Origin: Takakia lepidozioides
Lineage: Eukaryota; Plantae; Bryophyta
Assembly: GCA_030704615.1 (NCBI GenBank)
Contig: CM060734.1
Span: 50,344,001 to 50,408,000 of the forward strand
Direction of reading: 5' to 3'
Length of the DNA stretch: 64,000 nt
A program made the translations under genes and the position numbers. How positions within the stretch are numbered: position 1 is the stretch's first letter; the number at the start of each line of letters is the position of its first letter. Positions 1-64,000 of the stretch are shown in pieces. The notes beneath the pieces are model-generated. The model was not told where the DNA came from. It ran no database searches and saw only the letters and a program-made list of their open reading frames with translations.

Positions 1-1039
1 TAAAACTTACAATATCTCACATAACTGTCATGAAGGTCCTGAGCAGTCTGCGCTCAGGTTCTCACCATACAGCACACACTGTAGATCCCTATCCTCACCT
101 GCATCCAAACAGCACACATCCTTCCACACCTCATGTGAACAAGGCCTTAATGGGAAGGCGGTACAGACGGGGCGGAACAACAAGAAATTCTCCTTTTTCA
201 AAAGCATACCTGTCTTTGGTGATACCAGTGTATACCATGGCAACTCAATCGTATGACATCGTAGCCAGTCCCAAACCAGGTCTGTTGTTGCACATTTGGT
301 CAGGTCTTGAGCCCACGATATTGCCAGGTCCATGATGGCTTTGTTCTTTTAATCCCAACGACATTATTTGAAGGATTGCTGAAATTCCTGTAGTCTTTTA
401 TGAGGTTGTTAAAACTGCCATAAAGCGTTGAGCTAGCATTGTTCAGAAATGAGTGTTATGTGACTGCCATGATGTGATGGCTGGTTGGATATTGCTCATC
501 AGAAGTTCCAGGGGGTGTGTCACTCCAAGTTGATCCCAGCCCAGCAACCTTCTAAACGGAGAACCAGAAGACCAGCTTCATTAAAGAAATGAGAATGCTG
601 AGTGGATTTTTCCAATTTCTTTCAATTATGTCAAGAACGTCTTTGGGTCTATTGTCTTTCCTTACTTGAGGAATTTCTGCCTGACACAATTGTCTTCCAA
701 TGCGTTGGGATTTGGTTCAGTATGTGCACAACCTACAGAAGAAGTATTCACTGGGCTCATTTGACCTTCTTGGTCATACAGCTCCTGTTCAAGCAGCCAC
801 CCTTGTCCTTGCTGGGCTTCCATCACCTGGTGAGCTGCTGGATTGATAGCACTTTTCACCGAATCCATAAATTACGTACTATTTCTAATAGTTCAGGCAA
901 TATCTAGTTCTGACACAAATGTTAAGAAGAGAATCAGAATTTCGTTTAAGAGAATCAGATAGTTGTGTCGGAATAACGAGCTTAGAGAATCAGATACTTG
1001 TGTAGTAAGAAATCTGCAGATGCATGAGGAACGTGATCA

Positions 1040-1863
<824 letters not shown>

Positions 1864-1964
1864 CTGCACACATCAGCCACACTTGGACTACAGTTCAACA
1901 GTCGCCTCAAAACAAGAATGTCGGCAGAATTATCTTATGCATAGACTGGTCATAGGGGTAGAGA

Positions 1965-3165
1965 TTGTACTCATAAGACGTTGTTTGCCGTAGCCTTGTG
2001 GCCATTGACCCCGCGCCCAGTTTGAGCGGGAACAAAAGGGACAGAACCTACCTCTGTCAGGGGCTGACGTTGGTAGTAAGACTTACCTCCATATAAAGAA
2101 TTAATCCGGGTTTTCCAGATATCCTCTAGAAATCCCTTCACACAGGCATCAATCTGCTGTGTGTGATTTGCCCAAAAACTAGGCCTCAGGAGGGCCTGGG
2201 CTTTTGGCTCAGCCTCGAGACTTTCAAAGTTGGTAAACAGGGGTACAGGCACAATTCCCTTAATAGATTTGAAGAGAGCGTCTCTTTGGTGAGAGAACCC
2301 CGGACAGTGTATCAGAAAATGAATACTGTCTTCAGATTGCCCACACAACGGGCAATTGCACTCTCAAGGACCTGGACCTGGATCCGCAAGTCTTGACCCT
2401 GCTGGATAAATCTGACTTAGAGGCTGTAGTGTCCTCAGCCATGTCTGTTGCCATGAGATTGTCTGATGAAAATGAAGTTAGGCAGAAAACTTCCCTGAAC
2501 TTGTTTCCAGTCTGTGACATGGGGGAGGACATCTTGGATGACCTCAAGGGTCTACCCACTCTGGACTTAGCCTGTTTGACAGGGCAGTCCTGTTTCCAAG
2601 ATATAGAGTCGATTAATTTAGGATATCTGGTGTTGGGCATATGTTGCAGCTGACCCCACCATCTGACCTTGAATTCATCTCGTCGGGAGCTTAAGGACGG
2701 AATGCCAAACTCACCCCGAACAGCCACATTGGCTGTTTTGGAGCATGCTGACATACACTCCTTAAGCACCCCCACTTGAATGGATTCTAGAGACTTAGCC
2801 TGGTTGGAGTTATCAACCCATATAGCAGATCCGTACTCCAAGGCAGGTCTAATAACGCGACAAAGCATGGTTTTCTTAACCTCAGAGTTGACCCCTCTGC
2901 AGTGGAAAAATTTAGTGAGCCCCAGAGCTTTGCCCTTGCCAGTTTGAACAACTTTCCAGATATGTGCATCCCAATTACAATTGGAGGAGAACTCAACGCC
3001 CAGGTAAGTGTAGGAAGGGAGGACCGGGATCTCTTGGCTACCCCACTGCCACTTAAGATCACTTCCTCCCTCTCCTCTGTCGTTGAATGCTACCACTGCA
3101 CATTTGCTGACATTAGCCTCTAGCCCCCAAAGATCAAAGTATCTCTGCGCGCAATCAATCAACTC
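1965..3165 (-). mobile_element. 5'-truncated LINE family A copy with an internal inversion (about 2364-2562)
   Basis: Near-identical to 10402-11700. A 19-bp TSD ctggtcataggggtagaga lies at 1946-1964 and 3166-3184. Confidence 0.92.
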
Positions 3166-3184
3166 CTGGTCATAGGGGTAGAGA

Positions 3185-3955
3185 ATGTACTCATAAGACA
3201 TTGTTTGCCATATCCTTGTGGCCATAGACCCCACACCCAAATGTGGGCGGAACAAAAGGGAGCAGAAACTACCTTTGTGGCCTGTGACTACCTTGATAAA
3301 GACAAATTAGTTCCAGTTTTCTAGATATCCTCTAGAAAGCCCTTCACACAAGCATCAGCTGGCTGTGTGTGAGCTGTCCAGCAATTAGACCCCAAGAGGG
3401 CGAGGGCTTTAGGCTCAGCGTCAAGATTTTGACAGTTGAAGAACAGAGGTGCAGGGACAATGTTCTTGATCGTCCGGGTGAGAATATCCCGGACAATGTA
3501 TCAGGCAGTGGATATTTTCTTCATGCTGCCCGCAGATGTGCAATCACAATCTCCTCTTCCTTTCTGCATCTGTTTATAGTTCAAAGGTAGGCTTCCCTCC
3601 CCGAGTTAAAATTTTTAATTTCTCTCCAGTGGACAAAATTTAGTGACACCCAATGCTTTGCGTTTAGCTGATTGAATCACTTTTTGTATATGCGCATCCC
3701 AGTTACAGTTGGAGGAAAACTCAACACCGAGATATGTGTAGGAAGGGAGTGCATGAATCTCTTCGTCACCCCATGTCCATTTCCATTCCCTCCTCCCTTC
3801 CCACGGTTGTTGAATGTCACCACTGTGCATTTACTAACATTATTAGCTTCTAGCCTCCACAGGTCAAAGAACCTCTTTGCACAATCAATCAGCTCCTGGA
3901 GATTGGATGGGATACCACCTAGGCCTGCGAAATCGTCCACAAATATAAGAGCAGG
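3185..3955 (-). mobile_element. Older, deleted LINE family A copy
   Basis: Diverged match to the family A 3' end (GAGTACATTCT) and RT C-terminus (DDFAG, SYTYLGVEFSSNCNWDAHI). No matching TSD at its 5' side. Confidence 0.8.
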
Positions 3956-6900
3956 ATATAGGGAGAGGCTAAGGCAATGCCCAGCACTTCTTCTACCATC
4001 TAGTTTGATGTGCTAGCCTAGTAGATTGCAGAGAGGAGGAGGAGGAGAAGTCCAGCATCTACAGTCAACTCTGTTAGCTTTCCTTTGTAGTAGGGAGCAA
4101 GGGAGCTTCCAGGCTCCAGTTCTCTCATCTTGTTAGTACTAGCTAAGTCCTGTATTATTCAGCTGTCAAGCTTTTGTACTGCTGCTTGTGAATAGAAGCT
4201 TCCTGTCAATATCTCTAGAGTGAGGACAGGTCTAGTTTCCTAACAGCCACATAGGAGTTCAGGAAACCTAAGTTTCGATTATAAAACTGCAGTAAGAGAG
4301 AGGCTCCTCCAGACCTGGTCCCAGTCGTCATCTTCAATGGTGCCCTTGATGTTGCGCAAGAGCTCAGTCAAGTGACTACTCTTCTTTTTCTCAGCTAATG
4401 ATGCAGCAACGCCTGCATATATGTGCACTGCTGCATCCCCATAGACAAATGCCAATGCCAATGCCAGTTAGGGGGGAAATGCATCAAGTTTTCAACAACA
4501 GGCTGGCCTTCACTTAGCTTGGTATCTTAAATTTAGGCTTCAGTAAGGGGGCAATATGACAACTGAATACTGACAAATTCTCACATGGTATCCTGTCTCA
4601 TGAGCATCGTACTATGTTTGAGAATATAAGAGGTCCACACAGAGTTGCCCATGATTTTGGTAAACTTGCTATGAAATTTAATGAGTCTGTTCTTCAAAAG
4701 AAACCTCTAAGAATATATGACGAATTTTGGGATCATGGTCATAATGTCCCTAGAGGGATGATTGTACAGATCCTTCACTGCCACAATTGAACAACAGTGT
4801 CAATCAATTTTCAGTTTTGGTACCCCAGTACAGAGCATCAAGCAAAAGATTGATAGCATACCAGGAAGGCTGAAGTCATAGATGATCTGAAAGGCCAGAT
4901 CAAAGTTCTTCTCCACTAATGCCTCCCCAACTTCACATCTACGTCTGCAAAAACAGATTAGAGAGATGAACCTCAGCTTGCAGCAGTTTTAGTGGTTCTC
5001 CATCTTGTTCATTAACCTAGGGGGCTGTTAACTTACGTCCATGCCCTACAATGGACTCCTCCTGAATCAAGTGGTTTGACAGTAACATATACTGCTCACC
5101 CTGTTCCCCATGACATTCTGATACCTTCATTTGATGGGCAAACAACAGTGGAAGTTTTATATTTTACATAGTGAGGAGAGAATCTTCTGAAGGAAAATTC
5201 TATACTTCCACATCTTCAAATACGAGAATGCAATAAGAGGCTGGCATCCAAACAGGCTCGGCAACGACAGAGCCTGGTTCATGCTCAACCACCCACAAAA
5301 AAAGACGAGAAGAAAACAACATCAAGAGACAAACATACTTGGTAGTGTCCACATCGTTAGGATTCCCGAACAGAGAATGCTTCCATTGGGGCCCTTCGCT
5401 GTCACCAAATGTGCGGACTACATCTATCTGCACGACCATATCTCCACCAATATCAGATTGAGCCTTTGAGAGGTGGAAGGCAAGCAATCAACAAAAAGCT
5501 GGCATGCTTCCACCGTGTATGAGGTGAACTCACCTGTATGGAGATTCGGGCAGTGAATTTGATGAGTTCCTCTTCAGTAAGCTTCTGGGAGGGTAGCTTT
5601 CCACGAGCAGCCTTGGTGACACCTTTGGGCTGCTCTCCTGCTTGCTGGCGTGCTAATAAACCTTCATCAAAGTGCACCTGCCATGGACATCTGATTCCTT
5701 TCAAGTTCTCTTCTGTCGTGAATTGTACTCATGAGATTTCTTGTTTTAGCCTTGTGGCCCTATAACCAGCAGTTCAAGGGAACAGAGCTCTCAATTGAAA
5801 GCAGGGGGAGACTAAGAGGAAGGAAAATTATTACACCCCACGGGAAGTCTGAGAGCCTGTCAGACGAAGGAGAACTACAAGAGAAAGAAAGAGACTCCTG
5901 GCTGCCCTTTTCTCAGAAGGTAGTTAGCTTGACCACCCCCACTGGTTATGCTGCACTTTAAGTTTCTTCTGTCTCCTTTTCCTTTTCCTTGCAACAGAAA
6001 AAAGGGGAAAACGAGAAAAAGAGATCAATTTTCAGGAGGATAGTGACAGGAAAATCAGTGTGTCAGAAGGTCAGCTTTTACACCAATGTGCCACATTAAC
6101 TCAGTGAAATGATCAAATTCACAGCCTAGTTCACTACAAAAAAAATTCTACAATCCTGTCAAAATTATATGTGATAGACAAAAATAAAGCAAACCTTTGC
6201 CCGTTCCAAGTGGCGTAGGGCTTGGTCCTGATTAGGGGAATTCAAGAAGAGCTGAATGCAGCACAGCCCTGCTGCCACATAGTCTTTCTTCTACATTCAA
6301 CAACCAATCACACTTCATATTGAGCGTTGTGCAGGCATCCCATTCATTGACAACTCCATCACTACACGAGCGGTCGTGGATCTAGATTTTTGTGAGGTTA
6401 AGAAAAGATTCAACCTGGGAGGTGAACCTACTTTGATCAAAGCATTGTACTTGTGAACAGAATGGTTGCACAAAGAAGATTGAGAGGGAATTTATTCTTC
6501 CTTACCCCATTAATATTATTTTGTTACATCTGCCTTTCAAAAATATAAAATGTCATGTAGCAGATCCAAGCATGTTAAGACCAAATGTGCTGACCTGGAA
6601 CCTGTACAGATGGTTAAAATGTCGATGTGTCTCAAAGTAAGTGCAGATCCGTGTGAGTCCAGCGGCTGTATGTTGGGCTACAGACTCCTGGTTACCTGAG
6701 CCAATGCTCCGAGCAGCTATGACACGTTCAAGGACAGCCACAACCCCATATGCAACACAAAGGTCACAGAGCTCATCCAATGAGCCATAATCCATGGCTA
6801 GAGGGTCTGGTCTTTGTGGAGAGGTCACTGCTGCCTGGGTCAGGGAGGGAGATGGAGCCGGGGGGGGGTGGGACACTGTCAGATGGGAAGAAAAGAGAGC

Positions 6901-8539
6901 AAGTGTCGCTGTAGTGGCCATGTCGGAACATGAAGAGTAGAAGGTCCGGGCGTGCATACTGACACCCCATCCACAAACACACACAATTAGTTGCTTCCTC
7001 ATCACTCTATCTGTAAGCAGTGTGACTGTCAAGCCAGGTTTGCTGCAGAACCTCAGGAGCACGGAATTTTCATGAACTTACAGATGAATCATTGCCAATT
7101 ACTTACCTCTTGTAGATAATAAACGCATTCTTCATAGCGTATGTCATCGAGATTACTACGAGAAGTGAAATCTCCATCCATGTGGGCAGTGAAGGCTTGA
7201 TGGCTGTCTGCTGAATCTTCCGATGATCGGCGTGACCTCTCCTGCTTTGTGAAGGAGGGCATGTATAGGACATTCAAATAAGAGTCTGCTGAGAGAGAAT
7301 CATCCGAGGAGGATGATACACTCTTTGCCATATGCACATACCTGCAGCACAAACAGACAGTAATGGCCAGCTCTCATTCTGCATGAAAAACTGCCTTGTT
7401 CTTATTTACGACTCTAGAATATCCACAGGGTGAGACAAATCATAGCATGGGGAGTGGAACACATACAAGGAGCGTGCAGCACACACATCTGCTGGGGGGC
7501 CTCCTTCCATGGTCTGAATTATCTGCCGTACAACTGGCGCTGGATCCCCATCGTGTAATCTGAGTGTTTGCCTGCAAGCAAAGCTGTAGATAAGGATAGC
7601 AAATTGATGGACGACGTGAGACTTGATAGAATCAACTATACTCTTAAGATATTGAAAAGGATGGATACAAGAACTGTATGGTCCAGAGGATGTACAAAGC
7701 ACTTAATTGAACTTCACTCTAGCCTGAGCATAGTGCTCTATGCGAAGTAGTGCGTGGCCCCATGCTTCCCAGACCGGAAAAGCATCAATCTGCAGCCCAG
7801 TCAAAGGAAGTCATTCTCAAAGCAGCTTTATCTAAAAATATATTAGAATGTGTTGGCAAGGGGCGCTGGGTGAAAGACAGACCACCCTTCTAAGGGTACA
7901 CCAGAAGCACCCAAACACTGCCACATGGGTGCATTTCCTTAGAGAGATTGTAGGTGGTCAAAGAAGCACTGGACTTTATGTAAAAGGTAAACTGGACCAG
8001 CATACCAAAAACCATAAAGACTTAGGTGATGATCTGCGCAAATGACCCATTTAATTGAGGCTTTGACTAACTCATACATGCATATAAATATACCAAGGAA
8101 GGTAAGAACTTTCCTACCTTGCATTTAGTGCATGTATAGACACCCATACTGTAACGTTCGTTAAAAATGAGTCGATCTCGGAGCAGGGCTGCGGAGCCCT
8201 TGTCAACCATGTCATCAAGAGATGCTGTCACCCCGGACCCCAACAAACTCTGGAGAAGCTCCATACGGTTCAGCCAGATATCGGCTTGAGCTAAAACTTC
8301 AGGAAGACTTGTATTGCAAAGTTGGCTTTCTGCTTCAGCAGGACTTCCTGAACTTGCAGGGGAGGTTGCTGGTGTGGCTGCGTGCTCTTTACCTTCACTG
8401 CTTTCACCCTCACCCACTGCAGAGCTGTTCGATGATTTTTCTGAACCCCCTAAAATCTTCTTTAATTGTGCTCTTCCATGCAAAAGAGCCTGTCAAACAA
8501 GAGGATGGACACATTACTTTGTTTCTACCAGTCTGCTAT

Positions 8540-9130
8540 TTCACTTGCAGGTCCTCTCGTCTCAAACTCCCCTCTTGGTACCATAGACCTTCTGAGCCTC
8601 CCAACAGACTTGGGGACGAATGAACCAGCTCAGATCCAAATGACAACTCTACAAGACACTTTCCTTATCATCCAAGACAACCATCATTATACCTTCCTGC
8701 CTGTGTGTGGAATTCTCCACGCACCTCCCAAGGCTTTGGATAATCTCGGCACAGTCCTGCATCCTATGAGATCCTGGAACTCCACTGGAATCTTAGTAGA
8801 GATTCCCCACCTCAGCAGAGGTACCTGCATGAGGCACTTGGCCTTTGTGCTATGTCTGAGAGTTGAGTTATTCTTTGGTTGTGTTGTTGTATTTGTGTCT
8901 GTTGGGCTCTCTAGAGTTCCTGTGGATGTAATTAAGCTCTTTTTTGTCTCTTTGGATGTTTGGCAGCCTACCTGCACGAGGCATTCACCCTTAGACAATC
9001 ACTCGAACAATAGTTATTTTCTCTGACTCTGGTTTTCCTATTTTCTCTCATGTTCTTCCTTCCATTTTGTCCCATAAGCTCTATGAGCTTTCCGCGGACG
9101 TTATAAAGCACCATTTCATTTCATTTCTCT
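8540..9130 (+). mobile_element. 3' fragment of non-LTR retrotransposon family B with a (CATTT)n tail
   Basis: Ends ...AYLHEAFTLRQ, then the hairpin AAGCTCTATGAGCTT, ATAAA and CATTTCATTTCATTTC. The same end recurs at several loci in the window. Confidence 0.65.
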
Positions 9131-9149
9131 TTCATGAGGCATCATTATG

Positions 9150-9545
9150 CAGTGACTGACTGACTCCTTCGGAACTATAGTTTTGGGTGTGAAAATCTTT
9201 GGCTTCCAGTGGACTAATACGTTTACTTCTTCCAGCTTGGAGAATCTCTTGGTGTTGATAGTTATTGGGCAGCTTGTTGAGAGCCCCACTTTCTTGTATC
9301 CTGCTTTCTCTCAGCCCCACTGTCTATTCCGCGGAACTCAATCTCTCTTTGAAGTCGTCCACTATGAGGATCAGAAATGCTTGGCAGCTTACCTGCACGA
9401 GGCCTTCACCCTTAGACAATCCTCGAGCAGTAGTTTTTTGGCTCTGGTGTTGTTCCTCTCTCATTTGTTTTCCATTTTGTCCCATAAGCTCTTTGAGCTT
9501 TCTGCGGACGTTATAAAGTACCATTTCATTGCATTTCATTTCTCT
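9150..9545 (+). mobile_element. Second 3' fragment of non-LTR family B
   Basis: EDQKCLAAYLHEAFTLRQ followed by the same hairpin and (CATTT)n tail. Confidence 0.7.
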
Positions 9546-10401
9546 GGCTCTGCTGCTTGCACAAGACCTTTAACTAAATAAGCATCTATCTAGAAAACAG
9601 ATGTGGAACCTCACATGTTACAATTGCCTCCAGCACTGGAAGCTCAAATGAATGGACATCAGGCTCACCTGTACAAATGTCTCAATTGCATGGAAGGCTC
9701 GTTCAATACTTTCCGAAGAAGCATTGAGGGGTAGCTGCCGGGAAGAGAGCACATGTTTTATTTGAGTGATGCACACGTCCACTGCTGCATTGGCAGCCAC
9801 TGCTTCTTCAGAACACAACTCCAGGAGAGCCTGCAAAAATACCCACAACCGTACAATTATTTCAGAATAGAAATCACACTCTCCTGCCTGCATTCATAGA
9901 TAGGCTCCTTCACCACATAAAGTGTTATTTAAGTACTCACTATGGTTAAACAGTGCAAAGAGAAAAAACTAGAAATGCAACATATCGTGCAACAAAGGCT
10001 TGCACAGCTGGGGAGCACAAAGTGCGTTCCGTCTATTGGAAGAAGTATCTGCACCCTCATGTATGATTTGGGATGCCACAACTGTACTAATTGGCTGATT
10101 CCACAAGATTGCTTGTTAGAAGCCTTGCCTCTATTCATGTCTCAATCTATCCAGCTTGAGATCATTGAGACATGTTGCTCAAGTAGCAGGGAGGCATTTG
10201 TAGAGGGTTGGGATTAAGGCTGGCAAATTCCTAGAAAAATGGTCTCATCAGAAATGCTTGCTCTCCCATGTAGATAATGCAATATTTTACAAGAAGCTAA
10301 TTGAAGTAAAATGACAAAAGACATGGAGTACAATACACTCATACTTACTGTCCAAATAATATGCAATTTGACATCTCAAAATATTCTGCACCTTAAATAG
10401 A

Positions 10402-13400
10402 TTGTACTCATAAGCCGTTGTTTGCCGTAGCCTTGTGGCCATTGACCCCGCGCCCAGTTTGAGCGGGAACAAAAGGGACAGAACCTACCTCTGTCAGGGG
10501 CTGACGTTGGTAGTAAGACTTACCTCCATATAAAGAATTAATCCGGGTTTTCCAGATATCCTCTAGAAATCCCTTCACACAGGCATCAATCTGCTGTGTG
10601 TGATTTGCCCAAAAACTAGGCCTCAGGAGGGCCTGGGCTTTTGGCTCAGCCTCGAGACTTTCAAAGTTGGTAAACAGGGGTACAGGCACAATTCCCTTAA
10701 TAGATTTGAAGAGAGCGTCTCTTTGGTGAGAGAACCCCGGACAGTGTATCAGAAAATGAATACTGTCTTCAGATTGCCCACACAACGGGCAATTGCACTC
10801 TCCCTTTCCTCTCTGCTTCTGTTTGCTGTTCAAAGGTAGGCTTCCTGCCCTGAGTTTAAATTTCAGTCTAGTGCCGAGAGTGGGTAGACCCTTGAGGTCA
10901 TCCAAGATGTCCTCCCCCATGTCACAGACTGGAAACAAGTTCAGGGAAGTTTTCTGCCTAACTCATTTTCATCAGACAATCTCATGGCAACAGACATGGC
11001 TGAGGACACTACAGCCTCTAAGTCAGATTTATCCAGCAGGGTCAAGACTTGCGGATCCAGGTCCAGGTCCTTGAGGATCTCTTCTACTCTCTTCTGCCAG
11101 GACTTAGCCTGTTTGACAGGGCGGCCCTGTTTCCAAGATATAGAGTCGATTAACTTAGGATATCTGGTGTTGGGCATATGTTGCAGCTGACCCCACCATC
11201 TGACCTTGAATTCATCTCGTCGGGAGCTTAAGGACGGAATGCCAAACTCACCCCGAACAGCCACATTGGCTGTTTTGGAGCATGCTGACATACACTCCTT
11301 AAGCACCCCCACTTGAATGATTCTAGAGACTTAGCCTGGTTGGAGTTATCAACCCATATAGCAGATCCGTACTCCAAGGCAGGTCTAATAACGCGACAAA
11401 GCATGGTTTTCTTAACCTCAGAGTTGACCCCTCTGCAGTGGAAAAATTTAGTGAGCCCCAGAGCTTTGCCCTTGCCAGTTTGAACAACTTTCCGGATATG
11501 TGCATCCCAATTACAATTGGAGGAGAACTCAACGCCCAGGTAAGTGTAGGAAGGGAGGACCGGGATCTCTTGGCTACCCCACTGCCACTTAAGATCACTT
11601 CCTCCCTCTCCTCTGTCGTTGAATGCTACCACTGCACATTTGCTGACATTAGCCTCTAGCCCCCAAAGATCAAAGTATCTCTTCGCGCAATCAATCAACT
11701 CCTGGAGATTGGTTGGAGTCTCCCCTATGCCTGCGAAGTCATCCGCAAACATAAGGGCTGGTATGGTGGTATCACCCACCCTTAACCCAAATCCCTCACT
11801 TTCCACATCCTCGAGGAGTTGATTGATGAAAACATTGAAGAGCAGAGGGGAGAGAGTACATCCTTGAGCTACACCTTGGTCTATGTCAAAGAAGTTGGAC
11901 TTCTGTCCGTTAACAGTGACACAGCTTTTGGTGTGAGCATACAAGTTGTGGACAACTCTCCACATCTTTCCCTTGATCCCACAAGACCAGAGGCGGAACC
12001 ATAGGCCATCTCTCCACACTGTGTCATAAGCCTTTTTGACATCCAGGAAAAAGACATAAGTGGGTTTCCCTTCTTTTTTCCTTCCCTGGATAATCTGGCT
12101 TAGAGTGAAGATATGATCCACACAGCCCCTGTTTCCCGAAAGCCAGCTTGGCCTTCGTGGAAACAACCTCTAGACTCCAGATCAACCTCGAGACGAGTAC
12201 TTATAACTCTGCAGAATGTCTTGCCAACAGCATTGAGGAGCGTGATGCCACGGTAGTTCCCCGGTTCTTCTCTGTCACCCTTCTTGTATAGATTGACAAT
12301 GACCCCCTGTCGCCAGCGAAAGGGGATCATTTCAGTCTTCCAGATAAGGTTAAAGAGGAGAACTAGGGCCTCTATCATGGGATCGCCACCGTGCTTGATA
12401 AGCTCGTTGACAATACCATCAGGTCCACCAGCTTTATATCCATTTAAATGTTCAATTGCTTCCACAATCTCAGAAGAACTAATGGGAGCATTATAAGCCA
12501 TTGAAATATACTCCAGTTCATCAGGGCTGTTTTGAATCATAGGAACAGTTTTTCCAACTGTGTCCCTCCATTCAGCAGAAGACCCCTCACTGTTAGACCT
12601 AGAAGTTCTGCCAAGGATACTGTAGTGAGTTTCAAAGGTTTTGACAATGTCAACCGATGAAGTCACCACTGCACCTTTAGTAGTCTTCAGCGCTTGTACT
12701 TGCTGACCGTTTTTCGGCTTGTACAAACGTTGAAGGGCCAACCAGAATTTCTTGTCATTACCACCATGGTGGTTTGAGTTTATTTCACTGTATAACTTGT
12801 CCCAGTATAATTTCTTCTGAGACCTAACAAGCTGATTGATATCTTTACGGAGCTGGTAGTACCTCGCCCACAATTCTCTGTTGGTTTCCAATTGCAGCAC
12901 TCTTTATAGAGGGCTCGTCTCTCAGCTATCTTGAGTTTAATCTCATTAGTCCACCAATTAACTGCTCTACCGCAGACAATTAGTTTCCTCCCAATGATCT
13001 TGTCAGCCACGGAGGAACGAAACTCTCCCAAGAGTCCACTGCTCTTTCGACTTCATTTCTTGCGTTAACAGAGCGTGACTGAAGTTCTTGGAGCGATTGG
13101 ACAAAATGAGGGAGAGCCTCTTGCAAGGCCTGGACGTACTCAGCCTTGACCTCCTCATTGTGGAATTTTTCTATGCGCCACTTCCGAATCGAACGTTTCA
13201 CAGATCTCTTGGTGGTGGGAAAACACCTTTTGATCTCAGTCCAAACCAGGAAGTGGTCAGAGGTACCAATATCAGTTCTGTCGATCAACACATTGGCACA
13301 CTGGGGGAACAAAATTTTGTCCATTATGATATAGTCCACAATGGAACGTTCCCCAGTTTGGGGTTTCTCACGAGTCCACTGCACTTGGTCACCTCTTGTC

Positions 13401-15247
13401 CTGTTATTCAAGGTCAAAAGCTGAAGCTCTTCTAGACAGTTAATTAACCGTCTGCCATTAGAATTCAGCTCGTCCTCACCAAAAGGTCCAATGATATCGT
13501 CCTGATGGATCCCTTTGCCCACCCGGGCATTGAAGTCCCCCAATAGTACCACCTGACCTTTGGCAAGGAACGAAGCACAGTCCAGCTTTACATCTTCGAA
13601 GGCCTTGTCTGCGTCAGCACTAAGGGTCCCCTCTGTGGGCATATAAACACAACCAACAAAGAGGTCCTTTGTACTCATGCCGCCCTTCAAATTCAGTTTT
13701 AGCCAGATACTATGCTCGTACCTCAAACCCTTGTTGATAATTTCACAATTGTCAAACAAGAAATCACGGACAAAGAATCCGACCCCTTTTTGACCACGTT
13801 TGGCAGAGGCTGCCTTGAGAGTACACATCTTACCTGCCCATTTATAACCAATGACATCTCCAACCAGTTTATCCGACGTTTCCCATGTTTCTTGCCCAGC
13901 ACAGATATGAATATCATTAGTCCGAAGAACTTGTCCCACTTCAAGTTGTTTCCTTTGGTTGGTCAACCCTGAGAAGTTGAAAGTGGCCAGCCGCAAGCCA
14001 GCCCTTTGCGTGTGAATTGTTTGTCGTCTAGGTAGCTTCTGATTGCTCCTGGACGGCCAACCGTTCTGCAAAGGGGGGACAGTTACCCCATGTGTAGATT
14101 TTGCTCGTCTTGTGTAAACTTTGAGAATTGGTAAACCATTCAGGGTACCAAATCTTTCAGTTACACGACACACAGGCTCCGCACACATAGGGGCAGATTG
14201 TCCGTCAGACTGCTTGGGGACAATTACCCCGTGTATAGATTTTGCTCGTCTTGTGTAGATTTTGAGGATTGGTAAACCATTTAGAGTACCAAATCCTTCA
14301 GTTACACGACGTTCAGGCTCTGCACACTTAGGGACAGATTGTCCATCTGACGGCTTGGGGACAATTACCCCGTGTATAGAATTTGTTCGTCTTGTGTAAA
14401 CCTTGAGGATTGGTAAACCATTCAGAGTACCAAATCCTTCAGATTCAGGACGTTCAGGTTCCGTACACTTAGGGGCATCTTGTCCTTCTGGCTGTTTGGA
14501 TTCAACCTCATCCAGAGCATCAAACCGATTAGAAACTCTCAAGTTGAAGTTGTTGCCCTTGGTTGTCTTCCTAGAGCGCCCCATTGAATCACCAATGTCT
14601 AAGACCGCTCTCCAGCCAGTCAAGGGACGAACTTCTTTGAGATTGAATTGATGCGGGACTCTATTAGAAGCACTTTTGGTCATTGCAACCTTCAACGTAC
14701 CCCTGTTATCAAGTCTCGAGATGGTACCATTAGCCATGAAATCCAAGCCTAAGCTAGAGCATGTAGTTTTAAAGGACACATCGTCTATCCTGGGATTCAC
14801 CCCAAAAACTACACATGAAGCCCTAGATTTGGCATAAGTAACCAATTCCCAGGGATCACCCTGAGGAGTGTTGATGTTGATAGGAGCTAAATTTTTTAAG
14901 CACAGGAACCAACCCGAGCCCAAGTGCCGAGTATGCTAGACAGAGCATACGACTGCCCAATTTGGGCGGAGGGGCTGCCCCCAAGCGGTAGGAGTCCACT
15001 TGTTACCATTCAGAGATCACACTCCAGGGAGTTGCAGGGAATGGCCCGTGTAGGCATATTCTAAAGAGGGAAAGGCCCCAAGCTTTCCAACTAAATCCAA
15101 TGCACTACCTTACCTCAAGCAAAGCGCTTCAGGTCGAAACAAACAAGGACACGAGGTCACAAGGCCGGCATTTAGTCACAGAGACATTAATGTACTCCCG
15201 TTTCAAGTCCACCCAATGTCAATAGGCTTCCTAGAGGACAGGGTGAT
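10402..15247 (-). mobile_element. Full-length LINE family A (APE endonuclease, RT, C-terminal CCHC; RTE/RTEX-like) with several frameshifts
   Basis: APE motifs ATFN, GQETW, LLGDFNA, VDYI, SDH. RT motifs NYRGITLL, FLDVKKAYDTV, GVAQGCTLSP, FADD, YLGV. Zinc motif CPLC..H...C. A 15-bp TSD tgcaccttaaataga lies at 10387-10401 and 15248-15262. Confidence 0.95.
14076..14490 (-). repeat. About 3 x 141-bp in-frame tandem repeat (47 aa) upstream of the LINE endonuclease
   Basis: The unit FGTLNGLPILKVYTRR...CAEPERRVTEG is repeated in ORF 12980..14923. Confidence 0.9.
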
Positions 15248-16625
15248 TGCACCTTAAATAGAATGATACTGGGAGCACTTTCATAGCGGTGTGAGTTTCG
15301 AACAGCCTCATCCTTACTGGGGTCTCCAGTTAACACCCACTCCTCTGCCATAGTCACCGGGGCTGGCCTTTCATAATTGTCAAGGTTGCCCAGTCCAGCT
15401 GGTGGCCGCTCCTCAGGTATACCAGCCATTGCCTCCCATGCTGCTTTCTGTGAAGGTGGGAGTGTTCCGAGCTTCCGTTTCCGGTTGCTGGTGTCTTTAT
15501 AAATGATTTTGTTACCACTGTCCCGTTGAGTCCAGGAAAATGCCCGGCGCTGCAATGAGTTACGTCTGCTGCTAAAGTTCGACCGTGCTGAAGTTGGCAA
15601 ATGGCCAGAGGGCTTCACAGTGGCTGGGGTAGTGAAAGTGGCCTGCGCTCCATAGGTGCATTGTTACTGAGAATCAGAGCTTTAGCAGCATAGTCAATAA
15701 TGAGCGGATCGTCCAATAAGAGGGAAATGCTTGTAAAAGCTGCAACAAGGACATTTTCCTGTTAATTTCCTATTAAGTTATGAAATGCGAAATCTAAAAA
15801 TGTCACTTTTAGACATCCCAACAATGCCTGACCAACAAAAAGTATCAGAATTTCACAAAAAGAACGCTGCCCCTCCGGTTAATATGGCTAGTAGATTAGA
15901 AAGGTGAACATTTGCCTCTGGCCCTTTCAAAGCATATGATAGAATTCGATCGATGTAATCATATTTCCACCTGTCTTAAGGGAGACTCATGGTTCCAGTC
16001 TAAAATATCGATATTCGCTGTGATCTGGATTCGCCTGTTTACTTTTACAGTAAAAACTAGACCAAGAAAAGAAGATCACATTACCTGAGAGGCAGCACCA
16101 AGCTGTTTCCACATAAGGAGCGTCTCAAGAATGAGACGGGGATGCTCATGCAGTGCAGAACAGCGCTGTTGCCATGGCAGTGGGAGGGCTCCCAGCATAC
16201 GCAGGCCCAAAGCCAACCGGTCCAGCCTTGCATGCTCTTCCTCAGACAAAGTCCCAACTCGCCGCTTCAGAAAGAAATGAACCTGCCATGCAGAATCCTA
16301 CGGGATTAAGCAATCCTATAACTATTCTCTCATTGTCTCAAACAAGAGATGCAAACGTCCACTCAAGCTGAAGTCATTGGGAAAATGCAGCCAAGTCGGT
16401 TTCTGACCTTCTTCATAAAGCACGTTATAAAGAACCATTCATTTCATGATTGCATCTCTGATTGACGACATTATCCAACAGCTGTAATAGACCCCTATTG
16501 AATGTGGTTAGATTGGAATACATTGTGCACGAATGGAAATTTTGGAGACACTAGGTCTTAAGAGGTTGCCATTTCTACAGTTTTGAGGGAAGCCTAAACC
16601 ATTTTTTCTCTATGATTAACAAAAT

Positions 16626-16696
16626 TTCCGCTCAAACTGGGCGCGGGGTCAATGGCAACAAGGCTACGGCAAACAACTTCTTATGAGTTCATTCTA
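16626..16696 (+). mobile_element. Short 3' end of LINE family A, opposite orientation
   Basis: ccgctcaaactgggcgcggggtcaatggc...cttatgagttcattct matches the family A terminus. Confidence 0.8.
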
Positions 16697-16784
16697 TGCT
16701 TAACAAAACTCACTAGACTTTTGCCTAGAGGGCCTATGGACGCTGTAGAACAACAAAAGAAAGACCTATCAAACCCTAAAAATT

Positions 16785-16857
16785 GTGGGACAGAAAAATG
16801 AAATGAAATGGTACTTTATAATGTCCGCAGAAAGCTCAAAGAGCTTCTGGGACAAAA
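16785..16857 (-). mobile_element. 3' end of non-LTR family B, opposite orientation to most other B copies
   Basis: Reverse complement of the B hairpin and CATTT tail. Confidence 0.75.
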
Positions 16858-16930
16858 GGGAGGAACCAGAAAGAAGAGACAAAACCACAGCCAAAAGCAG
16901 CCCAGAAGCAACTACTGCTGAAGGACGGAG

Positions 16931-17170
16931 AGATTGTACTCATATGACGTTGTTTGCCATAGCCTGGCCGTTGACCCCGCGCCCAGTTTGAGTGGAACAC
17001 AAAGGGATGGAACCTACCTTTGTCAGGGGCTGACGCTGGTAGTAAGACTTACCTTGGAATAAACAATTGATCCGGGTTTTCCAGATATCCTCTAGAAATC
17101 CCTTTACACAAGCATCAACCTGCTGTGTATGGTTTGCCCAATAACTAGGCCCCAAAAGGGCCTGGGCTTT
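16931..17170 (-). mobile_element. 5'-truncated LINE family A fragment
   Basis: ORF WANHTQQVDACVKGFLEDIWKTRIN...GRGVNG; ends GAGTACAATCT. Confidence 0.88.
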
Positions 17171-17353
17171 TGGACACAGAGAGAGAGAGAATGAACAAGC
17201 TTCCAGAAAAGAACTGACTTGTTTCTGAATTGTTTTGATCAGGACACCACATGTCTAATCTTATGCAGGATCCGTGTTCTTGCTGATAAAGGTTGTCTGT
17301 TATTAGGAGTTTTTCACCCTGAAACAAGTCTTACACTGGCTTGCTCTTTACAG

Positions 17354-17641
17354 GTGGAAGCACTATGTCAAAGTGATCCTGAAGGGTTGGCTCTCCGGCT
17401 AGCAGGCAAGGGAGCTGTATCAGCCGCACTTGATGTAGCCGAATCATTCAATTTGTCCAATGATTTGCGGAGAGAATTGCAGGGCAGGCAGCTGGTGAAG
17501 CTCTTGACCTCTGACCCAATCAGTGGAGGGGGCCCGCTGGAGGCTTGCGCTTTCTAAACTTTACGGAAACCAGAGGATGCATTGCCTGTGGCTATGGCAG
17601 CAATGGAGCAGCTTCCAAATCTGCAATCAAAACAGCTCCTG
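17354..17641 (+). pseudogene. ZFYVE26: Inverted exon of the ZFYVE26-like gene
   Basis: cag|VEALCQSDPEGLALRLAGKGAVSAALDVAE...ELQGRQLVKLLTSDP...QSKQLL|gt. It is 288 bp, phase 0/0, with TAA at 17555-17557. It fits between the minus-strand exons ending NWQE and starting VHFFLK. Confidence 0.9.
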
Positions 17642-19074
17642 GTAGTATTTGTCCTTCGTTTGCATGGATGCATGTTCCTCACATGCTGTATCTGCTGACG
17701 TTTATATGTACTGCTAACAGGAATGCAGCAGAAGATTTCAAAGTGGATCAACAGTTTTGCAGCTGGTGTTTCTTCCCTTCCCACTCCATGAAACCATTTA
17801 TCCCTACAGACTTCCATATCACTGTTTGTATTCCCATTGGTGTTGAACATTATTTCTTCCTTTTAATGTAAACATCCTTGCTTGCTTGTTGTGCCTTGCA
17901 AGTTCCTGTTTCATAAATGTTACCCGTTTAGCTAGACCTGCATTCGAGAAATTGGGTTACCATACAACTTCCATTGGAGCACTTGAAGAGATTGTTACGA
18001 AAAAGATAATTCATGCAATAGAATGCTGCACCTCCTGCCAATTGGTGAACCGACTGTCAGACCGCTGAATGCGGCCATATTGCTGAAGTGTCCGTCTCTT
18101 CCGCACCACCTGCATACACCCACTCCATCAGCATTTGACTTCACGCAAAGTGGTGCCCTAGCCCAGTGATACGGATGCCCTTACACCTTGATTTTCAGGT
18201 GACTTAGCCTCAAAATAAACTCAGACTACACAAGCTGTCTACAGTACTTTAAACTCAGACTACACAAGTTGTCTACTAGCTTGTAAGAATTCAGTGTTAG
18301 GATGCGGTTGTGTTGCAGTAGATTGGTGCTGAACACGTACTTAAGGGCAAGAGTGGCTGCCAGGCTCTTGTGGCGGACGCGAATACAGTACTGCCAGCTG
18401 CTGCTATACAGATGTGTAGCGCTGTAACCTGGCCATTGAGTACTAGTCTGTGATCCACTCTCCTCACCTCTTTCAATCAGTAACTGAAGCAATCCGTCAG
18501 AGGCCCCATCACATAGCCACCTGTCAGTCAGTGCCAATGCATCCACAAGCTTTCCCTCCTCCAGCAATCTGGAACCACCATAATGTCCAGTTTCACGTGA
18601 TTAGCAATGGAACACAACGGGTTTGTGAATTTCTAAGCACAATCAAGCATGAATGATTCAGCAACGCACAGTACCAGGTTCAGCCGATCAGCACATTGAT
18701 ATAACTTGCCTCAAGCACTTCCTAAACAAGCGTGAAAATAGACAAGTGTACATGATCATAAGGCCATACAAGACAGGCTGGATTGTTGCCACTCTAACTG
18801 AGCATCCGTGGCAGCATTCATGATCAAAATCTGGAACTTCTTAATACAAGCTACAGTTCCATACTGTGCAATCCTTGACTGCTCAAATCATTTCGTCTCA
18901 TAGCCATTTGCTCCCTTGTACATGCCAAACACATTTAAAATACCAAACAACTAACAACCCTAGACGCACAGATGGGCGATTTCCATGCAGAGCCCACCCT
19001 TTTGAGAGAGGGAAAACTTCAGTAGAGGAAGAGGCTTCTCAATACGCAGGTTATGTCTGGTGTCTTCTTCTTTC

Positions 19075-19297
19075 TTTCTTTGTTATAAAGCACCATATCA
19101 TTTCATTTCATTTCTCTTGTTTTTTCCCATTTTTTTGTTCCATAAGCTCTTTGAGCTTTCCGCGGACGTTATTAAGCACCATTTCATTCATTTCAGTTCA
19201 TTTCCGTCGGTGGAAAGCTCCTCTATCTAAGAAAGAAAGATAAGCTCTTTGAGCTTTCCGCAGACATTATAAAGTACCATTTCATTTCATTTCTCTT
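19075..19297 (+). repeat. Cluster of three short family B 3' ends
   Basis: Repeated taagctctttgagctttccgc..ttataaag.accatttcatttc. Confidence 0.75.
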
Positions 19298-20402
19298 GTG
19301 TCTTAGCTTGAAAAACAGATGGGGTTTGACTCCCGTTGTCATGGCAATGGGATGTTGCACAAACAAAAATGGACTTCACCTACCTTTGAACAGCATCTTC
19401 ATAGGGGGCCTCGTGCTCCCAGTCAAATAAAAGGGACAAAGGAGTACTTGGCTCTGGACCCCTGGCTTCCTTGGATGCTGGTGGCACTCCTTCATGAGCC
19501 TGTGGGCTGCAAAATTTGGGGGTCCATCCCACATCTAAGCCTGGCATTCCCAGCAAGACATGTTTCTCATCACTGTCAGAAGATGAGTCAGAATCCTCTT
19601 CTGCTGCACGGGGCCGCTTTGCTGAAGCACGTCTCTCCTCTTCCTTCTTAGGGTCCTCGTTAAGCTGTCGAGAGGAGGTTGGTAAACCAGACAAATGTTG
19701 CAAATTTGCTTACAGTTGGATCCACCGGTTCAACGTTGAGTAACTGCAATCCCCATTGTCCGTCACTGCTTAGCATGTTTATTAAGAGCATGCAGAGACC
19801 AGAAATGTCACCAGTAGGACATGTAAGACATCCTTGCATCAACTGAAATAAGTGGACCGCAGGAGGAAGGACTGAAGGTCTGAAAGCAGTGTATTTGTTG
19901 ATTCTTTCTGGATACACTGGATATATATTGGATAAACAGACCTTCAAGCTGGTCAAAGCTCAGTAATTAGGCATGAGATATGGCACAGAATATCATAGAT
20001 CCATGATAAACTTAACAGAACAATGTTGTAAAGAGAAGGCCCAAAAGTCAACCAACCGCTCAGACTGTTCTAAGGCAAATTCAAAGCATCCAGCTGTTGT
20101 TGTGCCAACTGTGGGATGCTGGAATCTGCATCACTGGTATCCCTGGGGCTTGTACTGAAATGGCTTTGGCCAAATACACAGGCAAGAATGGCGCGCACAG
20201 GCGACAGTGTGGCAAGGTGTTTTATGACATCTATCTGTAGAGGATATAGCTCTGTCTCATCTTCATTTGGAGAGGTCGTAGCGACGATGTGGACATCGTC
20301 ACCTGGGTTGTGAGCTTTAATTTAGTGCTCCATGCATGTAATCTTTGAGAATGGGTAACAAAAGCAAGAAAGCATGTGAAAGTGGGTACATCGACTCCTT
20401 AA

Positions 20403-21009
20403 CCCTTAAGTGTCAACCCGACCCGTTTTGGGTCGGTTAGGTTTCTTTAACCAGCCAAAACTTCCTGTGGTTAAGGCTGATTGACCTTTTTTTTGGCTCC
20501 ATCGACAGATAATCGGGTCCCCCTTCATATGGTCCCCCTTCATGACACTTCAACCAGAGGGATTAGGAATTGAACGGCTGAATTTGTTTGTATAATTTTA
20601 TGAAGAGATATTTTGACCCCCCCCAATTTGTCACTACAAAAGGAGCCCACTTGAGAACATTTCAGAAAAAACTGAAATTTTATGAGAATGTGTGTTATCA
20701 GGTATGGAACAACATTCTTGAGACTCTCAAACAGAAAAAGTAAAAAATGCCCAAATACGAGCAAAAAACTGCGTTTTTTGGCACCTAGTTCTTAGTGGAG
20801 ATTTCTTTATGTCCCCACTCTACACTTCATAATCTTCAGATCTGGCAGTTGGATTTTGGTGAAACTTTTTGTGGTAGGAGGTGGGGTAGGTGGGAAGTAA
20901 TTCCAACGGTCAGTTTTACAAGGACACAGATATTCTATAGATTTTTTTTTTGTGGGCCAGGGTCATGTTTTTCCACGAGAGGGTGAAAATGAGTTTTGAC
21001 ACTTAAGGG
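20403..21009. mobile_element. piggyBac-type non-autonomous element (607 bp)
   Basis: TTAA|CCCTTAAGTGTCAA...TTGACACTTAAGGG|TTAA, a perfect 14-bp TIR. A paralogous empty site with a single TTAA lies at 24249-24252. Confidence 0.92.
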
Positions 21010-21852
21010 TTAAAGAGCTTTGATGGTCTATGTTTCCTGTAGGCTAGCTATACTCGAAAATTGAATAGCTAACTAATGAATAATCTACTGGTAGGATATT
21101 AACTTTCCTTTTTCTCTCAGCAACATTGTTCTCGGAAGCTCAAAATATTTAACTCAACAACACTGCCTACCAACTTGCAGACAACTGCACACATCCATTA
21201 TCCAATGAAGTGATATGATTAAGCATTCTCTCTAGGATACCTGGTGCACCAAATCCGCTCCCATTATATCTACAACTTTCCTAGCTGCATCCGTGCTTCC
21301 CCGCTCGAACACTAGCCTAGTCAACAACTGCAAAACAAAAGAGCAGAGGTTGTTATCCACTGAATGCAGGGACTCATGAACTGGAGTGCTGGAAGACATT
21401 GACGTCGTCTTCAGTATAGCATCCTCGCTGTTTGACAAAAATCTTCTGATTCAATTCAGAATCAGACATAAGACCTAAGACATAGGGGAGCATATTGACA
21501 AGAAGAACTGACAAACACGACATGGCAAGTCAATTGATGAACCAGATGATGTGCCTAAATGGAACAGGCAAGGACACAGCAGAGGAAAGAGAATAATGCT
21601 AATGGGGATGGATTTGCACATCGTCTGGCAAAAGAAAAATAAAAGAATTCAGGATGTTCACAGGAGGTTTGGATGGCCTATGGGACAGTGGAGGAAAGGA
21701 AAGATAGAAACAAAGGAACTTTTATCAGACTAACAGAATGGGAATTGGTAAAGGTCTACATCATTGGGGCGCTCATAGACAAGTGCATTTGACATGTAAC
21801 TCTGTAAATGTTATATTTATTGAAATCATCCCTGGTTTACTGTTACATGGAT

Positions 21853-21979
21853 AAATGTTAAGAAGAATCTTGGTCACCCTCTTTAATTGGTAATATATTA
21901 TTACGCTGTTATTATTATTATTTTCTTACTCCCAAGACGTAACAATAAAGGAGGGTCGACAATAGTCTTCTTAACATTT
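21853..21979. repeat. Small foldback/MITE-like element with about 30-bp imperfect TIRs
   Basis: aaatgttaagaagaatcttggtcaccctcttt ... aaaggagggtcgacaatagtcttcttaacattt. Confidence 0.55.
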
Positions 21980-22629
21980 GTGTCTGAACTTGATGTTGTC
22001 TGAACTATTAGAAATAGTACGAAGTTTATGGATTTAGTGAAAAGTTTGAAGTGCTATCGCTCCAACAGCTCACCAGGTATGTGGTGGAAGCTGCATCCGT
22101 TGGGGAAGATCCAGCAGTGTTCCAAATATTGATGTATATTTACTGGTATGACCACACTTCAAAGACAGTAGTCAGGTGCATGCATGGAGTGTACTAAGGA
22201 AATTAGCTTTCCAATATGCGGAACTGCCCCTCCAAAGACAAAGTTTGTTTAACAAACGATGAACCATGACAAAATTTTACACATTAAGATCCAAGTTGTA
22301 AGAATCTATAATTATGAGGTCGAGGAGGTGTCAGATTTAAGACTCAACATTCTTTTGATCTGTCAACTACAAAACTATTTGAACCACCAACATGTATGAC
22401 TGCAGAACAGAGATTCTGATAGAATCAGAAACGCAGTTCATGCTCTCAGTTTCAGAAAGTTGTGATCATGAAAGTATGGTTGAGATTGACGTCTTGATGC
22501 TTGGAAGGAATTACGTGATGTTTGTAAAAACAGAAGATTTCCACATACCATGGCATCTCTCAGCGGCCGGCACAAGTGGTCAGCACAAGTATAACAGATT
22601 TTTGCTAGTTAGATAAGTCGACCAAAGGA

Positions 22630-22960
22630 AAAAGGATCTTGATGGCATGGATACGCATCCCAAGAGGCGTGCTTATAATGAGCCCCAAAGCAATGGCCAA
22701 CTTATCAATGTGGTGGCGTAGAGAAGATTCATTTTGCTACTCCTCCACATACCTAGAATATCAAGCACGTACAATGCCTACTTCATCTCCCCCATCCATC
22801 TCTTCACTTCACCATCGGATTTCCTCACATTTCCATGCTACTTGTCTTCCACAAACAACGTATGCACACCGCCGTCCTGCCCCTTTCTGACCTCCGTCAA
22901 TTTTCTCAATTTTCTCACGTCTTAGCAGCTGCAGCGTCCCGTGGATCCCTCGCAATATGG
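22630..22960 (-). pseudogene. Remnant of a PPR-protein E+/DYW domain
   Basis: SLRHHIDKLAIALGLIISTPLGMRIHAIK resembles the DYW motif HSEKLAIAFGLISTP.G..IR..KN. Stops are present, and no CxxC or terminal DYW is seen. Confidence 0.5.
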
Positions 22961-23461
22961 ACTTGAGTCCAACGACAAAAAAGATTTTGGAAATACGAAA
23001 AAAAAAAAAAACTGCAGCCAAATGAAAAATTAAAAAAGAAGAAAAAAAAGAAGAAGATGTTATATAGAAATTCCAAATTTATGTCTTGGCAGGGCCTGCG
23101 TGTATCTCACGCCTTGTTCATATTGTCTTCCTTTTTGCGCCAAAAAAAACATTGATCACCACCCTCTAGAAACCGTGATAGAGCGGAGCAGAGCAGGAAA
23201 GAGGAACGGGCATTCGTAACTTGTTACGTGGCCAGCGGAGGGGGACAACTTCTGGGAAATCCTTGCAGCGGGGAGGGGGCTCTGCGAAGGGACCATGCTC
23301 TCTGTAGGATATTCGAGATTTCGATGGCAATTCTCCTAGCTATACCAAGCTGCTTCGTTGAGGGTCCTTATGACTTCGTGAGTTCCGCCAAACGCCCTCC
23401 ATCCTACACTTGTTCTTCTAGCCATCCCTGATCACCATTGATTATTATTATTATTATTTGT

Positions 23462-24200
23462 AAGAGAAAGGTGAAACAGAAATCTGACATCTTTGAGAAG
23501 TTTAAGTTATTCAAAGTTTTTTCAGAGAATTACCAAACCGGTAGACTATTAAAGACCTTGAGAAGTGATAATGGGGGAGAATATATATCATTAATCTTGT
23601 ACCTACAAAGATTGTAAAAGGTATGGCTCCAGAAGAGGCTTGGAGTGGAAAGAAACCTTATGTTGGACATTATCGTTGTGAAGCTTATCCCCAAATACCT
23701 GGGTAGTTACGATTAAACTTGATGCAAAGGCAAGGAAATGCATTTTTTATGGGACATAGCGAAGTGACTAAAGGTTATCGACTTGTGATCCCATCAAACG
23801 ATATGTTAACTTCAATGAAACTCAAAGAACTCTTGAAGATGAGTCAGATTCAGGTACTAATGAGTTTGAGGCTGAACCAATCAATTTGGGAGAAGGAACA
23901 TATAATGTTCTTGTTGAGGTATCTGAAGGTAAGTTATCACATCTCAATGGTCAAGATGATGAGTATGGAGAGGTTGAAGCACCTGGATCATCTCGAAGCA
24001 GTATGCTATGAAGGATCTTGGTGAGATTTATTATTGTCTCGGGATACAGATTTTCCAAAATAGACGCAATCATACAATCCACTTCAGTCAATGGAAATAT
24101 ATTTCAAAGGATATATTGAAGAAATTTGGGATGACAATTGTAAACCTGAGGTGAAACGGATATTCCGTTACCTGAAAGGAACCCTTGATCACGGTCTCGC
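23462..24200 (+). mobile_element. Heavily deleted Ty1/Copia remnant
   Basis: FEKFKLFK..LKTLRSDNGGEY (integrase), PEEAWSGKKP, LDAKARKC..GHSEVTKGYRL, VKRIFRYLKGT (end of RT). Confidence 0.85.
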
Positions 24201-24204
24201 TTCA

Positions 24205-24450
24205 AAACAAAAAGCAAGAAAGCATGTGGAAGAGGTTACATCGACTCCTTAAACAGCTTTGATTGTCTATGACTTTCCTGTAGGTAGCTATACTAAAAAA
24301 TTGAATAGCTAACTAATGAATAATCTACTGGTAGGACATTAACTTTCCTTTTGCTCCCAGCAACATTGTTCTCAAAAACTCAGCATATTTAACTCCACAA
24401 CACTGCCTACCAACTTGCAGACAGCTGCACACATGCATTATCCAGTGAAG
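24205..24450. repeat. Diverged direct duplicate of 20355-20402 plus 21014-21215; other local duplicates 24450-24600/24988-25130 and 22335-22585/26645-26895
   Basis: Direct sequence comparison. Confidence 0.85.
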
Positions 24451-24649
24451 ATAACACATTGCATTTTGTCGCAGAAGCACAGAAGATTGGTTATAATTCA
24501 AAAGAGAAGCCATTAACTCAAAGAGACAATCTCCGGCAACATACGAATAGTCATGTTGTCAAACCAACCCTTCTTTTTACAACTTTGCATCAATGTCCCG
24601 CACTTGAAATTGGTATGTTATATGAGATTGTCTTGTTATGAAAGACGGG

Positions 24650-24900
24650 ACTATGGGCTCGAAATGACCCCCATGGTCCGATCTGTCTTCAAAGACCATT
24701 TGGAATGGAGGACGCTTGAACTGTTCACTACATTTAATCATGATTCTTGCACTCGTTCGAGACCAAACAAATATTGGACAAAAAAGATAATCGGACAACC
24801 AAAAATTAGCTGTGAAGTCTCCCCACAATCCTCCATTGGTTGCGCTTATAGACATTCTTTCAATGTACATTTCTAGTGTGCTGACTTGTCCGTTATGCAG
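24650..24900 (-). pseudogene. Possible C-terminal half of an OTU-like cysteine protease
   Basis: YIERMS...LWGD...LSDYLFCPIFVW...GGHFEP resembles the OTU WG and His boxes. No Cys box is seen. Confidence 0.35.
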
Positions 24901-25449
24901 AGATAGAAGAAATTCTGGAGAAAGTTGTCTTCGACAATCTGTAGCTGGTTGCGTATGGAGATCCAACGCTCCAACGCATTTTTAAAATGACACATTGCAT
25001 TTTGTCGCAGAAGCACAGAAAATTGGCTATAATTCAAAAGGAAGTCATCGAATCAAAGAGACAATCTCCGGTACGGATAGTCATGCTGTCGAACCAACCC
25101 TTCTTTTGACAACTGTGCATCGATGTCCCGTTCCCCAGTGTTTGCCATATTTATACGTAATGAAGAAGAATGATGGAATATTGATGTGCACTATCTGTAC
25201 GGATTTCAAATGTCCAATGCTTCTTTTCCCAATATAGCACTCAATTCCAACACCAATATATACAACACTCATACTTTTGCACCAATATTGGCACTTAGGC
25301 CGAAATGTCAGAACAGAAAAGGAATGTGATAGAAAACTCTCAGAACTTGCCACCAATTAGCCAGCTAGAAGCCCGGGTAGACCAGGCAAGAGCTCGTTTC
25401 AGAGAAACACAATCTAAAATGCAAGGGGCTGTGCTTATCCGGCTAACAC

Positions 25450-25545
25450 CTTCGCTCGTGCAGGTAAGTTGCCAAGCATTTCTGATCCTCATAATGGAGA
25501 CTTAAGTGAGCAATTGAGTTCCACGGAATAGACAATGGAATCTCC
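25450..25545 (-). mobile_element. Fragment of non-LTR family B
   Basis: Reverse-complement match to 9320-9410. Confidence 0.7.
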
Positions 25546-27249
25546 CACAGATCTCATAATACAGAGGGCACTAAAAAAAGAAGTGTTCTTCAGTTTCAAT
25601 TTCCTGGTTGTGCCTGGTGCAGAAGGGGACTGGTAGCATAAGTTCTTATATGTGAGTGCCAGTCTCAATTTGGAGAACGCAGGTATGTGTAACGCAAGGC
25701 AATCACATAGACGTAACACCAGAATGTGTGGATTGTATTGCTAACTCGGCTATTTGAATAAGTTCTAGAGCTTTGGAATGGAAATCAGCTCTCATTTTAG
25801 GTTTAGGGCTTGACAACTTCATATCATTGCTCATCATCAATCGGTGCTGAGCTGAGCAGAGATTTGATAACAAGTCTTTTGTGGGAGCACAATTATCCAG
25901 TAGAGCTGGGTTGAGCATGCTATGAGAGTTGAATCGCTCACCTATGGGTACACTTCATTGAGGTTTTAGGTTCATTCTTATGTTGAAGGTTCTGGTTTGT
26001 ACAGTGAGGCTCCCAAGACATCGCAGAAGTCTTGTAAGTTTGTGCGTGGGTTATTTTAGGCGAGCATCTTAGCGTCCTTTATCACACACTGTATCCACCA
26101 TTTGGTTTGAAAAGCGGCCAGTGTTCTGTCTAATGTGCAGCACTTACATTCACTCAAGTGTACTTGTGATTGTATGAATCATAATACTAATTAGATCATT
26201 AGCTCATAATACTAATTAGCTCATTCACTAGATCAGCCCTAAGTGTGAGAAGGACCGTCTCAGAATGCACAGACCCAATTTTGGTTGCAACGCTTCCTGC
26301 ATCTTCAATGTGGGTGCGTTCCTTTGTCTTCTCTCAGATGGTGTCTCCACTTGAGCTTCTGTAGACGAAAACCATTTGCAGAACGAATATTGCCTCAAAT
26401 TCAGCTTCACCAGTGAAGAAAACCGGATGATATATCGTCGATGAGAGTGCCCTTTTTCCTCTGTTTTCCTCAATCGAAACAGGAGGGGTTGCAATTGTGC
26501 AGGAGCACATCCGAGCTGTTCCTCGTATGTTTTGCAAGGGATTTTCACACGGGAATTCACATACGAATTTTCTCTTTGATCGTAAGAGGAGAATGTGTGG
26601 CACTGTGCATAGTGGTCCTGTTTATGTGGAGAAGGAGGTATTGGGTTTAGGACTCAACATCCTATTGATCTGTCAACTGCAAAACTATCTGAACCACCAA
26701 CATGTGTAACTGCAGAACAGAGCTACTGATATCATGAAAAACAAACTTAATGCTCTCAGTTTCAAAAAGAAGTGATCATGAAAGTACGGTTGAGATTGAC
26801 ATCTTGATGCTTTGGAGGAATTAAGTGCGTTTGTAAATACAGAAGATTTCCATTTATCATGGCATCTCTCAGCAAGTGGGCACAAGTGGTCAGCACACTG
26901 CAAGTTGTCCCTGAATTGGACACAAGCTGCTTCTCGATTCATAGAGAGGCAGGCTATCGATAGAGCCAAGTAGAAGCATACTCTGTGGTTGCTTACTACG
27001 CTAGATGCTGAGCATGTCCAAAACTGGAGGAGAGAGATTCCAATGACCTCCCCTATGAAAAGAAATCTGAATCTTTTTCAAGATAACTTTGCTATTGAAC
27101 ATTTGTCAGAAGAACAAAAACTGAGACTTCCCCTTATGTTCACACTTCTGTCTACTGTATCACAGGCCACTGATGCCCACTTCGTGAGGATTTTTCTCAC
27201 AACCTGACAAAGATACAGGTACAGCAAATGAATACCCTTCGCAGATTAC

Positions 27250-27777
27250 TCAGGAAAGTTGGCCACAGTCAGCAATGACTACTGACTTCTTTGTCTTGCC
27301 ACTGCTGGAGCCGACTGCCTCGATGGCCTTCACCACATTGAACCCCTCAACTACCTGTCCGAACACTACATGCTTGCCATCCAGCCATGGGGTGGGAACA
27401 GTGCACAAGAAAAATTGTGACCCATTGGTGTTAGGGCCTGCATTGGCCATGGACAAAACTCCAGGGCCTGAATGCTTCCTCACAAAGTTTTCATCGGCAA
27501 ACTTTTCCCCATAAATCGACTCTCCTCCAGTGCCATTGCCCTTGGTGAAGTCACCTCCCTGACACATGAACTCTGGGATGACACGGTGGAATGCTGAACC
27601 CTTGAAGTGGAGAGGTTTCCCTGATTTTCCATTTCCTTTCTCTCCAGTGCAAAGAGACCGGAAATTCTCTGCAGTCCTGGGGGTTGTATCAGAGTAAAGT
27701 TCCATCGCAATTCTGCCAGCTGGATGGCCCCCAATGCCTATGTCAAAAAAGACCTTGGGGTTCAATGGGTTCGGCAT
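27250..27777 (-). CDS. Single-domain cytosolic cyclophilin (peptidyl-prolyl isomerase), intronless, 175 aa
   Basis: Intact ORF with [53 protein letters not shown] and [10 protein letters not shown]. Confidence 0.97.
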
Positions 27778-29577
27778 GTTGCTGCAACCACCACGGCTAT
27801 AGAGTCAACATGTGCTCAGGCTTATTCCACAACAGCATCCTCAAATGTCCATTCTTATACAAGGCAGAGGTAAGCAAAAGCATTGAGAAAAGAAGATCAC
27901 TCATGCGAGATCAATGCAGAGAGAGAAGTTTGTCTTATTGATCCTCAGATCAAAGCTCCAAGACATGGTTCCTTTGGCAAGAAATCTCTGAAGTCCAAGG
28001 CGATTGTTTTTTAAATGAGTTGCTAAAGTAACCTAGACTTCATGGAGACAACTTCCAAGATTTCAAATCACTAGGGGCGTTACAGGACCATGGACAAGTG
28101 GTGCCTAAACGAGTAGAAGACACCAAGCTAACAGGGACACTGTTTCCAGACCAGACCGAGCTGAAGCATCCACTTCTCTATGTGGAGTTATCCGCCAATA
28201 TCCAGGCCCATGAAGTACAAGCTTCACCTCTTGGCACACAGACATCAAAATACCCTCAGCGTCCATAACCTCTACATTGCCAACATCTTGCAGGCAAGAA
28301 CAAAAGATTTTAAAGAAAGAGGAGTATCACCGTGGTGCTGGTGTCTTTCTCAGACACGATGCCAATTGACCAATGTTTGTGATCAGGGGATAAACGTATA
28401 GGTTTGCAATGCTCTCTTTTCATCCGCAACCGTTGTAAAACAATTTAACCCTCTGATCCTTCCAACCACTCACAACCCTCCCACTAAAAATCGCAATCCT
28501 GCCATCGCCGTCACCTCGCATTTGGTATCAATCTCCCTCACACTCGGCAAACAGCACAACTCTCCTCCCTCCGCACACAAGTAGTCAAGTCAACAACCGC
28601 CTCTTGCAGACATAAACCAAGAAATCCAACAACTGAATTGCACCTGACGTGATTAAGAATGCGGCGTATCGGAAGCCAAGATGGGTCCTCCTTGCCGGTC
28701 GATGAAGTGCAAGAACGATAGCAGCAGCTTCTTTGCAGGTCGTTAGGATTGCAACAGGGGCCAAGCTGGCGTCACTGGTGCCCCAAAACACGCAAAACTG
28801 AGGTTCCAAAGCTCCTCGTTGGCTCCTCCTCGTTGGCTCTCACACAGGGATAGTTTGTCCTTTTCATAATGTTTGTGTTTTGTACAAGGCGCTTAAACAG
28901 CGCCAAATACTGAATGTTCCCATCTGTCCCCCTTTGGATTATTCTTCCCTTTACAAAGACACAGTGATGGCATCTGCTTGAAAGATGTAAGACTCGTATG
29001 GGTTATGAGAGTTTTCGTTCCTTGACATTAGCTCTGAAAAACAACCACTTTTTTCTGTAGACACAGTGATGGATCTTTCCATCTTCAGGAATAACGTTGT
29101 TTGAAGCCAGTTCGGGCCATGTTGGGGACCGTTTTATATCATTCATTCATTTGTCTCTGGAATTTGAAGCAAAGGCTGTCACATTTCTGTTGTCTTCAGC
29201 AGAATCTGTTTTCACCATCAACCTTTCTAGCGATGGAGGTTAGCAAACGCCAGCAACCATGACGTGAAAATTTCTCAGCTCGAACGTTGCAAAGGCTGGT
29301 TTTGGTCCCGTTTGGTGGGGATGAGCAGATGAGGAGCAGATGATGGGAAGGAGGCTTGGAAGAAGTCCAGCACTGGCTGAAATGCATTGCTCTTGATCTA
29401 TCATGCCCAAGTTACGTGAGGACGCTTGCAGACCATTGTAGAAGACCCCAGGGAAGGTATTGGGCCCCTGATTCCAGTTTATTGCTCGCGAACGTGGTCT
29501 GTGTGTGTAAGTACAGTATCCTCTTGTACACAGATCACATATCTTCACTAAAAGAGTAGGAATTTGCAAGCAACGGT

Positions 29578-31790
29578 CTAAGCAAAATCGAAAATTTCGA
29601 GCACAGGATCTGATGCATGGACCTTTCGGCCACCTCGAAGTGAATGATAGACCGGTCTTGAGCAACCGGATTCGGACCGCCTCGGTTTGAACATTGAGAG
29701 TTTCAATGATCGAGACTTTTGTGGCCAAGTTGACACAGAACCCTCCCCTAAGCTGGCCTCCAATGTACATATAGTCAAGTCCAGTGCAACCAGGCTGCTT
29801 GAAGGTCTCTCAGGTTCATGCTTTTCCAACTCCGAGTGCCCTGCTTGTTCCCTTCCCTCCACCATATTATCCACGATATCATCAGGATGCACTGCATAAG
29901 TTTTTTTTCTTTCCATGGTGGCTGATGACTCGTCAACTACCACATATAATCGGCGACCAGACGTTGATGAGCTTCTTCTGGCCGATCCGCTCGTTTGGGA
30001 CCTTGACCGACCGAGTCTCTTACGAGATTCAACTGTTCGACCCCTTTCAGAAATTAGAGGGTCGTGATCGGCTTTGCGCTTTTGAGGTCTGACCAAAATC
30101 TCTTTGTAGTAGCTCTCGAGCGTGAGAAGCAGCTCCACTTCGACATGGGGTGAGCTTGACGAGCTAATCGAGCCTGTTGAGTACGAACGCACCAAGCGAG
30201 CTAATCGCTTGGACCTTGTGGACTCATGCGCTGATGGCTCTCCAGTTTTCTCGCCCAGGTTCTCCATTCGATCCGATTCCTGGGTTGATGTTATTTCTGC
30301 ATCCGTCTCACCAAATATTTTCAACTGGCTGCTTGCTGAGTTCCGTAGCCTCCACCTTGAAGAACTGCAGTACTCCTCGAACGGTGCGATGGAGGTGGGT
30401 TGGATTCTTTCAATGGAACAGCTCGACTTATTATCCCCCAGGGCAGTAGTTATGGCTAAATCGCTCTCTCCACGTGACTCCATCGTATCCTCACCCTTAC
30501 CTTCATCTGTAGTATCCAATTTTGGGACTGCAAGGATGCAATTGATCACAAAGATTCGACAATCAAAACCTCACAAGTTGAGCTTTCTGAATAACATGCA
30601 CGAGCATATATGGAATTCATCGTTTTTCCAGATCAGTTGCCATGGATTTTCCTTGAAAGGATTGTCTATATAGTAGGATGTCCAGATCATTGTCTACAGG
30701 CATGTAAATTACGCTTTCTCTTCCTCAAGCGAGAAAATCAGCTGGTGTTCCCACCGAAAGGATTTTAAGGTTAAGCATGCATATCAAGCAGTTACTTGGC
30801 TTGGTTTGCGACTCACCGGTGACAAAAGAACTACGACTTGATGGGACCGTTGAGCCAGAATCGGTAGAATGGTCCTGGAAGAGCTCCTGCAACATGTGAT
30901 TCTCTTCTATTAGAGCTATCATAGTGGTGCTCTCTGATTCTGTAGGTAAGGACCTTCGTTCTGAGCTGATTCTCTCGGGCATGGAGACCGGCATCAATGC
31001 GTAAGGAACCCCAGCAGCCAGACTAATGTTTACACGGCAAAGAGGACAAGTGGAATGCGAGCGCAACCACATGTCAATACAACTGATGTGAAAAGCGTGA
31101 TTGCACTTGGGAAGTATGCGGAGGGTCTCGTGTTCTTCGAACGCACTCAAACACACCGAGCACTCGGTGTCCTCTATCAGCCCCTCACCCTCTCTGTACT
31201 GAAAATTGGGTATACGCCTTATGAAGGCTTCGTCTAAACCCACTGAAGCAGGCCATACTCGCTCTCCCATAACAACCTGTGGGTCACAGTACAAAGCAAA
31301 ATTGATGAGAAGGAAAAACAATATACATGTTTAATTTGCTTACGACTCATGCAGACTGTGAAGTTCTGTACTAACCGCCTCCAAAGATCAGAGTACAGAT
31401 TCATGAATTGTTTGAACGCACTGTTAAATTGGCTGGACAACAATTCGGAGCTGGCCAAGAGATTAGATCCAAGGGGTCTGATCATAGAGATTAGGTAATT
31501 GGAAGACATACCATGACGGAAGCACCGTCCCCAGCAGAAAAGTGAGAGCCCCATGACGAAAATAGCTGCCATCGCGTACAATACTTGGTTATAAGGCGGT
31601 AGTAGCTCACTACGAGAAAGGAGACTGCCAGCACGCCGATCACTGAAACCACTGCCGGACTGAATGAAACGTTTGTTGAGCTGGTGGTAGCATGGATGTT
31701 GCCTTGGATACTACTTTGTGGTGGAATATGAATACCGGTATACAAAGGATTGATTGTAGTGTCATAATGAATCGTTGTCAAAGGCCTCAT
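29578..31790 (-). CDS. ATL-family RING-H2 E3 ubiquitin ligase, exons 31790-31512, 31276-30817, 30527-29578 (about 562 aa)
   Basis: N-terminal transmembrane helix, GLD motif, and RING-H2 CSVCLSAF...LPKCNHAFHISCIDMWLRSHSTCPLCR. GT-AG phases are consistent (0 and 1). Confidence 0.9.
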
Positions 31791-34700
31791 CACCTCCCAA
31801 TCAACAGTTGCACCCGGCCAATAGAGAGCAGATATCACTCGAGATCAGAGAGAGAGAGCGGACTGTGTACACCAACTTCTATCGTGGATTTCCCAAGGGA
31901 GAACATGTAGTGCTCAGATCCTGGTTTACTGCGAAACGGTACTGATCAGACGGTACTCCAATCCAGAAGTTCGTCAAGTGCCAAGTTTCGCAATTGATTT
32001 CTGACGCCAGCTCCAAAACAAGAAACTGTACCTTCTGGACAAGGGTGCTGGGTCACCTAGCTGGAGTACACCAACTTACATGCCAATGGAAGTTTCTGCT
32101 AGGAGCACTCTGATGAGAGGGAGATCCGCATCATAACTCACCCGAAAAACAACAAGTTTCGAATTGTTGTGTGCAGGGCGCGTTGAGCAAGTGCACCCAC
32201 ACCAGTGTTCACATCCGAAGGTTGATTTATCGCGTGATTTTCCTTCATACTCTCTTGACCAGTTCGTAACTCACTCCGATCCACATAACCATCATTGAAA
32301 GTACACACATGTATTACAAGGAGTATGTTAGACCTGAGGCTCCAGATCTTCCTCCATGATGCTCCCTGCATTGGTGTGTCTTGCAGAGACACCGTAATTC
32401 ATGCCAGGCGGGCCAAGGCATAGCATCAAACAGGTCTGTTATATGTATGTACCCACCCCCAAGCCTGAGAAAGACGTAAAGCTACTAGGAATGGGGAGAG
32501 ACGGGGCGCTCGAGACCACCATGAAACTCGACTAAATTACATAGTTAATGTTTGAATTGAGGTATCAAGACAATCCACATTTCATTGTGGGAATACTCTC
32601 GGGAGGACACACTGTCCAGAACCAGTTCTAGTAAGGTTCGACACATCTCAAGAAAGACGGCGAGTCCAGCTAGATAGCTAGATTTGGATAGGAACAAAGA
32701 GGGCAGTGCCTGCAGCTAGATTCTCAAGGATGAGAAAGAGAGCTAGAGTCACGGCGCAGGAATAGAGGTCCAAAGGTAGACCTCTTCCTCCGGCTTTCAC
32801 GTGAACAGCTGAAACTCGACTAAAGATAGTTCAACCAGGGGGTCCGAGAAGACCAGTTACCCACACCTGGAAATAGACCCGAGCTCTCTCATTTCCTTTT
32901 CAATTTTCAATGCTGGCCATAAAGTTAAGCTCTTCATACACTTCACAATTACGACGTTAAGAAGAATGAAAGCTGCTCTTCGATCAATGTAAATCGTGCC
33001 GCCGACAGTTTACTCATAAGCCCCTCAGAAGACCATGCACTATACGAAGTGAACACTTGCTAATAAATATTAACTCAGACCTTATCTTTCCTGACGTAAT
33101 TACTCTCGAACATCTGTCATGCTCATGCTAAGTGTATATAAATTGATACCCATTAGAGAGATTACTCTTAAAAGTTCGGCAGTCTAAAGCTGTGGGATGG
33201 CTGCTGATTAGTCACACAACAAACCTTCCAAAATAGCTGTGAGACCTGATCGACACCCCATTTGTTCCTCTAAACCACAAATATACAAGTGATTCTTCCA
33301 AGTCTTGGAATCTGACTGTGAGGGGGTAGTACAGATTGTGAAGGATGCAAGAGTGCGGGAAAGGGGGCCTGGAAGCTAATCAAGCACGATCGATGGGCGG
33401 ATGCGCGAATCAGCGACACGTCGTAACGTGGGTGCATCGTTGCAGTCTTCTCCCACATCGGCGCGCCCTCTTCCTTCGCTACAAGTCCGCTCTTTGTCTG
33501 TCTTGCACGAAACAGCACCAAAGTTGGTTGAGCGAGCCAACAACAACAGCAAGACGATGCTGCCGACTGATCTGCATTCTATCGATGCAGATCCGGGCAG
33601 AAAACAGTACATGAAGAGCTTTCTGTTTAGAGCTTTGTAAATTCTCAAACAGTGACCGCACACCTAGCCAATTCCAATTCCAAGTAGATTCCAAGTAAGT
33701 AGGTAAGCATTTTATGGATGAGGATGTACCCAAGTGATCATTATTCACTACTTGAAACCCTAACTGGCACTAATGTACATGTATACATTAGCAAACCACA
33801 TTAAGCGGCCCTAGAAAACGGCCCTCAGCACATAACCCTGGGTTAACCAGGGTTGGGACTTTCTGGTAAGCTAATGTGCAGTGCGGCCGCTTGGAATCAT
33901 GTTCTTTTCTGTTAGTTAATGTTCCCCCTTAATGGTCCGACTTGAAGGTTCCATCCACATCCGTACTTTAATCCATTTATATCATCCATATTTGGCAAAT
34001 TCAAATTATTTTTTATTTGGCGAAGTTTGGCGATTTCATCCATGAAAAAACAGGGAATTTCCGATTCCTTCTCTTTTTTGGAGGTCGAAATCTGGCGAAA
34101 ATTCGCCAATAAAGAAACGCTGATCATGCCTCAGTAAAAGGAATTTTTAAGATTTTATAAAGATCCTTTAAAGATGCTTGTGCTTAGACATGATTTAGTG
34201 AGGCATAAAGAGTCCCCGGGCAGGATTTCTTAGTTAGAGAGGATGGCACCTTAGGGGGGCGGGATTTCTCCAGGAGGTGAGGATGGTGGCACCTTTCGCC
34301 GCGTACCTCCTCTTGTGAGCTATACCCGATCGAGGAAATCCCCGCCATCAAAATCGGTAATCCTTGTTGTTTCTTTAGGCAGGATGAGGCCCCTGGGAGT
34401 GGGCCTTCCTGACAGGGGCCCCGGAAAGCAGTAGCCGAGTGCCTAGGCCGCAAGTTTCAGGCACACTCCGAGGGCCTCACCCTCTCACCCTACACATAAT
34501 TGTTTGTCAAACGGCACACAGCTTGGAAACCCAACTTGAAGCCTAGCTTCCTTAAAAATGTTTTTGTTCCATGCAGTTCTAAGGCTCCATGTATCTTCAC
34601 TAGAATCCTTGGGAATCTACAACAATATTATACATCCCTTAGTCTTTTCCTCTTCTCTAAAAAAGCTGGAATCTTGTGAGCCCGCATTTGTCAACATGTC

Positions 34701-35470
34701 CTCTTCCTTTGAGGGTGAAGCCTGCATTCTTGCAATTGGGTTGTCCATTTATAGTGCATATGTGACCAGGCAAGTCTGAGGACTAATTTTACTTTGAATG
34801 AGTCAATTTGTATATTACACTTACTAGTGTGGGCTGTCAGTATGCTGTCGAGCACATCATAATATTGTACACTTGTTTTATGTTCCAGAAACACCCAATT
34901 TTCCATTTTTTATGAATTTCTAGTGACAAAAAATACTTGAAATGTCTCCCACAGGGTAGGTCCAAAAATTATAAGATGCACCCTTCAGCGGTAAAAAAAC
35001 CCGGGTGGGCGCCTTGCTGCTTAGGAGATCTCAACATGACAAACAAAACAAAACAAAACAAAACATTATGGAATACATGCAAGCTCTGCCAGATTGTAGT
35101 TACAAATTGGTTGTAAAAGGATTGACATAATCCGGAAGTTAGAATGTCAAGTAAATGGGGTTGTGGTGGGTCCAATATGCTTTTTTTGTTCCAAACAAAC
35201 AATGTTGCGTAGGTAAATAAACCCATATATGATCTCTGTCGTAGGTTCATTGAATGTAAGATGAAAGTTGTAGTTTCTCATGAATGAGTGAAGTGAGTGG
35301 TTTTTGAAGATTGATATTAAAATCTCCGATAAAAATCGTTGGACAATTTTTCGGTGCTCAATCATATAAATTTTGTGAATTTTGCATAATGTTGTGAAGA
35401 GAAAGCAAATGAGGTTTATATATTGCAATGACATACATACTTGGAAAGGCATGTTAGGATATTGTTTTAA

Positions 35471-35936
35471 CCCCTAAACGCCCGCAGGCCTCCGTGGACT
35501 TTTTACCAAAAAGCGAGCCCGGCCAGAAAAATCAGCGTAATTTTTGGAAAAAGAATGAATCTTGAAAAAGTGACCAGACAATATGAAGCCACCTACCCCT
35601 GGCAAGTCCTGCCCAATTTTGGAGCCAATCATACAACTAGTGCGAAAACCCCACCGTTGCGAGTGGCGTCCATTTTTGCAGATTTGTGCAAAAAAAAAGA
35701 GACCAAAATGAGATTTGTGGGATTTTGCATGTCGGGATGGAAAAAACTCGGCCTGCTGTACCCGAAAATGTGGTGGCCGTCCAACATGATTTAGGCAATC
35801 GGTCTCGCATGGACAATCCTGATGTAGACACACAATGCACCCACCCAAAAAAACAAAAACAGGCAAAAAATCTGCTCCTGGCAAAACTATTTGTGTATAA
35901 AAAAAGACCAATTTTGGGCCGGCGGGCGTTTAGGGG
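35471..35936. mobile_element. Second piggyBac-type non-autonomous element (466 bp)
   Basis: TTAA|CCCCTAAACGCCCGCAGGCC...GGCCGGCGGGCGTTTAGGGG|TTAA; the TIRs match at 19 of 20 bp. Confidence 0.9.
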
Positions 35937-37059
35937 TTAAGGATTATAGACAACCCTCCACCGCAACACTGTTTTTAATGTCTCCATCACATCCTCCTAC
36001 TTCTCCCCTCATCTTGTACTTATCGCTCACATCTGGTACCGCTCCCCTCTCGTACCTTACTGCACAATCCTCATGTATCAAGGACGCGACTATAAAAGTA
36101 CTACATCCTTCCGCCACTCCCTCCATTCTAGATTTTTTCTCCCTCTATTCTAGAACCTTTGCCAAATTTGGGTGGCGCATGGAGTGTATGTGGGTTGCCG
36201 ATGCATTAGCCATGCGGAGCCGCATGCAATTAGTCACCCTCATTAAGACAAAATCCTAAGACGTTTTGGCACTTTTGGTGGATTTTATTTTTTCAACGAT
36301 TGAGGTCTCGTCTGTTTTGTCGTACTTGTACTGAAGTTGTTTTTTGACATAATTTGGCTGGTACATCCTGGTTGTGGAGAGACATGTGAGAGGAAAGAGG
36401 GTTGAATGGACTAGAGTGGTTGAGAGGCCAAGAAATGGTGCAGCCATCCACAAAGTTGCGCTGCTTAATTGAGAGAGAAAGCCGCTCGATTAATGTGGGG
36501 GCAGACTTTGATATGACAATCACCACTCATGTCAATGTTCTCTGCACCACCATGGCATGTCACCATGCATATCTACCCAGACTCATTTCTCTAGGAGCCT
36601 TCAACTACATGAGTGTGCCCATTCAGGCTTCGAAATGCAAGGTTGGGACTCTTTACCATCAAGTTCTGCATGGAGAATAGCACTAACATTCGTGTGGAAC
36701 TAGTTTGCACCCAATCCATCAGCCAAGGCATCACATCTAAGGTAATGAATGAGAAGGCGACCGTGGGGGAGATTCGCCTCATGGATTTGCTTTGAAAACA
36801 TTCAGGTAACCTCCAGCACGACCATGGGGAATCCTAAGGAAGTCACTCGGCATGAATTTCAAACCATGTACAATAAAACATAGGGTCCAACAAATTCTTA
36901 AGAAATAAAAATTCTAAAATATTTAATTTTAACAAAGGGTGGTAATATTATGAAAATTATATTTATAAAAAACATATGGATACTTATTTGCCTTTGTGTT
37001 ACAATTTAAAGAAAAACAATAGAAAAAAATGGGGGGTCAAGGCACCCCATTGACCTCAT

Positions 37060-37358
37060 GAACAAGTCACCAGTAAGCAAGAAGAAGACTACTACTGCGG
37101 GGCCAACCACCATGGTCTAACTGAATTGGTTTACTAAGGCCCGGGGGAATCTTAAGCTCAAATATGATGGGTACTAATTCTAAATGGGTAGATGTAGATA
37201 CCATTATTTCTACTGTCACTTTAACTTATCAGCCAGAGAACAACTTGGATGAGTTAGATAGTTGTCGTGCAGCTAAGCATCGTGCCACAACATACATCGT
37301 TATCCACCATACATTCTAAGCACACAATCCTAGAAAGCTATGCCACAATCGCCCCCCT
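37060..37358 (-). repeat. Putative polypurine tract (37358-37348) and start of the 3' LTR (TG at 37347); distal LTR end uncertain
   Basis: AGGGGGGCGAT|TGTGGCA lies downstream of pol. No matching 5' LTR was found. Confidence 0.5.
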
Positions 37359-37603
37359 AGCTGGTGATTAGGTCCCTCTAACACCGGATAGCTGACAAGT
37401 ATCCATCTCAATAAGATCATCGTTTGGTCTTCAATTGCACAAGTCCCAACACCTGAAGTCGATAGATCAAGAGGTCGGGTGCAAACGTAGCCCCATCGTT
37501 AGTCGCCTTCATGCAATCCATGATCTTCAATTGAGTATCCATGGCATTGAAGCCTCACTAGCTAGATCACTTGTCCGCCTCACCATTGTCATGCGCACTA
37601 CCT

Positions 37604-37750
37604 CTATCCAAGGCATCGTGGACACAACCATTCTCCGATAGGAACCTCCTCAAGTAGCGGTGTCAAGCATCCCATGTGCCACCCCCTTGAGCATTTGTCA
37701 CACACCAACATGGTGGCGGCACTACCAACATGCCCACATAGCATGCAACG
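37604..37750 (-). pseudogene. PHD finger at the integrase C-terminus
   Basis: CMLC-x9-VCDKCSRGWHMGCLTPLLEEVPIGEWLCPRC, a C4HC3 pattern with the conserved W. Confidence 0.92.
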
Positions 37751-40700
37751 CAATCGTGCAGGTACCACTGCAAGGTTGGGATCTATCCTCCCATCCACAT
37801 GTGGAAGTGACATGGCGCACAATTGCGCACATGGTCCTTCCATACCATGCCATCTCGACCCTCTAGAATCAGCACTCCTGAAGATAACACCTCCCGGACC
37901 CTTAGAATCACACGTCCTGCTGTGACATCCAAAGTCGTAGGCGTTGTCTGCTGCAGATACACATAGTCCCCAGGGTGGAAACGCCGAACACATGGCCGAT
38001 ATCCCCCTCCACGTAAAGTGGCGTACCTCAATGTGTCTCGGTGTTGGGCAATAGCAAGGTTCTCAAAAGCCTTAGGCATGACTCTCTTGAACAACTCTGC
38101 CCGCTAGGCACATGCTTGTGTCCACACATCCGGATCATCAAGGTTGAGGACTACTGCAGTCTCCCTGCGAATAGATGCAGGCAAATCTGGCTCTCGGCCG
38201 AAGAGAAGAAAGTAAGGTGAGAAGGAGGCAAGTGAAGCTTATTTGCTGAACCTATAGCCCATAGCTAGCCAAGGCAGTTGAAGGTCCCAATCTCCTAGGT
38301 GTCCCTTCTGCAAACCGTACTTGCGCAAACCTCTCTTGACTGTCTACACAACTCTCTCCGCCAAGCCATCAGCCTCGGGATGATCCCGAGAAGTAGTGCG
38401 GTGATCTATCAAGGCTTGCTCACACAAAGCCTGAAACTCCCCCAAGAATTCTCTCCCCTGGTCCGTGAGTACCTCGGCTGGAGCACCAAAATGACTAAGC
38501 ACTCGATCTAAGAATGCATACGCAGCCCCCTCACTTGCCTTGTCAGGCAATGCCACCAGTTCAATCCATTTGGAGAAGTGTTCCACCATCACCAGCACAT
38601 ACTTATTATGGCGAATCGTCAGTGGCAATGGGTCTGCGAAGTCAAGACTCCAACGATAGCCCAAACCCATAATGGGTAAAGGATGCAATTGTGGAGTAGG
38701 GGCGTTGAATGAAGCCCGCACTCTATCACACACCATACACCTTGCCACTAACTGTTGCACATCCGTGTGCATGCCCCGCCACCAATACTGCCCTTGCAAC
38801 AAATTATGAGTGCGCCGCACCCCAAAATGTCATAACTCCTCATGGGCATGGCGTACCAAATGCGCTCGTTGTGTTGGATGAGGCACAATCCTCACTTGTC
38901 CATCCTCCCATACTCGGAGTAGGTGAGTCCCCTCCCACTTGAACCTCTTGGCTCATTGTAGGATCCGATCACTTTCCTTAGCAGTCACATTGGCTGCTGT
39001 CTCTCTAGTACGAAGGTAGGCCAACACTGTTGCATCTTCATGCACATCCTTAGTACCACCAAGCTCCTCATTGATCTCCGGATTGTCATGCACACCATCT
39101 ACATGACCAATGCTATGGGATGGACCAGGTTGAGCTCCCATTGTTAGGATGCACAAAAAGGCAGATGCATGCCATCATGGCACCATCTCTTCATCCGTCT
39201 CACCATGCCACCGAGCTCCAGTATCATCATGCTCGCTCGTGCATGGATTACGACTCAATCCATCTACATCCCGATTGACAATACCGGCTTGATGCACCAC
39301 CTGAAAGTCGTATTTTTGAAGCATAAGTGCCCACCGTGCAAGCTTCCATGTAAGCTTGTTTGACTCCATCAACCACTTCAATGGTTGGTGATTTGTGACA
39401 AAGGTGAAGAGATTGCCATAGAGGTAGCATATGAAATGTGTCACTGTCCATACCGCAGCTAGACACTCCCCTTCATATGAGCTATACTTCACCTCGGCAT
39501 CATTGTTCGAGCGGCTGGCATATGTCACTACGAACTTTTTTCCCTCGTCATCCACATGTGTGAGCACTGCTCCAATTCCCAGCATACTCCAATCCGTATG
39601 TAGCTGGAAAGGCCGCCCCCGAATAGGCCGCCTCAGAATAGGTGCAGAAGTCAATCAAGCCTTGAGTTCCTCAAAGGCTTTCTCCTGTTCCTCTTCCCAC
39701 TGCCACTCCTGACCCACCTTGATCAACTTGGTAAAAGCCTTTGCAATGCTACTAAATCCCTTGACAAACCGTCGATAGTAGTTTGCCAATCCCATGAAAG
39801 CACGAACTCTGCTCACATCCATGGGACGTGGAATGCATGCAATGGCCTCCACTTTTGTCTGTTGAACACCCAATCCTCCAGGGTATATCATGTGGCCCAG
39901 ATACTCAATCTGATTGTGGAAGAACTTGCACTTTCCGGTCAACCCGTGCACTCTCAAGCACTCAAAACACCACCTGAAGGTATCTCTCATGCTCCTGAAC
40001 CGTAGCACTAAAGACGATGATGTTATCAATGTAGCACCGGGCAAAGTCTAGCCCCGCGAGAATCCTATCCATGACCCTCTGAAACTCTGCAAGAGCATTC
40101 TTCAATCCAAACGGTAAGAACCGCCATTGGTACAAGCAATCCTTCCCATGTTGGTCAATCCCCCAGAATGTCGTCTTTTGTTTGTCAGCCTCTTTGATTG
40201 ACAACTGGTGGTAACCGGATCGCAAGTCCAATGTGCTAAACACATTTGCATGCCCAATGGCATCAAAGATCTCCTCTGGAGTTGGCATGGCATATTTATT
40301 GTACTTAGTCTGATTCATAGGACAATAGTTCCCACACATCCTTCTTTCTGTCCAATTGCCATAGATATCCTTCTTAGCTGGCATCACCATTGCTGAGGCA
40401 TACTCCCCGCCTGATAACTCCACCAATCCAGCTTCGAACAACTCCATAGTCCGTGACTGGATCAATGACCTCTCCATGTCACTATACCGGTAGGGCCTTC
40501 GAAAGATTGGCGTGTCACTTGTCAAATCAATACGAATCTCCTGACCCTTCAAACTCCCCAAATCCTTGAAACCGAAGGCAAAGCAATTTCTATAAGCCCT
40601 TAGAAATCGCTGGATCCTCCGTCTCTCTCCTCCGGTGAATGTAGATCCAACATCTGGTTCCCAATTGTCCTTAGTGACTACAACCTTGGGTACACCAGGC

Positions 40701-41109
40701 TTGGAGGTAGGAGACGAATCATTTGGTTGTTAGATAGCAACCTCTTGGGCCTTGTCCACCCAATCTGACTGTGGCGTAGCCTCCACTTGCTCCGCCATAG
40801 CCACCTTGAGAACATCCTCTGAGCAAGAAACATTCTCAACCTCTTCAAAAACATTGGCCACCTTGGCCTCTAGCTGATCCTCAGTGTATGGCTCTCCCCA
40901 CTCCTCACATTGCTGCTTGAGAGATCCAATGACTTTCTTTTTCCGCATCTCATCCCACATCTGCCATGGGTGTTTGCACCCCATAATCCTATACTCGCCC
41001 CCACTCACTGCCTCCACCGTCCCGGTTGGCAGAGATGGTGCAATATCCAATGGAAGTGCAGAAGTAGCCACCAATGCTTGCAATCTCCGTTGCTCAGCCA
41101 TGCACAAGC

Positions 41110-42055
41110 CAATGACCCATGTCAAGCAATTGAGATCCATTGCCTAACCCAACACCTGGCGTCGTGATGCCTCTGACAGAGCTGGCACAGCTGTAGTGCC
41201 CGTGGCAAACCCCATTGCCCGTTCTCGCTCATCCGCATTGGACTCCACCAATTGTTGTAGCACACCGTCCCAAATCAACCCAGGACTATTGTCTCTAAAA
41301 GCATGAGACGAGGGAGAGCTCATGAGCGTAGGCAAGGCTGCACGTGGCTGCCCCACTCAATTTACCACTGCTAGAGGTGGACGGTCATCATGTCGCACCC
41401 TCTGTGGTTGCCTCCATTGGTCTAAAATGCCCTCAACCATGAGATTGGGTGGCCGTTGAATGGAATCATATGCTCTCTTGAGCAACTTTGGTGGTGCAAG
41501 ATTGGTCCACCACAATCGAGGTCGATGCGCGCGTGATCCCACCGCTGCTGCATCCAATAGCACTGCCGATTCAATCCAAGACCGCACTTGATGCACACTG
41601 GCCATAACCCTGGCCCGAGAGTCCCCCATAAGAGGAACATTCTCCAAGATATAGGCTAGAGGTTGCACTTGCCTCATCTGCAAGTCACGCAATACTCTCA
41701 ACATCTCCCAAAACAAATGCGATCGTGCATCATGCAAGCCATTCTCATGACATGCGAGAGAGTGTCCTTGGCAAGGTCATCCAGCTATCACCAAGTCAAT
41801 GGCACCATGCCGGTCCAAATCATCCGCCCCCAGCATGGTAATGTCTACTGGCAAGGCCTTTTGATACCCTTGAATTGCTGAGAGAGGCAGCAACTCAGGG
41901 TACTAGTGTGTGAGCAAGACAACGTGGCGCATAGAAATACGCCGAGTTATCTCATCCTTCTCCATATACCAGTACTTTTGTACTTTAATCCCAGCTTGCA
42001 ACAGTCCTGCAAGCCCAGTGCTCATGCCTCCAAACAGGTCTAGCAAACAAATCCC
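41110..42055 (-). pseudogene. C5 cytosine DNA methyltransferase domain (DNMT3-like) inside pol
   Basis: Motifs in canonical order: I LLDLFGGMSTG, II YMEKD, IV DLVIAG*PCQG, VI YILENV, VIII DAAAVGSRAHRPRLWWTNL, IX ERERAMGF, X RRQVLG*AMD. Confidence 0.92.
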
Positions 42056-44049
42056 TGAGTCAGGTGGTTGCCAGGTAATGGGCACTGTGTCCAAAGGAGC
42101 TAACTGAGGAGGTCCAGGTGATGTCACTGAACTCCCCTCACTCACCAATGGATAGGCCTCTTGCCATGCTTGGTGCACACACTCGTCTGCTATTCGATGC
42201 AAATTCCCAACTGTACCCCACAGTGGAATATGAATAGGCACATGAGGAAGCAAATCAGCCTTGTATGCCAATTGTTTGTCCTCATCAGGTGGTGGCCTAT
42301 CATCTGCATGGCTATTGCCCTCCAAGAGCTCACCACCCCAAGCCACCACCCCTGAGAATGTAGCCAATGTAGGCATGATGTTCCTATGATCCACCGCTAC
42401 ATTCCCAATAAACCGCACTGGGAGCAATGTACGTCGACCATCCCCTGACTGCCATTCCGGCCTATAGGATGTCATTTCCTCCCAAAAGTCCAAAGTAAAG
42501 CCCATCGGGTATAACACAGCCCCACCAACAAGCACATCATAAGACATCGCGTCCGTAACAATGGCTTTAGCTCTCATGACTGAGCCGTCCGTAGGATGAT
42601 CCGGCTGCAATCGAATGAAGAGCTCATGGCGTGTAATCCCTCGTGTCTTCCCTGAACCGCCCAAAGATGTTTGAATTTGGAAAGGGCAAGGCTCCAAATC
42701 CGCCTCTGTAAGGCCCAAGCCTGCAATTGCTGCTCTTCCCAACATCAATGGCTGTGCTCCTGAGTCCAACAAGACTCGCAGTGACTTACACCTCCTCCCG
42801 GATGGGCCACCCAACTGAAACACACCATCCTGATTGTCCACCAGGACTACCCCAGGAGTCACCATATTGCGCTCAATGGTTGGCCTAGCTGACAACTTCT
42901 GCAACCTTGCAGCTGCCGCTTGCCATGGCGCAACTGTGGTTGTCTTCACCCTTGAATCTAGGGCATTCATGCATTGCATCTTATCTGCTATCCCCGCAGA
43001 TAGTGCCGATGCATCACCACTCTCACATAGTACAGCAGCCAGTCTAAACACTGCAGCTAGCCGCATCCCCGACATTGCAATTGTCGTGGCAGAAAACAAT
43101 GGAGCTTGGCAAATTGCCGTAGCCGCCCCCAACAATGTACTGGCTGCACCTTGCTTTGCAGCACCACCCACTAGCATATCCCGAGCCACACTAACTCTCC
43201 CCACTGGCACTCGTGGCTCTACTTCTGACACACTTGGGCGAGCGGGTACCATCGATGGCGTAGTTGGCACTGTCTCAGCCAATGTGAAAGACTGTGGAAG
43301 CCTTGTCTGACGACTTGCTTCCCCCCTTTGTGGATCAAAATCCACATCTGCTCCTCTTGGCTCAGGAGCACGCATTGCTGCTCGAGTGACAGCAGCTGCA
43401 GAGTCCACATGCAATGGTTTTGCAAGTGCGACTCCACACATGAAGTCCATACCAATCTGGTCTTCCCTAGGCATAGGAGGTTGTGCAGGTGGGGCTTGAA
43501 CCTCAGGCCTTGGAGCTGGCGCAACATGAGAAGTGGCCATGGTAGCAAGACGTTGCTCTAGCTGGGCAAGCCTATCTATCATGCCTTGGTCATGACCTTG
43601 ACCGTGATCTTGTGCTCCTTGGTTTTGGTTACGACCTCCACCACGACCTTTGCCTCATCTACCTCTCTGGACTACATTGCCTCGTCCTCGGCCACCATTG
43701 TTCCCTTGGAACTAGCCTGGCCGTAGCTCAGGATGCAAGTCATAACAATGGGCCTCTTCATGCCCATACTTGCCACAATGCCCACATTGTAGTTGTGTAG
43801 GCTGTGCCTGTGCTAGCCCTTTGCCTCTTTCCGGGCAATCTCTCTTAACATGGGGTCCTCCACAATCCCAACATATCACACCCGACTGTTGTTGGCCTGA
43901 AAATGAACGAAGTTACCTTTGCAATTGAGATCCTCTCGGCCCTTCCCTAGGCTTCGCCTGAGCCCCCTTGTAGGAGCCCTACTTCGTTGTGTCTCCTTAC
44001 CAAACCCCACCATGACCACTCGCTCTTCCACCATGGAACAGGAGCTGGG

Positions 44050-44320
44050 AAGTCCACCCAAGCTCCTGTTGCAGCACCAACACCCGTGCCTGCCTTTAAC
44101 CCAGTTGTGGAGTTCTTCGAGGAGTTAAGGAGAAACTACCATGGGATAAAGACGGAAAAATTGCGGAGCTTGCAAGAGTTCCAGCGCAAGCCTACTGAGA
44201 GTTTGAGGGAGGCTTACACGCGCATGAGGCAATTGATAAATGTAACCCAAGGGGTTACGGAAACTCAAGTTGTCCAATTTTGGTATGGGATATTGGACAA
44301 GGAGCTGAGGAGAAGGGCAC
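44050..44320 (+). other. Inverted gag segment
   Basis: FFEELRRNY..LRSLQEFQRKPTESLREAYTRM..QFWYGIL is a retrotransposon gag core on the opposite strand to its flanks. Confidence 0.85.
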
Positions 44321-45609
44321 TTGACGTCCCACTGCTGCTTGCAGAAGCTGCCGGTGTAGCTGCCGGTGTCACCACTGCCCTTGTGCCTCTAGTGATGGAG
44401 ACATAGTCAGGTGACCAATACACCCGTCATTCCTCAATCTCCACCTCATGTTCCCACCTAAACTCATGGTAATCATCCATGGGCGGCCCCTCAAGGTGCT
44501 GAAACAGCCCCTTCCACGCCATAAAAGGCGTAAACAGTTGTGGATTGCGCATCTGTTGCAAATCACACCAACTTTCAAACTCTTGTATGAAGTCATCAAG
44601 CTCGATGGTGCCCACAGCTCCAGAGTACCTTCGTGGCCCCTTGGTAGCTCCATACATCTCCTCCATCGTGTCCCACAACAATGGCACGGAAATGGCTTGC
44701 ACCCTCGGCAAGAATCCTCCTAACTCTGAGTCTGAACCTTCCTCAGAAGACACTGAAGGTGAAGGTGGCCTAAACCGCACACCTCGTCTTGTATACCCAC
44801 TAGTATCGCTGGTGCTCGTACCGGCACTCTCCTCAGCAACTGGTAGCACCTCCGTGATGAAAACTCACAACCACACCTGTTGTAAACCTGTCTCTAATCC
44901 CCATTTCCACAAGGTAACCGGGTAGAGGTTCGTAACATAAACCTGCACCTGCATCCACCGCAAGCACTCATATGGTTTGCTGGTCATCAACCCAGCCTCA
45001 CCATAAGAGAAACAATGATGGTCTGATTGGTCATCACCCCAACCTCACCACTGACAGCACGCTCTAGGATTGGCCGGTGATCAAATCCGGACCAACCTCC
45101 TATGAAAACAAGCGCCCACACAAAGCTAACATGGCGCACAGTCAAGCATGCAGGTGTGGAGGGGATCCAAACACAAGAAAATCAATACAGCAACTCCCCC
45201 ACACCAAAAACACTCCACAATGTCGCTCCTGCAATGACACCCCAGCCCAAACCCGGACTGACTCTTGCCTCCACCTATGGAAAGGTTTTGGCCTACAGAG
45301 AGGGTGGAAGACTACAAGGAAGAGAGACTAAAGCAATTCCTATCACAACATGCTTTCATCCCACTACCCTATCTCCACACTCTCTTGTTTGAACAATAGA
45401 CAAGACTATTTTTCAAGGGTCTCTCAAATAACTCTCCAGGAGCCCTCAAGAATATGTCTTTCAAACAATCTCACTAAGGCTCCCAATCCTTGCACGATGG
45501 GACTCCAAAACAGTACACCAAGGCCCCAAGCTTGCCAAAACTTAGCCCTCAAGGACCCCAATAGTCCCTCACACAAGTCGCCAAAGACTCCTCAAGCTCG
45601 CCAAATATT

Positions 45610-46010
45610 GGCCTCCAAGGACCCCAAATAGTCCTCCAAAGAACTCCAAATGGTCCTCCAAGGACCCCAAACAGTCCTCCAAGGACTCCCAATGGTCCTC
45701 CAAACAGTCCTCTAAAGACCCCCAACAGTCCTCCAAGGACTCCTAATGGTCCTCCAAACAGTCCTCCAAAGACTCCCTATGGTCCTCCAAATGGTCCTCC
45801 AAGGACTCCCAATGGTCCTCCAAACAGTCCTCCAATGACTCCCAATGGTCCTCCAAATGGTCCTCTAAGGACCCCCTACAGTCCTCCAAGGACTCCCAAG
45901 GTCCTCCAAGGGCCCCAAACAGTCCTCCAAGGACTCCAACTGGTCCCCCAAGGACCCTAAATAGTCCTCCAAGGACTCCCAATGGTCCTCCAAACAGTCC
46001 TCCAAGGACT
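45610..46010. repeat. Minisatellite of 11-bp monomers forming a 33-bp higher-order unit
   Basis: ggactcccaat-ggtcctccaaa-cagtcctccaa repeated with variants. Confidence 0.9.
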
Positions 46011-48313
46011 CTTCCTATGTCACCATGTTCTCAATGTGTTCCCAAGTTCCCAATGGGTTCCCAAAGTTCCCTAGGAATATTCCCAAGAATATACCATAGT
46101 ATTCCCCCAATATTCCCCTGGATACCCAAACTTCTAGTCCTTCGGATGCTTCCCCTCTTCGAAGTCTGATCCTGTTTTTTGGCTTGTATTGCAGATCCTG
46201 AGTCTTTGGCTTTTGAAGAGACTCGTAGAGTTTTTGTAACTTCTGCACATGGTAGAATTCGCATGCAAGGTACTTTGAAAGAAAGTAAAGCTGGTTATGT
46301 ACATGTCTTGTACGCTGACCGTGCTATGGAATGGATTTCTATCAAAAATCTGATTGCTAAAGCATTTCTTGAATTTGGACTGGTACCACATGTTCAAGCT
46401 TTGGATCTTATTGTTTTTGGTTGGAAGCATCATAATAACATAGGGATGGATCGTTACCTCCCTGCTAGAGTGTTTCAAGACTTCTCTTTTGATGAGAAGA
46501 CCTCTTTCGAGACCTCCCTCCCTCCCTCCCTCCCCAATCTGGTTTTTGACTTGCCCATGAGCTTTTGCCGAGTACATTTCTGTTAATATGGATGAACAGA
46601 GGGCATTACTCCTATTTTTGCATATCCCTAATTAGGGTTCTGGATATGCATGAGGCACATGTCATAACCAGCTAGTGTTTCTTAAATGGTTGGGGCCCTC
46701 TAATAAACACCACCACCTGCTAGTTGGCTCTTCAAAGCCATAGGAGGTGGCCCTTAATGAGCTGGGTCTCTTTCCCCTACACCTTCCTTACTTCAAGAGT
46801 ATGAATAAAGAGAAGAGCAACTCAGCAATGTTCATCTCAAAGGAGGAAGGCTACTGCAAGAGGGAAGGAGGAGACTGACTACAATGGCCTCTTCCTCAAG
46901 GAACAGTCAGGTAGAAAGACTGAGCAAACAAGTTCCTCACTACTTCATTTGCAGCTGTTTCGCTACTGCAATGTTTTGTTTGTCATTTTAGACTTCAGCT
47001 CCAATCTCCTTTGTCTCTCATGGTGGACATGGATAACAACTAGGTGATACCGTATACCTGGGATTCCACAAGGGTCACTAACCTATTGGTTTTGTGGGGT
47101 GCTTGTGATGGGACCAGGTAAGGCCTCACCTTTGCCTTGATAGCTAGGAGTGGATGGAGTCTAATGACTTCTCCCAAGCCTGTAAATGAGGGTTGGCAGT
47201 TAAACATTGAGTTTGGTAACCATTTGAAGTGTATCTATGGGCATGATTGCTGTTTTTTCTTTGCTATGATGTTCATGTCCATCCTAGCTTTGAAATACTT
47301 AATCTAGCAACTAGGACTTTGGCTTAAGTAGTATCTGAAATGATAGTCATATAGTTGGACTGTCATTGTCATCTAATGTTCTTTTAGGTGGGAAGACCTA
47401 CATGGTATTCCCCACCCACCCACCCGGACTAAAGTAAGCAAAAAAAATGAGAAATGTATGGTATGATGAGGCCTGTTTCAGGCAGATGTGGTCTTTAAAT
47501 GAATGGACTGATTTGGTATAGTCAAGCCATTTCCTGTCTTGACATGACAGCATTAACCTATATATATATATATATATATTCTAAAATCTACATGGTTGAA
47601 AGTTGAGGTATCATTGAATATGTCAAGCAAGGTAGTTTGTTGGCCCTGCCTTCCTAAGGCAACACTACGCAAAGGGTTTTGATGCTTAGCACCAATATTT
47701 GCGATTAAGCTCCAAATTAGATCGAGATAGGTGTAATTGGAATATTCTGTTTGTATTGGTAATGAATGAAATTCCTTGGATGAATAGTTCCATGCACATG
47801 TGACAGATTGTGTTGACTAGGTAGATTTATGCAGCTCGTTACAGCAGGAAAAACTGCTGAGCAATTGAGAAGGAGTGTCGAGGGTTGTATCTTGTGGCTG
47901 TATTTCTCTTCTTTATCCAATGTGCAAATTCTGGCAGAGAGTGCGTAGTAAGGACTAGGAATTTCCATTGTAAATCATAATATATAAGCTTTTCTGCAAC
48001 TTTCGAGTTTGATCAATAGTGAACAATCCTGCGAGCCATTTCAATTCACGGAGTTACCAGAGGAGTGCGTTGAGACTGTTCAAGGGTTTAAATCAAGACC
48101 TATTTAACACTTTGATCAAGATATTTGCAGTCCCTTCAAGCAAACAACTTTGGGTTTAGTGGCGGAAAATCCCTATAGATGGTTTCTGCTGTCTATAAAA
48201 TTTACACTATTTCAAAGATCTATAGGTTTGCAGATTTGGGAACATGAGGTCCAACATCCAGCAAATATCAGTTTCTGATCATATGATGCGATGATTTCCC
48301 ATGACTTATATTC

Positions 48314-49171
48314 CACTACAACAGATCGCGGTAGTTATGACTGCCAAACCGTGGTAGTCATGGCTTTCATGACTTTGACCATGACTGCACCATGTTTTTA
48401 TATGAAATTAACCTCCCGCAGTCGTTCATACGACTGTAGTCATATGAACGACTATCTAAATAGTCGTCTGTATGACTACATGGCTCCGGAATGGACGGAA
48501 GGCTGGTCAACGGCAATTGACCAGATTTAGCTCACCATTCATAGTCATTTCCATGACTACAGTGTACATGGATGAGGTTACATAGTCATGATGACTACTG
48601 GGGATTTTGTAATTTGGTGTGTATAATACAATTAAAAAACCATATGATCGTATGAATGACTAATGGGTATATTGGTTAACAGGTAGTGAACTATAACTCT
48701 TATAGTAAAGAGGTTGCAGGTTCAAACTCCTCTAAGTACAATCAAATGGATAAGATGGCCTTAGGGTTAGTAGACAAGCTAGGGATAGCACGTGGTACCC
48801 TAAATGGACTGCCACGTGGTTTTTTCATTACTATAAAATGCATTATGTGACGTGGCACAATGCGGTGCGACACGACGTTTGATATTTTTTTTATTTTTTC
48901 AATTTTTTCAATTTAATTTAATTTAATTTAATTGTTTTTAATCAATTGCGCCTCGCCACGTGGCGCGGGAGCGGCGGCTGCAGTATGGTATAAATGACTG
49001 CTGTGAGAGATATCACTTGGTTCATATGACTGTAGTCATCCGGACCGTATCATCCTGTACTCATTGTATTGACTTGGTTTGCACGACTTACAGTCATAGA
49101 AGTCATATGTACCGTTTATAACTGCAGAATAGTCATATATACAGTCATAAATACCGCGATCTGTTGTAGTA
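48314..49171. mobile_element. Non-autonomous CACTA (En/Spm) element, 858 bp
   Basis: CACTACAACAGATCGCGGTAGTTATGACTG ... CAGTCATAAATACCGCGATCTGTTGTAGTA, a 30-bp TIR with 2 mismatches. It has a 3-bp TSD TTC and many ATGACT/AGTCAT subterminal repeats. Confidence 0.93.
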
Positions 49172-50335
49172 TTCAATACCAACTTGCTTTCAGCACCAAC
49201 ATCCATCCTCAATTTATCTTCCAACTCGTATTGCTTTCTATGCTCAGTCTATTCTCCAGATTGTCTTTGAAGTTACATTGATATTTAGCTGTGAATTGGA
49301 TCCTACAGTTGTAGATTGTTACATGATGATTGTAGAACCTGTAAATAATAGGTTTACAGTCTTCTATCAACACAATCACAGGCTTGACTCAAAATGGTGA
49401 GAGCATGACACTCTCTATTCATGCCTCTCTCTAGCGTTAATTTTGTTCAGCTTTACTTTACTAGATTCATTAAATTTCTCAGGTTCAAGCTCAAAAGTAG
49501 TGTTCCTAAAACTAATATCGTCTGGTGCTTTGAGGACCTCTATATGCTCAGTCTTATGAACAGGGCGTGCGAGCTGCTGCCAAAGCAAATCTCAAATCCC
49601 CATGGCCGCATTGGGTTCTTGAAAGTTCGACCCACTCTCTACATTGCAATGTACACTTGGTGTGCCTTGGTCGAGCCAAGACCAAGACCTCGACAACTCA
49701 CACTACCCACGTCATGCTGCCGCAACGTAACAACAAACATGGAAATGTTACGATCTTCTCAAAGATAGGTATGTTGGCTACCTTCCTTCCTTACTCTCTC
49801 AACAACATAGATCAGCAGTCTGAGCCCCCCATCGCTGCCCTCTTTAGCATTTCAAGCGACATTGCACGAGCCCAAAACCATCGGATTGTCGTTTGCACAA
49901 GCTCGGCGATGCACATTTCATGATCCTAGTATGTATCAGCTCTCAATCCCTATCACTGCTCAATATTGATCAGGATGGCTCTTTCTCGCACGACTACCTT
50001 TTTGGTTTCACCCACTTCTTTAGATTCCCCCCCCCCCCCGGGAGGTCACTCCTTGTAAAACTTTGTGACCATCTGCGAACAAAGGGTATATAGTTGGGGG
50101 TATTATTATTATTATTATTTGGTACCCTTACATAATTTTGTAATGCGGATCTTTTATAGACACCATATTTTGAATTATAAAAAATACTATTATTTTATTC
50201 ACACCCAAATTTACTTTAAAGTATTATATAAAATTCAATGTGAATGGAGAAAATAAAACAGTAGCAGCACATGCACAACAAACAACAAAATACATGAAAT
50301 TTTATTCAAGCGGATATGACATAATGTCGTTCAGT

Positions 50336-51960
50336 AACAAACTCATTCAATGAGTTTGCATCATTACTATGTCATGGTTTTAGTCATGGTTAACTAGAAT
50401 TACCTACTTCTAGTTAACTTGGATATTTTGGATATTCATATTTGTATTTTGTGTGTTGGGACTTCATTTGGTCTCACATGCCAAGTGAGGTGTCAAACCT
50501 CACTTGGGACATGGGGATGGGTTTTCCCCTTGTGAGCGTTGAGGAGGGCTCATCTTCTTGTAGTTGAGCCTCCATGAGCCTCTCCCACCTCCATAGTTCT
50601 AGGTATTGAGTGGGAGTGTGGTGAAGGCTTTGTAGGGTGGATTTATTTAGCAAAGGTGCCCTTGGCTTGACTTAGTTTATGGGATTGAGTGGATTCATGA
50701 GTGGAGTGTTTCCATTGTATTCACTTTCATTATCACTACAAGAAGATCATCTTATGCTTGTGAGTGCGGAGTGTAATGGTTAGTTTAGCACTTGTGTGTT
50801 GAAGAGCTTGGGAAGATAGCTCTTGTGTTGCAAGGTGTTGCATATATTGCAAAGGAAAATCCTTGTGGTGGCTTTGAGAGATATTGCTTTGCCCTAAGGA
50901 GGTGTTGGAGAGCTCAAGAAGGAGCTTGTTGCCACAAGACTTCCAAGGATTGCAAGAGGGAAGTTTTGTGTGTGTGGAAGCATGGATTCTAGGGTTTGGG
51001 AATCATTTCTATGCATTATGGAGTCAATGGTATGTGCCATGGCTTGTGGAGATCAACTAAATGATTGTTAGTATTCATGTCACTATCAATCTAGGGTTAA
51101 GCAAGCTCAATTGTGGATGTTGTGGAAGAGAAGCCAAGGAGCTACATAGGCTTGGGCTTGAAGACAACAAGGGCAAACACTTGGAGAGCATTAGGAAGCT
51201 CAAGAGGTTTGAAGGGAAGCATATGGGTGAAAATTCTATCCATGATGATGTGAAACCAAGCCTAGAGCATTGAAGAGCTTGGAGCACATGTGGGAGATCA
51301 TTGGAGGTGGTCTTCATGAAGAAAAAAGATTGTGGCTCAAGGCATGCATAGCAACTTCAACCATACATTAGCATGTGACAAGACAAGGAAGAAGAAGGTG
51401 AAGCTCATGTATTCATTCTCTTTTGGCTTAAGTTTTGTGGTGGATGGTTGATCGAGCAAGTGATGCTTATGTGGAGCATGCTTCCCAAGTGTGGCTTCCA
51501 ACTTCAAGCTTGAGGAGAGCTAGAAGGTGAAGGGAGTAAGTTGATTCCCTTGTGTATGAGGTGATGCATGTGTGGAGCATGCTTTTGGCTTGAGCTTTGC
51601 AATTTCAAGCTTGAGAGGAGTGGCTCTTGAGCTAGCAAGTGAAGGGAGCTTGAATGACCAAGGCTTGAGAGGAGACAAGGCTTGGTGGCTTGCCAAAGAA
51701 GGTACAAGCTTGATTTGGAGTTGTAATGAGAAATTGAGCTTGTTGTGTGGCCAATGCATTGCTAGTTGAGTTGGAGACAAACTTGAGTAGCTTAAGGTGA
51801 AGAAGATCAAGGTAATTTGCCTTGGTACCCCATAGAATTCATGGATGTTTGAGGGGATTGAGCATAGAGCCCCAAGGAGCACAAACCCTAGCTTGGTAAA
51901 GCTAAACCTCAAGGAAATAGAGGGGGAAGTGGCTAAAGCCTAGGGGGAAATGACTAAACC
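50336..51960. repeat. Ancient, heavily deaminated repeat remnant of unknown class
   Basis: No CAG/CTG and about 3 CG seen in 1.6 kb; purine-rich; no usable ORF. Confidence 0.6.
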
Positions 51961-54639
51961 CTGGGGGGAAATGAATTACTCTATGAGGGGGAAATGGCTA
52001 TTCCTAAGGGGAATACAAGGGGAATACGTATAGGCATGACCCATGTACACCATTTTGATGCAGTAGGGCTGCAAGCAAATCGAAAGTAGGGTCGATGACA
52101 GTTCCACCAAAGCTCAGCATGTTTAGTCTCACGATTGCTACCAGTAGCCAGCACTTGTTTAGTGCGAATGGTCATACCTTACACTGTCTCACACTTCTTT
52201 GGATCAAAAGAAGATATGGGAAAAGCAGTGGCTAGTTTCAGACCAGTGTTTGCAAATTGAGGTCCATGCAAGGCAGCCAATTTGCAAGACTCCATTTCAG
52301 CATCAGAAATACCACCCCAAACTTGCCACATCTCAGGACTAATAGGGGCCAATAAATAGATGTTGGGTAAGAGCCACATTTTGTGACCCTTATCAGCAAC
52401 CAACCATTCCACAGATGTAGGAGGAGTCAAAGGAGGCTCCACCCCAGAACTTGTTAAATTCTCTCAGTCCATTGCTCTTTGAGACATGCTTGTCCATCCT
52501 TAGAGAACTTGGTAATGGAACTTAACTCATTTGCTAGTACATTTAACATCGCTGAAAAAGACAAAGCTTTGGGCTGGTTTGTGGTAGAACCAGACCCTAC
52601 TGAGCTGTCATGATGCATACCCCTTGTTCCAGAGGAGTTAGCCATCCTTAGAGCATCCCCAATTTGTTGTGTCAAAAGGGCAACCCTCTCCACAGCATTG
52701 TCATCAGTCAAGAGCATAGAAGACAACTTGCCATGAGCTTCATGTAAGTTCCGCAAGCCCATAGCACGATCCCCATAGGACATGGTGAGTAAGAAAGTCC
52801 AATCTTCTAAAGCAAGTGTACCAAGAAGGGTGGGCTGAGAAACTCCTTCTTCATTGGTGTCCTCCAAAGCAGCCAAGTCCAACCTTTGGACAGTAGAATG
52901 AAACTCTTGGTTGTTGATGCCAACAAGAGTAGCTTGGACTGCAGCAATTGGAGCTGACAGCGGATCCTTGTATCCTAGAGGAGCCAAAGGTGCAAGCCAC
53001 AAAGGAGCACCAGAAGTTGTAGTGTTGTTCTACAAGCCAAAAAAGGTCCTCAAAGATGATCAGTACATTGACAGTATGCTGGAAAATATTGATAGAGTAC
53101 TACCAAAACCAATTGGAGTACAGTATGGGCAAGAGAGAGAGTCGACTAGTCATGTCAAGACTAGAAAAGACAAGTTGTAATCAGATCAGATTCTTTCTTT
53201 TACAAAAAAAACATCATCAACCTTGAAACAAGGTTCTATCAATAAAAACCAACAAGAACCAGCAATGTAGAGATCAAACATAGAACAAACCAGATCTGAA
53301 ATGACAGATCAGATCTACAAATGGTAGAAAAGCATAGATGCTCCCTACCTTTATAGCTAAAGATTGCAAAATACAGCCTTAGAATGGGTGGGAGGGTGGG
53401 CATTTGTTTGCCATTTCTCACCATATTTAGGTTTCCTTTCACTTAAGCTTTAGAGAAGAAAACATAGACAGCTTAAAGCATTAGGTCAGCCTATGTAGAA
53501 GTAGAATTAGACCAAGAAAAGGTCTAGAAAGGAAACCAGAGATCTTCTTGTTCCTTTTCATTATGCACTAGGTCTATCAAGAAGGTAACCACCAAAAACA
53601 ACCAAAGAGGGTAGTTTTGGAAGGTCCTCCACACACCTAATACCTTCAAAGAGCAGCCAGAAAAGGGGGATCCTAGTAATTACAACAAAAAGGTAAAAAA
53701 CTTAGCCTTCATGTTGTCTCTTCAGCAAACCTGTAGAAGAAACAAGCTTAAAAGGAAAGGCTGGAACCTCACCTGGTCCCATCACATGCACCCATACAAC
53801 CAATAGGTTAGTCATGACTGATGTGGAATGTCAGGCTTTATAAGCCCAACCCACGTGTTATAGATGTCCACTCTGAAGCTAGTTCATCTAGAGGCATAGA
53901 AGAGCCTATGACAGCCAAAGAAAGAAAGCAATCATACAATGAAGCTTTTTTTATACTCTCCATTTGACAAGATGAAAGGAACATGCTAAGACAAGGTAAT
54001 GAAAACCTAAGCTAGAAGATAGAGGGAACCTTGAAGTGTGCCATGATGTCTTAAAACCAGCCTCTTTGCTTGTAGGTCAGTCACCTCTGGAACTTAGAAG
54101 AAGATGGCTGAGACGGAAGCGGACACTCCCTTATGTAGAGAAGGGGAGGTGTGGCATATCCCACTTTTCTAGCCCAACAGGTGTCACTTAGGGAGGGTCA
54201 AGTGGCCAAGTGGCCAAGCTCAAGTAATTACAAGAGTGGGGCAACCACTTTGCAATTAAGAGTGGGATAAGCATCCCCTAGAGAGGAGCGCCCAACTCAA
54301 AAGAAAACCATAAAGAGCCGTCTAAGGGGTTTATGGTTCACTTTTTAGAGTGCCACCTGTTTGGAGACCACCTCATTGTTCATTCAATGGGGTAGGTAGG
54401 GCAAAAGGGGATTAGTTGGTCACCTAAATGAAAGAGTTTCATAGATGTGGTCAAACAATTTGCAAACCTCATTTTTAAAAGAGGTAAAGCAACATCATCC
54501 TTTTCTTGAAAGAAAAAAACAAGAACCACTTCAAGGGGTATACCTTGGAAGTGTCTTTGCATAGCAACACCATAAGGTACAAACAGTAGATAAGACTCTT
54601 CAAAATTAGATGAGCTCATAACTGAAACCTTAAACCAGC

Positions 54640-54674
<35 letters not shown>

Positions 54675-54837
54675 AGAGAAGAGGCTCTCAAAGTTTTATT
54701 GAGTGGGGAGAAATAAAGCCCCCAAGAAGCCATAAAGCAAACACACCAATGCAGTGAAAGACGAACCCAAAGAGGATAGCGAGACAAGACAACGAGACAA
54801 GATTGACATCTAGGCAAGCCTAGAGTTGGCCCAACGT

Positions 54838-55500
54838 TGTTTTTATTTTTATTTATTTTTTGATAAAGGGGATGAAGCCCTGATATTTTATTGCTGGGAA
54901 AAAAATAAACTCCTGAGGGGCCATAAGGCATACACACCTAATGGCGAGGGACGAACCCAAGACTTTAACATAGAGATATCCGGGTGGATGAAAAACCGGT
55001 GTTTGATACCCTAGGGCTACTCCTAGAGCCTAGGCGCGATGTAGAGCTCGCAACTCGTGAGCTCTTACACGAGGGTGGGGAGCTGTGAAGCAGGTTCGAC
55101 TTGAAATGAATCAAGAATGATCATTAGGGAGGAAGATTGAAAAACCCTAAGATTGGAAGTGCTTAGAGAAAGGGGTTGCCTGGACCGGCTGAATCGAGGG
55201 AAGAAGAGGGAGACCAGAAGTCTCTGCTAGGAGATAGGTGGCCTTCTGGTCCACTGGCAGCTTGACGCCGAAGCGCAGCTGCATAGGATGTCGTCTCTGC
55301 CCCATGAGCATTGGAATTTTGTGAGGAGCCTAGGTTCAGCCCTGCTGATGTCTGCAATAAATTTTATCCAAGCTTTCCTCCCTTCAACCTGAACTTCATG
55401 GAATATGGTGGATAGCAAGACAGAGAGACATGCCCTCCCTCTCCCCACTCATTGTCCAATTGCATCTAACCTTCCAGATATTCCATAGCGTTAGCGTTAT
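54838..55500 (-). mobile_element. Probable L1-type LINE 3' fragment
   Basis: The minus strand ends AATAAA...CCCTTTATCAAAAAATAAATAAAAA. A related segment lies at 54640-54780 next to a (GA)n run. Confidence 0.4.
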
Positions 55501-57605
55501 TGTTTTTCTAAGAAATGGAAGTTTAAAAAAAATAAAAAAATGAAAGGGGACATAGGTCCTTTTGATCAAATTAATTGAATAGAAATGTCACATAAGGTGG
55601 AAAAAATAACCACCCCAGGGGCCGTGAAGGCTTACTGTGGGGAGACTCCCCCGCAAAGTTAGAACCTGGATGGGAGTTTAATTAATTTCCGTACGTCTAA
55701 CAGAAGTTACGCGGTGAAAATTCTGGTAATTTCTTTTTCTTCTTTTGTGAAGACATTGGGGAACAAAACCAGAAAAGGTGCCATTGAAGTCTCCCCACCT
55801 CACTAGATGCCTGAGCCAATGTCTAAAAGGTTAACCAATTTCAGATCAGTTATCCATGTAATGCCACCTCTGGTCTACTTTAGAGAAACTGAAATGTTCT
55901 GTCCTCTCTATCAATCTTTCCACAAAAATCTGAGTCATGTCTGAAAGGTTTAACAACTTCAGATCAGGCATCCATGTAATCTCACCTACACCTGTGCTGG
56001 TCTACTGTAGAAAAACTGAAACAAGCTTGTACTCACATCTCACAGAGAAGAACATTTCCCTTGCTCTGTCCACTCTATCAATCTTTCCACAAATACAGAA
56101 CATACACTTGAGCAGCATCAACACCGGATTCATCATTCCACCCCTCCAATCCCAGATATAGACACGCCATTCATCATTTTCAAGGCAATAGCCATCACCT
56201 GTGCAAGGGCAATTGGCCGCACTGCTTTGCATGAGTACCCACCAGGTGTTCAGTATTTGCAGTTTGAAAACTGTGGCGGTCAGAGGCTAGAGCTATTACT
56301 TTCTGCGGGCTGTGGCTCTACTTATCAAAGTATATGATTCATATGGCAGAGAAGAAATAAGATAAGGTTCACCATGTCTTGCCCAATTGACCTAATCCTT
56401 CTGGGGAATACCCTATTTTGGGGCAGCATGAAAGGCAAATCCATGTGCCACCACGGCAGCAGAAGGCTGGAGCAGCACAATAGGTAGTACATGCAGGACT
56501 GCGGTTTCTTAAATTTGCTCCAGGAATAGCAAAACTAGAGTGAATGCAAGTAAGCTCGACACCCCCATAAAGTGCACATTGAATCCCCTCAGTGTTTGAA
56601 GGCCATGACCAGTTGTACCAGAACCAGGACCGAACCAGGACAGCTATCGACACAGACAACCTAAGGACATCAAGTTCCTCGACAAAGAAGATGCACGCAT
56701 CCAACACCCGTTGCAAACCACAGGGGACAATCATGGCCAGAATGTTGCAATTGCAGGAAGAAAGGGATGTGAAATTGCATGATATAAGTCCACAGATGAT
56801 CATACAAACCCAAAACCATTCACTTGCTCTACTTTCCACATAAGAAAACAGATCTGAAAATGCCCTGCTGGAATAGTTGATAGCAGTAAAGATAAATGCC
56901 ATAAGCCCAGCAGTGGTTTTCCCCTAGTAAAACCAACTCTAAACGTTACTGAAACCCTAAAAAGGGCAAACAAAGACAACTTAAAGAATTGGTAGTCAAC
57001 ATCAGAATCATCAAGAGAACAGGATAAGCATGGAACTTCCCATCCCTATCATACCACAGATTTGCTCCAAGGCAGCATAGAGAAACAGAACAATAGCAAG
57101 AGAAGGAGGGAGGGAGGGAGGGAGGATAGTAACCATGCACCAAAAATCCGAGGTGTTGATGAGCGTGTCAGACAGATTGAGCCACAAATGCTTAAGAAAC
57201 AGAGAAGTTTACTTTACAACTAATAGTACAAATCACAGCTTCAAAGTATGCAGAAGCTTAGTGCAACTTTCAAGTTACCCAATCATGTAGACATGACATT
57301 GAGGCGAATTTACAGGGTCCTTATTATTCCCTCCTCCGTGGACCTATTCTCAGGAAAAAGGAACAGGATAGAGCTTCCATGAAACGGTCTTGTTCGCAAA
57401 CATTGCACATCTTGGTAACATTGCGCAAGCTAGTAATCGTTGATATTCAACAATTGGAATCCGACCTTCACTTGTATCTTTGTTTCCCATGCAGCACTTC
57501 CGGTGAAGATTTAATGTACAGAAGAGAATACAGCTGAGTGGTCACCCCCGAACTTCTGATCGGGTACCGTGTTGATTCCAAAAGAGGCACGCAAAATCAC
57601 ACCGT

Positions 57606-58154
57606 CTAGAAATCAGCATCCGTCTGGAACACACGCTCATTCCAATCAAGAACTAGCGCGTCCGCGAAATTGCCCTTTGAAATAAGTGTTCCAAGTGCTG
57701 CCGTGGGAGTGCTGATTCCACCGCCGTCTCTAGATTTCAGCATTTTCCACAGCGCCTGTAACTCACCACATCTTATCTTCCATATTTCAGCTTCCTTCGC
57801 TTCTATCTCTTGGATATTCTCCTCACATAACTCCTGCAGACCAGACAGACAAAAGAATTCCGCCTCTTCTTTGACGGCCCTCAGCAAACTGCTTTCCGTA
57901 AGCCAGATCGTTCCATTGCGAAGATAATTGAGGACGTGCGAGAATCTCTGTCCGTCTCGATCAATCCAAATCACGGTGTCGCCAGAGTGGTGCCGAAGGA
58001 GTGCGGCCAGCATTGAATGCTCATCTTTACACAAAGTCTGCCGCGATGTCTCGAAGCACTGTCCACCGACGTTCAAGACTATCCTCTCTTCTCTCACATA
58101 TTTCCAGCCCTCGTGTGCTTTCCGCTTTGCAGAATGCAGCGAGCACGGATCCAT
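57606..58154 (-). CDS. BTB/POZ (KCTD/T1-type) domain protein, intronless, about 182 aa
   Basis: IVLNVGGQCFETSRQTL..SML..WIDRDGQRFSHVLNYLRNG..EEAEFFCL. The ATG at 58154 is preferred because the upstream extension is a GA microsatellite. Confidence 0.9.
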   Translation of the reverse strand: MDPCSLHSAKRKAHEGWKYVREERIVLNVGGQCFETSRQTLCKDEHSMLAALLRHHSGDTVIWIDRDGQRFSHVLNYLRNGTIWLTESSLLRAVKEEAEFFCLSGLQELCEENIQEIEAKEAEIWKIRCGELQALWKMLKSRDGGGISTPTAALGTLISKGNFADALVLDWNERVFQTDADF

Positions 58155-58172
58155 CGCTCGCTCCCTCGCATC

Positions 58173-58206
<34 letters not shown>

Positions 58207-60596
58207 GCTTTCTCTCTGCCTTCGAGAAGCCCCAACGATCGCTTGAACCTACCCACATACCTACCCACCTACCTACCCACCTACTAGCCTACCTACCAGC
58301 CTACCTGACAGCCTTGAGGCTCTACAAAACAACACAAATATGAGCCTGCTATTCTACATGCTCAGCTCTTGGGCTCGTGGGCCGTTCTCTCGTGGTCGAT
58401 TCCTTGGGTCGCCAGGCCTGCACGTCTCCCCACTTTACGACGGATTTTCCAAAGAGGAAGGTTACAAATTCGGGTCACGAATTCGATTCAGGATATTCAA
58501 AACCTACCACATAAAGAGGCTGTATGTCGTTTGGAATTGCTGGGTGGGTGATTCTATTTTGTGGATTCCATTCTTTCTCGTGACCAGGATTACAGGGATG
58601 CTTTTAAGTCAGACCATGGGAAACAGATCACTCATACATACCTTAGTGACTCATGCGAGCTACCTGCTGCAGACAAAGCAGTGATTTATCAGATCCCTGG
58701 AGGTTGGGAGGAAGTTCAGTGGGGAAATTTGGTGGCCAGCTGACTCTGATTTCTTTTGAGTACAATCAGTAGTTGCTCAGGCAAGTAGGGCTAGAAACCT
58801 GGACACCATCAAGATTACAATGTTCTTTTGTAGGTGAGAAGTATTTTGTTGCAAGGACTACTGGAGGGTGTCATATTAGAGAACTTTGTAAATGTTAATT
58901 AGTTGGTTATTCTAGGTGTAAAGATATGTTAATTGTAGAGAATGGGAATCGGAGTATCAGAAGTATTGCATTGCCGGGGCATTGCCAAGGTTGTGTGCAC
59001 ACAGACCAGTGATGGTAGCTTCTGGAATTGAAGCTGTGTGTGTTTTAATTCACAAGTTTCGCCCTTCTTTGGATTGTTGCTCTTTTGCCTCAGATGAGGT
59101 GTAGGGTTTGCTTTAGACTCTGTTTCACTTTCTGTGGCAGTCGCAAACATGCTCAGATGTTGTTACGCTACTGCCTCTTAGGCTGCTCTTTGAACACCTG
59201 GGAAGGTAATTCATTGGTGTGTCCCTAAATTTCCCGAAGAAGTTTTCGGATTCCAACTGAAGACAGCTTAAACTTGTCATGCTTTTACAAGCTGCCCACA
59301 ACTCAGGCTACTTCTTCCTGCTGCAGAAATCTATCAGGGATTGAATCCACTTTTGACACAAATTCAGATGTGAGATGTGTGTGCCATTTTGCATTTCAGA
59401 TATATGCTCTAGCTGGAAGGGAAGTTGCCGCTTCACAAAGTACCGGCAGGTCAATTGACAGACAAAGATGACAGTATCAACAACAAAATTAAGCTTCCTG
59501 CTATTTGAAATTATACACTGCCATGGGAAATGCAAAAATAAATCATAGATACAAATTGGTCATCCTAATTACTCAGAATGCTTCCTGTAGAGGCTGCATC
59601 ATGCTCAGCAGCCTATTACAATCCCTCGACAATGCTCTGCCATACATTTGAAACTAGAGGATGTGGGGTTGAAGAGCTTGATTCTGTGCAAAGGTGCTGC
59701 ACCATTTACTTCAGTGTGCTCATTGTGGTGCTGATTTAGTTCCAGCAAATGTCCTCTCAATTTTTTCAATGTAAATGTTAAGCAAGTTCTTTGATGAAGT
59801 TGTGAAAAACCGAGTTTCCACCCTTCTCTACTCCTTCCATTAAGATTCTAAGCAGTAATTGATTGCACTGAGCTTGTCACTGCAGTTCCTCTGCTGTCTA
59901 AAGACATGTCCGTTGCTCAAGCAACCAGTATTACAGGAATTGCAATTTCAAATGCATGATTTCTTTGGAATATCTCCCTGGAGGTTTCTTAAACCAACAA
60001 CGTCTTATGAGTACAATCTTAAACCAAAACCCATCTCAACAAGCCGCCTTAGTTTCAAGAATTCAAGCCTTCAACCTCCTTTGGATTCATTTCCAACCTC
60101 CTGATAAACAGAAATTCTGTGGAGGTCCTGGATGCTGTAATGTAATTATCTGATCAGGATGCCCATAGTAGAGGAAGGTTAATAACTCCCCCCTTAGAAG
60201 TTGAACACTTTTTGTGTACAATACTTGGATGCCCCTCATCCCCGCTTGCTTTTGCCAACAATCATCGCCCCTGTTGTTATACATATATATATATACAGGA
60301 AAGGAGTGATGACCAGCCATTCAAATGCAGAATATCATATTGAAAAGCAGTCGCTGCTGCAAGCAGACAGACTGCAGCCGGTAAGTGCAAAAAACTGTAT
60401 AAGAATCCAGAATGTCTCCATTGTACCACACTTCAGCAAGCACAACCCAGATATCGACACTCAGACTAAGGCCTGGACAACAGAACCGTGTAGAGACGTT
60501 AATGGTTACATCTTTTAATGAGAGGTTGCATCTATACAGAGAGTAAAACCCAGGGCCACCTGGTTAAGCTAAGGCAAGGCACTAAGGGTGCCTGCT

Positions 60597-61675
60597 CTAT
60601 GAAAGTGCAGATGTGAAGTACACAGCCACCCCTCCCACTGCCAAAATCCCTGCAAAAGTGACAGCCCAGAGGGCTAGCCCCACAGAGCCTGGCTGGTACA
60701 CATCCCCCTTCGCTGACCACTGCACCACCCCCACATAACCCAAGAGGTCGGAATCACAGCCAAACATCTCAACCAGCACATTCATTGCCCACTGAAGTTG
60801 TAAAGAGTCCTGCGATGTGATAACTGTGCATCATGGACTGGTCTTACATATATTTAAACACGTGCATCCGCACATGCTGTATACAACTGTAAGAAATAAA
60901 CATCGGAGGCTTCTCCACCAGATCAACGACGTAGCACAAAGAGTTGCGAGCGTTACCTCGTTGGGCAGAAAGATGGGGCTGTACTCATCCACATTCTCTG
61001 GCCCAAGCCTGTAGACCTTCCCTGGCTTCCCGTCACGTCTGCGTATCACGTATAGGCATGGCAGACATTACTCGAGATGCATGTCACTCAGCTATCAGCC
61101 TCTGGAGAACGCGCAACCATATTTTCACAGGATCGAAAGCTCTAGAGCCCACAACAGAGGAGGCGTTACCTGGGAGCACTGCCCGATTGATTGCTTCCTC
61201 TGTAACCAACGAGAGCCTGCGCTCCCTTAGCCGGAGAGGCCTTCGCATTTTTCTGTAGCAACGAAAAGAATATCGTGTTCAAAACAATCAAGTTACTGTT
61301 TCCACACCCACTCCACAAAGCTCCGACTGCAGATCCCAGAGTGGTTGATCTGCCCACTTATGGGTTGCTGAAATAATTACTCCCACAAACTTTGAAAACC
61401 TCATCTACCCTTACCCAGATCAATTCATCACAACAACTCACAATCACAATCACACACGCGATTCAACGGAAAAGCAACGTAACTGAAGGGAAATCAAATG
61501 TAGTGGGGTGAGGAGGGAGTCGGTTACTCACAGGCTTGGCGTTGGCGCGGGGCTGCACAAGCAACGAGGGAAGGTCCCGCGCAGACGAAGAGGAAGAAGC
61601 TCTAGCGCTGAGGCGCTCGCCCAAGACCTCGGAACGCAAACCTGCCACAGAGATCGCAGCGCTCAGGCTCGCCAT
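60597..61675 (-). CDS. PSBR: Photosystem II 10-kDa protein PsbR, exons 61675-61532, 61252-61170, 61038-60957, 60719-60597 (143 aa)
   Basis: Transit peptide, NVDEYSPIF...WS..GDVY..G..GL.LWAVT.AG, and a C-terminal TM helix ending TSAL. Splice phases are consistent, and a TATA-like element lies near 61750. Confidence 0.9.
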
Positions 61676-62479
61676 CGCTGCAGCTCCTCACTCCGCAGCG
61701 CAGCCGGAGAGACGACGCAAGATCTCGCAGTCTGCCCACGTCCCCCTTATATACCTACTGCGCGGTCCTCGACGTGGCCAGCTGGGCTCCCGTCATTTGC
61801 CATCCGCGGACGCTGGCCTCTGTGGACCACTCAACGCGCGGCTGCCGCCCGCGGTTACTCCCTTTTCATGCGTTTATCCTAACTGGCTCTCTTTTCTTCT
61901 TTTTCCACGTAGGCTCAAAAAAAAGAAAAAAAGAAAAGAAAAGGAATCAACTTGTACTTGCACTCAACTTACTTTTCAGTCTACATACTGTATTAGTTAC
62001 TATTGTTATTAATTGTAATTTTCTTCCACAGCCTTGTTTATTGATGGGAGAGGATGAGACGTTGGATGTATATGGTTACACTCGTGTACATTATATGGGA
62101 TATTGGTTTTCGAATGGATGGATGAAAAGAGATTCCGTCTCATTTCCCCAGAAAAAGTCACCCCTTTTCATATAAGAAGAATGAAAAAGACCTTTTTCTC
62201 GAAGTGCCGTGGTGAAAAGGTTCCCGTTTAGTTGGGAACTTTGCACGCAAGGGAACGCGTCGAGATTGGTTCTCAACCTCCAATTCTCTGTGTGTGGGAC
62301 CCTCTCACCCTCGCCTACCTCACAGTGCAGACTTTATCGCTGTTCTTCCATGATTTCTCGACTTTGTGGCGTAGGGAAGGCTCTGAATCTGCACTACAAT
62401 CTTCCTTGTTGGCAGCTCTTCAATGGCACCGGGAGTCAGGAAGTTAGGGCTGTTTGAGAAAGTCGTGTATGACATTAGG

Positions 62480-63960
62480 GGCCTTCTCGGGAATGTTTGG
62501 GCATTGAGAAACCTTCTGGGCAGAGCTTCTAAGTATCACCTTTCATGGTGAGAAGAGCTATCAGGGTGATAGTATCGGGTGAGGCTGCTTATCCTTAACG
62601 GGGTAGTTATTCATAGCCCTCCAAGAGCCGAATGGGGAGATCCAGCCCGCTACAAGAATAAGCTAGAATGAGAGAGAGGAGAGAGAGCGCACCAAGAGAG
62701 TCATGGACGACAATGGCTGCAATCAGATGCCATGTGGCGCGAGCAATGCAAGACGGTGACATTCCTGAACCGTCAGAGAGTGATTGAATCAAAAACCGTG
62801 CAGTTCCACATAGGGCAGCGAGAGAATCCCCGTTAACTCAGCACAATATGCGAGTTCTTCAAAGAACGTCTGCAGCATACATTCAAATCTCCAACACGCA
62901 ATGTCCAGCCTGAGTGTGTCCGCAACGCAAGACTCAAGGTTCTCGTCAAGGTCTTTAAATATAATTTTCCTATTGAGCACATTTCGCAGAATGCAAATCA
63001 ATGCTGCCAGTTCCATCACTCGGCTGCCATTACAATTAGCATAAATCCATTGCTCCCAAGGCATGGACTGCAGCTTGTACCCCGTAATTCATGTGTAAAA
63101 GCTCCAGATCAAGATTCCTGTCATGCAACAAACCAAAAAAAGACTTCTGATTAAGAAAGCAATTAGCAACGGCAGTATAATCCTCTGAAGAGATTGTTCA
63201 CAATCAGTCTCCCAAATCCCCCTACAAAAAAATGATGTAACAGTCCGGGTTAGAAAATTCGGTGTGGAAAAGACAACAGAAAAAGAAATAATCTCAAGAT
63301 GAGCGTAACAAGAACATTCATACGGACGATGGCTAACCTTTGTATGGAAGCGGAGGCAGACACTCCTGCAGGCTGCATTTTCACAAGCTCTAGGGCATCC
63401 CTAAGGTTGATGTCAGGAACAACGTCAAAAATAACCTACAAGTCATACATAGCACTCCCTTTAGTATCTCAGCTATGTGCATGAATTAGGTGTGAAGATA
63501 GTGAAGAATAGATCCCTCTGGTTTCTCACTTAAGATGAAGTAGACTGACATCCCCTACTTATATGGGGACCCTGAGTCTTAACATCCACATCTTAACACC
63601 CTAAACCAGCAGTTTTGCATATAGTTTATTCTGTGTTCAGAAATAAAGCTTGTGATGCTTGTGATGCACTGTTGACAGAGAGCCAAAGCTAGGTAAAGGC
63701 AATCTGAACGCATCCTTTCCTTTTCTAGGCAACAGAACAAACAGGTTTGAGCCAAAGCCCAAAGGAGAGCCCTATTGGCACTCACCCGAACAGGTGAATG
63801 CATGGTCAAACGTTCAAGGACAAGATTGGCCACAAATGGATCCGCAGGTGCCCCAGTACAGGAACTGAGTCTTGATCTTGTTAAGGAGAATTGAGACAGT
63901 GCGCGATTGTTGCAAGGAGAGCAAGGTGAAGACATCACTTGTCCTAGTGTGTCATTCAAT
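62480..63960 (-). other. Possible exon fragments of an unidentified gene or pseudogene
   Basis: Protein-like stretches (DPFVANLVLERL, VVPDINLRDALELVK, DTLRLDIACWRFE) are broken by stops. No family recognised. Confidence 0.25.
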
Positions 63961-64000
63961 CCAAGGATTCGCATGGATTCTATGTTCCTTGTGTTCTTAT

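Follow-up and report, generated by a model that had tools for sequence, protein, structure and literature searches.

A DNMT3-like methyltransferase domain within an abundant Gypsy retrotransposon family of Takakia lepidozioides

What retrotransposons do with cytosine methyltransferases of their own has been an open question since 2018. The known hosts are difficult to manipulate, and the domain from Klebsormidium was silent in yeast (reported in PMC5890265), which accounts for part of this. The question arises again at a locus of Takakia lepidozioides, within a stretch of 64,000 nucleotides that was analysed as a whole (the window), and for which a preliminary description had claimed a Ty3/Gypsy element with its own DNMT3-like methyltransferase between protease and reverse transcriptase (RT). 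Is this domain an integral part of the element or a stray host gene, how would it be expressed, and what would it do?

The Gypsy element is decayed and occupies the minus strand at about 37,263-45,500 of the window, with the domain order gag, protease, DNMT3-like domain, RT, RNase H, integrase and PHD finger. The open reading frame (ORF) of the preliminary description extends from stop to stop at 41,903-43,654 (first Met at 43,582), and a single frame of 1,322 codons, with eight stops inside, leads from the zinc knuckles (about 43,873) through the protease and methyltransferase motifs I to X into the RT (to 39,965). From the 5′ side, the features are as follows.

45,543-46,011, no strand assigned: tandem array of 12-, 21- and 33-nt units on the 5′ side
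44,667-45,500, minus: 5′ leader (approximate), with high family depth
44,385-44,666, minus: gag N-terminal part; 77% identity with Marchantia P0009 (residues 1-94)
44,020-44,328, plus: gag middle segment, inverted; matches P0009 residues 105-212; Pfam Retrotrans_gag, E 4.6e-4
43,736-43,873, minus: two zinc knuckles (nucleocapsid), aligned to Marchantia P0009/P0010
42,431-42,853, minus: aspartic protease, catalytic Asp at 42,764-42,766; weak Pfam Asp_protease_2 match, E 0.089
41,096-42,058, minus: DNMT3-like C5 methyltransferase, unpermuted, with four stops in this copy
40,724-40,732, minus: conserved in-frame stop closing ORF1 (TAA here; siblings have amber), then CAA CCA; readthrough predicted
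39,965-40,660, minus: RT, first part (Pfam RVT_1), with a damaged catalytic motif and a frame break at about 39,965
39,310-39,615, minus: RNase H; Pfam RT_RNaseH, E 2.8e-31
37,798-38,910, minus: integrase (zinc-binding region, DDE core and C-terminal part); rve, E 2.6e-15; Integrase_H2C2, E 5.6e-12
37,613-37,747, minus: PHD finger; Pfam PHD, E 2.2e-10; out of frame in this copy
37,263-37,349, minus: 'B' repeat unit at the 3′ terminus, with GACA as its last bases; likely this copy's 3′ end

At the 5′ side, family depth in run X1 drops from 123,575 (45,214-45,747) to 3,436 (45,748-46,281), and nothing in the leader matches the repeat A seen in related loci better than shuffled sequences do. The 3′ tail aligns to the B1 region of locus L064 with a score of 223 (shuffled maximum 153), and depth in the same run falls to the left of the bin holding the B unit, the only repeat end recognized in this copy. 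Neither an LTR pair nor a target duplication was found for it within the window, which contains no tRNA gene. The protease is 57% identical to Marchantia copies, and its relatives match the Asp_protease_2 profile at E values down to 1e-5. The PHD finger, missed in the preliminary description, is in frame with the integrase in 21 of 22 related loci.

The window copy is dead, because it combines stops, two frame breaks (near 39,965 and 37,806), Asn where the RT catalytic motif should have its second Asp (40,022-40,024) and the inverted gag segment, beside which about 55 codons are missing; sibling contigs join opposite strands at the inversion site. The earlier verdict of death, drawn from a YIDN motif and the stops, stands on the remaining stops, the frame breaks, the Asn and the inverted gag, but one of the stops, that at 40,730-40,732, has to be taken out of the count, its conserved nature having gone unnoticed.

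When the frame is read with X at its stops, the profile search that had been proposed for the repaired polyprotein gives Pfam DNA_methylase (PF00145) at E 1.2e-11 and 45.1 bits, with a cut-off of 22, and RVT_1 at E 7e-15. The best solved matches are DNMT3A (E 2.5e-14), DNMT3C and DNMT3B, then DRM2 (1e-4) and HaeIII (1.5e-4), in agreement with the likeness to DNMT3 first read from motif wording. Motifs I to X follow in normal order and without an intron, as had been claimed in distinction from DRM; the latter is indeed rejected, as motifs I-IV come first here and DRM2 matches them from residue 227 onward. By best match and motif order, the domain may be called DNMT3-like. An Atlas search returned one generic methylase cluster, with Streptophyta as its commonest taxon. 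The catalytic Cys lies at 41,771-41,773, the motif VI Glu at 41,642-41,644 and the motif VIII Arg residues at 41,522-41,524 and 41,516-41,518.

Such a domain might persist as a shield that binds DNA or RNA, or as an RNA methyltransferase, DNA methylation not being its job. In line with this, the window domain has insertions relative to DNMT3A, residues 264-303 are of low confidence in the structure model of the intact relative P0001, which otherwise matches DNMT3A, and the Klebsormidium domain gave no methylation in yeast, an outcome its authors call inconclusive (PMC5890265). However, of 138 diverse aligned domains, 99-100% retain the catalytic Cys, the Glu and both Arg residues, and we regard a purely non-DNA-methylating function as quite unlikely.

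The family of the window element is very abundant in the same organism, and Marchantia, Calypogeia and Sphagnum have annotated relatives. A protease upstream and/or an RT downstream accompanies the domain in 74 of 80 related loci, and the frame-read window polyprotein has no Pfam match to DUF3444, which agrees with the earlier claim that no host gene was captured. A host DNMT3 retrocopy, captured once and carried neutrally, would account for the DNMT3-like sequence and for the modest constraint within the main locus family, where dN/dS is 0.59 for DNMT, 0.47 for RT and 0.43 for RNase H, and where only 3 of 37 DNMT segments are stop-free. It is nevertheless highly improbable given that the domain holds the same position in liverwort and moss relatives, that the DNMT tree and the RT-RNase H tree agree, that 568 clusters are found at E below 1e-30, with retroelement domains in 103 of the best 150, and that dN/dS is low between families (dN 0.30 and dS about 2.5 for DNMT between the window and related loci, 11 of 37 pairs being saturated). 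The measurement of dN/dS across copies that had been suggested thus points to constraint between families, but less clearly within one. Some family members may lack the domain, because RT and integrase have about twice the family depth of DNMT; no relatives without it were found in combination with a segment bounded here by its own target duplication or introns. The data support the view that the domain is DNMT3-like, free of introns and integral to a Gypsy family, and speak against a stray host gene.

The preliminary description had also placed the methyltransferase in pol, leading into RT. The common frame and the integral, intron-free character are borne out, but a conserved stop separates gag-protease-DNMT from RT-RNase H-integrase-PHD. 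It is found in 35 of 35 in-frame linkers (48 linkers examined), and is not decay but a conserved family feature, because siblings also stop there, as do 51 of 52 related loci with the site covered (one family, repeats of the same insertion included, seven divergent loci being too decayed for the site), nearly always with CAA CC behind the stop. In run X1 the stop is amber in 91,934 of 92,005 depth (46 contigs), and the six bases after it show no variant at 5%. Two further runs, presumed to be RNA, gave no coverage of 40,670-40,800, which has no bearing on expression. A third family, represented by L056 with its linker of 129 codons, likewise reads TAG CAA CCA, and the Marchantia and Calypogeia-cluster proteins terminate 77-81 residues past the DNMT domain. 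Since type I readthrough is defined by UAG CAR YYA (PMC3542737), the stop context of the window family fits the tobacco mosaic virus (TMV)-type motif. The stop being conserved, the enzyme therefore ends ORF1 (gag-protease-DNMT), and RT-integrase is probably reached by readthrough. RNA folding of the 90 nt behind the stop (z -1.0 in the window, -1.5 to -2.5 in three loci, with mononucleotide shuffles) is too weak a signal to claim a stimulatory structure. The stop is dispensable across the clade, because the distant relatives P0072, P0081 and P0091 are single ORFs with DNMT in an open frame with RT and RNase H; no relative turned up when viral contigs were scanned with P0072.

In a reading compatible with the others, RT-integrase would be a separate ORF reached by re-initiation, internal entry or splicing rather than by readthrough. 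The main locus family leaves room for re-initiation or for a spliced RNA: its hexamer, CAA CCC (CCC in 50 of 52 loci), differs from the readthrough motif by one base, and in 51 of 52 loci an ATG comes next, as third codon beyond the stop; furthermore, the Marchantia models P0003, P0006 and P0022 fuse DNMT to RT and skip the linker. These skips may, however, be introns that a gene predictor set around the stop, the absence of the third-codon Met from this organism and from L056 argues against a shared restart codon, and linkers of 81, 121 and 129 codons all keep the stop, the CAA CC and the frame. We therefore consider a separate ORF rather unlikely.

The structure of the termini is seen in the related full elements, which have DIRS-like split direct repeats, in the layout A-ORFs-B-A-B or A-ORFs-B, and 4-nt target duplications. 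B-A-B occurs at the 3′ end of seven loci, four of which also have the 5′ A (A is about 337 nt and B about 115 nt). TG..CA ends and duplications were scored in relatives, omitting L019 and L008 (one end cut): all six loci with both ends (five independent insertions) have the 4-nt duplication, and two have a mutated second base. No primer site or polypurine tract was obvious by eye in the relatives. As to class, the Ty3/Gypsy (Metaviridae) order of gag, protease, RT, RNase H and DDE integrase is present, and two complete terminal LTRs are missing, there being no repeat pair within the window. A chromovirus is rejected on the PHD finger after the integrase, with no chromodomain match; DIRS/Ngaro elements, which have a tyrosine recombinase and no DDE integrase, on the DDE integrase found here; and Troyka, described with CG..CG termini and 3-nt duplications in animals only (PMC12440569), on the TG..CA ends and 4-nt duplications of the relatives.

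What would the enzyme do? We hold it probable, if well short of secure, that ORF1 encodes gag-protease-DNMT and closes at a readthrough stop, and that the enzyme, made at capsid level, methylates the element's own new DNA. Readthrough at the ORF1 stop would yield a minority RT-integrase product and, therefore, far more methyltransferase than copying enzyme. The protease would free the methyltransferase inside the particle, where it would mark the cDNA before or at integration, and new copies would thus arrive pre-marked, either self-limiting or disguised as host chromatin. The PHD finger may steer the integrase to histone H3 tails, and the internal B-A junction may template both cDNA ends, replacing tRNA priming. 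For the window family, packaging and cDNA methylation are what we infer, an idea that de Mendoza et al. 2018 (PMC5890265) had already put forward.

An active enzyme could also work in trans in the nucleus, methylating older copies or competing elements as a form of copy-number control. It would be contained in an abundant ORF1 product separate from RT, and in Marchantia polymorpha full-length ORF1 models, several of them of 1,280 residues, keep the catalytic residues (the unnamed Mp_4g09160, Mp_5g06330, Mp_5g06860, Mp_Vg00370 and Mp_Vg00540). CHG is also more depleted in the element (0.84) than in its flanks (0.95-1.13), but host enzymes explain this equally well, and many algal relatives place the domain between RNase H and integrase, which suits action on the cDNA in cis. 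Action in trans is thus judged unlikely. Extending methylation of the element's own DNA to the whole group, one may think of a large, unnamed green-lineage clade of split-repeat Gypsy elements, with an active DNMT3 writer and a PHD reader, passed from algae to land plants, in the bryophyte branch of which a leaky stop of the plant-virus type would let an enzyme at capsid stoichiometry pre-methylate every new copy and, by its abundance in this host, add to genome methylation; taken as a whole, this is possible but somewhat doubtful.

The Marchantia ORF1s bring the question to a genetic model plant and, because these full-length gene models exist, make both enzyme activity and readthrough testable, the conserved stop predicting an unusual enzyme dosage. 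Split repeats would hide such elements from LTR-based surveys such as REXdb, because the latter required both LTRs and flanking duplications, as its description states (PMC6317226). A 2018 survey covered seven land plants, with no liverwort or Sphagnum given among them (PMC5890265), and according to a 2019 opinion paper (PMC6338049) 'land plants, such as tracheophytes' do not have such elements. A search of openly accessible article text found no account of this Gypsy-DNMT3 family in land plants. Two later papers say 'streptophytes' and name no land plant; a Marchantia tip may be in their trees.

Among known systems, the host plant enzymes PpDNMT3a/b share the unpermuted DNMT3-type catalytic domain, but are described with a DUF3444 (PMC6453930), whereas the domain in the window lacks it and lies inside a retroelement ORF. 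SymbioDIRS-Dnmt3, which is reported to methylate CG in yeast, and SymbioLINE-Dnmt (both PMC5890265), as well as EpiLTRs and DAM-LTRs (bioRxiv 10.64898/2026.05.21.726589), are likewise retroelements with a methyltransferase, but belong to other element classes or enzyme lineages; the EpiLTR DNMT is given as sister to DNMT4 and occurs with DAM and a chromodomain (same preprint). The Chlamydomonas Gypsy-7a_cRei is a green-lineage Gypsy element with a PHD finger in its polyprotein, but no methyltransferase is among its listed domains (PMC9940879). With tobamovirus type I readthrough (PMC3542737, PMC2754532), the window family and L056 share amber and CAR YYA, whereas the main locus family has CAA CCC, and readthrough is in our case a prediction. 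The closest likeness is to KnitGypsy-Dnmt3 of Klebsormidium nitens (PMC5890265), compared by its description, as no protein named for K. nitens was among the homologs and clusters retrieved. It is reported to have the Gypsy domains, an intron-free, unpermuted DNMT3-related domain, a DIRS-like repeat structure, seen here in related loci, and purifying selection. It differs in that DNMT shares an ORF with RT and RNase H, where the window family has it at the end of ORF1; in that its text mentions no PHD finger, which the window family has; and in its host, an alga with 33 DNA methylase genes in all, as against land plants, with an abundant family here. Because split repeats are reported for KnitGypsy-Dnmt3 as well, the window family most likely represents that known kind in a land-plant branch rather than a new kind.

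The retrotransposon lies on the minus strand of the window, where zinc knuckles, protease, methyltransferase (DNMT) and the first part of the reverse transcriptase (RT) share one frame with eight stops in 1,322 codons, and the remaining RT, RNase H and integrase occupy a second frame, followed downstream by a PHD finger. Both the single-frame order of protease, methyltransferase and RT and the dead state of this copy had been proposed in the preliminary description, and both are borne out, the latter by the stops in frame. A gag segment (44,020-44,328) is inverted in the window copy, and the inversion is absent from sibling contigs. The methyltransferase and two shorter repeats of the window are located as follows.

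41,096-42,058, minus strand: methyltransferase domain, Pfam DNA_methylase match, E 1.2e-11
35,467-35,940: short MITE-like element with 24-nt terminal inverted repeats
48,315-49,170: repetitive element bounded by 29-nt terminal inverted repeats and covered at high depth in X1 (a sequencing run of the same organism), likely a non-autonomous CACTA-type DNA transposon

The window also contains a LINE-type element (1,946-14,935), with endonuclease and RT ORFs on the minus strand (11,228-14,935), an internal 141-nt tandem array and duplicated or inverted pieces (1,962-3,082 and 10,399-11,618; 99-100% identical), and three minus-strand host genes, which we take to be a cyclophilin gene (27,250-27,804), an ATL-type RING-H2 gene (29,578-31,844, with a Pfam RING match) and a BTB/KCTD-like gene (57,606-58,268).

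The Pfam match answers the proposed profile check of the polyprotein for a C5 methyltransferase, and the suggested DNMT3-like character holds as well, the nearest solved structure being DNMT3A (E 2.5e-14), ahead of DRM2 (1e-4). The predicted model of an intact natural relative, P0001 (67% identical; pLDDT 71.5, pTM 0.79), also has DNMT3A as its top structural match (E 5.3e-16, TM 0.76 by target). Of 138 aligned domains, 99-100% keep the catalytic Cys, the Glu of motif VI and two Arg of motif VIII, and window versus loci comparisons of the DNMT give dN 0.30 and dS of approximately 2.5 (11/37 saturated). Inside the main locus family, DNMT has a dN/dS of 0.59, compared with 0.65 for protease, 0.47 for RT, 0.43 for RNase H and 0.52 for integrase, values inflated by decay since only three of 37 DNMT segments are free of stops.

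Summed contig depth in X1, which is not copy number, reaches 90,000-600,000 over 37,204-45,747 and 111,000-143,000 over the methyltransferase, compared with 49-67 in single-copy flanking contigs, and shows that the family, methyltransferase domain included, is very abundant. The central part of the domain, used as query, identified 64 of 523 candidates as relatives. Where a species name is attached, it is Marchantia polymorpha, Calypogeia fissa or Sphagnum troendelagicum (best 60-66% identity). Together with the ATL-type RING gene in the vicinity, these relatives point to a land-plant host, probably a bryophyte. In Marchantia, several family members, Mp_Vg00370 and Mp_Vg00540 among them, have been given ordinary gene models, in some cases on the male V chromosome, and could inflate DNA methyltransferase counts. 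A metagenome scan retained 80 of 160 matching stretches as related loci, with a protease upstream in 50, RT downstream in 59 and one or the other in 74, five of the other six being short contigs; chosen by the domain, these loci cannot reveal members devoid of it. In many related loci (L001, L013, L015, L017, L019, L028, L047, L057 and L058) an extra segment of approximately 0.8-1.1 kb, possibly one small element inserting repeatedly, breaks the coding region.

No LTR pair was found in the window. The related loci are organized as A-ORFs-B-A-B, with repeat units A of approximately 337 nt and B of approximately 115 nt; B-A-B is present in seven loci and eleven others finish at the first B. TG..CA-type ends are flanked by 4-nt target duplications in six loci with both ends, five of them independent. 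The internal B-A junction forms a near-palindrome that includes two spacer bases. By analogy with retroviral integrase chemistry, this would fit a junction serving as template for both cDNA ends, with an integrase that trims two bases. The 3' tail of the window element aligns to the B-A-B region, reaching the B end at 37,263.

Many related proteins terminate soon after the methyltransferase domain. Among 48 loci with a DNMT end and an RT start, the stop falls at the identical codon in 35 of 35 in-frame linkers, so that the earlier proposal of a methyltransferase within pol running into RT stands for the shared frame, but not for an uninterrupted one. At the DNA level, 67 loci were examined and 52 of them cover the site (one family, repeats of one insertion included), reading TAG in 38, TAA in 13 and GAG in one, followed by CAA (51), CCC (50) and ATG (51). 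In the window, a 121-codon linker leads to TAA CAA CCA; the siblings of this copy are amber (91,934/92,005 of depth in X1, 96.1/96.1 in a further run, X5), with the two other stop bases and the next six bases invariant at a 5% threshold. L056, of a third family, has 129 codons and then TAG CAA CCA, and at the protein level four further Marchantia models (1,280-1,281 residues) and two 1,319-residue Calypogeia-cluster members stop at the matching place. The type I readthrough motif is UAG CAR YYA (PMC3542737). The conserved stop in this context indicates that ORF1 is gag-protease-DNMT, and RT would probably be reached by readthrough; re-initiation at the main-family ATG, or splicing, would be the competing routes.

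With readthrough, the methyltransferase would be produced at capsid level, most likely released by the protease, and would then most likely methylate the element cDNA, either inside the particle or when it integrates; rival readings are methylation in trans for copy control, a non-catalytic or RNA role of the domain, and its neutral carriage. The PHD carried by the integrase would read H3 tails. Its top solved matches are fingers of CHD4, ATXR5 and KMT2C/D, and it presumably has no aromatic cage of the kind found in H3K4me3 readers.

A profile search with the methyltransferase gave 568 clusters with E below 1e-30. Among the best 150, protease, RT, RNase H or integrase accompanies the domain in 103 and the domain is alone in 47, the commonest layout placing it between RNase H and integrase with a PHD at the end, as in the green algae Hariotina, Tetradesmus and Chromochloris. 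Three proteins (P0072, P0081, P0091) carry the whole gag-protease-DNMT-RT-RNase H-integrase series as a single ORF. In trees of 19 rows, comprising neither host DNMT3 nor Klebsormidium, the window groups with the same two Marchantia proteins for DNMT (support 100/100) and RT-RNase H (99 by a quick method). Both trees also unite the eight RNase H-DNMT-integrase rows in a single group. A G-patch domain is also present in the relatives P0087, P0331, P0334, P0345 and P0212. A distant element, P0088, with weak Dam and C5 methylase matches upstream of protease, RT and integrase, resembles dual-methylase EpiLTRs.

According to its report (PMC5890265), the Klebsormidium nitens element KnitGypsy-Dnmt3 shares with this family the Gypsy domains, an unpermuted DNMT3 domain and DIRS-like repeats; its DNMT is reported in one ORF with RT, whereas a conserved stop separates them here, and its domain showed no activity in yeast. 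The window family can be classed as working like KnitGypsy-Dnmt3, the same-ORF feature excepted, and is probably related to it. No land-plant report of a DNMT-carrying Gypsy family was found in the literature searched, although supplements may hold one. The methyltransferase-carrying Gypsy element is real and its concept already published; its range in land plants, its conserved stop and PHD, and the prospect of testing it in Marchantia seem not to have been reported before.
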